Virus record (IMG/VR): IMGVR_UViG_3300036760_000364
Location: 1-60,804 of that record
DNA from: a virus
Taxonomy: Duplodnaviria; Caudoviricetes
Length of the DNA stretch: 60,804 nucleotides
Strand: one strand, 5' to 3'
Position numbers and translations under genes: made by a program. The first letter of the stretch is position 1, and every line of letters begins with the position of its first letter. The notes under the pieces were generated by a model. It was given only the letters and a program-made list of their open reading frames with translations, did no database searches and was not told the DNA's origin. This document shows, piece by piece, positions 1 to 60,804 of the stretch.

Positions 1-492
1 TCCTTTCTTGATTTTTTTGGCTTCTTTCCCTGTTGGAACTTTCTTTGGCATCTCTGACTCCTTTCTTTCTTCAAGCGTTGTTATTAAAGAAAAAATATCC
101 GTCTTTTTACCTTATTATACCCCCCATCCTGTGGTCTTACAGGAGGTGGAAGAGCTTTTTCTTCAACTTCACATCTACCAGGTTTCGGTTTCGATTCTGC
201 CGTTGAGTTTAAAACAGCCTCAATTGCTTTTCCTACCAGTTTTGCACCACAAACCCGCTTTTGGTGAATTAAGTATATACAATACTGTGACAGTACATCA
301 ATACAACGATCATACAGGGTATCCATTTACCTCCTTTCTTCTAGAGCCTTGTTAAATTTCTTCTATTGTTACCGTAACCTTGACAAATTTATCTCCAGGT
401 GTAAGATAATCCTCGTCCTTGACTTGATAAGTTGTCGCCTTGTTGATATCCTTGATGTATTTTCCATGATCGGCATCAAAGTACGAGCCGCA
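1..492. repeat. Terminal direct repeat, copy A (circular assembly overlap)
   Basis: Matches 60332-60804; identical at both ends, divergent in the middle. Confidence 0.95.
84..326 (-). CDS. Hypothetical protein (allele A)
   Basis: AAGGAGG RBS; near-identical allele at 60438-60638. Confidence 0.75.
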   Translation of the reverse strand: MDTLYDRCIDVLSQYCIYLIHQKRVCGAKLVGKAIEAVLNSTAESKPKPGRCEVEEKALPPPVRPQDGGYNKVKRRIFFL

Positions 493-537
493 TTTCTTGT
501 GAGTCTTGTCGCATTGCTTAATCACATACGATGGCAT
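352..537 (-). CDS. Hypothetical protein
   Basis: GGAGG RBS; fits the packed minus-strand operon. Confidence 0.75.
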   Translation of the reverse strand: MPSYVIKQCDKTHKKCGSYFDADHGKYIKDINKATTYQVKDEDYLTPGDKFVKVTVTIEEI

Positions 538-609
538 TGTTTCACCTCCCTTGCTGCCAAATTTGCTAGATTCTATTGAGCTCCCTATTCCCTCCTTTCA
601 ATTTATTAT

Positions 610-1413
610 TTACTGTACTGCCGCTGCTGTCTTCACCTGTTTCTCAGCCCATTTATGAATCTTCTCAAACACAGCCCCAAAGTCCTGTGGCTCATATTGA
701 TTCAGAGCATCCCCAAAAACATGTCCTGCATACAACCTCCCGGTGTTCTGAGTCAACCATACATATTCACTTGGTTGATTCGCTTTCATCTGGCGTGTTC
801 CACTCCTAAAAGCGCACTGAAACATTCCCCCGAGGGCAGTCTTGAGATTCCCCACTACATCCGGCAACATCATCTTGAGTTGGGCTGACTCATTCTCAAC
901 GGTACGTTCGTGGCAATTCAGGATTAAGGTACACGGGAGACTTTTCAACCTCGCAATGAAGTATTGGAAAGAATATCTCTGTGTAGTGAAATCGTTATTT
1001 CCCATGTCTCCGACCTGGGGGATCGTTCCGGGTTTTCCATGCAAGAATAAAACCTGGTTCATAATAAGCTTGAGTAACTCAGTTGTACTGTCAAGAGCAA
1101 TCCAATCAATTTTCCATTCGGGGGTCTTTGTGTCTGAGAACCATACATAACCGGACTTTTTGGTGTTTACAATCATCTGCTCAACTGTATTCTGAGCCTG
1201 CCTGAAAGCAAGAGGAGCTTTGATGTCGATGTCGGTATAGGTGTCGATCATGATGTTACTGCAACCCGTAAGAGGTTGTACCTTGCCATCAAAATCAAAC
1301 ACATATCCCTGTCCAGGAAGTGTACGAAGGGCGGTGGTTTTACCCGTGAAGGGAGCTCCCAGCACTAAAACCTTGATGTTTTGAGTCACTTCGATATCAA
1401 CGGCACTTTTCAT
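610..1413 (-). CDS. AAA_24 / Sak4-like P-loop ATPase (recombinase)
   Basis: Walker A GAPFTGKT, FDFDG, Walker B IALDSTT, LNCHE motif; near a PD-(D/E)XK nuclease and (across the junction) an SSB-like gene. Confidence 0.8.
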   Translation of the reverse strand: MKSAVDIEVTQNIKVLVLGAPFTGKTTALRTLPGQGYVFDFDGKVQPLTGCSNIMIDTYTDIDIKAPLAFRQAQNTVEQMIVNTKKSGYVWFSDTKTPEWKIDWIALDSTTELLKLIMNQVLFLHGKPGTIPQVGDMGNNDFTTQRYSFQYFIARLKSLPCTLILNCHERTVENESAQLKMMLPDVVGNLKTALGGMFQCAFRSGTRQMKANQPSEYVWLTQNTGRLYAGHVFGDALNQYEPQDFGAVFEKIHKWAEKQVKTAAAVQ

Positions 1414-2155
1414 GTATGCCTTCCTCCGTTTTTGTAAGAGGGTCTAATAATCCCTTGACACCATGCAGGTTAGCCCCACTTAGGTAAGCATCATATAGGT
1501 TGGCCTGATGCAGATTAGCATTGCTCAGGTCTGCTCCACACAGATCGGCTTTGTTTAAGTCGGCCTTGCTTAGATTGGCATTGCTCAGATTAGCATTGCT
1601 CAAGTCAGCATCACACAAATCGACCCTACTCAAGTCAGCATTGCGCAGGTTAGCATTGCTCAAACTAACATTACTCAAGTCGGCATCACTTAAATTAGCA
1701 TCACTCAAGTCAGCATTGCTCAAATCGGCCTTCCACAAGCCGGCCCCACTCAAATCAGCCCTACTTAAATTAGCATTATTCAGGTCGGCCTGGTACAAAT
1801 TAGCTTCGTTCAAATTGGCCCCACATAGATCAACCTTGCTCAGATTAGTATTACTCAGGTCTGCATTGCTCAGATTAGCTACATTCAGATTAGCATCATG
1901 CAAGTCAGCATTACTCAGATCGGCCTTACTCAGATTAGCCCCACGTAGGCAAACATTACGCAGATTAGCCCTGTGCAAGTTAGCGGCGTGGAGATAGGCA
2001 TTACGCAGGGAGGCATTAGCCAGGTCAGCCTCACGCAAATTAACATCGTGTAGGTCGGCCCAGTCCAGGTTAGCCCCACGCAAATCAGCACGTTTCCCTC
2101 CTGGGCTGTTATTGAGCCAAGCTTCATGCCGGGCAAGCACGTCTTTTGTGTTCAT
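1397..2155 (-). CDS. Pentapeptide-repeat protein
   Basis: About 40 A(D/N)Lxx repeats; N-terminus MNTKDVLARHEAWL with GGAGG RBS (ORF is open to 2218). Confidence 0.93.
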   Translation of the reverse strand: MNTKDVLARHEAWLNNSPGGKRADLRGANLDWADLHDVNLREADLANASLRNAYLHAANLHRANLRNVCLRGANLSKADLSNADLHDANLNVANLSNADLSNTNLSKVDLCGANLNEANLYQADLNNANLSRADLSGAGLWKADLSNADLSDANLSDADLSNVSLSNANLRNADLSRVDLCDADLSNANLSNANLSKADLNKADLCGADLSNANLHQANLYDAYLSGANLHGVKGLLDPLTKTEEGIHEKCR

Positions 2156-2214
2156 TTCTCCTCCATCTCTTCTGAACTTTAGCCTCCCTTCATTTATCGT
2201 CATCAGCATTGCCT

Positions 2215-2457
2215 TCACTCCCTCCTCTTCATTGGTAACTTACCTTCAGGATCCAAAGACAGGCCAAAATCGGGATTTATACTGTGATATAACCCAATTT
2301 CTCCATTAGGATATATACTCAACAAGCTCCCTAAAGGTAGTCGATCTCCATTTATATCGACTGCTTCTAAGTCAATGTGATTTTTGTATTCTATCAACCT
2401 TAAATACACGTCTTGTTCTTTAGATTTACTAAACCCACCAAAAATACCTTTTATCAC
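2215..2457 (-). CDS. Hypothetical protein
   Basis: Start/stop overlaps with neighbours; RBS. Confidence 0.7.
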   Translation of the reverse strand: MIKGIFGGFSKSKEQDVYLRLIEYKNHIDLEAVDINGDRLPLGSLLSIYPNGEIGLYHSINPDFGLSLDPEGKLPMKRRE

Positions 2458-2624
2458 TTTACTTCACCTCCCCCTTTCTTGCCGATCTCATCTACCGCAT
2501 GGTAGGCCTTCTGATTCACACATACCTGATATCCCTTATCCCACTGCACAATCCCATACAGGACAGCGTTGAGCAATAACGACAACACAAGGGCGAAAAT
2601 TAACAGAATAATTGAGGGTTTCAT
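2454..2624 (-). CDS. Small membrane protein
   Basis: ATGA-coupled start MKPSIILLIF; hydrophobic helix. Confidence 0.65.
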   Translation of the reverse strand: MKPSIILLIFALVLSLLLNAVLYGIVQWDKGYQVCVNQKAYHAVDEIGKKGGGEVK

Positions 2625-3478
2625 GCTTTCTTCTTCATTACCTCCTTCCACGGTTCCCACACCCTTACAAAGTAATCCCCACTCTGTTTTGCATAAGCCA
2701 GTGTCTCCTCAAGACTTTGATACGGTACTTCACATAAGGGTTTATACGGGCATGCCGAATTGAATGCCGTACATTCATTAGTGAACATGAGCCACTCATT
2801 TGATTCCCGTGCTTGACGAATCCCTTTCACGGAGGCCCTAACCCACTTCTTCCATTCGTCTATTTCCCATTCCCCTCGTGTAGTCAAAAATCTCGTGTAT
2901 TCCGTACGCCAGCCCGACTTGAGCTTCTTCCCTACGTGAATCGCATCTACAACGAGGCCCCAGGCATTCTCGTAAAGTTCTCTCAACAGGTAAATATACC
3001 CGGTATATTGATGCTTTGGCTGTACGGTTTTACCATAGTTACTCAGATACAATGAAGTAGTTTTATGGTCAAGGGCGGTTATGCCATATGCCCAGTTTAC
3101 CACTTTATCAAGCAGCCCAAAAAACTCGAAGTCCCCAAAGTCAACAAGCAATCCTTTCTCAACGCCAAGGACTTCAGTGAAAGGAGAAATACTGCCGTTG
3201 TATTCTTTGTAATAACCTCGAATTATGGCCTCGGCATTTTCAAGAGTGCGTTTCTCTTCATCGAGATCAGTCGGCACGAGGGACTTGAAAGCCGCAATAG
3301 CCTCATCAACTGTTCCGCCGGTGAAAAACACGTCTCCTGCCCGATGGATTCCCCTGCCAAATGTCGGAGCCGCCTGGGACTTCGGACTTACAAGCTGGTG
3401 CTCATATTCGAAGAAATATTTCCGTGGGCACTGCTCAAGGAAGCAGGCTAACATGGAGTTGTCGTAGCGTTCGGTCAT
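2621..3478 (-). CDS. PD-(D/E)XK (Cas4/RecB-like) exonuclease
   Basis: CPRKYFF, FGRGIH, GLLDKV, DHKTT, QYTGY, C-terminal C..C..C cluster; start placed at MTERY (ORF is open to 3583). Confidence 0.88.
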   Translation of the reverse strand: MTERYDNSMLACFLEQCPRKYFFEYEHQLVSPKSQAAPTFGRGIHRAGDVFFTGGTVDEAIAAFKSLVPTDLDEEKRTLENAEAIIRGYYKEYNGSISPFTEVLGVEKGLLVDFGDFEFFGLLDKVVNWAYGITALDHKTTSLYLSNYGKTVQPKHQYTGYIYLLRELYENAWGLVVDAIHVGKKLKSGWRTEYTRFLTTRGEWEIDEWKKWVRASVKGIRQARESNEWLMFTNECTAFNSACPYKPLCEVPYQSLEETLAYAKQSGDYFVRVWEPWKEVMKKKA

Positions 3479-3503
3479 CTGGCCAAAATCTCCTTTGCCT
3501 CTC

Positions 3504-3728
3504 TCAATTTTCTGTCCTCCGGGGGCTGAATACCTTATCAAACGCCTCAAACATTTGTTTTCGATCCTTGGCATAAAATTCATTTACAACAGGCGATGTG
3601 CAATCATCTTGAGAACTTCTTATCGATTGGTGTAAATAATGCCACATTACGACTGCCTCGAAATACGATTCAAGGGTTATCGCAATCGGCTGGAACGTCT
3701 GTGGTGGTAAATTTAGTCTTACTTTCAT
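3504..3728 (-). CDS. Hypothetical protein
   Basis: GGAGG RBS; coupled to upstream gene. Confidence 0.65.
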   Translation of the reverse strand: MKVRLNLPPQTFQPIAITLESYFEAVVMWHYLHQSIRSSQDDCTSPVVNEFYAKDRKQMFEAFDKVFSPRRTEN

Positions 3729-3964
3729 TTTGTCACCTCCTCTCCAAAATCACATTGAGTTTGAAGTATTTGAAGTACATACTCTGCTCTTTCTCGTGTA
3801 CCTCTACAATTAGTAAGAAAGTACGATGAACCCATCTCCCAAAAACGGGATGAATCGACAAGGTCTTGAAATTCATAGCAGCGTTTAAAGTGAACACCTC
3901 TAATTAAAACCTCTCTTCTTACGCCATATTTGCCATCCCTGAATTTAACTAAGACAGCTTTCAT
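3725..3964 (-). CDS. Hypothetical protein
   Basis: AAGGAG RBS; coupled stop/start. Confidence 0.7.
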   Translation of the reverse strand: MKAVLVKFRDGKYGVRREVLIRGVHFKRCYEFQDLVDSSRFWEMGSSYFLTNCRGTRERAEYVLQILQTQCDFGEEVTK

Positions 3965-4071
3965 AAGAGCTCCTTTCTCTGCTTAATATCTAATCTGGTA
4001 TCTAATTTATCTAACGTGTTATCTAATTTTTCTGCACCCGGAACCTGTCTTCAATTTCAATGCACCGTGCA

Positions 4072-4272
4072 TTATGCGTCCCGCTTTTTTGGCACTTTTA
4101 TCTTTTTAACCTTCTGGTATAATGCTCTTAATGCCCCGAGATCATTATAAATAGTGCCCTTTCTATCCACAACATACTTTCTCTCGTCTTGATAGGTTGC
4201 AACAACCCTGTGTAACCGATTAAATTCCTCTCTGGCAGCCCGCCGAAGCGCTCTGGCACGTTTACCTTTCAT
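4072..4272 (-). CDS. Small basic hypothetical protein
   Basis: MKGKRARALRRAA N-terminus of a type seen in small phage proteins. Confidence 0.65.
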   Translation of the reverse strand: MKGKRARALRRAAREEFNRLHRVVATYQDERKYVVDRKGTIYNDLGALRALYQKVKKIKVPKKRDA

Positions 4273-4393
4273 TTAAGTTATGTTTATCTTTCATTTAAGT
4301 TTTCCCCTAGTGACCCAAGCCATTGCTATACAGAAAGACTATGGCCCTCAAACAACTGAAACAAAGCAAAATAAAGGCAATGAACAAAGGAAC

Positions 4394-4486
4394 ATCTAAC
4401 AACCGCATCGAAGCGACACGGTATAAACCCATTTTCTTTTTCATTTTAGTTTCCTTGCCCTGTGCGCCTCATTTGCTGCGTTGTGC
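4394..4486 (+). mobile_element. Integron attC-like recombination site (93 bp)
   Basis: R'' ATCTAAC, 5-nt spacer, L'' CATCGAAG ... L' CCTCATT, 6-nt spacer, R' GTTGTGC; arms pair with two extrahelical bases. Confidence 0.72.
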
Positions 4487-4575
4487 ATAAATAATAAAAA
4501 ATAAATTGAAATCCATAACGGCATTAAACCCAATGCGAATAGCCAAAATAGAAGGAAAACTTGATCAATTGACAT
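4441..4575 (-). CDS. 44-aa membrane peptide overlapping the attC site
   Basis: AAGGA RBS; MSIDQVFLLFWLFALGLMPLWISIYFLLFMHNAANEAHRARKLK. Confidence 0.5.
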   Translation of the reverse strand: MSIDQVFLLFWLFALGLMPLWISIYFLLFMHNAANEAHRARKLK

Positions 4576-4637
4576 AAAAAATCCTTTCTACTGTTATATT
4601 CACCCCCATTGTTCAGCCATTGCCTTTGCGATTTCAA

Positions 4638-4832
4638 TTAGTGTCCTTTTTCCAGATGCGCCGGATGCACCCACGTTGCAAGGTTGGTCGAATCTTGTGG
4701 TGTCATCCACGAGGATTGAGTTGCTTTAAGCATCAACTCATTGATCCCCTCCAGTTTGGCCTGTGTAACCAGCAAGTCAAGCTCAGTTTGGGTCATCATC
4801 AAGTATCCAAGGAGTTTAATCATTCTTTTCAT
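4638..4832 (-). CDS. Hypothetical protein
   Basis: ORF in the early operon. Confidence 0.55.
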   Translation of the reverse strand: MKRMIKLLGYLMMTQTELDLLVTQAKLEGINELMLKATQSSWMTPQDSTNLATWVHPAHLEKGH

Positions 4833-4850
4833 CCTGTGAAACCATACCGA

Positions 4851-5057
4851 TTATAGTTTTAACAGCTTTGCACACTTTGTCAGGCAATCTTCATTAAATT
4901 CAATCGTTGGCTGCAACCTCTCTAAAAGCAAGCAGAGTAAAATATCCTTTAAACCTGCGTTCACAAGCCGTCCATTCGGTAAGCGAACTGCGTATCCAAA
5001 GTCAGCCTTCTTGCTTTCTTCCAGCGAAACATCAAAATTTTTCAATTTAACCTCCAA
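4851..5057 (-). CDS. Hypothetical protein
   Basis: ORF in the early operon. Confidence 0.6.
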   Translation of the reverse strand: MEVKLKNFDVSLEESKKADFGYAVRLPNGRLVNAGLKDILLCLLLERLQPTIEFNEDCLTKCAKLLKL

Positions 5058-5373
5058 GACCCGCTTCCATTAAAAAATTGTCGTATTCAACCAGATAGTT
5101 ATTCCAGAGCATTATCTTTAGTGCCTGTCTGTCGTATTCAACCAGATATTCCAGAACATTATCTTTAGTGAGTTTTACAGGATTATCAGAAGTGCCCAAG
5201 TTTAGTGCCCGTCTGCTGAAAGGATATGATATAGATCGGGAATCCGCCAAAACCGGCAGAAAGGCTGAAACAGGCACAAGCGGCTTTACAGGCATCAGCC
5301 TTTCGATTCTTATAATTGCTGGAGCCGAACAGCACAAAAGAATATCTTTTAAAAATGAACGACGAGAAATCAC
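5047..5373 (-). CDS. Twin-arginine-like N-terminus fused to a capsid-protein-like fragment
   Basis: SRRSFLK motif; NLGTSDNPVKLTKDNVL matches the MCP segment NLGTVASPLTLTKSNVL. Confidence 0.7.
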   Translation of the reverse strand: MISRRSFLKDILLCCSAPAIIRIERLMPVKPLVPVSAFLPVLADSRSISYPFSRRALNLGTSDNPVKLTKDNVLEYLVEYDRQALKIMLWNNYLVEYDNFLMEAGLGG

Positions 5374-5442
5374 GCCTAAAACCTCCTTCGGAATGCCCTT
5401 ATCATAACACCCTCTTCAAGCGATGTCAAATCTGGCCAATCG

Positions 5443-5757
5443 TTATTTTTCAATAACATCCGTATTACCACACATTTTGCAAATTTTTCCTTCAACATGG
5501 TTTTTAATGAAGGGGCAGGGCAGTAACGTCCGACCTGGATTATCAACCCTTCCTGTGATCTGCAACCTGCAGCCATTCTCGCAACTCCACTCTTTTTGAG
5601 AACAGTCCAAACATGGCGGCGGTAAGAATCCAACCCCACGGTATTTTGGCGACCACACTTCATACGTTACAAACAATCGGAAAGCCTGACATTCCAGGCC
5701 CGATACCTCACATACCTTAATCGAGGGGCAATCATCGCAAGGATGGATATCACGCAT
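5443..5757 (-). CDS. Cys-rich hypothetical protein
   Basis: Several CxxC motifs; GGTGG RBS before MRDIHPC. Confidence 0.6.
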   Translation of the reverse strand: MRDIHPCDDCPSIKVCEVSGLECQAFRLFVTYEVWSPKYRGVGFLPPPCLDCSQKEWSCENGCRLQITGRVDNPGRTLLPCPFIKNHVEGKICKMCGNTDVIEK

Positions 5758-5962
5758 ATTCCACCTGTCTTTCCCATGAATCACACACTTTGTCCATATA
5801 CACTGCAGTCTGGAACTTTAAACAAAGTACATCTGGCAATTCCTGAAAAGGTATCAAACCACAATATTGACATGTCCCGCAGCATATGGCATCTTGATAG
5901 TGGTGCGCATTCATATTTCTAAATTGGCTTATGTCCCACGCTCTAAACTTTAATTCTTTCAT
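5750..5962 (-). CDS. Hypothetical protein with YopX-like N-terminus and Cys motifs
   Basis: MKELKFRAWD followed by CCGTCQYC. Confidence 0.6.
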   Translation of the reverse strand: MKELKFRAWDISQFRNMNAHHYQDAICCGTCQYCGLIPFQELPDVLCLKFQTAVYMDKVCDSWERQVEYA

Positions 5963-5966
5963 TTTT

Positions 5967-6152
5967 TTAGTCCTTAACCTCTAAGTCAACCGGTCGGTCA
6001 TCTATAAAATCCTCAAGCATCCCATTGTCATTCTCATCCTGAGTCCACAAAATAAGACGATGAGGTAAATTAATCGACACATAAATATTATCCAACCGCC
6101 AGTCTCCTTGTTCGAGTATTTCTCCTGTGGGTTTATAGCGAATTTCAATCAT
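5967..6152 (-). CDS. Hypothetical protein
   Basis: ATGA-coupled ORF. Confidence 0.6.
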   Translation of the reverse strand: MIEIRYKPTGEILEQGDWRLDNIYVSINLPHRLILWTQDENDNGMLEDFIDDRPVDLEVKD

Positions 6153-6556
6153 TTGGAAAACGCCTTTTGGCGTATCTCGGGATTTTCGTAAATGTTGCCG
6201 ATAACCTTTATATTATCATCAAGACCTGTAAAATCATATTTACCCTTGTGGAGAAAACGAAATGCTCCCCTTTCAAATCTAACCTCGCAGTTTATTTTTT
6301 CATTTATAGAAACAATATCTCCCTCCCAAATCTCCCTCCGAAACCGGTCAGTCAACCCGGTGAATTGCATAAGATCGCATTCCGAAGGATCAATCGACTG
6401 TCTGTTATCTCCATAAAAGTCTCTTTTATACTCCTCTCCTACTGGTAGCATACCAATGTATCCTTGTCCTATCCCATATTTCATTCCCCATCTGACATCA
6501 AACCACCACATAGACTTTGTAACTCTGTTCCACGCCCGAAACGTTAATTCTCTCAT
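6149..6556 (-). CDS. YopX-family protein
   Basis: FRAW, LMQFTGLTD, EIWEGDIV, KVIGNIYENPE. Confidence 0.92.
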   Translation of the reverse strand: MRELTFRAWNRVTKSMWWFDVRWGMKYGIGQGYIGMLPVGEEYKRDFYGDNRQSIDPSECDLMQFTGLTDRFRREIWEGDIVSINEKINCEVRFERGAFRFLHKGKYDFTGLDDNIKVIGNIYENPEIRQKAFSK

Positions 6557-6577
6557 TTTTAGTCTTTCTCTCCTCAT

Positions 6578-6817
6578 CTAATTATTTTTGGTGTGCATCT
6601 TCCACATCCATTCTCGATGCACCCATTCTCGATGGTCAAGCGTCTGCTCAAGCAGTTCGAGATATCTCTTACAAGCATCACAAAGAAGCGCAACCCCCGG
6701 TTCCATCTCGACATCCTTCCATACGGGAGTCTCCCCAAGCGGATCAATACGGCCCTTGCACCGAGAGCACTGGTAAGTTGATCTCCAGGGCCACAACATA
6801 GCGAGTTCAAGTTTCAT
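6578..6817 (-). CDS. Zn-finger-like hypothetical protein
   Basis: CSRC...CDAC; AAGGAGG RBS. Confidence 0.65.
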   Translation of the reverse strand: MKLELAMLWPWRSTYQCSRCKGRIDPLGETPVWKDVEMEPGVALLCDACKRYLELLEQTLDHREWVHREWMWKMHTKNN

Positions 6818-6851
6818 AGTTAATCAGTCCTCCTTCAAGCCCTGCCTACCA

Positions 6852-7037
6852 TTATTTCTGATTGTCATTACAGCCCTTCTCCTTACGAGTTATAACCCAT
6901 CCATGTCCATTACACAACGGGCAGGCTTCAATCTCTACAAGTTTCCATGAGGGATTCTTACCTAAGAATGCCTCGAACATTGTCCCATCCGCTACACGAA
7001 GTTGAATGATTCCTTTATCATCAATCAGCCCTTTCAT
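6852..7037 (-). CDS. Hypothetical protein
   Basis: CPLCNGHG motif; coupled start. Confidence 0.6.
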   Translation of the reverse strand: MKGLIDDKGIIQLRVADGTMFEAFLGKNPSWKLVEIEACPLCNGHGWVITRKEKGCNDNQK

Positions 7038-7390
7038 TTGGCTTTGCTACCTTTCGCAAAGGGGCACATCCTGTTCAACATACTTTGAGGGCGGATACAT
7101 CTGTATTTTGTTGTCATTCCCCGTTCAAGCTTCCCTTGGCGTATTGCTTCCACCTGTTTATTCCAAAACTCACACACTTCTGGATGATCTGAATTCGGTA
7201 TCGTTACCCAGCATTCTACCACATCCCCAATCTCACATATTCCTAGGGCAGCCTGCAAAGCCACAAACGTCATCCCTTTGTGCATATCCACCAGTACTTG
7301 AATCGGAATTGTCTTCTGCTCGGAAATCCGGTAATCCGTAATAACCCCGTTCAAATCACTAGCATCCGTTGGTTCAATGCGTTTTCTCAT
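7034..7390 (-). CDS. Hypothetical protein
   Basis: AAGGAG RBS. Confidence 0.7.
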   Translation of the reverse strand: MRKRIEPTDASDLNGVITDYRISEQKTIPIQVLVDMHKGMTFVALQAALGICEIGDVVECWVTIPNSDHPEVCEFWNKQVEAIRQGKLERGMTTKYRCIRPQSMLNRMCPFAKGSKAK

Positions 7391-7418
7391 TTTTTAGTTC
7401 TCCTTTTTTTGCACATTC

Positions 7419-7889
7419 CTATCTCCATACCTTGTTAGCCAGTACTTTTTTCATTTTGCACATCCCCATCTCCACACCCTGACTGAAAAGTACTCCCAGA
7501 GTTCCATCGATTTTATCGATGTTCTTCTCAGGGATATCCAGTAGCACCCGAATGGTTTCTTTTGCATCCGCAATCAATTTCTGACGATTATCATCCAATT
7601 TCTGACGATTATCAGACGTTATGGCTTCTTTCGATTCATCCATTTCAGGCGTATTTCTTCTGGCCAGCCATGCCTCAACGCTTTCTGGGCTGCCATGACA
7701 TATCGATGGCACATTATCGTAGACATACGCACATATATCAAGAAAGTCTTGCCGATTCTCATAATCTGCCCGTCCTATTGCACCCATCAAATCATTTGAC
7801 AAAACCGCCTTGAGGAAACCTCCTGGGGAGATATGATAAGTAACATATCTGTCAAGTGCATCTTTGATATCTTCTCTCATTTCTATCAT
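7419..7889 (-). CDS. Conserved phage hypothetical protein
   Basis: LDRYV...PGGFLKAVLSNDL...AIGRAD pattern recalled from phage proteins; 21-bp tandem duplication (DNRQKL x2). Confidence 0.75.
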   Translation of the reverse strand: MIEMREDIKDALDRYVTYHISPGGFLKAVLSNDLMGAIGRADYENRQDFLDICAYVYDNVPSICHGSPESVEAWLARRNTPEMDESKEAITSDNRQKLDDNRQKLIADAKETIRVLLDIPEKNIDKIDGTLGVLFSQGVEMGMCKMKKVLANKVWR

Positions 7890-8165
7890 CTATTTTCCTT
7901 TTTCTTCTTTCTTTACCTTAATAAACAATATTCTCAACTCCCGTGATAGCCGTGAATGCTTACTCACGGAACTCCTCAACCAGGCATCGCTCCCTGGGCG
8001 ACACTTGCTTTTATGTCGCCAGAGGCCCTGTCCTACATATTGCCCGGCTCCCTTTATGGCCTTTCCGCAGACATAGCAACTCTGCTGACGGTGCTGACGA
8101 TTTTTTACCGATGGCAGCTTCTCTGAATCTTTATTACATCTCATTTTAGTTATTTTCTTTTCCAT
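7890..8165 (-). CDS. Zn-finger-like hypothetical protein
   Basis: CYVC...H...C; true start may be 8144. Confidence 0.6.
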   Translation of the reverse strand: MEKKITKMRCNKDSEKLPSVKNRQHRQQSCYVCGKAIKGAGQYVGQGLWRHKSKCRPGSDAWLRSSVSKHSRLSRELRILFIKVKKEEKGK

Positions 8166-8329
8166 TCCACATTAATCCGATATATTTTTCCTGTTTCCGG
8201 GTCTTCGACATCAAATATCGTTGCTACCGATTCAGGATCCTGTTGGATCCTCAGTGTTTTCTCTGCCGCTTGCTGTGGAGAGTCTGCGAGGATACTTATA
8301 TCCCATTTTACTCAATATTCCACGCTCAT
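8150..8329 (-). pseudogene. 59-codon phage ORF interrupted by in-frame TGA at codon 6
   Basis: GGAGG RBS, MSVEY*VKWDISILADSPQQAAEKTLRIQQDPESVATIFDV...; fills an otherwise empty gap. Confidence 0.65.
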
Positions 8330-8363
8330 TTTATAACACCTCCATTTCCCTTCTCCTTTATCC

Positions 8364-8987
8364 TCAATGCATACCTCCGTTTGCCAGAAGTTCAATAAAG
8401 TAGAATTTTTCGACTTTCCGCAAATCGATGATTTCAGGATTGTTGACGATGAAGCGCCTCAAATCCTTTTCTTTGATAAAATAGATGTCCCCGCCCTGTT
8501 TTTCCGTGCGTCCCGTTCCTCTTTTTTCCGCCTTGAGCAATCCTTGTTTGATCTTATTCGTAACCCAGTGCGAATCCACTCCGAAAAATTCCGCTACTGT
8601 CATGGCCGACATGCCATCCATATTCTTCAGAAATCTCATCCTCTTTCTCTTTAGGTGTATTCCCGCAATGCTTCTTTGATAGCCAGCCGCACTCAATTTT
8701 TTCTTAATGACCTCCACGGACAGTTGCGCATTATGTTCCAGGATGCTTAGTTCCTTTTCATCCCATGCCGGTTCTTTTTTCAGCGGGGTATATGCGCCGA
8801 TCGCTGCGGCACGTCTGGAGATTACATGTCGCGGCACACCGAAGGCTAGAGCCGTTTTCTTGACGAGACCTTGCCGTGCGATGTTCTCCCGATAGAGTTT
8901 AAAAATAAGGGCATCCATCGCAGGAGTGAAATTTACCTTTTGTGCCTTTTGTCTCTGCTTCGCTCTTGTTTGCTCTTGCCTGTTCAC
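8364..8987 (-). CDS. Multi-HTH DNA-binding protein
   Basis: FTPAMDALI and WDEKELSIL Myb-like starts; excisionase-like C-terminal HTH (MTVAEFFGVDSHWV...GLLKA). Confidence 0.65.
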   Translation of the reverse strand: MNRQEQTRAKQRQKAQKVNFTPAMDALIFKLYRENIARQGLVKKTALAFGVPRHVISRRAAAIGAYTPLKKEPAWDEKELSILEHNAQLSVEVIKKKLSAAGYQRSIAGIHLKRKRMRFLKNMDGMSAMTVAEFFGVDSHWVTNKIKQGLLKAEKRGTGRTEKQGGDIYFIKEKDLRRFIVNNPEIIDLRKVEKFYFIELLANGGMH

Positions 8988-9026
8988 CCTTCACTTTCCT
9001 CCTTTACGGCCTCTTCGATATTCCCC

Positions 9027-9254
9027 TTATTCCTCACCCTCGGTAATAAAGATATCATAGACATTGTCAAAGATATCCTCGATCTCCCCACCAAACCAGC
9101 TATTTAGTGTCTTTATAGCCTCCTGACGTGTAGTGTATTTCCCGACATTTATCCAGGAGTCTTTATCCTTGTCAAATGGATTCGGTAAATCCAACCAGAA
9201 AATCTTTTTCTTCTTTATGTTCTTTTTCATGCGCCCGTCCACCTCCTTTCTCAT
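9027..9254 (-). CDS. Hypothetical protein
   Basis: ORF with RBS (start may be 9230). Confidence 0.6.
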   Translation of the reverse strand: MRKEVDGRMKKNIKKKKIFWLDLPNPFDKDKDSWINVGKYTTRQEAIKTLNSWFGGEIEDIFDNVYDIFITEGEE

Positions 9255-9286
9255 AATTCTATTAGATTCGACAAGCTTTCAGACTT

Positions 9287-9565
9287 CTAGCAACAACACT
9301 CCACCCTTCTTCGTCCACACATACGACAGTGCCCCATCGCAAAGTCATTCCACAATATGCACCCCGGATTCGTGCAGGAATGATAAAACAGCCCCCCGAA
9401 TTTTCCCTGATGGCACACCGGACAGGTAATCCAGTCTGTGCCTGCAGGCCGACTTTTATAGGTCTGCCAGGCCCGTTCTTTGTTTATAAGCCAATCATTA
9501 TACATTTTATATGCTTTGTTTATCGTATCTGGCATATCCGGCATTTTTAGCACCTTATCTGGCAT
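9287..9565 (-). CDS. Cys-rich Zn-ribbon protein, first gene after sigma54 promoter 1
   Basis: AAGGAGG RBS; CPVC, CRMC motifs. Confidence 0.7.
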   Translation of the reverse strand: MPDKVLKMPDMPDTINKAYKMYNDWLINKERAWQTYKSRPAGTDWITCPVCHQGKFGGLFYHSCTNPGCILWNDFAMGHCRMCGRRRVECCC

Positions 9566-9630
9566 TTTTATTACCTCCTTTCTTAAAGAGACATTTTAGG
9601 GACATTAGAGACATTTCTTTTCGTAAATCA

Positions 9631-9755
9631 AGCAAGTTTCGTGCCACATCCCGACAACTTTCTAAGCCTCTGATTTCATTTGCTTTTCCCCAACCACATT
9701 TTGTCAACCCACCAATTCGGGGTGACAAATCTTGTAAAGTTGACAATTTATGTCA
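9631..9755 (-). promoter_or_regulatory. Sigma54 promoter 1 with IHF-like site and enhancer pair
   Basis: TGGCACGAAACTTGCT (9646-9631); AATCAGAGGCTTA (9675-9663); TGACA-N5-TGT(C/A)A at 9723 and 9741. Confidence 0.8.
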
Positions 9756-9975
9756 CTACAGTTGACAGCCTCCTTTTCCATTATTGCTATCCGAAAATTC
9801 ACCTGCATATCTTCAAGGTGAGCAATGCAATCTCAATCAAGACCATTACCAATAACCAGTTAATTTCCGCAACCGGTGGTTCAACTAGCTTTTCTTCTCT
9901 CTGGAAATATAAACGCCTCACAAACGCCCCACAAACGCCCCAAACGACTCATTAATGACATCCACAACCGGGGAT

Positions 9976-10161
9976 TCAACTTAGCTCTTTTTCTATCTCT
10001 TCCTCCTTCAGTAGCTCCTGAAGCAAATCAAGCTGATAACCGTATATCCCAAACATCCCGTAGTGTATTCCCTCCTTAATAAACGATTTTTCCAAAGGTT
10101 TAGCACTTTCTAACAGCACTTTAATCGCTTCCCAAAGTGCCTTTTCATTTTTGTTCGTCAT
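9976..10161 (-). CDS. Hypothetical protein
   Basis: AAGGAGG RBS. Confidence 0.7.
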   Translation of the reverse strand: MTNKNEKALWEAIKVLLESAKPLEKSFIKEGIHYGMFGIYGYQLDLLQELLKEEEIEKELS

Positions 10162-10246
10162 TTTATGATACCTCCTTTCTCAGTTATTTTAGGAAACCGA
10201 TAAGCTATCCCACTTCCCTTCATGAAGTCATTAAGCATCTGCTAAA

Positions 10247-10729
10247 TGACAAAATTTGTCATCTACCTCAACAAGCTCCCTGACTGACATTTTTTGTCAG
10301 TCCTGTCGGGCAAAATGCCCTGTCTAATTGAAAATGATTTTCAAAAGGCCCAAAAACAATTTTGAAATTTTCTCTTATAAATCAATAGTAACAGTAGGTT
10401 TTTGGAGCTCTCGAAAAATGGGTATTGTTAAATATCAAAGACTTCGGGGCGTTGAAAAGGGCCCCTATCATCCCCTTATATCCTACCCTATCCTACCCCT
10501 ATTATACTTAATATATATTTTTATATAATATATATATAAAAGGCTATCTAAGCCATTCTCCAGGAGTGTGGTAAATTTACCACACCTCCATATTCCCCAA
10601 ATGAGGAACATTTACAGGGGGAGGGGGGGGACCCTCTTTGACGCCTGTAACTTATTGATTTATAACAATACCCATTTTTTGAACCTCTCAAATTCCTACT
10701 GTTACCATTGATATTAAACAAAAAATTTC
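10247..10729. other. Putative replication origin: about 100-bp inverted repeats around an AT-rich core
   Basis: Arms 10364-10465 and 10627-10729; AT tract 10501-10541; 20-bp palindrome 10566-10585; IHF match 10648-10660; TGACA-N5-TGTCA at 10247 and 10285. Confidence 0.6.
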
Positions 10730-10735
10730 CTTTTC

Positions 10736-11095
10736 TTAAAGATTTACTTTAACTTTTCCAGCCTCTATGAAAGCATTTGCTAAAGACGCATGGGGATTTT
10801 TAATCTGCCAGCGTAAACGAGGGATGCCTAGAAGGTCTCCAATTTCTCCTCCAGGACAAAACGCCCGAACCGCATTCCCATCAATCTCATTTACAAAAGA
10901 CAGATTTCCCACCGCCCCAATCATTAGAACCGCTCCACACCGACGGCATCTCGAAATGGTTTTGTATACCCAGCGCCCACGTGCACCTACTTTTTTCTTA
11001 TGCCACCTGAAACGAGTCATAACATGCCCTCGTGCTCGACATACGGCGAGCGCCATGTGTTGCAAATTAACAACATCTTTCTTACTCTTATTCAT
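10736..11095 (-). CDS. Hypothetical protein
   Basis: C...GH...CRRC motif; packed operon. Confidence 0.65.
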   Translation of the reverse strand: MNKSKKDVVNLQHMALAVCRARGHVMTRFRWHKKKVGARGRWVYKTISRCRRCGAVLMIGAVGNLSFVNEIDGNAVRAFCPGGEIGDLLGIPRLRWQIKNPHASLANAFIEAGKVKVNL

Positions 11096-11098
11096 ACG

Positions 11099-11488
11099 TT
11101 ACGTTCTGTCGTTATGTTCTGTAGCCATGGCGATAGCCTTACCAAAGGCCCTTTCTGCCGCATCCAGGAGATGGTCAAATGACCGTCTGAGAGGCGCATC
11201 CAGGGTCTCCACGGCCCTTTTAAGTTCCTGGAGAGCATAATATAACTCAAAAGTAACACTGGTTGGGTGTACAGGATACAATTGCCCCTCAACCTCCTTT
11301 CCAGTTTCAATTCTAACCCCTGCTAGACTGGTCTCTCCTCCACAATCATCACAGGTTGCATTGTAGTAGACCTCTCCTAACTCCCACTGTTGTTTCTCCA
11401 CATTCCATATTGCGTCGGCATCCCGACGCACATGCTCCCCTCCACATGCTCTGCAAACTACCCTGATTCCCCGTTTCTCCTTTGTCAT
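11099..11488 (-). CDS. Zn-ribbon hypothetical protein
   Basis: CRACG..V.RDA.A.W...Q.W...CDDC; AAGGAGG RBS. Confidence 0.75.
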   Translation of the reverse strand: MTKEKRGIRVVCRACGGEHVRRDADAIWNVEKQQWELGEVYYNATCDDCGGETSLAGVRIETGKEVEGQLYPVHPTSVTFELYYALQELKRAVETLDAPLRRSFDHLLDAAERAFGKAIAMATEHNDRT

Positions 11489-11525
11489 CGTAAACCTCCT
11501 TCTCTCTGTTAAAATTCCTAGTTTC

Positions 11526-11873
11526 TTACCAACCACTCTGTCTATGAAAAAAAGTCCTGTCTGTTTTCTCGGAGTCTTTTCCCAGACATAGCCACTCCCT
11601 GACCCATTGTATTTTCTTTATTGCCTCCTGGATATTGTCCCCCGCATATCCAGATTTATATCCGTAGCCCCTCATTTTTCTGGTTATATCGTTTTCCGCA
11701 TCATACAATGATAACCACATCTTGTGCTCTGCCTCTGTCCCAAAATTATCGCCGTGATAATGTTTCCGTAATCCTCTCATATATCCGATCCAATAATCCT
11801 GTTCGTCGGATTTAGAGAGACTACAAAATAAATCGGCGGATGTCAAATTAGATTTGAATTCTTCTTGTGTCAT
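11526..11873 (-). CDS. Hypothetical protein
   Basis: YW.GY.RGLR..YHG..FGT pattern; RBS. Confidence 0.75.
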   Translation of the reverse strand: MTQEEFKSNLTSADLFCSLSKSDEQDYWIGYMRGLRKHYHGDNFGTEAEHKMWLSLYDAENDITRKMRGYGYKSGYAGDNIQEAIKKIQWVREWLCLGKDSEKTDRTFFHRQSGW

Positions 11874-11956
11874 CGTTATGTCCTCCTTGTTATATCGATT
11901 AGTTTCATCTTAATTTTCTTTTCGTGGGGTTGGGTTTTTCTTCCGGCAAATTTAAA
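11866..11956. repeat. Gene-junction direct repeat, copy 1
   Basis: About 90 bp, highly similar to 12818-12907. Confidence 0.85.
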
Positions 11957-12252
11957 CTTATACCTCCCAACTCACAACAACACCCAATTTGTTCACTGAT
12001 AAAATAATCTGCATTATCCATAAATACTTTTCTTCTCTCTTTACCCATAAGACAACCTGGTAAACTATGCCAGGAAAATATCTTATCTCTTAAATCAGGG
12101 TATAAATTTATTAACCTTACCCTTTCAGTTTCATTATGAACAAGCAAATACCCTTTAAACTTCTTAACCTCCTTTATAATCTCCGTAGTTTTGCCTCCAC
12201 CTCTTGCTGTTATAATATATTTCATTTTATCCTCTTTCTCTTCTTTTTTCAT
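11905..12252 (-). CDS. Small P-loop-like hypothetical protein
   Basis: ARGGGKTT and VFMDNAD motifs. Confidence 0.65.
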   Translation of the reverse strand: MKKEEKEDKMKYIITARGGGKTTEIIKEVKKFKGYLLVHNETERVRLINLYPDLRDKIFSWHSLPGCLMGKERRKVFMDNADYFISEQIGCCCELGGISLNLPEEKPNPTKRKLR

Positions 12253-12337
12253 TTTTTCCTTCCCTTGCGCTGCTGCAGGTTGCGCCTGGTCAAGAGACTG
12301 TCCCCAATTTTTACCCTACCGGGGAAGCGGCTTTTGC

Positions 12338-12360
12338 GGGAGGCGAAGCCTCCCTTTTTT
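12338..12360 (+). terminator. Intrinsic terminator facing against the early operon
   Basis: GGGAGGC-GAA-GCCTCCC followed by T6. Confidence 0.6.
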
Positions 12361-12383
12361 CAATACTACCTCCTTTTAGTTCT

Positions 12384-12593
12384 TTAAATTAAGCTACCTT
12401 TAAACCTTGCAGACATCCCTATTATGCCCGTATAATCACCCAACTTGTAGTTAGGAATATATAACCTCTCTATTATCCCGTTGTCATATTTCCGGTAGGA
12501 CAGGTTTTTATATCGCTTTTTTGCAAATTTCACAAACTTATCCGTTGGGCTGTACACTTCAAGCCCCTTGTATCCTTTATTCATCATTTTCAC
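12384..12593 (-). CDS. Hypothetical protein
   Basis: GGAGG RBS. Confidence 0.6.
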   Translation of the reverse strand: MKMMNKGYKGLEVYSPTDKFVKFAKKRYKNLSYRKYDNGIIERLYIPNYKLGDYTGIIGMSARFKGSLI

Positions 12594-12597
12594 CCTC

Positions 12598-12825
12598 CTA
12601 TAAAAAATACCACTGCCCGTGTAGTTTAACCAATGAGCCTACAGCTGTTTTAATAGCTGTAACACCTATTTTATCTGCCTGATTACAGGCATCGTCAACA
12701 TCATCACCTCTATAGAGAGGACACAACGGTTTCCTATCCGATAAAGAAAACCGTCTGTACAGAGTTGTCTTTGGTATTGGACTTGTATCTATTGCAATTT
12801 TCTCGGATTTCTGTGTCTGTGTCAT
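12598..12825 (-). CDS. Hypothetical protein
   Basis: AAGGAGG RBS. Confidence 0.65.
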   Translation of the reverse strand: MTQTQKSEKIAIDTSPIPKTTLYRRFSLSDRKPLCPLYRGDDVDDACNQADKIGVTAIKTAVGSLVKLHGQWYFL

Positions 12826-12907
12826 TTTATTCTCCTCCTTGTTATACCGATTAGTTTCATCTTAGTTTTCCTGTTGTGGGGTTGGGTTTTTCTGTGGCAA
12901 AATTAAA
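12818..12907. repeat. Gene-junction direct repeat, copy 2
   Basis: Similar to 11866-11956. Confidence 0.85.
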
Positions 12908-13134
12908 TGTTCTAATCTTTTAACAGCTTCTTTTGTTATAGCGTCATTAAATTTTCTACAATTTTTTTCGTGTAGTCCGGTAGCCAATTTACCGCAAAGA
13001 CAAAACACCTTGTTCTTTTCAGAAAACTCATTCTCTACTTCGTGGCGAGTATTAAGCCAATCGGAAAAGTATTTACTTTGTATATACTCTAATTTCTTGG
13101 TTAGCTTCATTTTTCCACCTTTCATTATGACCAC
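12862..13134 (-). CDS. Hypothetical protein
   Basis: FCLCGKLATGLHE..C motif; start probably MKLTKK. Confidence 0.7.
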   Translation of the reverse strand: MVIMKGGKMKLTKKLEYIQSKYFSDWLNTRHEVENEFSEKNKVFCLCGKLATGLHEKNCRKFNDAITKEAVKRLEHLILPQKNPTPQQEN

Positions 13135-13223
13135 CTGTTAATTCCCCGTCGTGTATTGCATTTATTACAGCGGAATGACTCTGCCGTCCGTGCGTTTGAT
13201 TGAAAATCACGTTGTGCTACCAT
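13125..13223 (-). CDS. 32-aa peptide (CxxC)
   Basis: GGAGG RBS; MVAQRDFQSNARTAESFRCNKCNTRRGINRWS. Confidence 0.4.
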   Translation of the reverse strand: MVAQRDFQSNARTAESFRCNKCNTRRGINRWS

Positions 13224-13264
13224 AGCTTCCTCCATTTCTTGAACTCAAAAACAACCTGTTTCTG

Positions 13265-13307
13265 AAAAATAAAAAAGGCCCGATCTTCCGAAAGGAAGAA
13301 AGGGCCT
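13265..13307 (-). terminator. Intrinsic terminator
   Basis: AGGCCC...CTTCC TTTC GGAAG...GGGCCT hairpin followed by a long U tract on the minus strand. Confidence 0.75.
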
Positions 13308-13359
13308 TGACTCCATCTCAGCCTATGTGGGCATCTCGCCCGTTTATGATCAGGACGCT

Positions 13360-13854
13360 TTAAACGTCAGCGTCCTTGAAAAGCTCCTGCCGTGCTGTGG
13401 CCAGGGCTTTTTCCCATTCCTCTGAAATAGAGGAATGTTTTGAGGGTTTAAGGATCGTTATTAGATCCTTATCACTTCCATCTTGATACGAGCAATACGC
13501 ATACTCATACCTTACGAGGAAGTCAAACGGCTCTTCCTCAACCAGAACAGACAGAAACGTCTGTCCCTCTGTTCGGGTCGCCTTATCGTAGGCGTAACCC
13601 GTAGAATGGTCAAGTGACGGAATCAGTGTAATTTCTGCCACCTGTCCGTTGCGAACTGCAAACAGCCGCTCTTCCCGGCTGTCGCTCCCAGCCGAGGACT
13701 CGTACGATTCCCGAACCGGCACGTCAGATAAAAATGCCGCATCCATCCGGGCAACCGTTATCTGTCCGCTTTTCCAGTCCCATTTTGTGGCCTCTGCAAT
13801 GGCCTGCAAAAATGGAAACTCTTCAAACAGCACTACTACTTTTTCTCTTCTCAT
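13360..13854 (-). CDS. Hypothetical protein
   Basis: AAGGAGG RBS; 164 aa. Confidence 0.8.
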   Translation of the reverse strand: MRREKVVVLFEEFPFLQAIAEATKWDWKSGQITVARMDAAFLSDVPVRESYESSAGSDSREERLFAVRNGQVAEITLIPSLDHSTGYAYDKATRTEGQTFLSVLVEEEPFDFLVRYEYAYCSYQDGSDKDLITILKPSKHSSISEEWEKALATARQELFKDADV

Positions 13855-13972
13855 TGTTTTCCTCCTTCAACGGCTTCTCGCCTCAGCCGCCTGCCTTGTG
13901 GGTCAGGGCTTATGCTTAATTCTAATTATCCCTCCATTTGCCCTCGCAAAGGAGCGGTTCAGTGCCTAATAG

Positions 13973-14406
13973 CTAGGACAGGAATATCTCGACAATTTTG
14001 TTAAGAAATTGTTTATCTTTACGGAGACAATCCTTTATCCGTCCTCTGAGGAGGATTATGCCCTCCTCGTCCACAGGGTAACAGTATTGCCCCATACAAC
14101 AGTCGGAACACCCTCCCCACTCACGGGGTTCGAGTGCCCCGCAGAGAAAGAACCTGGAACACCCGCCCTGGGCATCTCTTACTGACAGAACTATCCATAG
14201 TAATCTCTGATGCAGATACCGAAAGTACAGTATCCGCACTCCCACGGACTGCCCTTGTCGCAGTCCCTGATACCGTCGGGAGGACAGAGAAATATATCTC
14301 CAACCTCCCTATAAAACTTTGCTCCCCCCTCTTTTAAGAGGGAGGCCATCTCTGCAGAGAACGGCTCTACCTCGACAACCGTTCCGTCTTTTTTAATGCC
14401 TATCAT
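13973..14406 (-). CDS. Cys-rich early protein split over two frames (14191-14406 and 13973-14245)
   Basis: First gene after sigma54 promoter 2; both halves share an FLC...C..C..G.C pattern. Confidence 0.5.
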
Positions 14407-14448
14407 TTTTTTAACCTCCTCGGTTTTTTTTGCCTCGTTTTCCCTGGA

Positions 14449-14585
14449 TGCAAACCCCGTGCCAATCCGTATTTTGTGTCCTGCCTCGGTTCAACCTCAA
14501 CAGGTTGTGGTTCCCCTCAAAAATCAAGCACTTGCACAGTGACATAAACTGTCACCTCGACAGGATTTGTCACCAAAATTTGTCA
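14449..14585 (-). promoter_or_regulatory. Sigma54 promoter 2 with IHF site and enhancer sites
   Basis: TGGCACGGGGTTTGCA (14464-14449); AATCAAGCACTTG (14522-14534); (T/C)GACA-N5-TGTCA at 14540 and 14558, plus a half site ending at 14585. Confidence 0.82.
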
Positions 14586-14682
14586 CCCCTCCTCTAATCA
14601 AGCATGTGCTTATCTTCATTTTCAGCACACTCCAGAAATCTCTTGCAAAATCAGCATGTTCCGCCCTCGTGAGTTTTCGCAT

Positions 14683-14711
14683 TTGCCTAAATTTCCTGAA
14701 TCGCCCATAAT
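14683..14711 (+). promoter_or_regulatory. Sigma70-like promoter (possibly leaderless mRNA)
   Basis: TTGCCT-N17-CATAAT ending 6 nt before ATG 14718; no SD sequence. Confidence 0.5.
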
Positions 14712-14717
14712 ATCCCT

Positions 14718-15695
14718 ATGTTAGCTAACCCTAACGACACAGTGGAGTCCCTACCAACGCCCGTTTCAGCGTATCCTAACCCGGATCAGGGTATAACAAA
14801 TAACGCCTCCGAGACGGGCAACTCCACTGATTCCCACCCGGATACACCGTCAGAAACACCACCAAATACGCCATTAACCATAAATCGTACCCCAAAATAT
14901 ATTCCCATCCAGGATATCATCAAATACATCGAAAAAGGCTTAACCTACGCAGAGATAGGCTCTCTCGTGGGCTGCAGCGCTTCCAACGTCTGTCAGCGCC
15001 TAGAACGGGCCGGTTATACGCTACAAGGCTCCGAAAATTATAGAAAAAATCGGGCTGAGGTATTACAACATGTAGAGTCGAGAATTATTAACACTGTGTC
15101 TGATGGCCTAAATAATATCGCCGTTGAGAGCACGAAGGACGTGTTGAATTTGACGTTGGCTGCTAGTAAGTTGTACGGGGATGAGCGGCTGGAGAGAGGG
15201 TTGTCAACGGCAAACGTGGATATTGAGGGGATGAGTGCGGAGTATCAGAAGCTTAAACAGGAACTAGAGGAATATGAGAAACGAGAGGGTCTGACGATTG
15301 ATGTTACGCCCACTGAATCCACAACACCCACCGCTGGCCCTAATACCGGCATAACACCTGGGGTATCTGAGGCTCCTGAGACATCCGAATCTCCTGCGTC
15401 ACCAGACCCAGGCACGGGGAAGCCGTTCGAAGTCTCCGAGGCCGCCAGCACCGAAACTCGATGCGCCTCTTATAATGATCGCACGTGCATCAGTAAGTCT
15501 GTAACCCGTAAGCGCACCCGCAAGACCTCAAAACGCCGGGCCAAAAAACGTCCTCCACTGAAGCTCAAAGCACTGAAACCCAAAGCACCGAAGCTCGCAG
15601 TCTCTGTGTTCCCCAACCTCAATGCTCTCTCCGAGACCCCTGCTCTCTCCACACTTACAGTCCCCCCCGAAACTTCTAGCCCCGGACTTTTGTAA
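14718..15695 (+). CDS. HTH protein, probable terminase small subunit
   Basis: GLTYAEIGSLVGCSASNVCQRL HTH; LYGDERLERGLSTAN motif; first plus-strand gene; low-complexity tails. Confidence 0.55.
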   Translation: MLANPNDTVESLPTPVSAYPNPDQGITNNASETGNSTDSHPDTPSETPPNTPLTINRTPKYIPIQDIIKYIEKGLTYAEIGSLVGCSASNVCQRLERAGYTLQGSENYRKNRAEVLQHVESRIINTVSDGLNNIAVESTKDVLNLTLAASKLYGDERLERGLSTANVDIEGMSAEYQKLKQELEEYEKREGLTIDVTPTESTTPTAGPNTGITPGVSEAPETSESPASPDPGTGKPFEVSEAASTETRCASYNDRTCISKSVTRKRTRKTSKRRAKKRPPLKLKALKPKAPKLAVSVFPNLNALSETPALSTLTVPPETSSPGLL

Positions 15696-15743
15696 CCACA
15701 ATATGTTGTGGTGGATAACCTCAGCAACCACAATATGTTGTAT
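15696..15743. promoter_or_regulatory. Tandem NrdR-box-like operators
   Basis: CCACAATATGTTGTGG and CCACAATATGTTGTAT, starts 32 bp apart. Confidence 0.6.
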
Positions 15744-16257
15744 GTACTTGACTCTCGTACATACCCTCCATCAGGCAGGGCCCCCGGTGGCACAGTCCGG
15801 GTAGGCATATGTTATATAGAGAATAGACCTTTTCCTGTGTACGAAATTTCAAATAGGCGGGTCTGAGATTGGCGGGTCTGAGACACTGCAGAGTTCCATG
15901 GGCTTGACCGTGGGTATCTAAGACCGGCAGGACAGGTAAGCTTAAAGAAAGAGAAGCGGCATGGGGTAGAGAGAGTAGAAAAGCCAGAGAAAATAGCAGA
16001 ATTTGAAATAGCACGGATTTATTCAGGGACAGAGGGGCTAGACGAGGCATTCAGACTATCGATGAGATACATAAAATATGGATACATAAAATATTATGAA
16101 TAGCATTATACAGACTTATATATTGACCACTTCGGTGGCTGTAGAGACTCCTCCTGATGCCCTGAACACTTCAAGTGTTCTGGTAACTATTGCGATAATA
16201 CTCGTAGCTATAATAATACTCTGGTATACATCTACACAACGCTAAGGAGGCTAATCC

Positions 16258-16383
16258 ATGAAATGTAGCAATTGCCTAACAAACGAAGCCACTGACGTGC
16301 ACATCAAGGGGAACGTGTATTGGTTGGTTTGTCAGGCGTGTGCTCAGAAAATTAGAGAAGAATACGGACTGGAAGTCGCATGA
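16258..16383 (+). CDS. 41-aa Zn-finger protein
   Basis: AAGGAGG RBS; MKCSNC..NEATDVH...LVCQACAQK. Confidence 0.65.
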   Translation: MKCSNCLTNEATDVHIKGNVYWLVCQACAQKIREEYGLEVA

Positions 16384-16393
16384 CCGGAAGATA

Positions 16394-16597
16394 ATGAAAT
16401 CCATCTGCAACCATGCTGACTTTAACTGTATCAGAATTGATGTTCCCTGTCGTCATGCCACTCTGCATGATGCTGTCGAGGAAGGCTACCATACCTGCAT
16501 GAATTCGGGCGGGGTATGCAAGATTAAAGGAAAGGAAGTCAAGTGTGTTCCGGTAGACGTGGTAAGCGACACAACAGAGCCACAGGTGTGGAATTGA
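16394..16597 (+). CDS. Cys-rich hypothetical protein
   Basis: C.H...C...C.HA..H...C pattern; coupled to the holin. Confidence 0.55.
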   Translation: MKSICNHADFNCIRIDVPCRHATLHDAVEEGYHTCMNSGGVCKIKGKEVKCVPVDVVSDTTEPQVWN

Positions 16598-16878
16598 TGG
16601 GGGAGTTCAGAAAGTACCTCTACCGCTTTGGATTCCTGTTGGCAGCCCTGGCTTTAGCCTATGCAACTGCACTTGACCCGCAGAGTCTCCAGCGGCTTAT
16701 TTGGAAAGGCACACAGGTTGTATTTGCGGTAGCTCTGGCTGAACTTATCTGGATGATTTTCTTTAAGATGCTCATTGGTAAAATGGAAAAGATGAAAGGT
16801 CATGACTTACGGTCGTATGCGTTTCTTCGTGCTATTATTTATGGTTCTGTTATCCTGGCAGTCGGCCTGGGGCTCTAA
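16597..16878 (+). CDS. Putative holin
   Basis: Three hydrophobic segments; precedes the endolysin. Confidence 0.7.
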   Translation: MGEFRKYLYRFGFLLAALALAYATALDPQSLQRLIWKGTQVVFAVALAELIWMIFFKMLIGKMEKMKGHDLRSYAFLRAIIYGSVILAVGLGL

Positions 16879-17398
16879 CTACCGGCCCGACCTATGTGAG
16901 AAGTTTGTCAGGATAATTGTGCAGGAGAGTGAATACACCTGGGGGCTCAATGCAGAATGGTGGACAGTTGGAGGACAGATAGAACATGAGAGTGCCTGCA
17001 AGGAATGGATTACGGCCCCGGATGAAGGACGAGGGCTCGGGCAGTTCATGGATGCTACGGCGAAGATACTTCAGAAAAGAGAACCGAGACTTCAGGAACT
17101 CAGTATACAGCCTTGTCCCTATGACCCTGCCTGGTCAATCCGGGCGGTCGTTCTCTTCGACAACTGGCTCATGGCAAGAACGTCTTGCCCAGGTTGGTAT
17201 TTTATTCTCAGAGCCTATAATGGCGGATTCCTTATCAACAAGGAAATTGCCCGAGCGGGCAGTTGTAATATCAAAAGCGTCGAGGCGTGTTGCAGAAGAA
17301 AACTTCAACCTCTCGACATGTGTAAAATCAACATCAGTTATCCCATAACCATCGGGAAGCTTGCAAAAAAATGGAGGAAAAGATATGTCTACCCTTAA
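16802..17398 (+). CDS. Lytic transglycosylase (SLT) endolysin with N-terminal signal
   Basis: QIEHES, GLGQFM, AYNGG motifs. Confidence 0.88.
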   Translation: MTYGRMRFFVLLFMVLLSWQSAWGSNYRPDLCEKFVRIIVQESEYTWGLNAEWWTVGGQIEHESACKEWITAPDEGRGLGQFMDATAKILQKREPRLQELSIQPCPYDPAWSIRAVVLFDNWLMARTSCPGWYFILRAYNGGFLINKEIARAGSCNIKSVEACCRRKLQPLDMCKINISYPITIGKLAKKWRKRYVYP

Positions 17399-17492
17399 GG
17401 AGAAGTTTCTGGCTCACCCAATTTGGACGGTGATTGTGCTGGGTATTGCTCTTGTGATTGCGGTCAGGTTTGTTAGTTGTGCGGTCAGGTAA
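17385..17492 (+). CDS. 35-aa single-TM peptide
   Basis: GGAGG RBS; MSTLKEKFLAHPIWTVIVLGIALVIAVRFVSCAVR. Confidence 0.6.
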   Translation: MSTLKEKFLAHPIWTVIVLGIALVIAVRFVSCAVR

Positions 17493-17606
17493 ATGACCGA
17501 GCAAATAATAATCTTGCTGGTGCTGGCCGGGGTTTCGATTATCATCGGAATCATCAAGGGGCTCAGGAAAGTCAGGGATGCAAAGAACCCACAAAAATCT
17601 GATTAG
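17493..17606 (+). CDS. 37-aa single-TM peptide
   Basis: TAA-ATG abutting; MTEQIIILLVLAGVSIIIGIIKGLRKVRDAKNPQKSD. Confidence 0.6.
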   Translation: MTEQIIILLVLAGVSIIIGIIKGLRKVRDAKNPQKSD

Positions 17607-17673
17607 TCTGTTTGTCGGGCTGCTGTTAATGTTGGCCTTCGGGATGACATTTGCGGATTTCGGCGTCAAATGA
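17578..17673 (+). CDS. 31-aa single-TM peptide
   Basis: MQRTHKNLISLFVGLLLMLAFGMTFADFGVK; ATGA-coupled to the next gene. Confidence 0.5.
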   Translation: MQRTHKNLISLFVGLLLMLAFGMTFADFGVK

Positions 17674-17987
17674 AGAAATGGCTTATTGGAATTATTATTG
17701 TACTGGTGCTTGGGATACTCATGATGGCTCTCATACCGAGAGATCTCTTCAATTCAATCCTCTTTGACCTCCAGAACATCATCATGCGCCACGAACAGAA
17801 CAAGATTGTGAGTAAGGAAGCTGAAGTCAAAGGAATCGAACAGACCGTGAAGGGGCTGCTTGAACAAAACGCAAGACAGGCCAAAACCATTGAGCAACTT
17901 CGAACCCAACGGGCACAGATCAAACCTACAAAGGACACTCAGGAATTAAAACGGGCTTTTGCCCAATTAGGATACCCCCCAAAATGA
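17670..17987 (+). CDS. Spanin-like membrane-anchored coiled-coil protein
   Basis: N-terminal TM plus coiled coil, in the lysis cassette. Confidence 0.55.
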   Translation: MKKWLIGIIIVLVLGILMMALIPRDLFNSILFDLQNIIMRHEQNKIVSKEAEVKGIEQTVKGLLEQNARQAKTIEQLRTQRAQIKPTKDTQELKRAFAQLGYPPK

Positions 17988-18424
17988 CCCGGGCAAGACA
18001 TGATTTGCTGGTAATCTGGATCAGGATTTTATTGATATGCGGGGTGTTGGTGCTTGGGATGTGCGTAAAAGCCCGGGCAGACGACACCATATGTTTTGAT
18101 TTCTCGGTTGCACAGCCCATGCTCCTGGAACTTCAACAGTGCCGAATCACCGACAGGATTTCCGACGAGCAGCAGGCAGAGATTGACACCCTCAAACAGC
18201 TTGTACAGGGGAAGGATCAGATCATTAAAATCAAAGATGACATCATTGCCGCAAAGGACATGCAGATTCGTACCCTGCAGGCCGCCGAGATTGTAAAGAG
18301 CCTTGAGGATGTGGTGAGTGTGCAGGGAAGTGTAATAGAAAAGCTGCGACCCTCAAGCGCAACCGGGATTGCAAGATTCGGGCTGGTAATATTGAGCATA
18401 TTGACATTCGGGTTGATTCATTAG
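17984..18424 (+). CDS. Spanin-like protein (signal, coiled coil, C-terminal TM)
   Basis: Hydrophobic ends, heptad core, lysis context. Confidence 0.5.
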   Translation: MTRARHDLLVIWIRILLICGVLVLGMCVKARADDTICFDFSVAQPMLLELQQCRITDRISDEQQAEIDTLKQLVQGKDQIIKIKDDIIAAKDMQIRTLQAAEIVKSLEDVVSVQGSVIEKLRPSSATGIARFGLVILSILTFGLIH

Positions 18425-18460
18425 GGATACCAAATAATACCCACGAAAGGAGCAAGAAAG

Positions 18461-18662
18461 ATGGCAGAAAGCGTTGGACTCAAAAAGTGGCGGGCAAAAC
18501 AAAAAAAAGGGCGCAATTATGAAACCCTCGACTTTTCAGGATATTAAAGACCGAGCAATTAAGCAGGGTTTGTCTGAAGCAAGGGCCTCTAATGTTGCCG
18601 GAGCCGCCTATTGGAATGCAGCCGAAAAGAAATATCCCAAACACGGGAAGGAAAAGAAATGA
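18461..18662 (+). pseudogene. Small basic protein frameshifted in an A8 run
   Basis: AAGGAG RBS and ATG 18461; removing one A at 18501-18508 gives MAESVGLKKWRAKQKKGAIMKPSTF...AGAAYW. Confidence 0.6.
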
Positions 18663-19018
18663 GCTTTAAAACATTTGCGCAGAAGGTCAGATTGGTTCTT
18701 GAAGAGGGTTTTGAAGACCTCCTCCCATTCCTTGAGAAAGTTCTAACGGATGAGTTTAAGGCTCTGAAGCCGATTGTTGAGAAGACAGTTGACTCCATAG
18801 CGGCCCTACCGAACTACAATTCAATGACATTTCTTGAGTGTCTCGGAGTCGCTGTTCCACAGATTATAGCTGAGGCTCTGGTGGTACTCAAAAAGGAAGT
18901 CTCGGTGGGAGTTGTCATTGACCAGATCCAGATAGCACTGGCAAAGAAACAGGCTCTGGCAAAGCAACGGTTAACCCCACCAACAATAACACCACCAACA
19001 GGAACCGTTTCAATCTAA
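18659..19018 (+). CDS. Hypothetical protein
   Basis: ATGA-coupled MSFKTF start; directly upstream of TerL. Confidence 0.7.
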   Translation: MSFKTFAQKVRLVLEEGFEDLLPFLEKVLTDEFKALKPIVEKTVDSIAALPNYNSMTFLECLGVAVPQIIAEALVVLKKEVSVGVVIDQIQIALAKKQALAKQRLTPPTITPPTGTVSI

Positions 19019-19019
19019 G

Positions 19020-20459
19020 ATGCCCATTCAGTCCAACAAAGACGCTATTAAAGTCAAGCTCAGGATGATAGAGCTTGAAAAGAAAATCAATGATTACAAA
19101 GAAACGCACAAGATTGAATCCTTTAAACCTTTACCATATCAGGCAAAGGTCATTGAGTTCATCAAACTCGGCAAGAAAACTGTCTTGTTTCAAGGTGCAA
19201 ACCGGATAGGTAAAACCCTGGTCGGGGTTAATCTTGCAGGAGCTTTCTCACTGGGCTGTAAGATCCCCTGGGGATCCAAAGATGAATTGTACCCCTCTGA
19301 AGCCGCAAAGGTTAATAAAGGTCGCAAGGTCATCGGGCGTATAGTGGTAAATGACTGGGAAAAAGCTGCCCGGGACACTATTGTGCCAAAGCTTAAAGAA
19401 TGGCTTCCGCTTGGAACCTATGAGACCAAAAAGAACAATGTAGGAGTTGAACACGAGTTTGTGTTTCCCAAGACAGGAAGCAAGTTTTCCATTCTTACCT
19501 ATAAAGAGGATACCAAATCCCACGAGGGTTGGACAGGAGACTGGGTCTGGTTTGATGAGCCGCCTCCAAAAGACAAGTATCGGGCAAACCGTAGAGGTCT
19601 TGTGTCCACATCGGGTCTTGTCTTTATCTCCATGACCGCACTTGATCAACCCTGGATTCTTGATGATATTGCTCTTGCAAATGACCCGACAATGGGAGTA
19701 ATTGGCGATATACCAATGAAAGCGAATCCTTATTTAAACCAGAGTGATATCGATATCTATGCGAATTCTTGTACCGATGATGAAAAAATTGCCTGTATCG
19801 AAGGCGGATGGCTTCAGTTATCGGGGCGAATCTGGAAAGGTTTTAACAAGGACATCCATGTGGTTGACCCGTTTAAAATCCCTCCTGATTGGCCTGTGCA
19901 GTTTCAAATCGATTTCCATCTCAATCTCCCCCACGCTATTATCTTTTATGCAGTTGACCACTACAATCGGTTGTTTTTCTTCAATGAAGTTTGGGAGAAT
20001 ATGGGAACTGAGGATCTTGCCAACGAAATTATCCGAGTTAAACAGTCAAAGGTACTGCGACTGGACTACGGGGAGATCGATGCCCTCTCAAAGGGCGACA
20101 CCTCATACATAAAGAATCGCTTCGGTAAGGCTGAAGATTCATTTACGATTATAACTCGTATTCTGGCACAGCGTGGTATCAAACTTGGGGTTGGCAGCAA
20201 GGATGAAAAATCCTACATTCGTGCCGTTGAAACCAAACTCAAGGGCGAGAATGGAATGCCTACTCTGTTTATCTTTCGGGATTGTCCTGAAACCATCAAG
20301 CAGGTGCAGCGTTGGAGCTATGACGACTTCGGCACTCCAAAAAGCGATGGGCATTTTCCAGAGTGCATCGGGCGTGCCACACAGACCGGTCTTAAATACA
20401 CCCCCTACAGGAGATTTCCCGTTAAGCAACAGCAGATTTCGGTGGGAGCATTTACGTAG
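19020..20459 (+). CDS. terL: Terminase large subunit
   Basis: Walker A GANRIGKT, Walker B WVWFDEPP, SMTA motif, RNase H-like IDFH nuclease domain. Confidence 0.93.
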   Translation: MPIQSNKDAIKVKLRMIELEKKINDYKETHKIESFKPLPYQAKVIEFIKLGKKTVLFQGANRIGKTLVGVNLAGAFSLGCKIPWGSKDELYPSEAAKVNKGRKVIGRIVVNDWEKAARDTIVPKLKEWLPLGTYETKKNNVGVEHEFVFPKTGSKFSILTYKEDTKSHEGWTGDWVWFDEPPPKDKYRANRRGLVSTSGLVFISMTALDQPWILDDIALANDPTMGVIGDIPMKANPYLNQSDIDIYANSCTDDEKIACIEGGWLQLSGRIWKGFNKDIHVVDPFKIPPDWPVQFQIDFHLNLPHAIIFYAVDHYNRLFFFNEVWENMGTEDLANEIIRVKQSKVLRLDYGEIDALSKGDTSYIKNRFGKAEDSFTIITRILAQRGIKLGVGSKDEKSYIRAVETKLKGENGMPTLFIFRDCPETIKQVQRWSYDDFGTPKSDGHFPECIGRATQTGLKYTPYRRFPVKQQQISVGAFT

Positions 20460-20767
20460 AATGAACAGAGTGTCCATAAACAGTAGCTGTTCATAAATAA
20501 TGAACACCAGAACACCAGTATATTCCGAGTGTCGAAAGTAGGCTGTAGAGATGACAAATGGCGCACAGGATATAGTAAAGTATATGAACCGCAAACATAA
20601 AATACATCTTATCTGGACTTGCTCTGCCTGGTTATGCGGCAGATTTCAAAGGCTGCTGCAGGAGCTCTCAATGTTGCTTGAGTCAAAATCCAGCCACATC
20701 ACAATAACATTTGCTGTGTCTTACATAATCACAACGATAATCATGTTTATATTAGAAGGAGTCTAAA

Positions 20768-22912
20768 ATGCCACTTGAACCCTCACCACTTACACCATTT
20801 AAAACCGCTGATCAGGTTGTCAAAGAAGCCGAACAGAAGGCTCGTGACCTGACTGCAAAAGCCAGAGAGGGTGAACCCGTACTTCAAAACCTTGTGGCGC
20901 ATATTCGGGACAGATGGCAACTGGCCCAAAACGCTAAAGCCACCCGCATTGAACCCCGGCTCCTCAAGTGCAAACGAGCCGTCCGACAGGAGTACGAAGC
21001 CGGAAAACTCAAAGCAATTCAGGAACTCTACGGCAAGGAATTTGACCCTCCCTATCCACCTATCATTGCCACCAAGCGGCGTGATCTTGTGGCATGGCTC
21101 AGGGACTTTCTGCTCAGACCCGATGTGGATATTTTTGACATCGAGCCTACTCCTCTACCCGAACTTCCCGGTGACATGAACCAGCAAATCAAGATTCTTG
21201 CCGAACAGCAAGCCTTCAAGATGTTGTTCGATCAGGCTTTCCAAAACAACCAGATCATGGACAAGGAAAGTGTCATGGAACAGGCTGCTCAAATTGTGCC
21301 TCTGATCAAAGACCACGCCATGTCGCAAATCCTCAAAAAGGCCAAAGATGCCGTTGAGAGAATGCAGCAGAAAATCGATGACCAGTTTCAGGAGGGCGAC
21401 TTTGATGTGGCTCTCAAGGAAGTTATTTCCGACATTGGTATGTATCCTAATGCTTTTATCGAGGGGCCTATTCAACAGAAAGTCCTCGTGCAAAAGATGG
21501 TTTACGATACCAAGACCGGCAAGTGGAAAAGCGAGACTCAATCGGAAGTTATCTCGAAATTCGAACGCTTCTCTCCAATGGATGCCTACCCGCAACCTGA
21601 CGCAAAAGGTATCAAGGATGGATATTTTTTTCGTAAGATTCGCCTGACTCCTAAATCCCTGAGTGATTGTCTTGGAGTCAAGGGTTACAGTGATGCCAAC
21701 ATTCGTGAGGTTCTCAAAGCCTTCCGCAGTGGCGGGTTGATCGAGTGGACAAACATCGAAGCCGCACGAGCCCGTCTTGAAGACCGTGATACTGTGGCCT
21801 CCTATGATACCGACAAAATAGACTGTCTCAAATTTTGGGGCACTGCCTCGGGGCGTATGCTTACTGAATGGGCGGGCTCTTCTGAAAAAGCCAGAGAACT
21901 CTATGAAAGAGACCTTGATCCCGAAAAAGAATACCAGATCATCGCCTGGGTCATTAGTAACTATGTTATCAAAGCAATGCTTAATCCTGACCCGCTGGGG
22001 CAGAAGAATGTCTTCATGGCCACCTTCGATGATGACCCGGATAACTTCTGGAGTCCGACTTCGCTGCCTGAATCCCTGTGGGATGTTCAAACTTCCTGTA
22101 ATGCCATTGCGAGAGCGACGGTGCTTACGGTTGGATTCGCAAGTGGCCCCCAAATCGAGTATGATAAAGACAGATTCCCTGATGGAGTTAGTCCCTCCTT
22201 CTATCCCCTCAAGCAGTGGGCAAGTACCGGCGGTCAAATGACTGCCGGTAAGCCCATTAATTTCTGGCAGCCGGAGCTCCTCACTGAACCTCTGCGGTTG
22301 ATTTATGAGTTTTATCGCTCTCTTGCAGATGAGTACAGTGGCATCCCCCGCTATATGCAGGGAGAAAAGAAAGGTTCCAGCCCCACAGCTTCGGGATTTT
22401 CCATGCAGATTTCGCAACAGTCCCGGGGGCTTAAGTCTATCTTAATGAACCTCGACTACGGTATTATCGAACCCGCTGTCAGAGCCCAGTATAACTTCAA
22501 TCTTGAATACGAGGAGGATGTTGACATGGTGGGGGACTGCAAAATCACGGCGAAGGGCTCCTCAAGCGTCATAGCGAAAGAGCAACTGGCCATCAGAAGA
22601 CGTGAGATTCTTGGCGAAGTTGTAGGAAGCCCCATACTTACCCAAATTGTGGGAATGAATGGTATCAAGGAACTGTTCAAAGCCTCGGTGCAACCTGTGG
22701 ATATTGATCTCGACCGGATCTTCAAGGAGGAAGAATTACTCAACGAGATGAGTAAAAATACTCCGCCCCCGCAGCCGCTGCCGGGTCAGCAACCTCCGCA
22801 GGCTAATCAGGGGACACCAGAGCGTCCGATGGGAGTGAATCCTGCGGGTGATAAAGCTTCAGGAGGAGATTTCTTACTCCATCAAACCCCTGAAGGGAAT
22901 TCGCCACAATGA
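20768..22912 (+). CDS. Portal protein
   Basis: 714 aa after TerL; SGPQIE, ADEYSGIPRY, TASGFSM, VGDCKITAKG motifs. Confidence 0.85.
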   Translation: MPLEPSPLTPFKTADQVVKEAEQKARDLTAKAREGEPVLQNLVAHIRDRWQLAQNAKATRIEPRLLKCKRAVRQEYEAGKLKAIQELYGKEFDPPYPPIIATKRRDLVAWLRDFLLRPDVDIFDIEPTPLPELPGDMNQQIKILAEQQAFKMLFDQAFQNNQIMDKESVMEQAAQIVPLIKDHAMSQILKKAKDAVERMQQKIDDQFQEGDFDVALKEVISDIGMYPNAFIEGPIQQKVLVQKMVYDTKTGKWKSETQSEVISKFERFSPMDAYPQPDAKGIKDGYFFRKIRLTPKSLSDCLGVKGYSDANIREVLKAFRSGGLIEWTNIEAARARLEDRDTVASYDTDKIDCLKFWGTASGRMLTEWAGSSEKARELYERDLDPEKEYQIIAWVISNYVIKAMLNPDPLGQKNVFMATFDDDPDNFWSPTSLPESLWDVQTSCNAIARATVLTVGFASGPQIEYDKDRFPDGVSPSFYPLKQWASTGGQMTAGKPINFWQPELLTEPLRLIYEFYRSLADEYSGIPRYMQGEKKGSSPTASGFSMQISQQSRGLKSILMNLDYGIIEPAVRAQYNFNLEYEEDVDMVGDCKITAKGSSSVIAKEQLAIRRREILGEVVGSPILTQIVGMNGIKELFKASVQPVDIDLDRIFKEEELLNEMSKNTPPPQPLPGQQPPQANQGTPERPMGVNPAGDKASGGDFLLHQTPEGNSPQ

Positions 22913-23625
22913 AAATTGACGTTCTAAAATTAATTCAATACATAGTGTGGTATGCCACGGATAGGGGGGTGAAGCTCACCTTTTTGAGATTGGTGAAATT
23001 TCTCTATCTCGTGGACTTGACTTGGGCGAGAGAAAATAAAGGGGAACCACTCACTGGCTGGCCCTGGAAATTTGTATACTATGGGCCTTTTTGCATTGAA
23101 TCTTTGGATGCCATAGAAAAAGCGTATTATTCTGGGTTCATAAAAAAAGATACCTATCCAAGCAAATTTGTTGATGAGGATTACAATCTTTATTGGTGCA
23201 GTGAAAAACCGGATATTTCAGAAAGCATGCCCTCATTTCTTAAGTCTCCGCTCGATGATGCTATTTCCAAATGGGGTGATGATACTTATGGACTTCTGGA
23301 TTACGTCTATTTTGATACCGAACCTATGCTTGATGCCAAGAAAGGTGACTTGTTGGATTTTTCGAAAGCCAGGAAGTTTGAAAAACCAATAGAGATAAAA
23401 ATGCGCAAACTTAATCCAGAAAGTGTTGCTAAAGGTAAAGAAATCCTTGAGAGATTAAAAACAAAATATAAGGAAGAACTTGCGAACAGATCAAAAGGTT
23501 CTCAACCCATTTATGATTATGATGAGGTTTATTATAAGGCTGCACAGTTTTTAGATGAGGAAGACCTTGTGGGCGAACTTTCCGGGAAAGTTTTAATATC
23601 TACCACAGGTACTAATGAACAATGA
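22909..23625 (+). CDS. Panacea/SocA-like (DUF4065) antitoxin-domain protein
   Basis: LTFLRLVKFLYLVD...G.PLTG..W....YGP motif; AT-richer than flanks. Confidence 0.75.
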   Translation: MKIDVLKLIQYIVWYATDRGVKLTFLRLVKFLYLVDLTWARENKGEPLTGWPWKFVYYGPFCIESLDAIEKAYYSGFIKKDTYPSKFVDEDYNLYWCSEKPDISESMPSFLKSPLDDAISKWGDDTYGLLDYVYFDTEPMLDAKKGDLLDFSKARKFEKPIEIKMRKLNPESVAKGKEILERLKTKYKEELANRSKGSQPIYDYDEVYYKAAQFLDEEDLVGELSGKVLISTTGTNEQ

Positions 23626-23876
23626 AACCTACCGATAAGGTACTTAAAGCAATCGCCTCGCTAAAAGACAATCCGCACTTTCAGGAAGTCGTTGAGTGGC
23701 TTAAATGGGAGCGGGACGATGCGGCGCTTTCAAGCTGCCATGAGGCGACTGATGTCGGCAGCCGCTGGATTCAGGGACATGCTCAAATCCTTGAAAAACT
23801 TTTAGTCATTATTAACCATGCTGAGGAAAAGCTTGTTGCTCGCAAGGAACCGGCAAAGCATGGCGTGATTGTATAG
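23622..23876 (+). CDS. Small post-portal protein (Bbp19-like)
   Basis: NPHFQEVVEWL...RWIQG.AQ.L pattern; position. Confidence 0.6.
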   Translation: MKPTDKVLKAIASLKDNPHFQEVVEWLKWERDDAALSSCHEATDVGSRWIQGHAQILEKLLVIINHAEEKLVARKEPAKHGVIV

Positions 23877-23884
23877 GAGGAAAA

Positions 23885-24040
23885 ATGCCAACTGTTAAAC
23901 CACATGAAACGCAGTCGAGTTATGTATCGAGGGCGGTTCCCGTCATTATGCAAGAGGGAGCAACTCAAAAGCAGGCTTTAGGAAAGGCGTATGGAATGTT
24001 TCGTTCAGCCAAAAAGAAAGCACGGAGGAAAAGTAAATGA
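23885..24040 (+). CDS. 51-aa conserved phage protein
   Basis: AGGAGG RBS; MPTVKPHETQSSYVSRAVPVIMQEG..QKQALGKAYGM. Confidence 0.65.
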   Translation: MPTVKPHETQSSYVSRAVPVIMQEGATQKQALGKAYGMFRSAKKKARRKSK

Positions 24041-24255
24041 GTAATCTGACTGAAAATAATCGGTGTCCGTTTTGTGGAGCTCCTCTAACAATGGGTGTGG
24101 GGCATAGTTGTCAGGACAGTGAAGAAAACGAATGGATCTACATGATGGCCGACAGGACGGGGTGTACTGAAGGAGCCCGGGAGAGAGTTGAAATGAATAA
24201 GAAATGGGGTTGGGAGCCCTACAAAAAAGGGGAAATTATATCAAAGGGGGATTGA
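24037..24255 (+). CDS. Zn-ribbon hypothetical protein
   Basis: CPFCG...H.C; ATGA-coupled. Confidence 0.55.
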   Translation: MSNLTENNRCPFCGAPLTMGVGHSCQDSEENEWIYMMADRTGCTEGARERVEMNKKWGWEPYKKGEIISKGD

Positions 24256-24429
24256 TGGGGAGGTATCGGTGAAAGGTTATTTGAAGGTTATTATTACTAC
24301 AGTTATTTTAAGTGAGCTATATATTGCACTCCTGAAGTGCATTTGGGGTGTGTCGGTATGGTAACTCTTCTTTTAATATGGGGTTATACAAATCGTCCAT
24401 GGGGCATCGAAATAGAGGAAAAGAAATAA

Positions 24430-26499
24430 ATGGCAATCTACTACATGGATTATATAAACGGCAATGATACTAGTAATGGTTCATCTTGGACTTTGGCTTG
24501 GAAGACAATTACTTCTGGGGCGACTGCGGCAAGGATAGCCCCTGGCGATGTTATCAGGATTGCCAAAAGCCCAGCACCAACTTCAATAGGTAATGCTACT
24601 TGGACTAACCTTTCAAAAACTGTTACTTTGGCTGCGGCTCAAAATGCTAATATAAATATGTGCGAGGTGGCTTGGACTGCGGCTAATGGTGCGACAGTAA
24701 CTTTAATTGGTGTAGCTACTGATGCAAAAGAAGGCGCTAATTGTATGAAGGTTGCCTTTCCTCCTACGCCAATTGCCTATACTTTATATGCTTATTATGC
24801 TACAGGAACATTAAACTTATCCACTTATCAACAGCTTTCTTTCTGGTTAAAAAACTCGGCTGCGATTGCTAATGCTACCACAATTGACGTTTGTTTATGT
24901 TCTGATGCGGCAGGAGCGACAATTGTTGATACTTTCAACATTCCAGCAATTCCTTCAACAGCAAGATGGATACCACTTACTCTGGCAAGAGCAGGGGGCG
25001 GCAATTTAGGAGCGTCAATTCAATCAATTGCAGTTTATACGGATGCTTCTCCGCCAACTGGTTCAAGCTATATCTTAGTTGATGACTTTATCGCCTGCAC
25101 AACTAACGGGCTTAATCTTCAAAGTTTAATTTCTAAAAACTCACTTGAGCAGGGCGGAACAGAGGGCTGGTATGGAATACAGAGCATAAATGGGACTGCG
25201 GTCTTACTGGATAATGATACAAATACTAAAGCCAATGCTGGTAGAGGGTATTCGGGAACAACAGAAACTGTAACTACTTATAAAAGAGAAACGATTAAAA
25301 CTGCTATGGTTTCGCCTACAACGACTGTTCAAGAAATTCAAGATAGTGGAACTTTAGGAAGCAATATAGCATTCCAAGGTGGCTGGAATACTTCTACCAC
25401 CGTTCAAGAAGGAGAAACATTTTTTGATGGGTTGAATGGGAATGGTTATGGAATATATCTAAACGCTAAATCTTATATTACTTTCAATTATCTTAATGTT
25501 TGTCGCTATTACAATGGGGTCTATTACGACAGTAGCAGTAACAATAATACCATAACTACCCTATCAAATGCCAATAATAATTCCTATTATGGAGTCTACT
25601 ACTACAACTGCACCAACAATACCATAACCACCCTTTCAAATGCGAACAATAATTTCTATTATGGGGTCTATTACAATTCCGGCATCAATAACATTATCAC
25701 CACTCTTTCAAATGCCAATAATAATTTCTCCTATGGGGTTTATTACAACACCTACTCCGCCAACAATACCATAACTATCTTATCAAATGCCAATAATAAT
25801 GCTTCCTGTGGGGTTTACTACAACTACTGCTATAACAACACCATTACTACCTTTTCAAATGCCAATAATAATTCTTCCTATGGAGTCTACTATCTCAAAG
25901 GCTACAACAACATCATTAAATCTTTATCAACTTCGGGAAATGGAACAGCGGGGATTTATAATGATTATGGAGTAAATTATCTTTTTAATGCCTTAATCGC
26001 AGAAGCGACAGAAGTTACAGGCTATTCAAGTTTTGTCAATTCAAGGATTTTCTCCAACAAGCATGACCAGACTCCAGATAACCATTGGATATTTACTGAT
26101 GGCGGAACGATAAACTCTCAAATAGCAGTCAGGCACACTGCTTCAGGCATAGCGTGGAAACTGGCAATTACTTCTTCAAATAGAGCCAGCAATTATCCGC
26201 TTACTTTATCAATCGCTAAAATAGCGGTTGCGGCTAACGCTTTAGTAACAGTTAAGGTTTGGGTGTATAAAGATAGTGCGGCTGGGGTGGCGGCAAAATT
26301 AGTTTGCAGAGGTAAACAGATTGCGGGAGTAGATAATGATGTGGTGGCGACTGCGGCTGATGTTTTACAGACCTGGGAAGAGCTAACCATAACCTTTACA
26401 CCCACAGAAGCAGGAGTGGTTGAGATTGAAGGTTGGGCATACTATGTGTCAGCATTGAGTAATGTGTATTTTGATGATATGACCATCACACAAGCATAG
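24430..26499 (+). CDS. Fibre/spike-like protein with right-handed beta-helix repeats and CBM-like domains
   Basis: GND..NGSSW..AWKTI start; six 23-24 aa GVYY....NNTITTLSNANNN repeats; C-terminal VYFDDMTI. Confidence 0.75.
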   Translation: MAIYYMDYINGNDTSNGSSWTLAWKTITSGATAARIAPGDVIRIAKSPAPTSIGNATWTNLSKTVTLAAAQNANINMCEVAWTAANGATVTLIGVATDAKEGANCMKVAFPPTPIAYTLYAYYATGTLNLSTYQQLSFWLKNSAAIANATTIDVCLCSDAAGATIVDTFNIPAIPSTARWIPLTLARAGGGNLGASIQSIAVYTDASPPTGSSYILVDDFIACTTNGLNLQSLISKNSLEQGGTEGWYGIQSINGTAVLLDNDTNTKANAGRGYSGTTETVTTYKRETIKTAMVSPTTTVQEIQDSGTLGSNIAFQGGWNTSTTVQEGETFFDGLNGNGYGIYLNAKSYITFNYLNVCRYYNGVYYDSSSNNNTITTLSNANNNSYYGVYYYNCTNNTITTLSNANNNFYYGVYYNSGINNIITTLSNANNNFSYGVYYNTYSANNTITILSNANNNASCGVYYNYCYNNTITTFSNANNNSSYGVYYLKGYNNIIKSLSTSGNGTAGIYNDYGVNYLFNALIAEATEVTGYSSFVNSRIFSNKHDQTPDNHWIFTDGGTINSQIAVRHTASGIAWKLAITSSNRASNYPLTLSIAKIAVAANALVTVKVWVYKDSAAGVAAKLVCRGKQIAGVDNDVVATAADVLQTWEELTITFTPTEAGVVEIEGWAYYVSALSNVYFDDMTITQA

Positions 26500-26510
26500 G
26501 AAGACAGAAA

Positions 26511-26786
26511 TTGCAATATTCAAGAATAATTGAACAGTCCCAAGATATGGCAGGAAAGTGGCGAGTAAAGGTTAAGGTTGCTGATAATGAGGCAATATTT
26601 CTGAGGTTTCAGAGTAAACCGACGGAAGCACAAGTTGTAGAGGAGACCAATAAATATATTGCTAATTTCATTGCACAACAAGCTGTTATTGCTGAAGAAA
26701 CAGAGAAGATGGATTTAATTGGAGATATTCCTCTGAAAGATTTAAAGATTAAATTAGGAGTCAAGGATGGCATTACCATCGCCTAA
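26511..26786 (+). CDS. Hypothetical protein (fibre-associated)
   Basis: TTG start; lies within the fibre module. Confidence 0.65.
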   Translation: MQYSRIIEQSQDMAGKWRVKVKVADNEAIFLRFQSKPTEAQVVEETNKYIANFIAQQAVIAEETEKMDLIGDIPLKDLKIKLGVKDGITIA

Positions 26787-28017
26787 TGATTTGGGATCAA
26801 TGAACTGGGCATTTCAGGCACAACCATTTGTAGATGTGCCCGCAAAAGATGCTATTGATATTAAGACAATGGACTATGCCTATAAAGCACAGCCGTTTGT
26901 CAGGAATTATAGTATTGGACAAATATTCTATCAAAGTATTAATGGAATTATTTCTTTTGGGGGAAATCTGATTAAAACAATATCTAAACTCTTAACTGGG
27001 ATTCTTTCTTTTGCTGGAGTTGTAGCAAAGGGAATATCTAAACTTTTAATTAGTGCTTTAAGTTTTATTGGAACTTTAATTAAAGGAGTATCTAAATATT
27101 TTACTGGAATTATTTCTTTTGGAGGAACTTTAACTAAGAATATATCTCATTTTTTGGTTGGTATCTTAGGTTTTACTGGTAATTTACTTAAAACTATTTC
27201 TAAGTTATGTGCTGCTTCTTTAAATTCTCAAGGACTTGTTGTTAAAACAGATTTTAAATCTTTTATTGGTAGTTTAACCTTTATTGGTGTAATAGTTAAA
27301 AGTGTGCCTAAATATTTTGCTGGAATTGTCTCACTTACTGGAACTTTAACTAAAGGAGTATCTAAGTTTTTAATTAGCACTCTTTCTTCTGTTGGTATTT
27401 TAACTAAAATTCCAACATTTAGTAAGGTTTTAGTTGGTATTATTTCATTTAATGGTATTTTAATAAAAGGAGTATCTAAGTTTTTAACTGGAGTTATTTC
27501 TTCTGGAGGAGAATTAATAAAAAGAGTTAGTAAGTTCTTTGTTGCATCTTTGAGTTTTCAGGGTATTCTTAATGCTGTAGCGTTAATATTGAAAGCTCTT
27601 ACAGGGGCTTTGAGCTTTACTGGAACTTTAGCCGAAACTTTAATATTTGGTAAGGTTTTGACTGGAGTTGTATCTTTTAATGGAATTGTAACTAAGGGAA
27701 TATCCAAATTTTTAACTGGAGTGATTTTGTTAAGTGGGGCTTTAACGAAAACAATATCTAAGTCCTTAACTGGAGCATTGACTTCTATTGGGGACTTTAT
27801 AAAAAGATTTGGTAAGTTTCGTGTTGAAATAATACGGTTACAGTCTTCAGTAACTAAATCAGTCTCATTAGAGTCTTTAGTAACTAAATCAGTTTTATTA
27901 GAATCTTTAATAGCTAAATTAGTTTCATTACAGTCTTCAATAACTAAATCAGTCTCATTAAAGTCTTTAATAACTAAATTAGTCTCATTAGTAACACAGA
28001 TAAAGACGGAGGAATAG
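26767..28017 (+). CDS. Repeat-rich fibre-like structural protein
   Basis: About 19-aa LTG.ISF.G.L.K.ISK repeats and 11-aa TKSVSL.S repeats. Confidence 0.7.
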   Translation: MALPSPNDLGSMNWAFQAQPFVDVPAKDAIDIKTMDYAYKAQPFVRNYSIGQIFYQSINGIISFGGNLIKTISKLLTGILSFAGVVAKGISKLLISALSFIGTLIKGVSKYFTGIISFGGTLTKNISHFLVGILGFTGNLLKTISKLCAASLNSQGLVVKTDFKSFIGSLTFIGVIVKSVPKYFAGIVSLTGTLTKGVSKFLISTLSSVGILTKIPTFSKVLVGIISFNGILIKGVSKFLTGVISSGGELIKRVSKFFVASLSFQGILNAVALILKALTGALSFTGTLAETLIFGKVLTGVVSFNGIVTKGISKFLTGVILLSGALTKTISKSLTGALTSIGDFIKRFGKFRVEIIRLQSSVTKSVSLESLVTKSVLLESLIAKLVSLQSSITKSVSLKSLITKLVSLVTQIKTEE

Positions 28018-28019
28018 TT

Positions 28020-28301
28020 GTGGGAAAAGTTTATGTTGGCGATGTAGGAACGATAATTGAAATAGATATGGGTGAAGATATTTCTACAGCAACAAATTTG
28101 AAACTTATAGTGCAGAAGCCAAATATGACAGAGGTAGAATGGATACCTACTATTTACGGGACGAACTATTTGAGATATAAAACTGTAGCAAATGACTTAA
28201 ATACTGATGGTAGATATATGATTAATCCAGTGTTAACATTAGGTGAGTGGTCGGGTAGTGCAGATACTGTGTTTTTTGACGTCTTTAAAGAAGGACAATA
28301 A
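28020..28301 (+). CDS. BppU-N-like small structural protein
   Basis: YVGDVGT...DIS.AT...KP...Y.T...DL...G.Y pattern. Confidence 0.6.
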   Translation: MGKVYVGDVGTIIEIDMGEDISTATNLKLIVQKPNMTEVEWIPTIYGTNYLRYKTVANDLNTDGRYMINPVLTLGEWSGSADTVFFDVFKEGQ

Positions 28302-28338
28302 ATGCCTTATAAAGGCTAAGAAAGGAGGTAAGTAAAAG

Positions 28339-28947
28339 ATGAGTAATGTGGGAAGTATCCTGATGTCAGGAGAGTTAGTTGCAAGATATAGCAGAGGTGA
28401 GGTTAGGAAGAGAGGTTTAAGGAATCTCAAACCTCTTATGTGGCGGGGTCTTTTGAAGATGATAACTAAGGTTCTACACTATTGTCGCCTGCCTTTTGTA
28501 ACATTCTGGAGTGACCTTTCTGTAAGAAAATGGGATTCTCAGAAAGACTTGTGGCTTGACTATGGATTAGTATCTTGCAGAGTAATAACAAATGCAGGTG
28601 TTGCTTTTCTGGTGGATGATTGGAACAATGATGCAACAGATATAACAACTATGAACTACCATGATTCAGGAACTGGCACTGTAGCTGAAGCTGTTACAGA
28701 TACTGGATTGGGAACACCCTGTGGCGAAGCAAGAGATGCAGGAACAAAGTCTAAGCCAACAGCAAATCAGCTAAGAACAGTTGCAACTCATACTTACGCT
28801 GGTAGTTTTGCTATAACTGAGCATGGGATATTTAGTGCAACTACTGCGGGCACACTTTGGGATAGAAGTGTATTTGCAGCTATAAATGTTGTTGCAAATG
28901 ATAAAATTGAGTTTACTTATACTTGCACAGTTAATGCAGGTGGATAA
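28339..28947 (+). CDS. Tail-collar/fibre-base-like structural protein
   Basis: ITNAG...GTGT......DT.L...ITEHGIF......LWDRSVF..INV...D...FTY. Confidence 0.65.
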   Translation: MSNVGSILMSGELVARYSRGEVRKRGLRNLKPLMWRGLLKMITKVLHYCRLPFVTFWSDLSVRKWDSQKDLWLDYGLVSCRVITNAGVAFLVDDWNNDATDITTMNYHDSGTGTVAEAVTDTGLGTPCGEARDAGTKSKPTANQLRTVATHTYAGSFAITEHGIFSATTAGTLWDRSVFAAINVVANDKIEFTYTCTVNAGG

Positions 28948-28993
28948 AAGTGAGGTTTCCGTATTCCAGAGGGAACATTATAGTATAGACTGA

Positions 28994-29092
28994 CCATTGA
29001 CTTCTCTGTTTCACAGGGCTCAATGGCGCTGAAGTGGGGATTTCCAAAGGGCTCCCCGATTAGCAAAAGATGACCTCCCGAAAGGGCTCATC
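28994..29092 (+). promoter_or_regulatory. Three tandem RNA hairpins with a shared 3x1 internal loop in the scaffold leader
   Basis: 28994-29026, 29036-29057, 29069-29092; each GA-YYY-stem...GG-C-UC. Confidence 0.6.
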
Positions 29093-29104
29093 AAGGAGAA
29101 CAAA

Positions 29105-30109
29105 ATGGCAAAAAAGGCAAAGACAGCAGATGAATTAATGAAAGAGGCAGAGGCTTTGCAGAAAGCCGAAGCTCCTGAGTTGTATCAGGATGAACCCACG
29201 ACTTCTGCACCCGAACCAGGTGCGGCTCCTGCGGTTGAACCTGAAACACCTCCTGAGACACCTCCTGAGCCGGAACCACCCGCCCCAAAAGAGACTCCTC
29301 CTCCCGTTGAGGATCTTGAGGCTCTCAGGGCTAAATTGAAAGCGGTTGAAGACGAACTCGCAAAAGAGAAATCCGCACGACGGTTTCTCAGCGACCGGGA
29401 TAAGAAACTCAACCAGGCACATGATGAAATCGAGGGCTTAAAGAAACGCCTTGCAGAAGTCGAATCTAGGCCCGAACCAAAGCCTGCTCCCGTTGAGGAT
29501 TTAACTCGAAAGAAGCTCGTTGAGAAATATGAGGAAGGCTCCGAGGCAGTACAGATGTACGATACCCTCAAAGCCGAAATCAAATCCATCGATGAACGAA
29601 TCAACACAAGTCTCAAAACCGTCGATGAGAAAGTCAAAACTGTAGATGAACGTGCAATGAACGCAGATGAACGGGCCTTTCTTGGGGAACTCAAATCTAA
29701 AGTCCCCGATTGGGAAGACATCGTGAAGATGCCCGAATTTGTGGATTATTTACAGTTTAATAAGGTTCCGTATACAGAGATCTCCCTGCTGGATCGTCTC
29801 AGAGATGCTGCCGGTGAAAGAGATGTTGAAAACACCGCCAACATCTACAAAGCTTTCAAAGAAACTCTGCCCAAAGCAACATCTGTTCCTTCTGAACCTC
29901 CAACCAAAAAGGACAAGGAAAAACTCCTATCGCCGTCAACAACGCCGAAATCGGAGTCAACACTAACAGAGATAGAATCATTCACGCCGGACGAAATGCA
30001 AAAGCTGCTGATGAAAATCACAGACCTCAAATCGAAAGGGCGACTCAAGGAAGCTGCAACCCTCGAAGCTAAAAAGGATGCCTTTCTTGAATCCCTTGGA
30101 ACATTTTAG
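29105..30109 (+). CDS. Capsid scaffolding protein
   Basis: Pro/Glu-rich N-terminus, coiled coil, VPDWEDI...EF..YL; immediately before the MCP. Confidence 0.8.
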   Translation: MAKKAKTADELMKEAEALQKAEAPELYQDEPTTSAPEPGAAPAVEPETPPETPPEPEPPAPKETPPPVEDLEALRAKLKAVEDELAKEKSARRFLSDRDKKLNQAHDEIEGLKKRLAEVESRPEPKPAPVEDLTRKKLVEKYEEGSEAVQMYDTLKAEIKSIDERINTSLKTVDEKVKTVDERAMNADERAFLGELKSKVPDWEDIVKMPEFVDYLQFNKVPYTEISLLDRLRDAAGERDVENTANIYKAFKETLPKATSVPSEPPTKKDKEKLLSPSTTPKSESTLTEIESFTPDEMQKLLMKITDLKSKGRLKEAATLEAKKDAFLESLGTF

Positions 30110-30142
30110 CGCTTTCCTCCGGTAATATAGGAGGCTTTTAAT

Positions 30143-31087
30143 ATGCCTGTGGGTAACGCAAGTGGCTATCCAAATTATGCCTATGAGGGATTAAGTAAAC
30201 TTATCCCGATATTGTGGGCTGCGGATGCCCGAGAGAAGTTTTACGCCTCAACGTGTTTACCTGATATAACAAATCAGAACATTTTGGGTGCGGCTGAAAT
30301 TAAGAACATGGGAGACAGAATATGGATCAACACTGTTCCCGATGTTCCGATTAATGACTACGTTAGAGGGGAACTTCTGAACGTAGACTATCTTGAATCC
30401 CCTGCGATTGAAATGACCGTAGATTATGCGAAACAGTTTAATTTTGCTGTTGATGAGATTGACCTCAAACAGGTTAAAATCAAGGACTGGATTTCAAGAT
30501 ACGCTGAAGATGCAAACAAGCAGATGAAGATTCACATCGAGACGAAAGTACTTGCAGGAATCTACGGAGGTGTAGATGCTGCCAATACCGGCTTGACTGC
30601 TGGAAAGATATCGGCGAATATCAATCTTGGTACAGTCGCTTCACCGTTGACTCTTACCAAATCGAACGTCCTCAGCAAAATCATCCAGTGCAGTCAGGTT
30701 CTTGGCGAGCAGAACATTCCCAAAGACGGACAGTGGTGGATGGTAATTCCTGAAGCCATGTCAACCGTTCTTCAGGACTCAGATCTCAAGAACGTCAGTA
30801 TGACTGGAGATTCGTCATCCGTCATGAGAAACAAGGGGCTGCTTGGTGAGATAAGCAGGTTCAAACTCTATGAGAGCAACCTGCTTCCAATGGAATCAGA
30901 CGGGTCGTATCATATTCTATTTGGTCACAGAATGGCAATATGGTTCGTATCCCAGTACACCAAGGTCAAAATGTATGAACCCGAAAGAGGATTCGCTCAG
31001 GCCATGAAGGGACTCAATGTGTATGGTTATGGTGTCCTTCAGCCGACAGCAATGGGGCAGATGGTTGCATCCATCAGCTACTCATAA
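30143..31087 (+). CDS. Major capsid protein (P22-coat-like HK97 fold)
   Basis: IP.LW....EKFY.ST.L..ITN, EIKNMGD.I.I..VP, C-terminal KGLNVYG. Confidence 0.9.
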   Translation: MPVGNASGYPNYAYEGLSKLIPILWAADAREKFYASTCLPDITNQNILGAAEIKNMGDRIWINTVPDVPINDYVRGELLNVDYLESPAIEMTVDYAKQFNFAVDEIDLKQVKIKDWISRYAEDANKQMKIHIETKVLAGIYGGVDAANTGLTAGKISANINLGTVASPLTLTKSNVLSKIIQCSQVLGEQNIPKDGQWWMVIPEAMSTVLQDSDLKNVSMTGDSSSVMRNKGLLGEISRFKLYESNLLPMESDGSYHILFGHRMAIWFVSQYTKVKMYEPERGFAQAMKGLNVYGYGVLQPTAMGQMVASISYS

Positions 31088-31105
31088 GAAAGGAGGTAAT
31101 GAATA

Positions 31106-31582
31106 ATGGCAACTTATAATTTAACCGGAACAACCGTTACCTCTGGTGTACCCTCAACAGCGGGTGAACCCTGGGCAGCGATGCCATTGTATGTGGCGAA
31201 GTCGGGGTTGATTGACCTGTCGGGTTATGCTACAACCGATGGGCAATTGACTGCTGCTGCGGTTTTGCAGGTTCTTTCAGTTCCTGCAAATACCTTGGTA
31301 TTACAGGTAGCGGTTGAGGTAGCCACTGCCGCAGTCGGGACAACCTTAACGGCAAATGTAGGTGATGGAAGCGGTGCTGATAGTTGGAATGCCGCTATCG
31401 ACATCAAAACTGCCGGAACCTATATCTTCTCGACAGTCGGTACAGATGCTTATGCGTCTGCTTCCAACATGGGTAAGTTCTACTCAACAGCCGATACTAT
31501 CGATTTAACAATCGGAACTTCGACTGCCATCACAGCAGGCCCGAAATTTAGAGTCTTCGCATTATGCGCAGACTATAACTAG
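31106..31582 (+). CDS. Capsid decoration / spike-base protein
   Basis: Follows the MCP; VPANT.V...VGDG...Y.TADTID. Confidence 0.65.
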   Translation: MATYNLTGTTVTSGVPSTAGEPWAAMPLYVAKSGLIDLSGYATTDGQLTAAAVLQVLSVPANTLVLQVAVEVATAAVGTTLTANVGDGSGADSWNAAIDIKTAGTYIFSTVGTDAYASASNMGKFYSTADTIDLTIGTSTAITAGPKFRVFALCADYN

Positions 31583-31591
31583 GAGGTTACT

Positions 31592-32125
31592 ATGGCTTTT
31601 TGGGAAGAACTATCCATAGGATTTCTTAGATGGGCCGGAGCGTACAAGACCAGCACTGTTACAACCCTTGCGGTTAATGGTAATGGAAATGTTACCCTGT
31701 GCTCTGGCTCAAGTGCACCAAGTGGCACTGCGGGGTATGCAATAGGCTGCCTCTTTGTAAACACATCTACAGGGGCAGTTTCTGCTAACACTGGAACCGC
31801 CTCCTCGTGTACATTTACGGCATTGATTGCTAACGCAGCCGGATCGGTAGCCCTGACAAATCTTGCCTCTGGAATAGCTCCATCGCATATTGTGAAATAT
31901 GCAGGGACAGTTACCTGGTCAGGTGGCGGTACATCGAAGGCGCTAACCGTTACAGGAGTTGTCGCATCGGATATTGTGATGGCAACGATTAAAGTGGCTC
32001 CCACACAGGCAGCTTATCTTGTGTCGGTAGCACCAACAACTGACACAATCACCTTCACATTGTCTGCTGCAAATACTTCAAACGATGCTCAGATATCGTA
32101 CACGGTGTTTAGAGCAGCTTCGTAG
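31592..32125 (+). CDS. Structural (head fibre-like) protein
   Basis: Ala/Thr/Gly-rich; GYAIGCLF..T; C-terminal YTVFRA. Confidence 0.6.
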   Translation: MAFWEELSIGFLRWAGAYKTSTVTTLAVNGNGNVTLCSGSSAPSGTAGYAIGCLFVNTSTGAVSANTGTASSCTFTALIANAAGSVALTNLASGIAPSHIVKYAGTVTWSGGGTSKALTVTGVVASDIVMATIKVAPTQAAYLVSVAPTTDTITFTLSAANTSNDAQISYTVFRAAS

Positions 32126-32139
32126 TAGAACTCAAGCTG

Positions 32140-32170
32140 GGGAGGGGCTTTTAGCCTCTCCCTACTTCTT
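32140..32170 (+). terminator. Intrinsic terminator after the head genes
   Basis: GGGAGGGGC-TTTTA-GCCTCTCCC followed by TACTTCTT. Confidence 0.6.
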
Positions 32171-32184
32171 AGAGAGGAGGAAGC

Positions 32185-32532
32185 ATGACACGAATTAAAC
32201 AGGCCTTTAAATTCTCATCGTCAGCTACATCCGCAACGAATGTCATCTCAGAAAATGGAGAGATAACGCAGGTTGTGCTGGTTGTTCCGAATTATACCAA
32301 CACGATAAACACAACCTTGACCATTTATGACCCTGATGGATATGCGCTTTATACAACCGGCACAAAAACACAAAACGCTACTTATGTACTCGCAACTGCA
32401 TTGGCTTCGGAGCTTGAAGATATTCCTGTAGTATTTGGAAGCTATGCAACAGTGACATTGAGCGGGATAACAGGTGACAGCGGAACAGACACCGTAACTG
32501 TAATTTATTACATTAAACGTAACAGGCCATAA
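32185..32532 (+). CDS. Structural protein
   Basis: GGAGG RBS; beta-rich. Confidence 0.65.
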   Translation: MTRIKQAFKFSSSATSATNVISENGEITQVVLVVPNYTNTINTTLTIYDPDGYALYTTGTKTQNATYVLATALASELEDIPVVFGSYATVTLSGITGDSGTDTVTVIYYIKRNRP

Positions 32533-32534
32533 CG

Positions 32535-33581
32535 ATGTTAATGCAAGCAATAATCGACAGGGTTAGAAAGACCCCTCTCGGAGACACCGAGAAACCATAT
32601 CTCTGGGATGACCCCGAGCTCATAGAGCTCGGTAATGAAACCATCGATGAGTTGTGTGAGGAGACTTTCCTGCTGGTGGATTCTTCGAGTCTTGATATTT
32701 GCCGGCAGTATGTGGGAATCAAGAGTGCCTGGCTTGCACAGGGAACGAATCCCGGAACACTTAAGGTCGTAACGGCGTTTGACTTCTGGAACACCATAAT
32801 TGGAGGAGCCCCCAAAAAATACACCTTCGCTGTGACTGACAACATCGCAATGACCGCTTGCACAACTCAGGCAGTTTCGACTTATTGTCGGTATCTGATT
32901 TCGACAGATTACTTATTTAATATTACTGTTACAAAAGGTGTGGATTCCACGACATCCGCCGGGGCGATTCTACCTGAACTTCCTGCCTGGAATACGCCAA
33001 TTGGTATGTTACTTATAGTAACCGATGCCACACATACCTTTACAAGCGGTACAAACAGTCTTGATGTTGCCGGTATCACCGCAACCTTCGAGTCGAGTCC
33101 TGCAACCTTCAAAACCGATTCACGTGTAATTCGAATTAATGAAGCGCAACTCGATCAGGTACGGGATCCTCTCAGTCTCCTGGACATCTATGAAATGAGC
33201 AGGTTTAACCCTGGCTGGAGAAATCTTGATGCCGGAATGCCATGTATTCTTATCAAAAAGAAGGATCGGGACACCTATCAGGTCTGGCCTCCTGCAAAGT
33301 ATCCCGATAGACTGGTTTTAACGGTTGCTCGAAGACCTCTTACGGCAATCGACCCCTCGAATACATCTGTTGAGCCCGAGATCCCCGCAATGTATCACAA
33401 GCGGTTATTTTCAGGAATCGCATTCCGGGCCTTCCAAAAGCAGGAATCCGATGCTTATAATTCAAGTCAGATAATTGATCAGGAACGCCTATGGCATGAA
33501 GACATCGAAAAGGTCAAACAAACTGAGAACCGACTCAATCAGCGAAATGAGACAAATGTCCTTCCCGGAGGTGCAACCTGA
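32535..33581 (+). CDS. Head-tail adaptor / tail tubular A-like protein
   Basis: PYLWDD.ELI...NE...E.C and PEIP..YH..L...I...AF.K.....Y motifs. Confidence 0.7.
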   Translation: MLMQAIIDRVRKTPLGDTEKPYLWDDPELIELGNETIDELCEETFLLVDSSSLDICRQYVGIKSAWLAQGTNPGTLKVVTAFDFWNTIIGGAPKKYTFAVTDNIAMTACTTQAVSTYCRYLISTDYLFNITVTKGVDSTTSAGAILPELPAWNTPIGMLLIVTDATHTFTSGTNSLDVAGITATFESSPATFKTDSRVIRINEAQLDQVRDPLSLLDIYEMSRFNPGWRNLDAGMPCILIKKKDRDTYQVWPPAKYPDRLVLTVARRPLTAIDPSNTSVEPEIPAMYHKRLFSGIAFRAFQKQESDAYNSSQIIDQERLWHEDIEKVKQTENRLNQRNETNVLPGGAT

Positions 33582-34585
33582 TGCCAATAACGGGTCAACC
33601 ACGAGATAAAGAGGTTGTTTTAGACTACAGGTTTGTTACAGGGCTTGAAAAGGTCAAAGATCCCTCCAGAGTTGTGGCAACCACTCCTGAAGGGGGTGTA
33701 TCGCCCGTGTATGGCCTTCTAACGGCTCAAAACGTGGATGTTAGTGAAACAGGCTGGCTATCCCGCAGACCGGGGCAAAAAGCCCTTATAAGTGGTTCTC
33801 CGCATAGTATTGCAGCCTGGGAGGACATCTGTTTGTATGCGGAAGGAGTCAACTTAAAGCGTTTGCTTGAAGATTTTTCCACCACAATTACACTTTTTAG
33901 CGGGTTAAGTAGTGGAAATCCGGTTTCATACTGTAAAATCGGGAATGAAATCTATTTTAGTGATGGCGTTACTATTGGAAAAGTCGTAAATGGCACTTAT
34001 TCCGCCCTTCCATCCATAACATTTGGTGTCAGCAAGACCATAACAGTTAATCATTTGCTTACGACTCGTATGACAACCCCTGCTGGGCAGTTTCTTGAGC
34101 GTTATAAGACTCGAATGATGGTTGCAAGTGGGGATAATCTATGGCTTACAGATCCTGGATCGTTTCATCGTGTCCACAAAAAATCCGGTTTTATTCAAAT
34201 GCAGGGGCATATTTCAATGCTTAAAGCAGTACAGGATGGCTTTTTTATAGCAGATGCTTTAGGAATTTACTTCGTCCAGGGGGATTATTTTAAGGTTTTC
34301 AAATGGAATCATAAAGAATCATATAAAGCAATTGCTTATGCGGTATCGAGTCTTATCGCCCATTCCCGAATTGGCGGGGAGATTCCTCCCGGAAAGTATT
34401 TCTTTTTCCTGACGGAACACGGGGTATGTATTGGTGGGGATGGCGGGTACTTTAAGAATCTCACCGAGCGCAAATACCCAGCGATTTCAGCAAAACAGGG
34501 CTGTGCTCTCTTTCGTACAACTATAAAACAGGTTTTTGGGCAGCAACGGTCGATTGACCAAGTTATCTTCGCTACAGAAGATTAA
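33581..34585 (+). CDS. Tail nozzle / stabilisation-like protein
   Basis: AQNVDV...G.L.RRPG; beta-propeller-like; follows the adaptor. Confidence 0.6.
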   Translation: MPITGQPRDKEVVLDYRFVTGLEKVKDPSRVVATTPEGGVSPVYGLLTAQNVDVSETGWLSRRPGQKALISGSPHSIAAWEDICLYAEGVNLKRLLEDFSTTITLFSGLSSGNPVSYCKIGNEIYFSDGVTIGKVVNGTYSALPSITFGVSKTITVNHLLTTRMTTPAGQFLERYKTRMMVASGDNLWLTDPGSFHRVHKKSGFIQMQGHISMLKAVQDGFFIADALGIYFVQGDYFKVFKWNHKESYKAIAYAVSSLIAHSRIGGEIPPGKYFFFLTEHGVCIGGDGGYFKNLTERKYPAISAKQGCALFRTTIKQVFGQQRSIDQVIFATED

Positions 34586-34603
34586 TTAAAAGGAGGATGG
34601 GAA

Positions 34604-35356
34604 ATGTTTAGATATTCAACAGGGGCAGTAGAAAAAATGGCAGGACACCAGACCGTGAAAGAGATGTTTAATGACGGGGTGCTGGTGATTTACTCAGGGG
34701 CACAGCCGGCAACCGCAGATACAGCATACAACGGGATAGAGTTGTGCCGACTTGCTTATGGCGGGACGTTTGTTGCGGGTACGAAGTCAACACGGCAGGT
34801 GAGTACGGTAACCTGTACAGCCGGTACAGCCGCAGATAAGTATATCGTAGTCATCAATGGAACAGCCTATGAGTATGATATGGGTAGTGGGGACACCGCA
34901 ACAATTATCGCCACTGCACTTGCGGCGCTAATCGATGCCGATGATGCTGTTACAGCGGTCAACACGGCAGGTGTAATTGTGGTTAGAGCGAGATTTGGCG
35001 GGGTTGCTTTTACAATAGCCAATACGGGTTCTACGCAGCCAGCCAATGTTGTTATTGCAACTCCGACTGCAAATTCCCGTGCCGCTGGAATCCAGTTTGG
35101 TGCGGCTACTGCAGGAGTGCTGGCACAGGAATCAAACCCCTGGACAGGAACCGCAACTGCTGATGGAACCGCAGCCTGGTTTAGAATCTACGCCAATGCT
35201 GTCGATGCCGGTGGCGCATCTACGACTCTTCCACGAATTGACGGCAATATATCGACAACTTCAGGCGATATGATCTTGAGAACCCTCAACATCATAACTG
35301 GCGATCCACTTTCAATTAGTGGCTCTTCAATAACCTTCCCGACAGTCAGGACGTAA
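34604..35356 (+). CDS. Virion structural protein
   Basis: IYSGAQPATAD...GTAAWFR...RIDG motif. Confidence 0.7.
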   Translation: MFRYSTGAVEKMAGHQTVKEMFNDGVLVIYSGAQPATADTAYNGIELCRLAYGGTFVAGTKSTRQVSTVTCTAGTAADKYIVVINGTAYEYDMGSGDTATIIATALAALIDADDAVTAVNTAGVIVVRARFGGVAFTIANTGSTQPANVVIATPTANSRAAGIQFGAATAGVLAQESNPWTGTATADGTAAWFRIYANAVDAGGASTTLPRIDGNISTTSGDMILRTLNIITGDPLSISGSSITFPTVRT

Positions 35357-35370
35357 CCATCGCCCGTGTA

Positions 35371-37026
35371 ATGCTCAGCGGCGACAAGTTTGGTGCGGGC
35401 CACCTAATAGCCCGTGGATACCAGCTTCTTGCCCAAATGAAGAATCAAATGAGCCTTGGGGGGCTTCGGGTCAGTCAGAACTATATAAACTTTATGACTG
35501 ATACCGGAGTCCCCGGATACATTATGCTCAGGTCGAATCAGAATCTCGGAGCGGCGCTGGCACTGGATGAGATTGAGATTTATTATCCGCCGGTTATTAC
35601 ACCACAGGAAGAAGTTATCGCTGGCGGATTATTGTATCTAATCACCATTGCAAATCCTGAATGGTACGAGGAAGGAATGGTTTCCAACGAAGACGTTGAC
35701 CATCTGCCATTATGGAAAATGTATACCTATACTGTTTCTGTTTCAAATAATAAAGTGTACCTCCAACCTTCGACATTACAACTGCAGTGGGATTTATCTG
35801 ATGAATATGGTTTGCAACTTGTTATGCAGGAGGCGGCATCCCGGCATTATGGGGTGCTTTCAACTCGATTCTCTCAAAAAGAGGAAATTGGTTCCATAAA
35901 TCCACTTGCCTGTATGGTTGGATGGAGCATTTATGATCCAGGTATACCTGATTGGAATAACTGGTGGGGGGAGACACAGGTTTATGGCGGACTCGGAGGA
36001 ATTGTTGGATCTAATATGGCTAAGAAGTCTCCAATATCAAAGCTCGATACCAGCCTGAGTGCCAGAAAAAACTATGATGTTGTTGGAGACACTCTGTATA
36101 CCGACTTACGATTTGTGAGAACGCAAAGTGATGCCTTATTCTATCCTCCTCCTAACAGCGGGAATCCCGGAGTGGCGTATTTCAGGGGGATCAAAGAAGC
36201 GTGTAATCCCACCTGGAGATATGTGTATAACTTTAAACTGGATTCCATAGATTCTAATAATAATCATAGTTTAATAGATATAGGAACTGACCAGAATAAC
36301 GGGTTACATGCAGACTATGATAACTGGACATATTTTGTACCCATTATTGCAGTTGCACATGACAAGGCCCTTTATAGGAAGGTTAACCGAACGGCTTCAG
36401 GAGATACTTGTTGGTCAGCAACAATTCATGAAGAACTGAATATCGGGATCGATACTGGACATAAAAATATAGAATCTATTACGCTCACAGAAGGCTTTAA
36501 TCTCACCTCAACGAGTATAGAAGGCCCAGATGAGGTTACATCCGGTACTTCTGCTGACCCAATGATAATCGGTTATGGTCTTGCCGGATGTTCTCAAAGT
36601 GACCAGGCTTGGACAGTCTCAGGTACAGGCGTTACGGTGGATCCAAAAACCGGTGCGGTAACTCTCATTGATGCCTGTGGAACCTTTACAATAACCGGAA
36701 GGTGTATCTCTTGTGGGATTTCCGCAAGTCTTCGGGTAAGGGTTACTTCAGGGCACTGGAATTATACTCCACTTGAAAACTGTGTTGCAACCGGAGTGCA
36801 CGACTGCTTTCCTACTGGAGAGTATTTTGTTTGCTATGTCGGCGGATATAGATATGATCTAGGCACGGATATTTGTTACAGTGATGGGGAAAAAGGTTGT
36901 GCTGGAGTTGGTTTTGACTGTGGGGAATTTCCTCCTTGCGGCTATTATTGTGATGACCTGGGCAGCCCTCCAGGTTATCAAGTAGGGACTGTTGTAGGCT
37001 GGACTAAAAAGGACTGGGTGTGTTAA
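35371..37026 (+). CDS. Tail-associated protein with Ig-like and Cys-rich C-terminus
   Basis: Position; WTVSGTGVTVD..TG.VT; about 14 Cys in the last ~150 aa. Confidence 0.6.
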   Translation: MLSGDKFGAGHLIARGYQLLAQMKNQMSLGGLRVSQNYINFMTDTGVPGYIMLRSNQNLGAALALDEIEIYYPPVITPQEEVIAGGLLYLITIANPEWYEEGMVSNEDVDHLPLWKMYTYTVSVSNNKVYLQPSTLQLQWDLSDEYGLQLVMQEAASRHYGVLSTRFSQKEEIGSINPLACMVGWSIYDPGIPDWNNWWGETQVYGGLGGIVGSNMAKKSPISKLDTSLSARKNYDVVGDTLYTDLRFVRTQSDALFYPPPNSGNPGVAYFRGIKEACNPTWRYVYNFKLDSIDSNNNHSLIDIGTDQNNGLHADYDNWTYFVPIIAVAHDKALYRKVNRTASGDTCWSATIHEELNIGIDTGHKNIESITLTEGFNLTSTSIEGPDEVTSGTSADPMIIGYGLAGCSQSDQAWTVSGTGVTVDPKTGAVTLIDACGTFTITGRCISCGISASLRVRVTSGHWNYTPLENCVATGVHDCFPTGEYFVCYVGGYRYDLGTDICYSDGEKGCAGVGFDCGEFPPCGYYCDDLGSPPGYQVGTVVGWTKKDWVC

Positions 37027-37385
37027 TGCGAATTGAACACTGGAAACCTCTCAAAGCTCTCGAAGGGGATGAATTACCTGATACTGAGTACCGGCTTTAT
37101 AATGGCGAAATTCAAATGCTTGTTTCCAGAAAAGACTTTCCAGAAGGAAGTCAAGAAACTCAGGCAATGCACAGAATGTTGGGCCTTATTCCACCGGGTA
37201 GTCTGTCCAAGCAGAAATGCAAAAAATGCGCCTCCCCGATGCAAGTTTATCCTGTTCCTCAATGTAAAAAAGCAAACCCGCTTGGGTGGAAAGTAAGATT
37301 AGAGTGCCCAGGTTGTGGGGCTGAAGCTTATTCAAAAAATACTATTAATGAGGTAATGAGTGGAAACGCTATACTCTGTGGGTGA
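37026..37385 (+). CDS. Zn-ribbon protein
   Basis: CKKC...C...CPGCG. Confidence 0.65.
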   Translation: MRIEHWKPLKALEGDELPDTEYRLYNGEIQMLVSRKDFPEGSQETQAMHRMLGLIPPGSLSKQKCKKCASPMQVYPVPQCKKANPLGWKVRLECPGCGAEAYSKNTINEVMSGNAILCG

Positions 37386-37980
37386 ATCTTCGTCGGGGGG
37401 TTACAGGCTCGGTGTAATGATGGCCGATAATCTTAATACCGACAACACCATGATTGTTTTTTTTAATTATACAGAATATTCCATGTCTGGCAGTTATAGT
37501 GTTCCTACGGATGTCGGAAATAATCAGACAGTCGGCACAAAAAGCATTACAGCAACCACGAAATACTATATGGCGTATAAGATAATGAATTCGGAATGGC
37601 GAATTGTTTTCTTGGCCTCCGCTACAAGTCATTCTGCCTACAATTATAAATATATTATAGATATCCCCTTTAAATTCGTTAGAACCGAATTCATAAAAAC
37701 CACCTATTCTGGAAATGCCCTGGATGCAGTATCATGCCAAATAACAGGCGATTTTATTGTTTATACGTATAGAATTTTAAAAACTCTTGTGAATATACAA
37801 ATATTCCCTGGAGTAAAAGATAGAGTTGTCGGGGTGATTCATATTCCAACACAGGCACAGGGGGAGTTTCATTCCCGTGGGGAGAATGATGCCGACGATT
37901 TGAAGATAACAGATGAATCTCCACTTTTAAGCGGGGAACAAAGATGGAAACTTTTAACCGCAATTGGAATAATAGAATAG
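37360..37980 (+). CDS. Tail-associated hypothetical protein
   Basis: GTG start with GAGG RBS; beta-rich. Confidence 0.65.
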   Translation: METLYSVGESSSGGYRLGVMMADNLNTDNTMIVFFNYTEYSMSGSYSVPTDVGNNQTVGTKSITATTKYYMAYKIMNSEWRIVFLASATSHSAYNYKYIIDIPFKFVRTEFIKTTYSGNALDAVSCQITGDFIVYTYRILKTLVNIQIFPGVKDRVVGVIHIPTQAQGEFHSRGENDADDLKITDESPLLSGEQRWKLLTAIGIIE

Positions 37981-37993
37981 GGGAGGTATTAGT

Positions 37994-38395
37994 ATGGCAA
38001 ACGTTTTATATGATAAAGCACGAACAGCCTTTGCTGTTGCGCAGCTTAACTGGACTTCAGACACTATCAAAGTAGCTCTGGTTACAAGTGGGTATACTGT
38101 AAATTTGTCCACACATCAATATGTGTCGGATTTGGGAGCAAATATCGTGGCTCGCTCAACTTTGTTGCTTACTCCAACTGTTACAGCGGGTATAGTTGAT
38201 GCCGCAGATATTACAATCCCGGCTGTAACCGGAAGTACAATTGCCTATCTGGTTATTTATAAAGATACCGGAAATGATGCGTCATCTCCGCTTATCGCAT
38301 ATCTGGATACTGTAACCGGACTTCCTATGGCTCCTGCCGGTGGGGATATAATAATTTCTTGGGATAACACAACAAATAAAATATTCAAATTATAA
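37994..38395 (+). CDS. Conserved virion protein
   Basis: MAN.LYDK...W.SDTIK..LV...YKDTG....SPLIAY.D...GLP..P.GGDI...WD....KIFKL. Confidence 0.75.
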   Translation: MANVLYDKARTAFAVAQLNWTSDTIKVALVTSGYTVNLSTHQYVSDLGANIVARSTLLLTPTVTAGIVDAADITIPAVTGSTIAYLVIYKDTGNDASSPLIAYLDTVTGLPMAPAGGDIIISWDNTTNKIFKL

Positions 38396-38414
38396 CAGAA
38401 GGAGGAGGAAATAA

Positions 38415-38918
38415 ATGTCTACGTTAAAACAAAATCTTGGAACATCTAATGCTCTTACAGTAACAAATCTTGCAAACCTTGCAAGCTCCGCAACGGCTGG
38501 TTGGAAATCCGCACTTGTGGATAATACCACAACGCTGGCATTAGATTACCAGTTGAGTATCATGCTGCCAATGGCAAACACCGCACCGGCGAATGACAAA
38601 CTTGTTTATGTGTATCTTTATGGAGCTTTCTATGATGGAAGTTACTGGAGATACACAGATGGCGGAACCGCAACACCAATCGATGGAACTGAGGGAACAT
38701 ACACCATTGCAAATCCGAACGATCTTATCCTGTTTGCCTCCTTGAATTACACAACTCAATATATGACACTCAATATGGGAGGCCGCTATATTGCACGCGC
38801 CTTCGGTGGAAGGATGCCTGATGGCTGGGGCATTGTTGTTGTGAATTACTCCGGTGCAGCGTTGGCTGCATCAGGACATCAAATTGCTTATAAAGCTCTT
38901 ACGGAGACAATCAGCTAA
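38415..38918 (+). CDS. Virion structural protein
   Basis: LASSATAGW.S..VDN...FGG.MP..WGIVV.N.SG.AL. Confidence 0.7.
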   Translation: MSTLKQNLGTSNALTVTNLANLASSATAGWKSALVDNTTTLALDYQLSIMLPMANTAPANDKLVYVYLYGAFYDGSYWRYTDGGTATPIDGTEGTYTIANPNDLILFASLNYTTQYMTLNMGGRYIARAFGGRMPDGWGIVVVNYSGAALAASGHQIAYKALTETIS

Positions 38919-40840
38919 TGTCACAATTACTTCCATTTGGTATTCATAAACCGTCTCAGGGTTACCGGCTCGATCCGGGTAATCCCCTAAGCAAGGGATT
39001 GGTATGGGCGTATCTGTTTAATGAGGGTGGAGGAAAACCACAGGATTTAGTAAAGAATCGTGTAGGTACGTTGAATGGCACTATTTCGTGGACACGTCAG
39101 GCTTCGGGAAAATGTCTTGAAATCACCTCCGTAGCAACAACTAATTATGTGAACCTGGGGCTGTTTCCGGCAAGCTGGTATTCCGGCCAGGGAGAATGTA
39201 CTATAGTTTGTGGCTATCGTAAGACGGATGCTACTGCAAGAGCGGCTGGAGTATGTGCCGACTCTTATGCGGGAGCGACTCAGCGGCTACTGTTTGCTGC
39301 CCCTTGGAGTGATGGAATTACCTATTGGGAGTTTGGGAATTCTACTGAAGGATCAGGAACGCTATCTGTTTCCGGTTTAACCTTCGGAAATGATATTTGG
39401 GTAACTATAGCAAGCACAAAAAACGGTGGCAGAAGAGAAATCTGGCAAAATGGCGTTTTGCGAGGAAGTAATACAGGAAATGCTGTATTTACCCCGTATA
39501 GTTCCAGTGTCTATTTTGAGCTCGGGGGAGATGCCAGCCTAGGCGCTTCTTCAGATTTAGCCCAATATACATTTTTCTATGTGTATAATCGAGCATTAAG
39601 CCCAAATGAAATCCAATCAATATCGACTAACCCGTATCAAATAGTTCAAGCTCCCTACGAAGAATGGATGCCCTATCCGCCTGTTACGCTTCTTCCAACA
39701 GGCATTACAAGTGCAGAGGCTTTTGGAACACCTTTATCACAAGTACAAATTCACCCGACAGGGATTGTTTCTTCTGAGGTATTTGGCACACCTGGTGTCA
39801 TTCAACAGGTTTCAGGGGAGTTTCATCTTGAATCCCCCGTCCCTACAATATCGGGTGAACTGGAACTTTACAACCATGGCCTGATTACCATCACAGCCCC
39901 GATAGTTGAGATGTCGTGTGAGGCCATCCTTACAAATCGTGGAATCATCACGGTAATATCTCCCATGGCCTCCATCGATATAAGCGGCGGGGATAAGTTT
40001 GCGGTTGTGTCACCAATGTCCATATTTGAAGGGGCCTTGTTGTTGACAAACCGTGGTACAATTACAGCTACCTCTCCTATCACAATCGGTAATTTTATTG
40101 GAACTGCCCCGATTTATGGGACTATCACAGCAGTCTCCCCAATGTCAACAGTTTTAATGCAGACCCGTCTGACCAACCGTGGAGCTATAACTGTCGCTTC
40201 CCCAATTGCGATCTTTGCCATTAATGGACTTTACACAAATTGGGGTGCATTTACGGTTGATGCCCCCGTACCCACAATCGATATTCCCGCAACAATAACA
40301 GTTCAAGGTCAAATTGTTGCAGTAGCTCCAATGTCCTACATGAATATCATCGGAATCAGTCTATCGCACACAGGTGTTTTAACGCTTGTTATCAATACCG
40401 AGAATTTTGCATTGAGTGAATATTCAAATTATGCTTTCAACAGCTTTACACATTTCAATGGGAAGGATATCGGTTGTAAGTCTGATGGAATTTACGAGCT
40501 TGCCGGTAATGATGATAATGGAATCGGTATTTCGGCCCTTGTAAGATTCCCGACAGTCGATCTGGAGGAAAACCTTGCCAAACGCCTTAAGGAACTTATC
40601 TATACAGGGCGCAACTCAGGAATACTCGTATTCAAGGTCATTGAAAACGAAAATACTACCGGAGCTTATTCATACAACACCGAGCTCGCCACCTCCACGA
40701 TTCACTGGGAACGCATCAAAACCGGTAAGGGACGCAGGAGCCGATTTGTAACAGTAGAACTATCCAACTTCAACGGTTGTGATTTTGATATAAACAGTCT
40801 GCGTGGATTGGCTGATCCAATCCCACAGAAGAGGAGATAA
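38918..40840 (+). CDS. LamG/concanavalin-A-like tail fibre protein
   Basis: GLV.AYLFNEG.G and YNRALS.NEI; ~19-aa repeats; C-terminal SEY.NY.FNS domain. Confidence 0.75.
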   Translation: MSQLLPFGIHKPSQGYRLDPGNPLSKGLVWAYLFNEGGGKPQDLVKNRVGTLNGTISWTRQASGKCLEITSVATTNYVNLGLFPASWYSGQGECTIVCGYRKTDATARAAGVCADSYAGATQRLLFAAPWSDGITYWEFGNSTEGSGTLSVSGLTFGNDIWVTIASTKNGGRREIWQNGVLRGSNTGNAVFTPYSSSVYFELGGDASLGASSDLAQYTFFYVYNRALSPNEIQSISTNPYQIVQAPYEEWMPYPPVTLLPTGITSAEAFGTPLSQVQIHPTGIVSSEVFGTPGVIQQVSGEFHLESPVPTISGELELYNHGLITITAPIVEMSCEAILTNRGIITVISPMASIDISGGDKFAVVSPMSIFEGALLLTNRGTITATSPITIGNFIGTAPIYGTITAVSPMSTVLMQTRLTNRGAITVASPIAIFAINGLYTNWGAFTVDAPVPTIDIPATITVQGQIVAVAPMSYMNIIGISLSHTGVLTLVINTENFALSEYSNYAFNSFTHFNGKDIGCKSDGIYELAGNDDNGIGISALVRFPTVDLEENLAKRLKELIYTGRNSGILVFKVIENENTTGAYSYNTELATSTIHWERIKTGKGRRSRFVTVELSNFNGCDFDINSLRGLADPIPQKRR

Positions 40841-40841
40841 C

Positions 40842-42992
40842 ATGGCAACAAATTATACCGGCGATGCTGTTCCAACAAAAACTCTTATTCAGGAGCGAAT
40901 ACAGGATGTTAATGACGTTTTGGCCTCTGCTTTAACAGGGCTTGCGACCTTTGTAACAAATCTTTCAAATATTATAGGAAGTACACATCTTCCGTATGTT
41001 ACACCACAACAAAATGCATTTGTGCCCGCAACTATTAAAGTTGATCCAGGTGAAACACCTAAAATGAGCCCTCTTGATCATACTGGTTATCATCCAGAGC
41101 GGGGAAGCGTCAATACTTCTATGGCTCCTTTATCCCCACAGGCAACGATAGATGGTTTAGTTACCCAATTAGAAACTACAACCGACCGGGGTATTATTGT
41201 GGATCCTGCTCGAATTGACCCGCCTACAACAATCCCGCCTGATTTTACGACAGAACCAACACCTCCTATACCACCTACAACACCAGTACCATTTACAGAA
41301 GAACCTCCTGTAAAGCCGGAACTTGATCCTGTTGTCCCAGATAAAGTAACTGACCCCGTACTTCCACCTCTTCCAATATTCCCTCCACCTCAATGGCCTG
41401 AGCGAATACCGATTAATACCACAATAACCTTTACAGGAATTCCCCCGCAACCCTTAACAGACAAATCACAATACATTGTCCCGTACAGCTATAACGATCC
41501 CGCAGAAAACTACACATCGGCTTTATTAAATGCAGTTAGAGCAAAACTATTACATGATGCCACCTATGGCGGAACAGGACTTGGGGCAACTATTGAAAAC
41601 GATATCTGGAACCGTAGTCTCGAACGGGATGAGCTTGCTTTATTTGAAGCCATCCAGAATACGATGGACACATGGGGAGCCTCAAACTTCCCGCTCCCAA
41701 ACGGGGTACTCGTCAGTGACATCGATGAGTTGAATGAGAAACACTATGATAATTTAATCGACCGCTCACGGGATGTGGCAATTAAACAGGCAGAGCTTGC
41801 CGATGCTAACACCAAATTTGCGGTTACTTCCGGGGTTCAAGTGGAGCAGATGTGGATAGCTCATCAGGATAACATTGCAGCCCGAGCTCTCGAATCCGCA
41901 AGAAACACTGTTGAAATGGCCGTGGCCATATTTAAAGCACATGTTGATTACTATAATTCGCAACTTGACCTTTATAAAGCAGAAGCGGAGGTCTATAAAA
42001 CCAAAATTAGCGCTGAGATGTTGAAGGTTGAAATCTACCGGAACGAGCTTGAAACCGTAAAAACTCAGGTCGAGATCAATAAGGCGGATGTGGAACTGTA
42101 CAACGCACAAATTGCCGGAATCGAAGCACAGATTAAAGTCTACAATATTCGGCTCGAACAGAATAAATTACAGTTAGGGATTAATCAACTCCGCTCGGAG
42201 GTTTTTCGGACTCAGATCGAGGCATTCACGGCGTTGGTTAAAAACAAGGAAGCCGAGTATGGTTTATATAAAGCGGAATGGGAAGGTGAGATAGCAAAGA
42301 TTCAACTGTTCAGCGAACAGGTTAAGGCATATGCTGCCCAGGTTGAAGCGACTAAAATCAAGGCAGATATTGCCATTGCAGATATGCAGGCGGCCATTGA
42401 AACGAATAAGTACAATCTTGAGACCATGAAGGTAAGATTACAGAAATACGAGGCAGATGTCAGAGCCGCTTCCGCAAAAATCGATTCACTGGTTAAAGAG
42501 TACGAAGCGGATTCCAGAAACTTTGGGCTTTTCATAAGTGCATCTGAAGCGGATAACAGACTTGACCTTGAAAAAGCCCGTGTTACATCACAGGTAAGCA
42601 CAAGCATAAATGATGCCGTTACACGCAAATATGAAGCTGATGCCCGGGTGTATGCGGATATAATTCAGGAAGCCAAAGCAGATGCAGAAGTAGAGATGGA
42701 ACGTGCCAAGATTATCGAACAGACCAACAATGCCAATATTCAAGTTGCGCTTCAGGCAGCTATTCAAAACTTGCAATCATTTGTGAGTCTTGTAAATATC
42801 GATGTTGAGGCCGCTAAAGGGGGAGCACAGTATTATGCCCAACTTGCTGCTGCTGCAATGCAGGCAATTCATGCCACTATGCAGATTGGCGCAAGCTTCG
42901 GTGTAAGCGATACCACGCATGTTGGATATGGGTATAGCGGAACTTATCCTACTACAACTACCCTTCCAAATCCAATGCAAACAAGTCCGTAA
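40842..42992 (+). CDS. Pro-rich / coiled-coil virion protein
   Basis: GGTGL....E..IW.R..ER, FPLP.G, long heptad region. Confidence 0.7.
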   Translation: MATNYTGDAVPTKTLIQERIQDVNDVLASALTGLATFVTNLSNIIGSTHLPYVTPQQNAFVPATIKVDPGETPKMSPLDHTGYHPERGSVNTSMAPLSPQATIDGLVTQLETTTDRGIIVDPARIDPPTTIPPDFTTEPTPPIPPTTPVPFTEEPPVKPELDPVVPDKVTDPVLPPLPIFPPPQWPERIPINTTITFTGIPPQPLTDKSQYIVPYSYNDPAENYTSALLNAVRAKLLHDATYGGTGLGATIENDIWNRSLERDELALFEAIQNTMDTWGASNFPLPNGVLVSDIDELNEKHYDNLIDRSRDVAIKQAELADANTKFAVTSGVQVEQMWIAHQDNIAARALESARNTVEMAVAIFKAHVDYYNSQLDLYKAEAEVYKTKISAEMLKVEIYRNELETVKTQVEINKADVELYNAQIAGIEAQIKVYNIRLEQNKLQLGINQLRSEVFRTQIEAFTALVKNKEAEYGLYKAEWEGEIAKIQLFSEQVKAYAAQVEATKIKADIAIADMQAAIETNKYNLETMKVRLQKYEADVRAASAKIDSLVKEYEADSRNFGLFISASEADNRLDLEKARVTSQVSTSINDAVTRKYEADARVYADIIQEAKADAEVEMERAKIIEQTNNANIQVALQAAIQNLQSFVSLVNIDVEAAKGGAQYYAQLAAAAMQAIHATMQIGASFGVSDTTHVGYGYSGTYPTTTTLPNPMQTSP

Positions 42993-43005
42993 GGAGGATA
43001 TAGAT

Positions 43006-44256
43006 ATGGCAGATGATTATACAAACAACCCTGAATTAAACTCCTGGGTAAAGCAGTTTACTTCAAATTTTCCAGGCCCGACAAGTAAGCCACTTGTCAA
43101 TGTACCTTCAAGTCAGGGAGCAGTGCCACTGGTAACTTACACACCCGGAACTCCACCTGCAATCACAAAGATCTGGAAACCCGGAGGAGAGAGTGTCGAA
43201 AAAGCCGTTAATGCGGCGAATGCTTATACTAAATATAATGTACCGCCTGTTAGTTCTTCTGGGTATAACGTACCTTCAGTTAGCCCATTCGGATATGATG
43301 TAACACGAGGAATCCTTACCGGCCAGTGGCCTGCACCTGTGCCGCCTGCTATGAGTCCTCCATCACCTACTCCAGTGCCTACCACCTCTTCGTTCCCGCA
43401 GAATTACGCTGGTTATAAAGGAACCGTTACAGATGCAATGATGGCTGAGCGAAATCGGGCAACCGGATGGATTCCCTCAAACATCCCAAGGCCCAACACT
43501 CCTGAATACGCCACATGGTCAGCACAACAGGCCAAAGAAGATGCAAATCGCTGGAATGCGGTTGACCTATCGAGACTTGCAAGAGAACGGGAAGCCGCAA
43601 CAGCTTATGCCCGTCAGGTAATGGAAGCTGCAACTATGGCCGATATACAACACCGTGCCGACGTTGAGAGGTGGGAACGACAACCACATCTTTTTGCAAC
43701 GGAACTTGCTGCCGAGTATGCCGGACGACACCCCTCCTCACTGGCAGTTCCGGCAACAGCAGCATATCAAGCTGCTCTTGGTGGTGAGGAAGCAGCCACC
43801 GTAGCCCGTGCCAAGCTTCCCGGAGAACTGGGGATGAGTGAGGCAGAACTGGGCTACAAAAAATCCGAGATTGAAAAGAACAAAGCCTATGCAGACTGGC
43901 TGACAAAAGGAAGGGTGCAAGCGGCTCAAGCTGAACTTGAGCGCAAGAAACAGGTTCAGGCTGATAGAGCAGCAGCCGCAGAGGAAGCCGCACAGCAGAA
44001 AAGAATTAAAGCATATCAGGATTATGAGAAGAGTTGGGCTTCCGGGGAACATCTCTCAACCGAAAAAATGCTAACCCCGGAACAATGGCTTGCCCGCTAC
44101 GGGGCATTCTATAAACCCACATCTGCCGCTGTACCAAAACGTGGCGGGGATGAAACACTTAGTTCGGCAGCGGGAGCCCCTCCAGGAGCCGTACAGGGAG
44201 TTCAAATGCCCGATGGAACCATGAAATATTGGGATGCCCAAGGAAATGAACTATAA
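43006..44256 (+). CDS. Internal virion (ejection) protein
   Basis: AAGGAGG RBS; Pro/Ala-rich and helical; precedes the giant virion protein. Confidence 0.55.
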   Translation: MADDYTNNPELNSWVKQFTSNFPGPTSKPLVNVPSSQGAVPLVTYTPGTPPAITKIWKPGGESVEKAVNAANAYTKYNVPPVSSSGYNVPSVSPFGYDVTRGILTGQWPAPVPPAMSPPSPTPVPTTSSFPQNYAGYKGTVTDAMMAERNRATGWIPSNIPRPNTPEYATWSAQQAKEDANRWNAVDLSRLAREREAATAYARQVMEAATMADIQHRADVERWERQPHLFATELAAEYAGRHPSSLAVPATAAYQAALGGEEAATVARAKLPGELGMSEAELGYKKSEIEKNKAYADWLTKGRVQAAQAELERKKQVQADRAAAAEEAAQQKRIKAYQDYEKSWASGEHLSTEKMLTPEQWLARYGAFYKPTSAAVPKRGGDETLSSAAGAPPGAVQGVQMPDGTMKYWDAQGNEL

Positions 44257-47200
44257 TGACCTACGATGAAGCTATTCAAGTCGGTGGAAAGCCGATTGAT
44301 ATACAGGCACAAGAAACAATACCCGCCGCACCCGTCGCAAAATTAACCTATGAGGAAGCGATTAAAGCCGGGGGAAAACCTATTCCGGTACAACAACCTC
44401 AAAACATTTATTCCAAATCCGAGGCCCTGCCTCCCGAACAACAAGCCGGGTATCTGTATGAGCAGCCTTTCACAAGACCAAGTGCCGCTGTTCCTGAAAC
44501 AGGTTTATGGGCGGCAGCCAAGGGAGGACTGACACAATCATCTGCGGGGCTCGGATACCGTATTGCTGCCGGAGAGAAAGGAATGCCTGCTCCGTATCAA
44601 CCACAGGGATTTCTTGAGAAACTTGCTATGGGTGCAGGAGAATTAGCCGGTGATATTCCTGCAATGATTGGAGGCGGAGTTGCCGGTTCTGCTGTGCCTA
44701 TTGTAGGAACTACTGCTGGAGCTCTCATGGCTCCCGCTGCAATAAAGGAAACAGAAAAAGCCTATTTAGCTCCTGAAACAACCTCCCTCGGAAAAGCTGC
44801 TAAAGAGGTAGCCATTGCAGGTACAGTTGGTAAATTAATGGAATTCGTAGGCGGAGCAACATTTTTACGTGCCCTCGCACCGGAGTTTCGTCCAATGTAT
44901 CAAGCAGCCGTTAAAGCCGGGGATACCCTGGCAGCAAGAAGCATTATTACGGCTGCTCAGGCAAGTGGAAAGTTTTCGCCTATGATAGCCAAAGCAGTTA
45001 CCCCTGCCGCAGAAATAGCCACAATGGGCACAGCAGAACCCCTCATTCGTGAGGGTAGACTTCCAACCGCAGAGGAACTTGCTTTAACTGCGCTGCCAAT
45101 TACAGGATTGCATATGGCTGGAAAAGTTGGAGGAGCAATTAAATCTGCTGCTGTGCCGGAGGTTAAACCGAAACCGGTTGCCTCAGTTGCTGTTCCGCCA
45201 ATCGAAAAAGGTGGAATGCTTAATGAACCTGCGGTGCGAAAGCAATTTGCTGAAATGGGAATCGAACAACCCACTCCCGGTCTCGCAGAATATGTAACCC
45301 AACGGCCTGAGCTCCATACACCGGAAGTTGTTGCTGAGGCCAACCGGATTAAACAGGATATGTTTGCGCCTCTTAAAGAGGAAAAAGGTGCGATTAGTGT
45401 TGGAAAGCCTGAAACTGAAACACCTCCAATAGACCGCCGTGCGATAGATCGCCTCGATACTCCTAAATCACTTAGAGAACAACTTGATATTGTACGTGAA
45501 AGAATCGAATTCTGGAATAAAGAATTCAAACCAAAGAACGCAGCAGAGGAAATATCTCAAAGAATAGAGATTGAACGGCTTCCTAAAATCGAACAAGAAC
45601 TAACTGACCAACTCAAAGCTGTTGAGGCCTCCAAGGAATTAAAAGACCTGGGAATAGAGCCTCCGCCTGTTTCACCTAAAGAGCCGGTTTCACCAATTGT
45701 TGAAAAGCCCCCTATAGGTGAAACACCTCCTGTCGAGAATCTCCGTCCCGCTATTCAAACTCGCCGAGGGCTTCTTGAGGGGGTCGTTGGCGAAAGTCAC
45801 ATCGATATTCTCAAACGTACAGGCACAAAAGAGTCTCTTGACCACTCAAAGGGGTTCATAACTCCCGATGGGCAATTCCTTAATCGCAAACAGGCAATGG
45901 ATTGGCTTAAGGATAACCAACCTGAAGTCGCAGCGAAACTTAAAGAGCAAGGGGTCAAGGCGCTTCACACCGAGGATTATAATGCAGCGGTTAAAGAAGT
46001 TACCAGAGTCGGTCGTCAAGCCGAACTCAGCCCGCTTTTAGCAAAAAGCTCTGACTCGCTTTTAAGGGCTTACAACCTCAAAGATATTTCTGAAGTTACC
46101 CCGGAAGTTGTAACCAAAATGTCGCAGGATCTGAATCTGCCCGAAAAGGTAATCCAGCAGAATCTCGGACTGCCGTTTTTAAGGTCTGAAGAAGTTCCTA
46201 TAACCAGACCTGAACCTCCAAAGCCTATAGCAGATATTTCTACAACGCCTACTGAAGAAACATTAATCCAACGTTATATAGAAGGTACGTTAGAAATACC
46301 AGAGAAGATAAAACAAAAAGCAACAGAATATATGAAAAAAGGCGGCTATCAGGCTCCATCAAAGATTAGAGAAAGATATGATAATTATATATACAAACAT
46401 TACATACAAAAGATAGCTAGATCTGAATTAGAAACACCGCCGGTTACAGCAGAAGTTCCTCCTGAAACCAAACTCTATGGTGGCGGCCCCTCAACTGAAG
46501 AAATCCTCAAAACAGGAAAGCAATCCGCCGGGGATATTATCGATAAGGCCCGTGAGTTCATCCAAACAGCCAAACGGTCTTTTGGTCATCCCTTTTCTGA
46601 AGTCGAAGCCGCCAAGGGAGCAATGCTTAAACACCATGAAGTAATTCGAGACAGTGCCTGGATGAATAATCTTATAACCAAATGGGGCATTCAACAATAT
46701 GACAAACTGGGTGTTAAGTTAGGAGACAAAGATAAGATTGAAACCCAAACTAATATCCTACTCGCCACTGAAGATCCCGAGCTTAAAGCACAACTTCCCA
46801 GAGAACAACAGACGATGTTAAATCACGCCGAAGAACTCCAAAAATCCATCACCAAGTATGCTGTTGATAATGGCCTGATTACCGCTGAAGTTGCTGCAAA
46901 ACATCCTAACTATATCAAGCACTGGTTAATTGATCCCAAAACCGGAGAGCCGTTTTCGCCCTTTTGGGGGCAATTTTCCAAGAGTGGCCCTTCAATGAAA
47001 GAACGTACCTTTGGAACGTACAAAGAGGCTATGGCCGCTGGATACCAACCGGCTACACTTAATGTAGCAGAGCTTGTTGGTAAAAGCTACCAGGAGGTGC
47101 ATCGTATTGTTGAAACCCGCAAGATGCTTGCCACAATACGCCAGATCGAATCCCCTGTAGGCGGAGAGATGTTGCGCTCTGCCCAGGGAGAACTCAAACC

Positions 47201-48881
47201 AATGCGTATCATGGAACCGTGGTCACGGCTGATTAAACAAAACAAGACCGACGGCTATACCAAATTCGATCATCGGCTGCTTGACTATGCAATTCATTAT
47301 AAAGATCAAGACGGAGTATCACACATTATCGAGGGGCCAGTTGGAGTTCGAAAAGAGTTCCTTCCGTGGGTTAGGGCATATATAGAGAACCCCACATACT
47401 CAAAAGCCGAGCAACTCAATAATATGTTTAAAACCGGTAAGATGACTTCGGGCTTTCATATAATCTCATTGACCGCAAATGGGCTCGCCGGCGGACGTGG
47501 AATAGCTGGAAAGATGCCTATTGAGAACGTCATTCGGGGCCTCAAAGAAGCTGAGGTAATGTCTCCTGAACTGCGGGTACTTAATAAATGTGGGCTGGAT
47601 GCCTTTAAACGTATCAACTATGAAGATATCGGACGCTATCACAACATGCTCTATGGTGGAGGACTTGTCAAGAAAACTATAACCTTCGTACCCCGGGAAA
47701 TGACCGCACTCACTTTTGATGTTGTTCATCGGGGGCTTTCTGTTAGTCTCGGGCTGGATATATTTCGGGATATGAAACAACGTGCCATTAACAGGGTGGA
47801 ACGACCTCTTACCGTGGCAGAAGAAACTGAAATTGGCTATAAAGCAGTTGATATCGTAACCAACATGCTAAGTGGCGGCGATGCTAAATCCAAGATGCTG
47901 CGGGCAACCGAGTGGATGGCAAAATACTGGTATAGCCCAGAAGCAAGACAGAAATGGCAATTTGGTTTGCTCTCCCCTTCCTGGCAACGAGCTCACATCG
48001 CCATAGCCAAGGAAATTCTTAAATCCGTTGCGCATCCAATGGCACTCGAATCGAAATACTATCGTGGCTATGTGTATGGCGCAATAGGTGTTTATGCGGC
48101 GGCAAATCTCTATAATTATTTTATGACACAATACCTGGACGGCGAAGGAAAGTGGATGTTTGAGAACCCTAATCCCTGGGTTGTCAGGATGCCTTGGAAT
48201 AATCCTGATGGGTCAGCAGTCTACGGGCGACTCTTAAAATCTATCTTCGAGATTCCCGAAGCGATTCAAGACTTATCTGGACGTGTTATAGCAAAGGTAA
48301 GCCCGCCTATTGGGGCAGCCCTGCATTATTACAAGGACAGGTTGGCTAAATCGAACACGGAACTTGCAAAGGACTTCGTGAAAGATCTAGCTCTTCCAAT
48401 GGCCGCACAACGCACTGAGGAATGGATGAAAGGTAAAGCTGCTTTACCAACTGCTCTCGCACCGGTTATTGGAGTTCCTATGACTGCCAGTAAAGCCCAC
48501 ACTCCCGCTGAAGTTGCCGCATCTCGTTATATGACGAAAAAATACTCAGGGTTATTTCAGCAAACCAAGGAAAGCGAGCTCCGCAAGAATATTGTGGACT
48601 CATTCAGGCGCAGTCCTTATATTGACATGTTGCCTAAAAAGGAACGAGCGTTTTATGAGACTCTTTCAGAAACTACACGGAGGAGGCTCAGAAATGAAGC
48701 CCAGTTAGGCTACCTGGAAGGTGCAATCTCCCATCTCTCCATCGATGAGGCTTTTGAGGTCTATAAAAAGGCTAACCCCGAAGAACGTCAGAAACTTTTC
48801 AAACACATTCAATCAAGGCTCCGTGACGTACCATCCGACAAGAGAGATGCAGCTATCTTAAAATGGAGGGCATTGCAATAA
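44256..48881 (+). CDS. Large internal virion / DNA-ejection protein (1541 aa)
   Basis: Size, Ala/Gly hydrophobic N-terminal region, last gene of the morphogenesis module. Confidence 0.65.
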   Translation: MTYDEAIQVGGKPIDIQAQETIPAAPVAKLTYEEAIKAGGKPIPVQQPQNIYSKSEALPPEQQAGYLYEQPFTRPSAAVPETGLWAAAKGGLTQSSAGLGYRIAAGEKGMPAPYQPQGFLEKLAMGAGELAGDIPAMIGGGVAGSAVPIVGTTAGALMAPAAIKETEKAYLAPETTSLGKAAKEVAIAGTVGKLMEFVGGATFLRALAPEFRPMYQAAVKAGDTLAARSIITAAQASGKFSPMIAKAVTPAAEIATMGTAEPLIREGRLPTAEELALTALPITGLHMAGKVGGAIKSAAVPEVKPKPVASVAVPPIEKGGMLNEPAVRKQFAEMGIEQPTPGLAEYVTQRPELHTPEVVAEANRIKQDMFAPLKEEKGAISVGKPETETPPIDRRAIDRLDTPKSLREQLDIVRERIEFWNKEFKPKNAAEEISQRIEIERLPKIEQELTDQLKAVEASKELKDLGIEPPPVSPKEPVSPIVEKPPIGETPPVENLRPAIQTRRGLLEGVVGESHIDILKRTGTKESLDHSKGFITPDGQFLNRKQAMDWLKDNQPEVAAKLKEQGVKALHTEDYNAAVKEVTRVGRQAELSPLLAKSSDSLLRAYNLKDISEVTPEVVTKMSQDLNLPEKVIQQNLGLPFLRSEEVPITRPEPPKPIADISTTPTEETLIQRYIEGTLEIPEKIKQKATEYMKKGGYQAPSKIRERYDNYIYKHYIQKIARSELETPPVTAEVPPETKLYGGGPSTEEILKTGKQSAGDIIDKAREFIQTAKRSFGHPFSEVEAAKGAMLKHHEVIRDSAWMNNLITKWGIQQYDKLGVKLGDKDKIETQTNILLATEDPELKAQLPREQQTMLNHAEELQKSITKYAVDNGLITAEVAAKHPNYIKHWLIDPKTGEPFSPFWGQFSKSGPSMKERTFGTYKEAMAAGYQPATLNVAELVGKSYQEVHRIVETRKMLATIRQIESPVGGEMLRSAQGELKPMRIMEPWSRLIKQNKTDGYTKFDHRLLDYAIHYKDQDGVSHIIEGPVGVRKEFLPWVRAYIENPTYSKAEQLNNMFKTGKMTSGFHIISLTANGLAGGRGIAGKMPIENVIRGLKEAEVMSPELRVLNKCGLDAFKRINYEDIGRYHNMLYGGGLVKKTITFVPREMTALTFDVVHRGLSVSLGLDIFRDMKQRAINRVERPLTVAEETEIGYKAVDIVTNMLSGGDAKSKMLRATEWMAKYWYSPEARQKWQFGLLSPSWQRAHIAIAKEILKSVAHPMALESKYYRGYVYGAIGVYAAANLYNYFMTQYLDGEGKWMFENPNPWVVRMPWNNPDGSAVYGRLLKSIFEIPEAIQDLSGRVIAKVSPPIGAALHYYKDRLAKSNTELAKDFVKDLALPMAAQRTEEWMKGKAALPTALAPVIGVPMTASKAHTPAEVAASRYMTKKYSGLFQQTKESELRKNIVDSFRRSPYIDMLPKKERAFYETLSETTRRRLRNEAQLGYLEGAISHLSIDEAFEVYKKANPEERQKLFKHIQSRLRDVPSDKRDAAILKWRALQ

Positions 48882-50137
48882 TGGCTACTCCGAAAGCATT
48901 ATTTTTTGATTATGGATTATTTCTTGGGATAGCAATGGAGTTTGCAAGGCACGGGATTGATACAGGTTATTATAGTCCCTGGAAAGGTTCAATGCCTACT
49001 GCGGAGAAAGCTCAAATTGGCGAGGGGATTGATGGTATCGATAATGAATGGCAGTTTTTTGATGCCGTCAGGAAACGCAACAAACATGAGGACGTAATTA
49101 TCTTCCCTGATGTCGGAGATGGCGATCTCATTACGCATCTTCGGGAAGATGGTTATAATGTTTTTGGCTCAGGCCATTCGGATATTATCGAAATGAACCG
49201 ACTTCAACTCAAGGAGGTGCTTAAAAAAGTCGGGCTGCCTGTGATACCGTTTAAACATATTATTGGAATCGATGCTCTCGAAAAGCACCTCAAAACCGTC
49301 AATAATAAATACATCAAGACTTCCTATTTCAGGGGCCTGATGGAAACCATGCACCATGATACGTGGGATCACTCCAAGCAGCGTATTGACAAGCTTCGTC
49401 ATGATGCAGGAGCTTTCCAGAATAAAATGGATTTCATTGTTGAGGATCCCGTTGAGGGCATTGAATGGGGAACAGAATGGTTCTGTGCCAAGAAGGGTTT
49501 CTTACCAATGGGTGCAATAGGAATCGAGAACAAGAACACCTGCTACCTTGGAAAACCAATCTCACTTTATGATCTGCCTGCTCCCTTCGGGGAGGTTCAT
49601 GATAACCTGGAAGGGTGGTTTGTTCGGCATGGCTTGCTTGGAGCCTTTAGCACGGAAGTCCTGGTGGATGAGAACCTGACTCCCTGGTTCAATGATGCCA
49701 CACAACGCTTTGGCTCCCCCCCGGATGCCTCTCTTTGTAACCTGTGGGAGAATCTCTCGGACAATATGATAGCAATTGCTAAAGGGGAATCACCACAGCT
49801 AAAAGCAAATGCTAAATATGTGGCTCAGGTATTTTTAAAGTCGGAATGGGCAGTCCAGGAGACCACATATCTTGATTTCCCTGAAGAAAACCTTGGCAGA
49901 TTGTTCTTTCGGAACCTCTGCAAGATGGATGACAGGTATCTTTACGTCCCCCAGGATAAGTCTGACATTGTAGGCTCAGCAGTGGGGCTTGGTAACACTA
50001 TCGAGGAAGCTGAAGCAAATGCTTTCAAAATGGCAGAGACGGTAACGGCAGATGAATTAACATATGCTAAAGATGGATTTGATAAGATACACGAATCCAT
50101 CGAGACAGCTAAATCATTCGGAATGGGGGAATTCTAA
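48881..50137 (+). CDS. ATP-grasp ligase, PurD (GAR synthetase)-like fold
   Basis: VFGS.....E.NR...K..L.KVGLP, YIKTS, FIVE..VEGIE, NDAT.RFG.P. Confidence 0.8.
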   Translation: MATPKALFFDYGLFLGIAMEFARHGIDTGYYSPWKGSMPTAEKAQIGEGIDGIDNEWQFFDAVRKRNKHEDVIIFPDVGDGDLITHLREDGYNVFGSGHSDIIEMNRLQLKEVLKKVGLPVIPFKHIIGIDALEKHLKTVNNKYIKTSYFRGLMETMHHDTWDHSKQRIDKLRHDAGAFQNKMDFIVEDPVEGIEWGTEWFCAKKGFLPMGAIGIENKNTCYLGKPISLYDLPAPFGEVHDNLEGWFVRHGLLGAFSTEVLVDENLTPWFNDATQRFGSPPDASLCNLWENLSDNMIAIAKGESPQLKANAKYVAQVFLKSEWAVQETTYLDFPEENLGRLFFRNLCKMDDRYLYVPQDKSDIVGSAVGLGNTIEEAEANAFKMAETVTADELTYAKDGFDKIHESIETAKSFGMGEF

Positions 50138-50544
50138 TGGCATTGAGTATTCATGTTATTACAATTGATGGAACAGATATGAGATATCCTACTGTCGGGG
50201 ATTATATCGGTACACCTAATGCAAGGGTTGTTATGGTGGCTGAAATGGGGGATTGGAGAAAGGAATTGCTTGTTGCGGTACATGAGATAATTGAACAATC
50301 TCTCTGCTTTGATCGGGGAATTAGCGAAAAAGCCATCACCGCTTTCGATAAACATTTTGAAGCTACCAAGGGGAATACCCATGAGGAACCCGGAAACTAG
50401 CCTGATGCGCCTTACTATAAAGAACATCAATTCGCCACAAAAATCGAGAGGGAACTATGTAAGAAATTGAGATTGTCCTGGAAAGAATATAATGACGCTG
50501 TAAACGAAACTTTCGACAAGGCTTTTTCAAAGGAGGAAACTTAG
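50137..50544 (+). CDS. HExxE-motif protein with in-frame TAG at 50398-50400
   Basis: RY.TVGD, AVHEIIE, EEPGN*PDAPYYKEHQFATKIER; frame stays open 47 codons up to the next gene. Confidence 0.7.
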
Positions 50545-50946
50545 TTGGCCAAAATCGTTAAACCATTTGGGGTGCAGCTTTTGCTCGATTGTTATGAATG
50601 TAGCCATGAGGCTATTGACAATCTGGATATCGGTTATACATTTCTTGAAGAGGCCGTTGAGGTACTGGGAGTCCATAAACAGGCTCCCCCGTATATTTTC
50701 AGAACACCGACAGAGTTTGAAGACAAGGCCGGTTTGAGTGGGGTTGTAATGCTTGTGGAATCATCGATTGTGCTTCATACGCTGTGCGTAAGGGATTATG
50801 TTAGTATAGATTATTATACATGCTCCATCATTGACAGATACAAAAAATCTGCCCTTATTGAACTGGCCCAGGACACCTTCAACCCGACTCATATCGAAAC
50901 GCAATTCCTCAAACGAGGCAGAGCCTATTATGGACAAACCGCTTAA
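50545..50946 (+). CDS. speD: S-adenosylmethionine decarboxylase-like proenzyme (pyruvoyl-dependent)
   Basis: FG.QLLLD.Y.C, GLSGVVMLVES-SIVLHT cleavage motif, IDYYTCS, LKRG; AAGGAGG RBS with TTG start. Confidence 0.85.
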   Translation: MAKIVKPFGVQLLLDCYECSHEAIDNLDIGYTFLEEAVEVLGVHKQAPPYIFRTPTEFEDKAGLSGVVMLVESSIVLHTLCVRDYVSIDYYTCSIIDRYKKSALIELAQDTFNPTHIETQFLKRGRAYYGQTA

Positions 50947-51061
50947 ATGCAAGGATTGTTTGTTTTACAGAGCCAAGCTCAAGTTAAATTGCATCCAGAA
51001 AGTGCAATTGACGAATCCCCTATACCCGGCTTGTAAAGAATTCAAACCCAAGGAGAAATGA
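50930..51061 (+). CDS. Small Cys-motif protein
   Basis: KCKDC.FY...C...AC.EF. Confidence 0.5.
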   Translation: MDKPLKCKDCLFYRAKLKLNCIQKVQLTNPLYPACKEFKPKEK

Positions 51062-51064
51062 GAT

Positions 51065-51469
51065 ATGCAAGTTGAAATAAACAGCCAGAATATGCAGGGA
51101 TTTCTTGTTGTGTTAACTATCTGTGCCATTATTCTGAAAGGGGCTTTTACGGCAATTGGAGCATGGCATAAATCAAAATCCAAGGTAATAATGAAGGAAG
51201 ATTATCAAGTAGCTCATACCGCACTTCAGACAGAACTTGAGGCATTTAAGGCAGCCTGTGAAAGGAGACGGGCTGAGTGTATGAATTACCTACTGGCCAT
51301 TAAAGAAAAACAAACAGAACTCCGCCAAAAGCTCCCGCTGGATTATCTGCTCAAGAACGATTTCCGTCAGGAAATGCAGGGGATCAAAGAGTGGTTAACC
51401 TCAATAGATAACAAGATTGACAAGTTAATATCATGCCGTTTGTATGACCGTGAGGAGGAAACAAAATGA
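51065..51469 (+). CDS. Membrane-anchored coiled-coil protein
   Basis: N-terminal TM, heptads; AAGGAG RBS. Confidence 0.7.
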   Translation: MQVEINSQNMQGFLVVLTICAIILKGAFTAIGAWHKSKSKVIMKEDYQVAHTALQTELEAFKAACERRRAECMNYLLAIKEKQTELRQKLPLDYLLKNDFRQEMQGIKEWLTSIDNKIDKLISCRLYDREEETK

Positions 51470-51762
51470 CACTAACACTGGAACAGAGAAAGTGTCCTGC
51501 TACTCTTATCAAAATTGTTTGCGATATAATGAAGCGAGACGGGAAGGTTGAACTGGACTGCGGTCACTATGCAATCCTGGGACATACCGAACAGGAACTA
51601 ACTGTTGAGGAAACCGAGCCCCATCAGTTCATTGTGATTTGTAAGAACTGTGCTACCAGGCAGGGTGATGAGACCTGTGCGTTTATACTGGGAGAGGAAG
51701 ATGTGGTGGAGAGAGATCCCGAGGAAGACACACCGGAGGAACCGATTGGATGCAGGTGTTAG
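51466..51762 (+). CDS. Hypothetical Zn-binding protein
   Basis: LDCGH...CKNC; ATGA-coupled. Confidence 0.65.
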   Translation: MTLTLEQRKCPATLIKIVCDIMKRDGKVELDCGHYAILGHTEQELTVEETEPHQFIVICKNCATRQGDETCAFILGEEDVVERDPEEDTPEEPIGCRC

Positions 51763-51872
51763 TGTAGCTCATTTAACACTGTTTCCTGTTCTCCGGCACG
51801 ATCTGTCATGTTGCTATAGCTTACCATAAAGCAAGCTTAGATTAAAACTGAGACACTACCTGTTTTCCCATC

Positions 51873-52643
51873 TCATCCTCGATAGACCTTCCCATTCCAG
51901 ATGGCCCGTCTATTAACTATATCCACATTATACATCGAAAAGAACCCCTCCTTGTCCAGATAAAAAACCCCAAAAGATTGTTGCCATACCGATTTCTGGT
52001 TATACATCCAATCTCTGTCTCGAATACACAAACAGCCAATGCCAAAAGCGGCATGACTGTCGGTAGTTCCATCACGTTTCAGGGTTTCATGTGGGAATCT
52101 TTGTACGCTATGAAAATGGCCATAGACAACCGACCGGCCAATCTGTGCCCACTGTTTTGCGTGATGAATAGATTGATACCCACGTCTGTCTCCGTGATGA
52201 AACATCAACTTGCCCTCGTTATAAAATCTGCCATGTGGAACATTCAAGTCGCAATGCTTAAAATTAACAACCCGCTTTGTTACGTCAATATCAAAGGTTT
52301 CTGCAAGTTCGGCGTGTGCCTCAACATAGCGAATAAGCCTTTCACAGTGATTGCCAGTTAAATGAATAAACTGGCAGTCCTTACCGATGATTGTACGAAA
52401 ATCAGACAGAATGTCTTCAACTCTTTCGATGTCTTTTGTAAGCCGCTTCCCCTCAAGTTTGAGGGGTTTGTTTTTATCGTAGTGATTGATGGATTCAAAC
52501 TCGCTTGTATCCCCAAGATCGATAAGTACGTGGGGTTTTACATCCTGAATGACCTGTTTCAGGATTTCAACTGCGTGCTCATCTTGATAAGGGGCATGTA
52601 GATCCCCAAAAACGATTCCCCGTTTGATGGTTTCTTTGGACAT
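51873..52643 (-). CDS. Calcineurin-like metallophosphoesterase
   Basis: GDLH, LGD, GNH, HHG, GHFH motifs. Confidence 0.9.
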   Translation of the reverse strand: MSKETIKRGIVFGDLHAPYQDEHAVEILKQVIQDVKPHVLIDLGDTSEFESINHYDKNKPLKLEGKRLTKDIERVEDILSDFRTIIGKDCQFIHLTGNHCERLIRYVEAHAELAETFDIDVTKRVVNFKHCDLNVPHGRFYNEGKLMFHHGDRRGYQSIHHAKQWAQIGRSVVYGHFHSVQRFPHETLKRDGTTDSHAAFGIGCLCIRDRDWMYNQKSVWQQSFGVFYLDKEGFFSMYNVDIVNRRAIWNGKVYRG

Positions 52644-52930
52644 TATCTGGCCTCCCGTAGCACTCTCTCATGTTCTTTTAGTTTTTTAAACGCCCTTGTA
52701 TATATCAAAGGGCACTCTACATCTGGTGTTGGGAGTTGTAACGGTGCATTAAAGGTCATAACAGTTAACCAAAGTTTACCCCTGATCAAAATCTTCAATC
52801 TTTCAACAAAGGATAAACCCCAGCAACTAACAACAGTTCCCTCCTTTGATTTAAAAATAGGCGTAGGCGAATCCTCTAATTGGTTTCCCCGAAAAATAAT
52901 GTTTGCCTCCTCAAATTTTATTGGAATCAT
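52643..52930 (-). CDS. Conserved phage hypothetical protein
   Basis: PI.F.EAN...VVSCW.LSF.ERLK.L..GKLWL.V.TF..PLQ. Confidence 0.75.
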   Translation of the reverse strand: MIPIKFEEANIIFRGNQLEDSPTPIFKSKEGTVVSCWGLSFVERLKILIRGKLWLTVMTFNAPLQLPTPDVECPLIYTRAFKKLKEHERVLREAR

Positions 52931-52948
52931 TTTAGTCTCTCTGCTTTC

Positions 52949-53146
52949 TTATTTATAGTCCCAAATGCCCAGCTTTTCATAATGTGCGCTTTTGCCCACA
53001 TAAGTAATTTTAAAGTAGTCTTCAAGCGCATAATTACGTTTCCTATGTTCGTTAATATGTTCGTATAAATCCTTAATAGCTCTTTGATTAGCTTCGAGTG
53101 ACGCATATAATTTGTCAATCGACTCTCTTGCCTGGGCATCTCTCAT
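52949..53146 (-). CDS. Hypothetical coiled-coil protein
   Basis: AGGAGG RBS; ATGA-coupled. Confidence 0.6.
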   Translation of the reverse strand: MRDAQARESIDKLYASLEANQRAIKDLYEHINEHRKRNYALEDYFKITYVGKSAHYEKLGIWDYK

Positions 53147-54312
53147 TTCTCATGTCCTCCTATCCAATGTAACATCTCTCCCTTAACCGTTGTTTCTACT
53201 TGAATCTTCTGCATGGCCAGTAGTGATCTTACTACCTCTTGCGTGTCTCTATAAGACACATCCTGCCAGAACTCCCCACACACCTCACTCAGCAGACAGG
53301 ATTTCTTTGCCTGTATGTATTTCTGCACCCGAGATATTGCATAAGCCAGCTTGTTAAGTCCATAAGCTCCATAAGCCTCCGCCATGTGCTGTTCGAGCTT
53401 TACAAGCCATTTGAGGCCCCGATGCCAGTCTACTTTCTTGATAATATAGTCAATTTCGCCCTTTCCCGACGACCTCGCAAGAGACATCAACATAGCCAAC
53501 TTGACGACATGCGTAGGGATTCGGTCAATATAAGAAGTGAAGTAAGGATGTTGGCGCAGAGAGGATTTTTCAAATTCTCCATTTTCGTACCAGTTAATTA
53601 AGAGCTTCTTGGTCTCGTTATCAAAATGCATCTCGCCCTGGGCGGCATTGATAAGTGCGACCTGTTTTAGAAGTTGTTCTTCCATTAATGGATTGATAAT
53701 AGGAAAAGCCCTCTTGAGGCGTTCCCTGTTACAGACGACATAGATGATTCGGGAGGTCGTACCCGAGCCAATAGCCTCCTTGGGTAGCGTGGAGGCCAAG
53801 ATGTCAGGTTGAATTGCGCCGATCATGGTAAAGTAGACATTCTTCAGATGAACCTCATCCTGGGTGGCGGTGATGTAGTCAAACTTATCACGGCAGTCGA
53901 AGAGTTTGTTGAGATTGTTAAGAAATTCCTTGTCCTGGTCGCCAATAAAGAATTGCCACTCCTCGCTTATCAAGCCCCAGGAACAATGCCGGATGTCCTT
54001 GCCGTCAATCTGGATAACTTTGTGCTTGGCCTCCATTGCATTCCACATCGCACGCAGGGTAGCTTTATCAGGCATCAGATTAACTTCAAGGCCCCGAAGA
54101 AGTTGATTTGCCCGACGAATAACGCTTTTCTTTGTTCCAGGAGGCCCAACAAGAATAAGATAGACGTTCGGATAGATCGAGTCAACTCCCCAGTTAACCC
54201 AGACCTTACGTTCCACTGCGGCACTGATTGTAAAAAGCGCCGTGGCGGTCTGGAAATTCAAGGGGGACTCGACTTCGTGAAGCCAGTCATGGAACAGGTC
54301 TATGAAGTGCAA
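53143..54312 (-). CDS. DUF3987/YfjI-like P-loop protein (putative replicative helicase)
   Basis: ESP..F, IYPNVY.ILVGPPG.KKS, SEE, G..SRIIYV, KLAM. Confidence 0.75.
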   Translation of the reverse strand: MHFIDLFHDWLHEVESPLNFQTATALFTISAAVERKVWVNWGVDSIYPNVYLILVGPPGTKKSVIRRANQLLRGLEVNLMPDKATLRAMWNAMEAKHKVIQIDGKDIRHCSWGLISEEWQFFIGDQDKEFLNNLNKLFDCRDKFDYITATQDEVHLKNVYFTMIGAIQPDILASTLPKEAIGSGTTSRIIYVVCNRERLKRAFPIINPLMEEQLLKQVALINAAQGEMHFDNETKKLLINWYENGEFEKSSLRQHPYFTSYIDRIPTHVVKLAMLMSLARSSGKGEIDYIIKKVDWHRGLKWLVKLEQHMAEAYGAYGLNKLAYAISRVQKYIQAKKSCLLSEVCGEFWQDVSYRDTQEVVRSLLAMQKIQVETTVKGEMLHWIGGHEK

Positions 54313-54338
54313 TTAGTAATCCTTTCTTTCGAAGTGCA

Positions 54339-54560
54339 TTAGGCCCCTATCGCTGGCGGAGTATTCTCCCCGCTTACAGGTTCAAGCTGCCTGGTAACAT
54401 CCAGCCTTACGATGGTCTGGTTATGAGCATCATCATAACGAATCTCTGTCCACCTTGCCTCGACATGTTGCTGTTTCTCAAAGACTCTCACGGCTTCCTC
54501 GATAAGGGGCAACAGGACAATCTCATTGAAGGTTAGAACAAAAGAGCCGCTGGCCATCAT
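54339..54560 (-). CDS. Hypothetical protein
   Basis: Coupled ORF. Confidence 0.6.
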   Translation of the reverse strand: MMASGSFVLTFNEIVLLPLIEEAVRVFEKQQHVEARWTEIRYDDAHNQTIVRLDVTRQLEPVSGENTPPAIGA

Positions 54561-54958
54561 TCCACACTGTCCATTTCCATTTTCATGCCGAGGAGTCCGT
54601 ATCCTGTAAGATCAGAATAAGCATCCTCTCCAAGCGCATACTGGTTGCCAGATGCAATCCGCATCATCTTGTCGAACATCCTGACAAGCACCAAAACATC
54701 TTTGTATTGTTCAACCTTGATACCAGCAGGATAGAGTATACACAAAAAATCCATGCTTTTTGAGAAGGCATCTCCATAAGCCTCATTTTTCTCCTGCACC
54801 AGCTGTCCAACACCCTCAGCGAGTTCGACAAAGGAAAGGGGCTTGATTTCACCCACCGGTTGATCCCCCGGTAAATCGGATATCTTTCCAAACAACGGCT
54901 TTGTATCTTCGGGCTTGAAACCCGAACATTCTTTACTAAACTTGCAGCGTTCGATCAT
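54557..54958 (-). CDS. DUF1599 / Nmad1-like nucleotide-modification-associated protein
   Basis: EKN.AYGD...R..DK..RI...ED...DL.GY.LL. Confidence 0.75.
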   Translation of the reverse strand: MIERCKFSKECSGFKPEDTKPLFGKISDLPGDQPVGEIKPLSFVELAEGVGQLVQEKNEAYGDAFSKSMDFLCILYPAGIKVEQYKDVLVLVRMFDKMMRIASGNQYALGEDAYSDLTGYGLLGMKMEMDSVE

Positions 54959-54980
54959 TTTTTACCTCCTCCTGGCATTA

Positions 54981-55340
54981 TTATTTTGTTACCGCATTTT
55001 GAGCATTCCCACCGGCTTCCACGTATTCTAAATATTCAATCGGTTTGTGCATCTCGGTCATCAAAGCAATCTCCTCTTTTATCCCCTTTGATTCCTCCCA
55101 ACCATCACACAGCACGATAATCATTTTCTCGCATATATCAAGAAAAACCTTATTATATTTCCCCCAAAACGCCCAGTCCAGTGGTAAGCCGTATTGAGCA
55201 ATAGGATGACAATGACTGATTGGAGAATAGACATATTCTCCGGTCTTCATTAGCTCAGAGGCTATTTTATTGGCTAGCTGAAAACGTTTTTCTCGTATCT
55301 CCTTATCAGGATGAGAGTAAGGAATTGCAAGATAAATCAT
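54981..55340 (-). CDS. DUF1937 (nucleoside deoxyribosyltransferase-like) protein
   Basis: MIYLA.PYSHPD...YSPISH.H...GW.ES.G...EI. Confidence 0.85.
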   Translation of the reverse strand: MIYLAIPYSHPDKEIREKRFQLANKIASELMKTGEYVYSPISHCHPIAQYGLPLDWAFWGKYNKVFLDICEKMIIVLCDGWEESKGIKEEIALMTEMHKPIEYLEYVEAGGNAQNAVTK

Positions 55341-55354
55341 TTTGGGGCTCCTTT

Positions 55355-56059
55355 TTAAATTCCATCGCTATACCTAAAAAGCCTTTCTGTTCTTTTATAT
55401 TGGCTGTTCTGGCTGTTCTTGTCAAGTATTGTTTTGTATTCAACCGTTTTTACACACTTAAAATCATCTGGTGCGTTATATTCACTCACGAAAACCACAT
55501 GACCTTCATTTGCTTTATCTCTGCACCATTGAAAAAATTCTGTATGATTAAAAGTATCTTTGTAGGCAGTTGTGCCCTCATAAGGCGGGTCACAATAAAT
55601 AATGCTATTCTTAGGGATTTTCATATCTAAGTAACTTCCACAGATAAACTCAACGCCGTTTAGATTTTTTGCTTGCTTTGTCAGTGCTCTACTACCCACT
55701 TCCGCATAGTTGCGGCCTTCGTTATCTTTGGCGTAACCGCCCCACCATTTACCCCCAAAACTGCACAGAAAACCAACAAAACCAACTAATTCATCGTCGT
55801 ATTTATCTTGGTTTTGTTTAATATCGTAGTACATTTCCTTGTTAACTTCAGTTGGTGGTATCCAACCCTTTTGTAACGACTTGAGTAAAGCGATAAGGTA
55901 TTTGTGACTATCGTTTCCAATCCTTTTGCCTTGCACTTTGTCTATCATATTTGCGCCACCTACAAAGGGTTCCACCCAAAACATTTCTGGCTTTCTTTCA
56001 GCAAGCATAACTGGCAAAATGTATTTTGCTATTTTGTTTTTACTTCCCATGTATCGCAT
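55355..56059 (-). CDS. DNA N6-adenine methyltransferase (Dam/D12-like)
   Basis: YMGSK, EPFVGG.N, IYCDPPY, FVSEY. Confidence 0.9.
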   Translation of the reverse strand: MRYMGSKNKIAKYILPVMLAERKPEMFWVEPFVGGANMIDKVQGKRIGNDSHKYLIALLKSLQKGWIPPTEVNKEMYYDIKQNQDKYDDELVGFVGFLCSFGGKWWGGYAKDNEGRNYAEVGSRALTKQAKNLNGVEFICGSYLDMKIPKNSIIYCDPPYEGTTAYKDTFNHTEFFQWCRDKANEGHVVFVSEYNAPDDFKCVKTVEYKTILDKNSQNSQYKRTERLFRYSDGI

Positions 56060-56250
56060 TATCTTTCAACCTCTATGCCCCGTGCCACATAATGAACACA
56101 TCTCCAACAGCCTCCTATCTCCTCCGGCACATAAAACACATAAAACTTCCAGTAACGTGTAAACCAACTCTTCGGGATGTCGGATTCAAACCTGCCACAT
56201 GCGCCGTTCAAGGGACATGAGGCATTAGTACAACAATTAATCTCAGCCAT
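56059..56250 (-). CDS. Small Cys-rich protein
   Basis: I.CC.N..CPL...C.RF. Confidence 0.6.
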   Translation of the reverse strand: MAEINCCTNASCPLNGACGRFESDIPKSWFTRYWKFYVFYVPEEIGGCWRCVHYVARGIEVER

Positions 56251-56268
56251 TTCTGGTGCTCCCTGTAT

Positions 56269-58674
56269 TCATTTCAATTCCCCCCACGACCTTCCTTGTT
56301 TCATATCCACAGGTATTGTATATTCAAGTCCTGTATAGTAAGCCTTTAAGGAAAGGGACATACAATCCTTTACTATTGGTATAACAAACTCGACATGTTC
56401 CATTGGACATTGTAAAAGCAATTGATCGTGTACTTGCAAAAGACTTTGAACTTTATGTGCCAGCAGAGCTTCGTTTCTACTAATCCTCTTAAACGCTGTC
56501 TCTGTTAAATCCGCCACTGTCGATTGGGGAATATGGGCCACCAACTCCTTCAGGCTTTTTCCTGACGGTCTCCCCAGGTAAACCCGTTTTCTGCCAAAAC
56601 AATTCCATACTGTTCGATTTGCAAGGATATCTTTCATAATGCGCTCGTGGAAAGCTCGCAAACCCGGATAATGTGCGAAGTAAGCCTCCTGGAATCTCCT
56701 GGCCTCCTTTTCTAAAATTGCATAGTTAGGGCCGAGTTCCCGTAGCACGGCATCAACTATACCACGTGGGGAAATCCCATAGTCACAGGCGTGACCGATT
56801 CTTTTACCCAGCTGCCGCTCGTCATTGTTAATAACCTCTTTCTCGAAGATTGCCTTGGCGTTTTCAGTGTGGATATCACGTCCTTCCTCGAACACCTGAA
56901 TGAGTCGTACATCTCCCGACTCATAGGCCATCACCCGTACCTCCGCCTGACTGTAATCCGGCCCCAACATCGTGAACCCCTCATCCGCCACAAACAAGTC
57001 CCGAATTGGAACTTTCGTTTTGCGATGGATATTTTGTAGATTCCGGCCCGTTCCCCAAGGGCTACCTGATGACGCAAGCCGCCCTGTCTCAGTCGTACAG
57101 GCAAGAGTTGTACGAATCCGCCCATCGCTATCGCATTTCATACACAGCATCTCGTGGAGCTCTTCAAGTTCCCGAAGGTCGAGAATTATCTGGAGTACGG
57201 GATGATGAGTCTTCGCCTGAAGCTTTAAAAGAGCGTCCTCATCGGTACTCAGCTTTTTTCCGAAGGCGCTTTTGGGTAATTTTAAATGCGTGTAGATGAG
57301 TTCCTTAAGTTGCGCCGGACTCCGGTAGTTAATCCACTTAACGAGACCCTTACAGGCAGGACATTCCTTGACCTTCTTCTTGCCTATCGTTCCAACTCCC
57401 TTGCATTTCTTACATACCCAGGTGTCAGGAATGTACTTATTCAAATCAACAAGCTTTTCAACAATCATATCCTCAACAACTTTCTTTTGCTCACCTTGCT
57501 TCTTTCGGTCGAACTTGATCCCCCGCATTGTCATATCCACGAAGATCGGCACAAGCTCCATCTCAAACTCAAACTGCTTACGAGTACCGGTTAGTGCGAT
57601 TTCAGATTGAAGAGGCTCGATCATTTCAAATACCGAACAGGCATCGAGACAATTATAATGCCATAACTTTTTATAATCCCGAATGCGTTTCCAGTCTTTG
57701 TTCTCATCTTTCCAGAAAGGCCGATCTGTATAAATGGAAGCAAGAGTTCCCAGGTCTTTCGGCATTTCTGACCAGGCCGCATGATGTGCCACCATAGTAT
57801 CAAACCACAGGTTATCTACCGGGAATCCTTTGCGTTGCAACCAACTCATATCGTATTGAAAATTTTGCCCGACTTTTTTAACTTTAGAGTCCATTAAGAG
57901 ATCCTTTAACTCTCCTGTAATCTCTTGATAGTCTCCATTTTGCCAATAAGGTTGGTTGTTTTCATAGAATGGAATGCAGATGGCGGTAGTCTTTGCACAG
58001 GACAAGCCGATGCACAGGATTTGATAATACCGAAAGGTCTCAATATCCACCGATACAATGCCAACCTGACGACATTTCTCGATATAAGCAAGAGCCTGCT
58101 CGATAGTCGGGCGCAGAATAAAATTCTCCGGGGGCAAGATGATTTTGGGGTGTAGGGATTCCCGCTTGGCTTTTCGCAGGTCGAGGATAGCCAGGGGCCT
58201 TGCTTCCCAATTCTGTATAATGCCGCTGGGGTGATACGTCGGAACGCATTTTGCTCCCCACTTCGAGGGAACAATTGAGCCACGCCACTTGCCTATTCCC
58301 TGTAAGCCGGTAATGGCATGAAGAGCAAAACGCCCGAGAGGAACAATGACATTGGGGTTTACGCCCTTAAGCTCCTGTTCAAGATAGGCCCACCACTCCT
58401 GGAGTTCCAAGGTTGGTTTAGTACAAGATTTATCAAGATACATAACGGAGAAGTCGTTCCGAGGAAGCTTGTATCTTACAATATTTGTAATGAATGTGTC
58501 TTCCCGCCGGATTCCCGCACGTTGCAGTTCATTATTTAATTCTCGCCCGGCGGGGCCAACAAAAGGTCTTGGCGTAGGACGATAAGCCATCTCCTCTGCG
58601 CCGGGGGCTTCTCCACAAAAGGCAATCTTTGCGCCCTTTTTTCCCTGGGGTTGAATTTGGATATCGAGGGTCAT
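56269..58674 (-). CDS. polA: Family A DNA polymerase with N-terminal uracil-DNA-glycosylase-like domain
   Basis: UDG: GEAPG, PFVG.AG, TYHPS; exonuclease: DIET, NFQYD, YNCLD; polymerase: TGRLAS, DYSQAE, R...K......YG, QVHD. Confidence 0.93.
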   Translation of the reverse strand: MTLDIQIQPQGKKGAKIAFCGEAPGAEEMAYRPTPRPFVGPAGRELNNELQRAGIRREDTFITNIVRYKLPRNDFSVMYLDKSCTKPTLELQEWWAYLEQELKGVNPNVIVPLGRFALHAITGLQGIGKWRGSIVPSKWGAKCVPTYHPSGIIQNWEARPLAILDLRKAKRESLHPKIILPPENFILRPTIEQALAYIEKCRQVGIVSVDIETFRYYQILCIGLSCAKTTAICIPFYENNQPYWQNGDYQEITGELKDLLMDSKVKKVGQNFQYDMSWLQRKGFPVDNLWFDTMVAHHAAWSEMPKDLGTLASIYTDRPFWKDENKDWKRIRDYKKLWHYNCLDACSVFEMIEPLQSEIALTGTRKQFEFEMELVPIFVDMTMRGIKFDRKKQGEQKKVVEDMIVEKLVDLNKYIPDTWVCKKCKGVGTIGKKKVKECPACKGLVKWINYRSPAQLKELIYTHLKLPKSAFGKKLSTDEDALLKLQAKTHHPVLQIILDLRELEELHEMLCMKCDSDGRIRTTLACTTETGRLASSGSPWGTGRNLQNIHRKTKVPIRDLFVADEGFTMLGPDYSQAEVRVMAYESGDVRLIQVFEEGRDIHTENAKAIFEKEVINNDERQLGKRIGHACDYGISPRGIVDAVLRELGPNYAILEKEARRFQEAYFAHYPGLRAFHERIMKDILANRTVWNCFGRKRVYLGRPSGKSLKELVAHIPQSTVADLTETAFKRISRNEALLAHKVQSLLQVHDQLLLQCPMEHVEFVIPIVKDCMSLSLKAYYTGLEYTIPVDMKQGRSWGELK

Positions 58675-58774
58675 CCTTGTATTATGCCTTCCCGTAGGCT
58701 TTCCCGCAAACAGGGTTTTGGAGGTCTGCTGGTTGTATTGTAATACAGATTTGTATTATAGAGGAGGGTCATTC

Positions 58775-59026
58775 TTATTTTTCCTTTCCTACCCAATCTT
58801 CTGTATGGGACAAAGTTAACCCAAATGACCTGCACAACAGGAATGTCGCTCGCTTCATCCTTTCTAACTTGGCATAACGCTTGGTGGTAATACTATGACA
58901 CTGGTAAAGCTCGAACTTTCCTTGAGACGTTCTCCAACCCCAAAAGAGCGTAGCATAATAACCCAAAGAGTCCTTTCGCCAGATAATGGCGCAATTTTTA
59001 TTGAGAACGTGTTTCTGGCGTATCAT
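58775..59026 (-). CDS. Hypothetical protein
   Basis: ORF in the operon. Confidence 0.55.
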   Translation of the reverse strand: MIRQKHVLNKNCAIIWRKDSLGYYATLFWGWRTSQGKFELYQCHSITTKRYAKLERMKRATFLLCRSFGLTLSHTEDWVGKEK

Positions 59027-59158
59027 TTTTTATTCACCTGGTGCATCAAAATAATTATTATCGCAATAGTGCAGCCATGAGTATCAAGGTTAATGTAAGA
59101 TTGCACATGGAAGCTAAAAATGCCAGCCACACTATCCAGTGTATTTGATCAATTTGTC

Positions 59159-59554
59159 TCAATAGTCACCTCCGACCTCTAGAGCAGCCTTCTGTTCGTT
59201 TTCCTTTTGTTTACCGACTCGTTCCTTGATTTCCCTAACATACTCTTTATTACAAAAAGGTTCAAGCACATTTGCAATAATATTCTGACACGATAGCCCT
59301 TCGATATTTCCCACACAATTTATCCCATAATAATGTTTCCATATACGGTCTACTTTGGAGGTGCTGAGCCAATCCGTTATAATTTCTCCTTGATTTTGAA
59401 GCCAGGCTCTTGCACAGCTACCCTGCTTGCCCAGCCGAAAAAAAACCTCAACTAACTCATTTTTCTCATTAACATCAACCGTAACATAAAGCCAACCACA
59501 CTTTGACTTGAAACGTGGAGTCTTACCTAAAAGTGTTTCGGGGCGTTTTGGCAC
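59159..59554 (-). CDS. Stand-alone TSCPD-domain protein (class II RNR C-terminal-like)
   Basis: RP..L.G.T.....CG.LYVT......EVF..LGK.G.C...GI.C...SC...IA..L. Confidence 0.8.
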   Translation of the reverse strand: MPKRPETLLGKTPRFKSKCGWLYVTVDVNEKNELVEVFFRLGKQGSCARAWLQNQGEIITDWLSTSKVDRIWKHYYGINCVGNIEGLSCQNIIANVLEPFCNKEYVREIKERVGKQKENEQKAALEVGGDY

Positions 59555-59875
59555 AGCTACCTCCTTTAATTAGATTTATTATTACGGAGCCCCCCACCTG
59601 AGCTTATTCCGCATTGCCATCCCCCCACCAGCCCTTACGCCATACCACCCTTCTGTTAAATACGCCAACCTGTATGTGATTTTAAGGACTAGCCCACTTA
59701 TCTGCTAGCAAGATAAGTTTTGTTCCACTCATGGATAAGGCCCTCATCGGGGCTTCTACTACCATAGTAACTTTCCATAAGCCGTTATATTCCTTATACA
59801 GTAGGATTGTTCGTTTTTCGCTTTCGTTGACGTAGTACCCTCTTCCTGTGATCCTCTCATTGTGCTTCAGATGGC

Positions 59876-60319
59876 TTAAAATGCTTCTGGTGCCGACATT
59901 ACAATCCGCTTGATTGTGTTGCGATCTCCAAACTCATCAGAGTGCTCAAGACCCAACTTGGCCTTAAATTCACAATTGATCCAACTATCCGTATCGATAC
60001 CTTTAGTCGGTTCACCGTCCACGCCAACATCCCCAATAGCTTTCTTGAATCTCCTGATGTTCCCTATAGTGCTCTGAACCTGGTCGCTTGTTTCTTCACC
60101 TGTAAGCAAAAAAAGTGTCTTTCTTACAAGCTGCGGGTTTTCTACCTCCGAATCGGTAACCTTGCATAATATATCAAGTGTATGATAGGGCTTGTTTTTC
60201 TTCTCGCTTACACCCTCTTTCTCCTCGATGCTCACAATTTTGAGGGTATAGACCTGATCAAGCCCCTTGATGACCTGTGGCTCAATGTAACCTGACAGGT
60301 CAATATCGATGTAACTCAT
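59876..60319 (-). CDS. SSB-like protein (DUF669-like)
   Basis: Y.LKI...E...F..A.G...G.RN.I pattern; in the Sak4/nuclease module across the junction. Confidence 0.6.
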   Translation of the reverse strand: MSYIDIDLSGYIEPQVIKGLDQVYTLKIVSIEEKEGVSEKKNKPYHTLDILCKVTDSEVENPQLVRKTLFLLTGEETSDQVQSTIGNIRRFKKAIGDVGVDGEPTKGIDTDSWINCEFKAKLGLEHSDEFGDRNTIKRIVMSAPEAF

Positions 60320-60322
60320 GAT

Positions 60323-60382
60323 TTAGCGTCCTCCTTTCTTGATTTTTTTGGCTTCTTTCCCTGTTGGAACTTTCTTTGGCAT
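60323..60382 (-). CDS. 19-aa Lys-rich peptide
   Basis: AAGGAG RBS; MPKKVPTGKEAKKIKKGGR; identical in both terminal copies where they overlap. Confidence 0.4.
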   Translation of the reverse strand: MPKKVPTGKEAKKIKKGGR

Positions 60383-60804
60383 CTCTGACTCCTTTCTTCC
60401 TTCAAGCGTTGTTACTAAACAAACTTTTGGAATACCCTTACAAAGCATTAGAGGGAGAAGGAAGAGCTTTTTCTGCAACCTCACATCCACCTAGTTTCGG
60501 TTTCGATTCTGCCGTTGAGTTTAAAACAGCATCAATTGCTCTTCCTACCAGCCTTGTATCACAAAACCGCTTTTGTTGAATCAAGTATATACAATACTGT
60601 GACAGTACATCGATACAACGATCATACAAGGTATCCATTTACCTCCTTTCTTCTGGAGCTTTATTAAATTTCTTCTATTGTTACCGCAACCTTGACAAAT
60701 TTATCTCCGGGTGTAAGGTAATCCTCGTCCTTGACTTGATAAGTTGTCGCCTTGTTGATATCCTTGATGTATTTTCCATGATCGGCATCAAAGTACGAGC
60801 CGCA
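60332..60804. repeat. Terminal direct repeat, copy B
   Basis: Matches 1-492 with internal substitutions and an indel. Confidence 0.95.
60438..60638 (-). CDS. Hypothetical protein (allele B)
   Basis: Allele of 84-326 with a different C-terminus. Confidence 0.75.
   Translation of the reverse strand: MDTLYDRCIDVLSQYCIYLIQQKRFCDTRLVGRAIDAVLNSTAESKPKLGGCEVAEKALPSPSNAL

Follow-up and report, generated by a model that had tools for sequence, protein, structure and literature searches.

A small phage protein with a twin-arginine-like leader and a capsid-like module, apparently a divergent representative of a hitherto undescribed family

ORF108, a small gene of a virus of the Caudoviricetes (Duplodnaviria; IMG/VR record IMGVR_UViG_3300036760_000364, positions 1 to 60,804; the whole stretch of DNA analysed, hereafter the window), belongs, judging from its sequence and as a diverged member, to a family of small phage proteins that is as yet undescribed, in which a conserved N-terminal leader is joined to an exchangeable C-terminal module. 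Profile comparison shows that in ORF108 this module (residues 56-81) is homologous to a strand and a helix in the A-domain of an HK97-fold family of major capsid proteins (MCPs). The features of the locus and of the resident MCP are listed in Table 1.

Table 1. Position, strand and characteristics of ORF108, its parts and related features in the window.
Feature	Position	Strand	Remarks
ORF108, RR-leader family member	5047..5373	-	GTG start, 108 codons plus stop, intact
Candidate sigma-70-like promoter	5401..5429	-	TTGACA, 17 nt, TATGAT; TG precedes the -10 hexamer; 11/12 consensus positions (consensus match only)
Putative Shine-Dalgarno sequence, GAAGGAGG	5382..5389	-	8 nt 5' of the ORF108 GTG start; read from the sequence
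Leader of ORF108, residues 1-30, MISRRSFLKDILLCCSAPAIIRIERLMPVK	5284..5373	-	Family invariants R4 R5 A17 P18 A19 M27 P28 K30
MCP-like module, residues 56-81, ALNLGTSDNPVKLTKDNVLEYLVEYD	5131..5208	-	Homologous to MCP profile positions 152-177
Imperfect tandem duplication	5079..5170	-	Copies 5130-5170 and 5079-5123
Downstream ORF, 68 aa as listed	4851..5057	-	GGAGG and TTG start lie within the final ORF108 codons; no family match
Resident MCP, 314 aa, HK97 fold	30143..31087	+	phrog_267, E 2e-37

An open reading frame with SRRSFLK near its N-terminus had been proposed at this position by the initial annotation, and was borne out (N-terminus MISRRSFLK). Its promoter-like site is the top one of 11 such sites within 3500-9200; in a variant contig (run X2) the -35 and -10 hexamers are identical, and spacer positions 5413 and 5416 are changed. 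ORF108 may be an early gene, a reading taken only from this site and from its position among replication/recombination genes. Because the start of the downstream ORF overlaps the end of ORF108, translational coupling is possible. Frame 0 of ORF108 tops the six frames in codon-usage score (0.079 bits per codon), and its N-terminal half, at -0.12 bits per codon, does not have the codon usage of a gene. The ORF108 stretch is present in two DNA runs from sediment metagenomes. The variant P0002 has a 12-nt deletion, yet its reading frame is intact; the two known variants are separated by an in-frame deletion and by just 4 substitutions, of which 3 alter the amino acid and 1 is synonymous, so that purifying selection on the C-terminal half is not evident and dN/dS is not estimable. 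The structure model of ORF108 is of low confidence (pLDDT 50). No PHROG, Pfam or NCBIfam family scored above threshold, no near relative of the ORF108 region occurs in 50,697 phage records, a first metagenome scan with ORF108 peptides gave zero matches, and none of 136 candidates was a longer relative. Two candidates were discarded: L003, the first IMG/VR match, was noise (antisense inside a head-gene region), and P0097 (779 aa, 7 repeated stretches) was a repeat artefact.

The capsid-like module had been noticed through NLGTSDNPVKLTKDNVL (5202-5152), which agrees with the MCP at 11 of 17 positions (residues 161-177, from 30623); this match was confirmed and proved significant in a profile search. 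Compared singly with the resident MCP by BLASTP, ORF108 shares 11/23 identities (47.8%, 26.6 bits, E 8e-5). When all 1093 six-frame ORFs of the window were compared with each other, the same pair scored 26.9 bits (E 0.056) and pairs with non-coding frames reached 26.6 and 26.2 bits, so that the pairwise match by itself is indecisive. A hidden Markov model built from 84 MCP relatives ranked ORF108 second of the 1093 (14.0 bits, E 0.001), with the resident MCP at 441 bits and the best ORF after ORF108 at 4.2 bits. The score was 14.2 bits with the resident MCP left out of the profile and 13.8 bits without relatives at least 59% identical, and the top score of 500 shuffles of ORF108 against the MCP profiles was 2.7-3.5 bits. 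Profile alignment with hhalign covered 26 columns (probability 78%, E 1.7e-5), and a six-frame search of ORF108 in five related phage genomes gave matches in two, all in MCP genes.

A coincidental match in an ORF that is spurious or does not code for protein would agree with the pairwise score lying inside the all-against-all noise, with the sub-threshold results in PHROG, Pfam and NCBIfam and with the low-confidence model of ORF108. We nevertheless regard it as extremely improbable, since the profile scores exceed those of all other ORFs and of the 500 shuffles by 10 bits, the homologous place is matched in many MCPs, the variant preserves the reading frame, and relatives carry the same leader, one of which (P0093) has a longer MCP-like stretch.

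In the resident MCP, the segment homologous to ORF108 and P0093 lies at 30617-30721 (residues 159-193). The mapping of the ORF108-matching segment on a predicted structure, which the initial annotation had suggested, placed it at E169-171 and H176-189, after the 28-residue helix H116-143, in an AlphaFold model with a pLDDT of 73 (Foldseek match 8e16, E 1.4e-15); the names A-domain and spine helix for elements of this model are those we take to apply from HK97 topology. ORF108 is not a whole MCP fold (108 aa vs. 314): only profile positions 152-177 are aligned (to 185 without the duplicate), and PHROG capsid families gave no match at E up to 1. The view that the fragment is an epitope of this phage's own capsid did not hold. 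The module scored 22.7 bits with the MCP P0023 and 10.7 bits with the resident MCP, it is 66.7% identical to L006 over 24 aa (47.8% to the resident MCP), and its DNA is identical to the resident MCP gene at 34/78 positions; the closer similarity to other MCPs and the DNA identity together argue that it was not copied from the resident phage's epitope.

The 51-nt tandem duplication reported within ORF108 is real. Positions 5079-5097 are identical to 5130-5148 (19/19, spacing 51), positions 5097-5123 match 5144-5170 at 93% (spacing 47), and a 4-nt indel between the copies leaves the first half of one copy frame-shifted. There is a third partial copy, CAGACrGGCACTAAA, at 5201-5215. Tandem Repeats Finder found no array within 4500-6000, and the duplication is visible solely by pairwise repeat search. 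Deletion of the duplicate (residues 81-97) raised the MCP profile score by 3 bits to 17.2 bits over 31 columns; the claim that its removal lengthens the capsid match stands to the extent of this modest gain, and a clear match of 32 aa did not emerge. The conserved MCP stretch LDEQNIP..R.W.V.P is missing from the short ORF108 module and retained in P0093. The module is truncated and disrupted, and perhaps ORF108 represents a copy that has weakened or is in decay.

The family is defined by an N-terminal RR, an 11-residue spacer, APA, seven residues and MPxK, which ORF108 fits, and comprises 65 sequences with 44 distinct leaders from phage contigs of 33-65% GC. The leader (27 aa; about 27-30) reads RR[SG]F[LI]xG..L..APAIVRVxSLMPVK, that is, RR[SG]F[LI]xG, a hydrophobic stretch and APAIVRVxSLMPVK. 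The ORF108 residues given as invariants in Table 1 are so in the family alignments A3 and A4, the spacer is 11 residues long in 38 of the 44 distinct leaders, and the RR sits 2-4 residues from the predicted start in 48/64 members (residues 4-5 in ORF108). Identity at the three codon positions (0.60/0.78/0.30) indicates conservation of the leader at the protein level. An origin of the leader from the MCP (residues 4-29 vs. MCP 207-223) was rejected, because 191-240 of 2000 shuffles scored equally well.

Relatives were also recovered without the motif. A phmmer search against 1.84 billion representatives returned P0093 (E 2.6e-10), P0094 (5.6e-7), P0095 (4.5e-6), P0096 (3e-5), P0098 (6.1e-4) and P0099 (8.5e-4), together with P0002. 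A DNA pattern for APA...MPxK alone matched 10 IMG/VR contigs, 45 metagenome stretches and a single place in 596 Gb of bacterial genomes; RR, which is absent from the search pattern, occurred at the expected distance in 44 of the 45 metagenome stretches. L099, a member consisting mostly of the leader, had zero cultured-phage matches among the 50,697 phage records. A phrog_824 gene recurs downstream in five C-terminal clusters (seven contigs) and is missing from the window; no relative with a solved structure was found for it. Neither such a leader family nor a phage-encoded capsid-fragment decoy was described in the literature searched, which comprised articles apart from their supplements; 'decoy' matches there concerned mass spectrometry or nucleotide decoys.

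SRRSFLK (ORF108 residues 3-9) is the sole [ST]RRxFLK among 72,337 residues of six-frame translation, against an expectation of 0.014; the stretch after FLK opens with D10 and ends at I21, followed by R22. The family resembles twin-arginine (Tat) signal peptides (PF10518, TIGR01409) in its N-terminal [ST]RRxFLK, about 12 mostly uncharged residues and subsequent basic residues, and in the presence of RR in 37 of the 38 distinct leaders of standard length; for two members, a language model gave Tat-signal clusters as look-alikes (0.78-0.89, leads only). In contrast to Tat signals, however, no member reaches the curated cut-offs, the best scores being 12-13 bits vs. 22.7 and 16.7. ORF108 scored 12.0 bits with PF10518 (cut-off 22.7) and had no NCBIfam match at E up to 10, and the best relatives scored 12.9 bits (Pfam) and 12.5 bits (TIGR01409, cut-off 16.7). 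The leader also differs from Tat signals in the stretch APAIVRVxSLMPVK, conserved far beyond a usual signal peptide, and in the single match of its pattern in bacterial genomes. A conserved A-x-A after MPVK was not seen (a small residue is there in 22/51 distinct sequences), which may be a further difference.

The C-termini are hypervariable, forming 31 clusters among 60 members. Three of these clusters are, by their alignments, fragments of MCPs from three sequence-unrelated families (no significant pairwise similarity; best cross-pair E 0.74), and a fourth is a tail-collar fragment. Homologues that combine an RR-leader with a structural fragment, for which a search had been proposed, are present in the form of P0093 and of two lineages with N-terminal fragments of their own MCPs. 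P0093 matched the MCP profile over 52 columns (hhalign 97%, E 8.4e-11; 40.9 bits), and in tblastn against the 50,697 phage records all 8 of its 8 matches lay under capsid genes and covered only query residues 44-91, not the leader. ORF108 and P0093 have the leader and the A-domain module in common at 40% overall identity, the module being 52 aa long in P0093 and 26-31 aa in ORF108. P0095 had a weak match at the right place in the MCP (E 0.0044, probability 8%), and P0094 had no similarity to the MCP. L088 (residues 41-82) and its own MCP (residues 10-45) share 60% identity (E 3e-14). L091 aligns through its residues 52-103 with its own coat protein, a P22-like one, over residues 1-58 of the latter (E 8e-11), and L132 is 68.6% identical to the same coat protein over 51 aa (E 4.8e-20). 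The tail-collar fragment, L146, matched phrog_523 (E 1.3e-7), and 15/16 of its PHROG matches are tail proteins.

When nine members were compared with their own records, three had a second, non-leader match, each time in the MCP gene; MCP genes make up 1.6-2.7% of these three genomes, and by our own arithmetic three chance matches would have a probability of about 7e-6. Nothing was found in the other six own-genome searches, four of them in records 32-81% complete. Outside leader genes, all tblastn matches of C-terminal modules (102/102) were in MCP ORFs. For 27 of the 31 clusters, own-record searches of the nine members, 167 MCPs of three families and PHROGs at E up to 1 gave no structural-protein similarity, so that mimicry may not be a general principle of the family.

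These counts bear on the possibility that the leader is the working part, as an exported or membrane peptide that blocks or uses Tat, and that the C-termini are neutral filler from illegitimate recombination, with the capsid and tail pieces as fossils. The strong conservation of the leader as a protein beside 31 unrelated clusters among 60 members would fit such an account, as would the restriction of recognisable fragments to four clusters; about 1 in 6 random captures of coding DNA would be sense and in frame, which is near the observed 4/31, and the ORF108 module, truncated, duplicated, partly frame-shifted and the site of the variant indel, behaves like unconstrained sequence. On the other hand, the MCP families that supplied the fragments are three in number and unrelated, and each of the three members with a match in its own genome has it in the MCP gene, which is less than 3% of that genome. 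Moreover, ORF108 and P0093, at their low overall identity, both retain the MCP-conserved LG(T)..P..LTK.N..EY, which suggests selection on the module. We consider scrap tails behind a functional leader to be possible but doubtful.

The best explanation, which we put at slightly less than an even chance, is that the RR-leader protein is a structural-protein mimic tied to a conserved host machine, with module and leader working jointly. The module would imitate an interface-forming piece of a virion protein and bind the usual partner of that piece, be it neighbouring capsid subunits, scaffold or a capsid-recognising host protein. The invariant leader would link the module to something conserved across very different hosts, most likely the Tat or membrane-targeting machinery; as it is conserved among phages whose capsid and scaffold proteins are unrelated, a capsid target specific to each phage is less likely. 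The net effect would most likely be that the interactions of capsid proteins, such as those of co-infecting relatives, are disturbed by competition (in a dominant-negative way). Export of the module, which would follow if the leader were a genuine Tat signal, is hard to square with an action on cytoplasmic capsid assembly or sensors. A bolder and, in our view, unlikely form of this explanation is that the family, in phages from a wide range of hosts, fuses the invariant leader to short interface fragments (capsid N-arm, A-domain, tail collar), that the fragment seizes its natural partner, either a host sensor of capsids or the capsid or scaffold protein of a competing phage, and that the leader tethers or drags the partner, in the manner of a hitchhiker, to a conserved host machine such as the Tat translocon; the family would then be a re-targetable weapon against phages or host defence, and ORF108 a worn example.

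Several known systems share parts of this arrangement. The SaPIbov5 capsid homologue Ccm and the Gag-derived Fv1 derive from capsid genes and are thought to interfere with the assembly of related viruses. The family modules are likewise capsid-gene-derived, but Ccm and Fv1 are whole-fold homologues in a satellite or host, whereas the RR-leader modules are fragments of 25-60 aa fused to a leader, in complete phages with a full MCP. The internal proteins of T4-type phages with a capsid targeting sequence also have a short conserved N-terminal leader before hypervariable bodies and lie in plastic genome regions, but their leader sequence differs from the RR-leader. In such internal proteins a prohead protease cleaves off the leader and the protein ends up inside the head; no prohead protease was recognised among the 53 ORFs of the window scanned against PHROGs.

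An alternative, put forward in the initial annotation, is a decoy for capsid-sensing immunity, in which an early fragment would occupy or misdirect a sensor of new capsid protein of the CapRel-SJ46 or Lit type. The Gol peptide of T4 gp23 acts with Lit, and plasmid-borne Gol peptide activates Lit, so that a sensor-binding fragment would be expected to trigger the sensor. In these systems, too, a host protein can be engaged by capsid protein alone, even by a short piece, but the trigger stretches lie inside the full MCP and activate defence; a separate phage gene encoding a capsid trigger piece was not described in the literature searched. A decoy would be consistent with the recurrence of capsid fragments behind one leader, with the strong promoter-like site that ORF108 has of its own inside a replication-gene block, and with the identity of the L088 fragment to its own MCP, the only MCP of that type in the comparison. 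It would also agree with the direct binding of newly made MCP by a defence protein, CapRel-SJ46 (PMC9712102). However, the ORF108 fragment is nearer to the MCPs of other phages than to its own, a Tat-like leader would take the fragment out of the cytoplasm, where CapRel and Lit act, and no defence system or host is linked to these uncultured phages. We judge a decoy to be improbable.

The capsid-derived modules in leader genes of several phages point to an undescribed use of capsid mimicry. Should the tails prove to be scrap, the leader would still be a phage peptide that is widespread, strongly conserved and so far unannotated, and the family would still show clearly how small genes are newly built out of parts of older ones. 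Should the modules be functional mimics, as in the explanation we prefer, they would represent a new principle in phages, namely one fixed leader with swappable structural-protein fragments, which evolved from at least three unrelated capsid families independently of one another. Such mimics would be relevant to the competition of phages inside one cell and to the way phages handle the many capsid-sensing defence systems, and would provide a natural template for designed peptides that interfere with phage assembly.

The capsid-protein fragment that the initial annotation had proposed for ORF108, a gene with an N-terminal leader and a module resembling the major capsid protein (MCP), is borne out by MCP profile scores, and its coordinates and counts for the match and the internal duplication all proved correct on re-reading. 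A single BLASTP comparison with the resident MCP gave 11/23 identities (26.6 bits, E 8e-5), and when the window's 1093 six-frame ORFs were all compared with each other, pairs with non-coding frames scored about as well. Profile scores, rather than pairwise BLASTP, set ORF108 apart from noise: with an HMM based on an alignment of 84 MCP relatives, the MCP scored 441 bits and ORF108 14.0 bits (E 0.001), whereas no other ORF exceeded 4.2 bits. The ORF108 score was 14.2 bits without the window's own MCP in the HMM and 13.8 bits without relatives of at least 59% identity, and the top score of shuffled ORF108 sequences (n = 500) was 2.7-3.5 bits. The hhalign comparison of ORF108 with the MCP covered 26 columns (probability 78%, E 1.7e-5), and in a six-frame search of five related 60-67-kb phage genomes ORF108 matched MCP genes only, at the homologous place, in two of the five. 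That the similarity arose by chance is excluded by these data. Deletion of one 51-nt period lengthened the match to 31 columns, with a modest gain of 3 bits.

The window is a complete virus record of 60.8 kb; among 50,697 phage records, nothing closely related to it was found. Its virion genes form a plus-strand block, and its minus-strand genes include those for a DNA polymerase, a primase, a methyltransferase, a Sak4-like protein, a PD-(D/E)XK exonuclease and YopX. ORF108 lies among small minus-strand ORFs flanked by the exonuclease and YopX genes. It has a 5' promoter-like site (TTGACA and a TG-extended TATGAT, 17 nt apart; the best in 3500-9200) and GAAGGAGG 8 nt upstream of its start, and its stop region overlaps the GGAGG and the TTG start codon that belong to the following ORF. 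By codon usage its frame was the best of six, though weak (0.079 bits per codon overall), with -0.12 bits per codon in the N-terminal half and 0.2-0.46 in segments of the C-terminal half. The upstream neighbour is cysteine-rich, contains several CxxC pairs and matched no family; its sole similarity was a faint one to the PqqE C-terminal region (E 0.15), and it has 14 differing sites in the variant contig, far above ORF108. The repeat-rich protein of the replication block had strong PHROG matches of unknown function (phrog_7713, E 1e-55) and weak tail-fibre matches. The record is classed as linear; the six-frame ORFs in its end repeats are 63-98% identical (e.g. 94.7% over 75 aa), and they may represent terminal repeats that have diverged, or an assembly that joined two variants.

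Positions of the features in the window and membership of the recognisable module clusters in relatives
Feature	Position or members	Strand	Remarks
Minus-strand blocks	610-8987; 51873-60319	-	replication and recombination genes
ORF108	5047-5373	-	GTG start, 108 aa
Upstream neighbour of ORF108	5443-5784	-	113 aa
Repeat-rich protein	1397-2218	-	273 aa
Resident MCP	30143-31087	+	314 aa
End repeats	1-580; 60326-60804		imperfect direct repeats
Cluster 1	ORF108, P0002, P0093, P0095		MCP (phrog_267-type) fragment
Cluster 2	L088, L109, L110, L126, L145		major head protein fragment
Cluster 3	L091, L132		coat-protein fragment
Cluster 4	L084, L112, L146		tail-collar fragment
Tail-collar-like module	L084:5001-5366		
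Second leader gene of phage G007	L104:655-969 (G007 12154-12465)		
Bacterial-genome match of leader pattern	L092:252-521		
phrog_824 neighbour	L087:5255-5653; also L108, L118, L123, L124, L128, L141		directly downstream of leader gene

Mapped onto an AlphaFold model of the resident MCP (HK97 fold, pLDDT 73), as the initial annotation had suggested, the matched segment comprises a loop, a short strand (169-171) and a helix (176-189), after the long helix 116-143; from HK97 topology, we assign it to the beginning of the A-domain rather than to the spine helix. Foldseek with this model returned the phage Che8 capsid (8e16, E 1.4e-15), together with encapsulins and numerous T7-like capsids. PF25209 is listed as precomputed for this MCP and most relatives; the Pfam scan performed here gave no PF25209 match at E up to 1. 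The resident MCP is ruled out as the source of the fragment (DNA identity 34/78). With phmmer, ORF108 scored 22.7 bits against the MCP P0023, itself 43% identical to the resident MCP, and 10.7 bits against the latter, so that the fragment is not a copy of this phage's own MCP. In tblastn, the MCPs of L006 and L004 were 66.7% identical to the module over 24 aa.

Word-based searches found only an identical copy of ORF108 and P0002, a 104-aa variant (identity 96% in alignment, 93% by BLASTP) with an in-frame 4-aa deletion and the duplication kept; the P0002-type variant also occurs in a second sediment metagenome. An exhaustive HMMER search added six proteins of 85-126 aa (P0093, P0094, P0095, P0096, P0098, P0099; E 2.6e-10 to 8.5e-4), which have the first ~30 residues in common (R4, R5, A17, P18, A19, M27, P28 and K30 invariant) and diverge thereafter. 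A peptide-pattern scan of IMG/VR yielded eight loci. A degenerate DNA pattern, which spanned APA...MPxK only, matched 10 IMG/VR contigs, eight of them already known and two new, as well as 45 metagenome stretches, and occurred just once in 596 Gb of genomes from bacteria and archaea. For members found with a pattern, the search itself in part imposes an invariant APA and MPxK; the RR, which lay outside the DNA pattern, was present at the expected upstream distance in 44 of the 45 metagenome stretches, with KR in the remaining one. The family totals 65 sequences with 44 distinct leaders (consensus RR[SG]F[LI][TK]G[LIM]x[SA]LxAAPAIVRV[EG]S[LI]MPVK), and GC ranges from 33% to 65% over 56 loci. 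Identity by codon position in the leaders of seven members was 0.60, 0.78 and 0.30 (amino-acid identity 55%); the leader is therefore conserved as protein, not as DNA, and these comparisons demonstrate the family at the sequence level. The leader had no Pfam, PHROG or NCBIfam family at threshold; phrog_11563 (unknown function) matched weakly (E 0.0055 for locus L099). The bacterial match comes from a metagenome-assembled genome of Salinibacterium, on a contig of 43.6 kb that could represent a prophage or else a phage contig binned by mistake. Seven contigs from five C-terminal clusters encode a phrog_824 protein (132-170 aa, unknown function) directly after the leader gene; the window lacks it, and among solved structures it has no relative.

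The C-termini of the 60 members with at least 25 residues after MPVK formed 31 clusters, four of which were recognisable. In cluster 1, P0093 aligned with 52 columns of the MCP profile (hhalign 97%, E 8.4e-11; 40.9 bits). It also matched phrog_267 (E 0.016), the resident MCP and 73 of the 80 MCP loci that had been fetched, and all eight of its tblastn matches in the phage collection lay under annotated capsid genes. P0095 gave a weak MCP match at the same place, P0096 a borderline one (E 0.004) and P0094 none against the MCP profile; the sub-family profile matched the MCP profile at 95% (E 3.8e-8). In cluster 2, residues 41-82 of L088, from the 63-kb phage G007, are 60% identical to residues 10-45 of its own 348-aa major head protein (E 3e-14; own-genome search, E 2e-11; phrog_9953, E 4.6e-10). 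The second of the two G007 leader genes has an unrelated 74-aa tail. In cluster 3, L091 aligns through its residues 52-103 with the N-terminal residues 1-58 of the 406-aa coat protein of its own phage (E 8e-11 and 5.5e-9). That coat protein resembles two solved structures labelled 'putative coat proteins', 8skg (E 1.4e-9) and 6mnt (E 2.9e-8), and L132 is 68.6% identical to it over 51 aa (E 4.8e-20). Cluster 4 scored 20.9 bits against Pfam Collar, under the cut-off of 24; L146 matched phrog_523 (E 1.3e-7), and tail proteins made up 15 of its 16 PHROG matches. Within the head gene module, the L084 gene is flanked by the portal and MCP genes; the other family members are in early or replication regions.

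The three MCPs of clusters 1-3 had no significant pairwise similarity. Own-record searches with nine members gave a second match outside leader genes for three, in each case in the MCP gene, and none for the other six, four of whose records are 32-81% complete. MCP genes make up 1.6-2.7% of the three matching genomes, and by our own arithmetic three such matches would arise by chance about 7 times in a million. These homologies establish a capsid or tail origin of the four module clusters, and the architecture guessed in the initial annotation, an RR-leader followed by a structural fragment, is by sequence real and recurrent.

In ORF108 the leader is intact; the module ends soon past the helix, without the LDEQ.(I/V)P..R...VP.W stretch conserved in P0093, and the first half of its 51/47-nt duplication is read in a different frame (LTKDNVLE to ALKIMLWNN). 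Between ORF108 and its variant there are three amino-acid changes (V29I, V73A and E103Q), one synonymous substitution and a deletion of 12 nt. The truncation, the frame-shifted duplication and the variant changes are consistent with a preserved leader followed by a module that evolves fast or is decaying. It seems rather unlikely that only the leader works and that the tails are mere neutral filler. At about residues 60-75, P0098 too contains a short tandem repeat (NRAMLE/NRAILE), near the place of the ORF108 duplication.

The leader resembles a Tat signal: no second motif of the SRRSFLK type occurs in the window's 72,337 six-frame residues, a conserved RR is followed by about 12 mostly uncharged residues and then basic residues, and language-model look-alikes of two members, leads only, were Tat-signal clusters (0.78-0.89). 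The earlier description as twin-arginine-like thus stands for the motif, but the leader falls below both curated Tat-signal models, lacks a conserved cleavage site and is unusually conserved in its second half for a signal; by the tests run it is no member of the Tat signals. Nor, by these tests, does the family belong to the T4 internal proteins, which likewise combine a conserved leader with a variable body, or to the capsid-derived interference factors, which it partly resembles. Leaders are near-identical in phages with unrelated capsids and with GC contents 30 points apart, and for this reason a conserved host machine or the membrane is a likelier partner of the leader than any phage protein.

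The portions of the literature covered by a full-text search held no description of the family or of a phage gene encoding a capsid fragment as a decoy, and a decoy for capsid sensors is one possibility among several and an improbable one. Leader-driven export would be in conflict with a cytoplasmic target of a capsid mimic, the mechanism proposed here. In whole capsid proteins, N-arms and A-domains contact neighbours or scaffold. Because the modules are such contact-forming pieces, we favour the reading that the module would be a mimic competing for the contacts of the capsid-protein pieces.

Follow-up and report, generated by a model that had tools for sequence, protein, structure and literature searches.

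A recurrent ATP-grasp ligase and SpeD-like decarboxylase module in a phage late operon, with a possible role in amine ligation

Sequence comparisons indicate that three neighbouring genes in a 60,804-nucleotide stretch of viral DNA (IMGVR_UViG_3300036760_000364; the whole stretch is referred to here as the window) form a real, recurrent and functionally coupled module, relatives of which were seen in numerous uncultured phages. They encode an ATP-grasp ligase, a small protein with a His/Glu motif, and a SpeD-like decarboxylase. Our preferred interpretation, which we hold tentatively and regard as somewhat short of probable, is that of a late-operon module in which an ATP-grasp amidoligase would use an amine fed to it by the decarboxylase, with a domain of the giant protein encoded just upstream as its partner. 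That the module ligates amines is plausible, and the interpretation draws on homology, conserved catalytic residues, co-occurrence, gene fusions and operon structure, from which we infer the reaction, its substrates and target, and the direction and order of the steps. We found no published description of a module of ligase, SpeD and small protein in the literature.

Organization of the module in the late operon

All of the features described here are on the plus strand. In the ORF calls, the large genes of the structural operon end with one for a 1541-aa protein (44256–48881), and structural genes upstream of it match the virion families phrog_26502 and phrog_10969. The gene for the 418-aa ligase (48881–50137) follows directly; its ATG at 48881 shares one base with the TAA of the 1541-aa gene (TAATG), and a GGAGG sequence lies approximately 10 nt 5′ of the ATG. 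The ligase stop codon and the ATG of the small gene likewise overlap by one base at 50137. The SpeD-like ORF (133 aa, 50545–50946) starts with TTG preceded by AGGAGG, and no terminator-like site was found between the module genes.

The initial annotation described the three genes as chained behind the 1541-aa gene through overlapping or abutting stops and starts, and as belonging to the late operon rather than the replication arm. The one-base overlaps at 48881 and 50137 bear out the chain, and the ORF map together with the structural phrog matches places the module in the structural and lysis operon, outside the replication arm. The 87-aa ORF then recorded as the small gene (50137–50400) is only the 5′ part of a 135-codon gene (50137–50544), recognizable from the family alignment and the open frame, and is ended by an in-frame TAG at codon 88 (50398–50400). 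Past the TAG the frame remains open as far as 50544, and its translation contains the conserved 'PDAPYYKEH...' half of the protein; the apparent 144-bp gap ahead of the SpeD-like gene is therefore coding, and the complete small gene runs directly up to the SpeD-like start. The reported lack of spermidine synthase and of other purine genes also holds: PF01564 gave no matches in the window (the control was positive in 10 of 14 genomes), spermidine synthase was likewise not found in five related records, and a Pfam scan of 67 window ORFs (7 and a further 60) detected no further purine or polyamine families.

An ATP-grasp ligase with a predicted PurD-like fold

When a profile of the ligase family was compared with the PDB, structures of PurD were the top matches, with E values ranging from 2.7e-12 (for 2yw2) to 4e-6 in this sequence-profile comparison; the matches cover positions ~82–147 and ~246–406, corresponding to the ATP-grasp core and the C-domain. 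These matches make the 418-aa protein a remote relative of PurD and an ATP-grasp enzyme with a predicted PurD fold, in line with the initial annotation. It matches no Pfam or PHROG family, and its own family is large, with 1066 representative clusters of relatives. The likeness to PurD (2yw2, 1vkz, 5vev) includes an aligned 'VKxx' lysine and a D/E...R...G.P motif: K146 corresponds to the lysine in the 'VVKAD' strand of PurD, and D272 and R276 align with the E and R of 'EFNxRxGDPE'. We take K146, D272 and R276 to be ATP- or Mg-binding residues.

Residue conservation was counted over 167 family members, after dropping 5 of 172 proteins with lengths outside 350–600 aa. E104, K146, R151, E216, E259, R276 and P280 are kept in all 167, and D272 (166/167), K218 (166/167) and E195 (165/167) are nearly invariant. 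The lysine that binds ATP in ATP-grasp enzymes, the acidic residues that coordinate Mg and the catalytic arginine are therefore all retained (K146, E259 and R276 in every member, D272 in all but one), and the ligase is predicted to be catalytically intact. Four homologues (P0088, P0169, P0189, P0191) are split by inteins, which usually insert at conserved sites of important enzymes.

The ligase differs from PurD in several respects. The ATP-grasp Mg site has an E-x-N motif, with the Asn two residues past the second acidic ligand; this Asn is replaced in the ligase family, being absent from the four commonest residues at position 274, which account for 165 of the 167 members (T in 86, C in 63, A in 11, and S in 5). 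The N-terminal region is also distinct, with 'DYGLF' at the place of the Gly-rich motif found near the PurD N-terminus. Acidic residues are kept in this N-domain (D10 in 155/167 members, D71 and D77 in 151/167 each, and the invariant E104), and such an acidic domain would be a good match for a positively charged amine as substrate.

It is extremely improbable that the ligase is an ordinary GAR synthetase (PurD) with which the phage would increase purine synthesis in the host. Its best structural relatives are indeed PurD enzymes, and homologues in Aquificae viruses carry database labels of purD or purK-like, but it scores only 24.6 bits against TIGR00877, for which the cut-off is 288, and this rules out assignment as a GAR synthetase, in keeping with the earlier view that it is no ordinary PurD; the same model gives P0199, a homologue, 29.9 bits. 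Pfam shows no GARS match, the gene lies in a late structural operon in a window that lacks further pur genes, and the family is set apart by invariant residues and by fusion partners of its own, namely a 90-aa virion-protein domain, a HAD-like domain, and the inteins. The ligase would thus act outside the purine pathway despite its predicted PurD-like fold.

A role in nucleotide or DNA modification is also very unlikely. The ligase would then act on a nucleotide, as its relatives PurD, PurK and PurT do, and would couple an amino acid or an amine to a sugar or base destined for phage DNA. Such a role would accord with the nearest solved relatives all being ribonucleotide-acting enzymes, with the occurrence of amine-bearing hypermodified bases in phages, and with the presence in the window of nucleoside-deoxyribosyltransferase-like families (DUF1937 and DUF4406) in the Pfam scan. 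However, the module is in the structural and lysis operon, no hydroxymethylase or known hypermodification family was found by Pfam among the 67 window ORFs, 'DYGLF' replaces the PurD Gly-rich motif, and the ligase is fused in other genomes to a domain of a virion protein.

The SpeD-like decarboxylase, the small gene, and their recurrence

The 133-aa SpeD-like protein matches PF02675 (E value 5.6e-16; 59.3 bits, with a gathering cut-off of 25) and phrog_3125 (E value 5.2e-14), is class 1b AdoMetDC-like, and can be aligned to the AdoMetDC structures 2iii and 1tlu. S73 and C93 align with 'ISES' and 'TC' respectively of T. maritima AdoMetDC and are invariant among 26 SpeD-like neighbours of the ligase, and Glu72-Ser73 (codons at 50758–50763) is at the processing position, as noted in the initial annotation. 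We conclude from these similarities that this is a SpeD-fold pyruvoyl proenzyme with predicted self-processing, in which cleavage would convert Ser73 to the pyruvoyl group. The TIGR03330 score of 54.5 bits is under the equivalog cut-off of 75.65, the level that would imply a SAM substrate, and the 'WPE' following the HT motif is replaced by 'LCV'.

Characterized phage SpeD homologues (Li et al., PNAS 2023, PMC9992855; JBC 2023, PMC10407285) share with the window protein (133 aa) the class 1b size, PF02675, the Glu-Ser site, the conserved Cys, and the absence of an accompanying spermidine synthase. In the available sections of these reports, phage homologues are identified as AdoMetDC, arginine decarboxylase or ornithine decarboxylase (PMC9992855), and a missing spermidine synthase is taken to flag a non-AdoMetDC activity (PMC9992855, PMC10407285). 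Those sections treat SpeD as a polyamine gene, and mention no ATP-grasp neighbour (PMC9992855, PMC10407285).

To define linkage among 81 related IMG/VR ligase loci we used a distance of no more than 700 bp on the same strand. A SpeD-like gene is present in 39 loci and the small protein in 23, and every one is linked by this definition (38 of the SpeD-like genes being upstream of the ligase), so the genes do co-occur elsewhere; both partners are present in 10 loci, and one (L061) encodes a fusion of SpeD and the small protein. Eight short metagenome contigs with the ligase include five with the small protein and two with SpeD. Both partners are missing from 29 of the 81 loci, and 23 of these 29 extend for 1.5 kb or more on each side; neither partner was detectable in three Aquificae-virus and Nitrospirota ligase loci. 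Since 29 loci lack both partners, we regard the ligase as the core and the SpeD-like and small genes as accessories. Five ligase-only phage records contain neither PF02675 nor a PLP-type ornithine/arginine decarboxylase anywhere, and the decarboxylase is thus dispensable for ligase function.

An alternative explanation is that the ligase and SpeD have two unrelated functions that share late expression, with SpeD as a stand-alone auxiliary metabolic gene providing polyamine or agmatine counter-ions for DNA packaging. The ligase is also found alone, the module adjoins terminase and portal genes in several phages, and stand-alone phage SpeD genes are described as common and active in the accessible part of one report (PMC9992855). 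We nonetheless consider this quite unlikely, because the tight same-strand linkage of all 39 SpeD-like genes extends across ligases that are only about 30–45% identical to one another and across two SpeD sequence types, 'ES..HT' (as in the window) and 'TESF..DTWPD', which are on separate branches of the ligase tree. Moreover, the ligase-linked SpeDs are remote from those of cultured phages, and one copy (L037) has no match in 50,697 phage records.

The small gene is predicted to be knocked out by the nonsense codon in the present genome. The TAG falls midway in the family motif EPG..APY..EH; TAG serves this phage as a regular stop codon, terminating 21 of 97 ORFs, and no tRNA genes were found in its sequence. 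In an independent run (X2) from a different sample, a related strain has C at position 50398, which turns TAG into CAG (Gln), in one 305-nt contig at a depth of 5.41. In the family alignment (A4), H49, E53, G61 and D71 are invariant. The initial annotation viewed the product as a small, putative HExxE/H metalloprotein and suggested that it acts as an eraser or maturase. The H49-E-x-x-E53 motif is present, and PF02742, the metal-binding domain of iron-dependent repressors, matches weakly in 7 of 20 family members (best E value 0.0027) as the sole repeated match, but the motif is not the zincin HExxH and the gene is interrupted. None of the 20 members matches a peptidase Pfam family at E values up to 1, leaving the eraser or maturase proposal unsupported. 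The small protein has no PDB match, and no carrier-protein signature was recognized in a Pfam scan of family members. It appears to be a dispensable accessory with conserved His, Glu and Asp residues that is probably metal-binding.

The giant upstream protein and a proposed scheme

The 1541-aa protein has no Pfam, PHROG or PDB sequence match. Its earlier designation as a virion or ejection protein was not confirmed by any family or structure match; from its position and size, it may be a virion protein, internal or ejected, of the polyvalent type. As a giant and putatively multi-domain late protein it would resemble the polyvalent proteins (Iyer et al. 2017, PMC5512222), and it has a domain in common with an ART-PolyVal protein, but MuF and other polyvalent hallmark domains were not detected in it by Pfam. 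In the accessible text of that survey, RNA ligases are the sole context for ATP-grasp, and the domain described below and its fusion to a PurD-like ligase are not found (PMC5512222).

A domain of approximately 90 aa within the giant protein (residues ~495–578, with an HMM envelope of 495–578; nucleotides 45738–45989) is homologous to the N-terminal extension of many ligase homologues, with BLASTP E values of 1e-13 to P0100 and 1e-18 to P0041. Among 35 proteins with this domain, 28 are fusions to the ligase N-terminus, and it is also present in a 1430-aa protein bearing an ART-PolyVal domain. It was detected in five of the 81 loci, fused to the ligase in four and in the upstream giant protein in one, and has no Pfam or PDB match. 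The ligase is fused to this domain more often than to any other, and its coupling to the giant protein is therefore stronger than was first seen. The invariant residues are A, H, F, R and L; there is no obvious ligation site in the form of an invariant Glu, Asp or Lys.

ATP-grasp ligases act together with small proteins in the butirosin (BtrI/BtrJ/BtrK) and LysW/LysX systems, and the butirosin decarboxylase acts on the ligated residue. The module described here differs in that its decarboxylase is pyruvoyl-type rather than PLP-type, its small protein is dispensable, without a carrier signature, and its setting is a phage virion operon. A similar order of steps could apply: the ligase would tether an amino acid by its side chain to a target or carrier, for which the small protein and the 90-aa domain are candidates, and the pyruvoyl enzyme would then decarboxylate the tethered residue at its still unbound alpha-amino acid end. 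The three-part set of ligase, small protein and decarboxylase and the SpeD fusion in L061 are consistent with this, and a natural substrate other than free amino acids would fit the low kcat/Km values of phage ODC/ADC-type SpeD homologues on these, mostly 66–290 per M per s and 1.3 per M per s for UCP04 with arginine in the tables of one report (PMC9992855). We regard this order as unlikely: roughly half of the ligase loci have no SpeD and about 70% have no small protein, the small gene is broken in the present phage, its product is not recognizable as a carrier protein, and the 90-aa domain has no invariant Glu, Asp or Lys.

In the interpretation that we prefer, by analogy with all ATP-grasp ligases, the ligase would convert a carboxylate into an acyl-phosphate, which would then be coupled to an amine; the target may be a protein, DNA or a small molecule. 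The SpeD-fold enzyme is the most likely source of that amine, through decarboxylation of SAM, arginine, ornithine or a similar amino acid, and the phages without a SpeD-like gene, about half of the relatives, would take an amine from the host. The fusion pattern suggests that the 90-aa domain most likely docks, targets or presents a substrate to the ligase. Glutathionylspermidine synthetase and other polyamine amidoligases use ATP to link a carboxylate to an amine group of a polyamine, and the module would carry out the same type of reaction if SpeD feeds the ligase, although no sequence relationship to them is detectable. The module points to an amide-forming chemistry that would be undescribed.

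A coupled gene set at the end of the late operon

The window is a complete virus record of 60,804 bp with two divergent arms, a replication arm encoding a family-A DNA polymerase and a primase, and a long plus-strand late operon containing terminase, portal-like and virion structural genes. The late operon closes with three large ORFs (729, 445 and 1541 aa), followed by genes for a 418-aa ATP-grasp ligase (48881–50137), a small protein (50137–50544) and a 133-aa SpeD-like protein (50545–50946). The TAA of the 1541-aa ORF (44256–48881) lies at 48879–48881 and the ligase ATG at 48881, a TAATG overlap with GGAGG about 10 nt upstream; we place the ligase start here and not at 48863 because homologues begin at the same residue. 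The ligase TAA overlaps the small-gene ATG at 50137 in the same manner, the SpeD-like ORF has a TTG start at 50545 preceded by AGGAGG, and no terminator-like site was found between these genes on the plus strand. The initial annotation had described a translationally coupled unit situated in the late operon rather than the replication arm, and the arrangement reads as such. The gene after the module (51065–51469) has a hydrophobic N-terminus and a match to phrog_462 'lipoprotein' (E 3.6e-8), and is probably part of a lysis cassette ending the late operon. Among the remaining window genes are those for a long pentapeptide-repeat protein (E 1.2e-62), DUF1937 and DUF4406 (two families resembling nucleoside deoxyribosyltransferases), a Dam-type methylase, a PD-(D/E)XK nuclease, an SU10-type adaptor and a SocA/Panacea-like domain.

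The ligase matches no family in Pfam or PHROG. A profile of 24 homologues places PurD structures at the top of its PDB matches (2yw2, E 2.7e-12; 1vkz, 3e-9; 5vev, 9e-9), followed by weak matches to biotin carboxylase and PurK, in agreement with its first identification as a PurD-like ATP-grasp enzyme. The NCBI purD model scores it at 24.6 bits against a cut-off of 288, so far below that, on sequence grounds, we consider the ligase to be PurD-like in fold class and not a GAR synthetase. That it is nevertheless a true PurD has the leading structural matches to recommend it and the purD-model score against it, and we regard this as extremely improbable.

An exhaustive search returned 1066 representative ligase clusters at E ≤ 0.001 (894 at ≤ 1e-10 and 492 at ≤ 1e-30), and a word-indexed search 27 relatives at E ≤ 0.001 among 3771 candidates. 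Ligase relatives are encoded in 137 of 239 candidate stretches from IMG/VR, and only three of 50,697 deposited phage records contain one, all of them metagenome-derived Aquificae viruses in which the copies are labelled purD-like, purK-like or hypothetical. The comparison with cultured phages gave no DNA-level relative of the region, and the ESM Atlas had no entry for the ligase sequence or its homologue P0014. A pattern-based scan of species genomes, with a reach of close relatives only, gave as its sole match a homologue with 40% identity on a Nitrospirota MAG chromosome (L085; OY760142.1, 3211255–3224484), probably within a prophage.

Conservation was counted on 167 family members, five of 172 being left out for length. 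Residues E104, K146, R151, E216, E259, R276 and P280 are present in all 167, D272 and K218 in 166 each, and E195 in 165, and the usual ATP-grasp Asn position is T, C, A or S. The ligase is thus predicted to be an enzyme under strong constraint. Inteins interrupt four homologues (P0088, P0169, P0189 and P0191); these are 770–902 aa long, with LAGLIDADG and intein-splicing matches in P0169 and P0189 and at least two insertion points in the family, one near the D272–R276 motif. At 49750–49777, one short contig (165 nt, depth 3.8) from X2, an independent sequencing run with a related strain, has six clustered ligase changes, one of them N291D, where the family hardly varies; a more distant strain or an error may account for this contig.

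Partners of the ligase gene

We called ORFs in 81 IMG/VR loci (80 kept and one from a second scan) and searched them iteratively with the window's proteins. A SpeD-like gene lies beside the ligase in 39 loci and the small-protein gene in 23, always within 700 bp and on the ligase's strand, with 38 and 11 respectively located upstream; both are present in 10 loci and neither in 29, of which 23 extend for 1.5 kb or more in both directions. The two partners are fused in a single 251-aa ORF in one locus (L061), and among eight short metagenome contigs (1.1–4.1 kb) the small protein is found in five and SpeD in two. In a FastTree phylogeny of 82 ligases (midpoint-rooted, with no statistical test) the SpeD-linked members fill one large clade and occur in three or more further branches, that of the window among them. 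From the linkage counts and this spread we conclude that the genes do recur together elsewhere, a point on which the initial proposal of a joint system depended. The loci with neither partner speak for, and the linkage counts against, the alternative that these genes have unrelated functions with late expression in common, which we consider decidedly unlikely. No SpeD and no small protein were found at the Aquificae-virus and Nitrospirota loci, the Aquificae neighbours having been checked by HMM and hhalign, and five ligase-only viral records contain no PF02675 match and no PLP-type Orn/Arg decarboxylase anywhere; the divergent SpeD type may escape the PF02675 model. At the core of the module stands the ligase, with the SpeD-like and small proteins as frequent accessories.

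In other phages the neighbours of the ligase include a P22-type portal, large terminase, internal virion protein (phrog_418), tail fibre and unannotated proteins of 700–2300 aa. A locus classed as a Bradyrhizobium betae provirus (L037) has the order large terminase, SpeD, ligase, two small ORFs and portal, with the major head protein further on; its SpeD is identical to B. betae WP_151642130.1, and a cultured bacterium with a TerL-SpeD-ligase-portal prophage appears to exist. The SpeD of another locus (L075) is identical to proteins of Hyphomicrobiales MAGs, and the Aquificae viruses have their ligase gene placed between those for portal and terminase. In several lineages the portal, terminase and head neighbours thus mark the ligase gene as part of the head and virion module.

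The SpeD-like protein matches PF02675 (E 5.6e-16) and phrog_3125 (5.2e-14) and can be aligned to AdoMetDC structures 2iii and 1tlu. It has Glu72-Ser73 at the predicted self-cleavage position, His78 in an 'HT' motif and Cys93, and its earlier description as a SpeD-fold proenzyme with an E-S site is well founded. It falls below the AdoMetDC equivalog cut-off (54.5 versus 75.65 bits) and has no counterpart of the 'WPE' found after HT in enzymes of known structure. Ligase-adjoining SpeD-like genes are of two sequence types, that of the window ('ES..HT') and a majority type ('TESF..DTWPD') in which Asp replaces His, with Ser and Cys invariant in all 26 aligned sequences. No spermidine synthase was found in the window, as had been noted from the outset, or in five related viral records, three of which are at least 90% complete. 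Two reports (PMC9992855; PMC10407285) show that a phage SpeD homologue can be a true AdoMetDC or can have neofunctionalised into a decarboxylase of arginine (pelagiphage HTVC201P) or of ornithine, these last two kinds having kcat/Km values of mostly 66–290 per M per s; a term search for an ATP-grasp neighbour of SpeD gave no occurrence in either. These kinetic values would fit, and the ligase loci that have no SpeD-like neighbour speak against, an alternative order of events, in which ligation comes first and decarboxylation then takes place on a carrier; we think this unlikely.

The small gene and its nonsense codon

Twenty homologues of the small protein, about 110–140 aa in length, have H49, E53, G61 and D71 in common together with a C-terminal 'EPG..APY..EH'. 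In the window the small ORF ends at a TAG (50398–50400) positioned between 'EPGN' and 'PDAPYYKEH', and the frame is then open to 50544; the true small gene thus has 135 codons and abuts the SpeD start. The 87-aa HExxE gene that the initial annotation took to be complete is the 5' part of this longer gene, cut by the in-frame TAG. One frame (50137–50946) contains the small gene, the part reached by read-through and SpeD, with two TAG codons dividing them. We considered TAG recoding and rejected it, as TAG ends 21 of the 97 window ORFs, large structural genes included, and no tRNA gene, and so no suppressor, is present; the TAG at 50398–50400 is a nonsense codon. X2 belongs to another study and another sample; in it a single contig of 305 nt (depth 5.41, 7 differences) has C at 50398, giving CAG (Gln). 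A second run is identical to the window and could be where the window's sequence came from, so that it does not count as independent. With CAG in the X2 strain and TAG in the window, the small gene is intact in a close relative, and in this genome it is broken or read through at a low level.

The small protein had also been cast as an eraser or maturase. We found no support for a peptidase role: its motif is HExxE and not HExxH and its only repeated family match, a weak one, is to the metal-binding domain of iron-dependent repressors (7 of 20 homologues, best E 0.0027). It has no match in the PDB. One 227-aa small protein (L024, 9414–10097) has an Erv1/Alr sulfhydryl-oxidase domain fused at its C-terminus (E 1.4e-7), and a member of equal length is encoded in L027 (2143–2826). 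Fused small-protein forms above 441 aa were not found, which is weak evidence.

A domain common to ligase homologues and the giant protein, and possible functions

Some ligase homologues are about 100–150 aa longer at the N-terminus, and four such extensions resemble each other and also residues ~495–585 of the 1541-aa giant protein; BLASTP with this region gives P0100 (E 1e-13, 35% identity) and P0041 (1e-18, 40% identity). Run against longer sequences, a profile built on this ~90-aa domain gave 35 proteins, which HMM comparison divides into 28 domain-ligase fusions, five giants (1220–1771 aa) and two other proteins of ~500 aa. The giants include the window's own, a protein of 1771 aa encoded immediately before the module in L043, and a 1430-aa protein carrying an ART-PolyVal domain, which PMC5512222 presents as a hallmark of 'polyvalent' proteins thought to be ejected with phage DNA. 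The domain has invariant A, H, F, R and L residues, was detected in only five of the 81 loci, and has no match in Pfam or the PDB; PF26092 is precomputed for four fusion proteins and was not reproduced by a local Pfam scan. A complex prediction with the ligase and the domain scored 0.00, which counts neither for nor against binding. Of the evidence that the ligase would work with, on or attached to the giant putative virion protein, the fusion pattern is the strongest, and it does not distinguish among the three.

Where long ligase homologues have some other N-terminal extension, it corresponds neither to SpeD nor to the small protein. Two (P0066 and P0105) have a different, mutually related extension of ~125–150 aa (E 2.7e-12), that of P0066 being weakly HAD-phosphatase-like (PF08282, E 3.3e-4). 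The giant protein begins with two copies of the repeat 'TY(D/E)EAI(Q/K).GGKPI' about 30 residues apart (44256–44420) and has Pro/Glu-rich linkers around the 90-aa domain.

The reading we favour, with somewhat less than even confidence and with every chemical step being one that we infer, is a late-expressed amidoligase module composed of the ligase, SpeD amine supply, a small helper and a docking domain. The ligase would join a carboxylate to an amine, which the SpeD-like enzyme, where present, would supply; that SpeD is often missing would fit a polyamine, agmatine or a similar substrate which the host produces as well, and a cationic substrate would go well with the acidic residues conserved in the ligase N-domain. 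The small protein would be a dispensable helper, probably metal-binding, and the 90-aa domain would dock or present a partner. A more specific form of this, which we hold to be of low probability, is that the ligase, docked on or carrying the 90-aa domain of the giant, putatively ejected protein, puts decarboxylase-made amines (agmatine, putrescine or aminopropyl-type) on acidic residues of internal virion proteins, or builds a polycationic amide that is packaged with DNA. If true, such 'polyamination' would be a novel kind of post-translational modification encoded by phages, serving to adjust how DNA is packaged or ejected, or to act on the host once ejection has taken place. The head and virion neighbours and the domain fusions speak against a role of the module in nucleotide or DNA modification, which we judge quite improbable.

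No description of the ligase family, its SpeD linkage or the 90-aa domain was found in a search of full-text literature that included term searches or reading of PMC9992855, PMC10407285, PMC5512222, PMC7824862 and PMC7689252, with subscription-only papers and supplements lying outside its range. The amidoligase module favoured here combines known kinds of enzyme, an ATP-grasp amidoligase and a pyruvoyl decarboxylase, in a new setting; as a system it is not new in category. We consider the finding real and deserving of follow-up and its interpretation reasonable but unproven, the small-protein part having needed correction. There are more than a thousand representative clusters in public metagenomes, without a Pfam or PHROG model, of an enzyme that is predicted to be active, has three recurrent partners and is encoded in head and virion operons of numerous uncultured tailed phages, and a tractable system may exist in the B. 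betae provirus. The ligase could show how enzymes are tied to giant ejected proteins, and knowing what it makes would bring to phage biology a reaction not described before, and would explain the many phage 'SpeD' genes that are poor on free amino acids and have no spermidine synthase.
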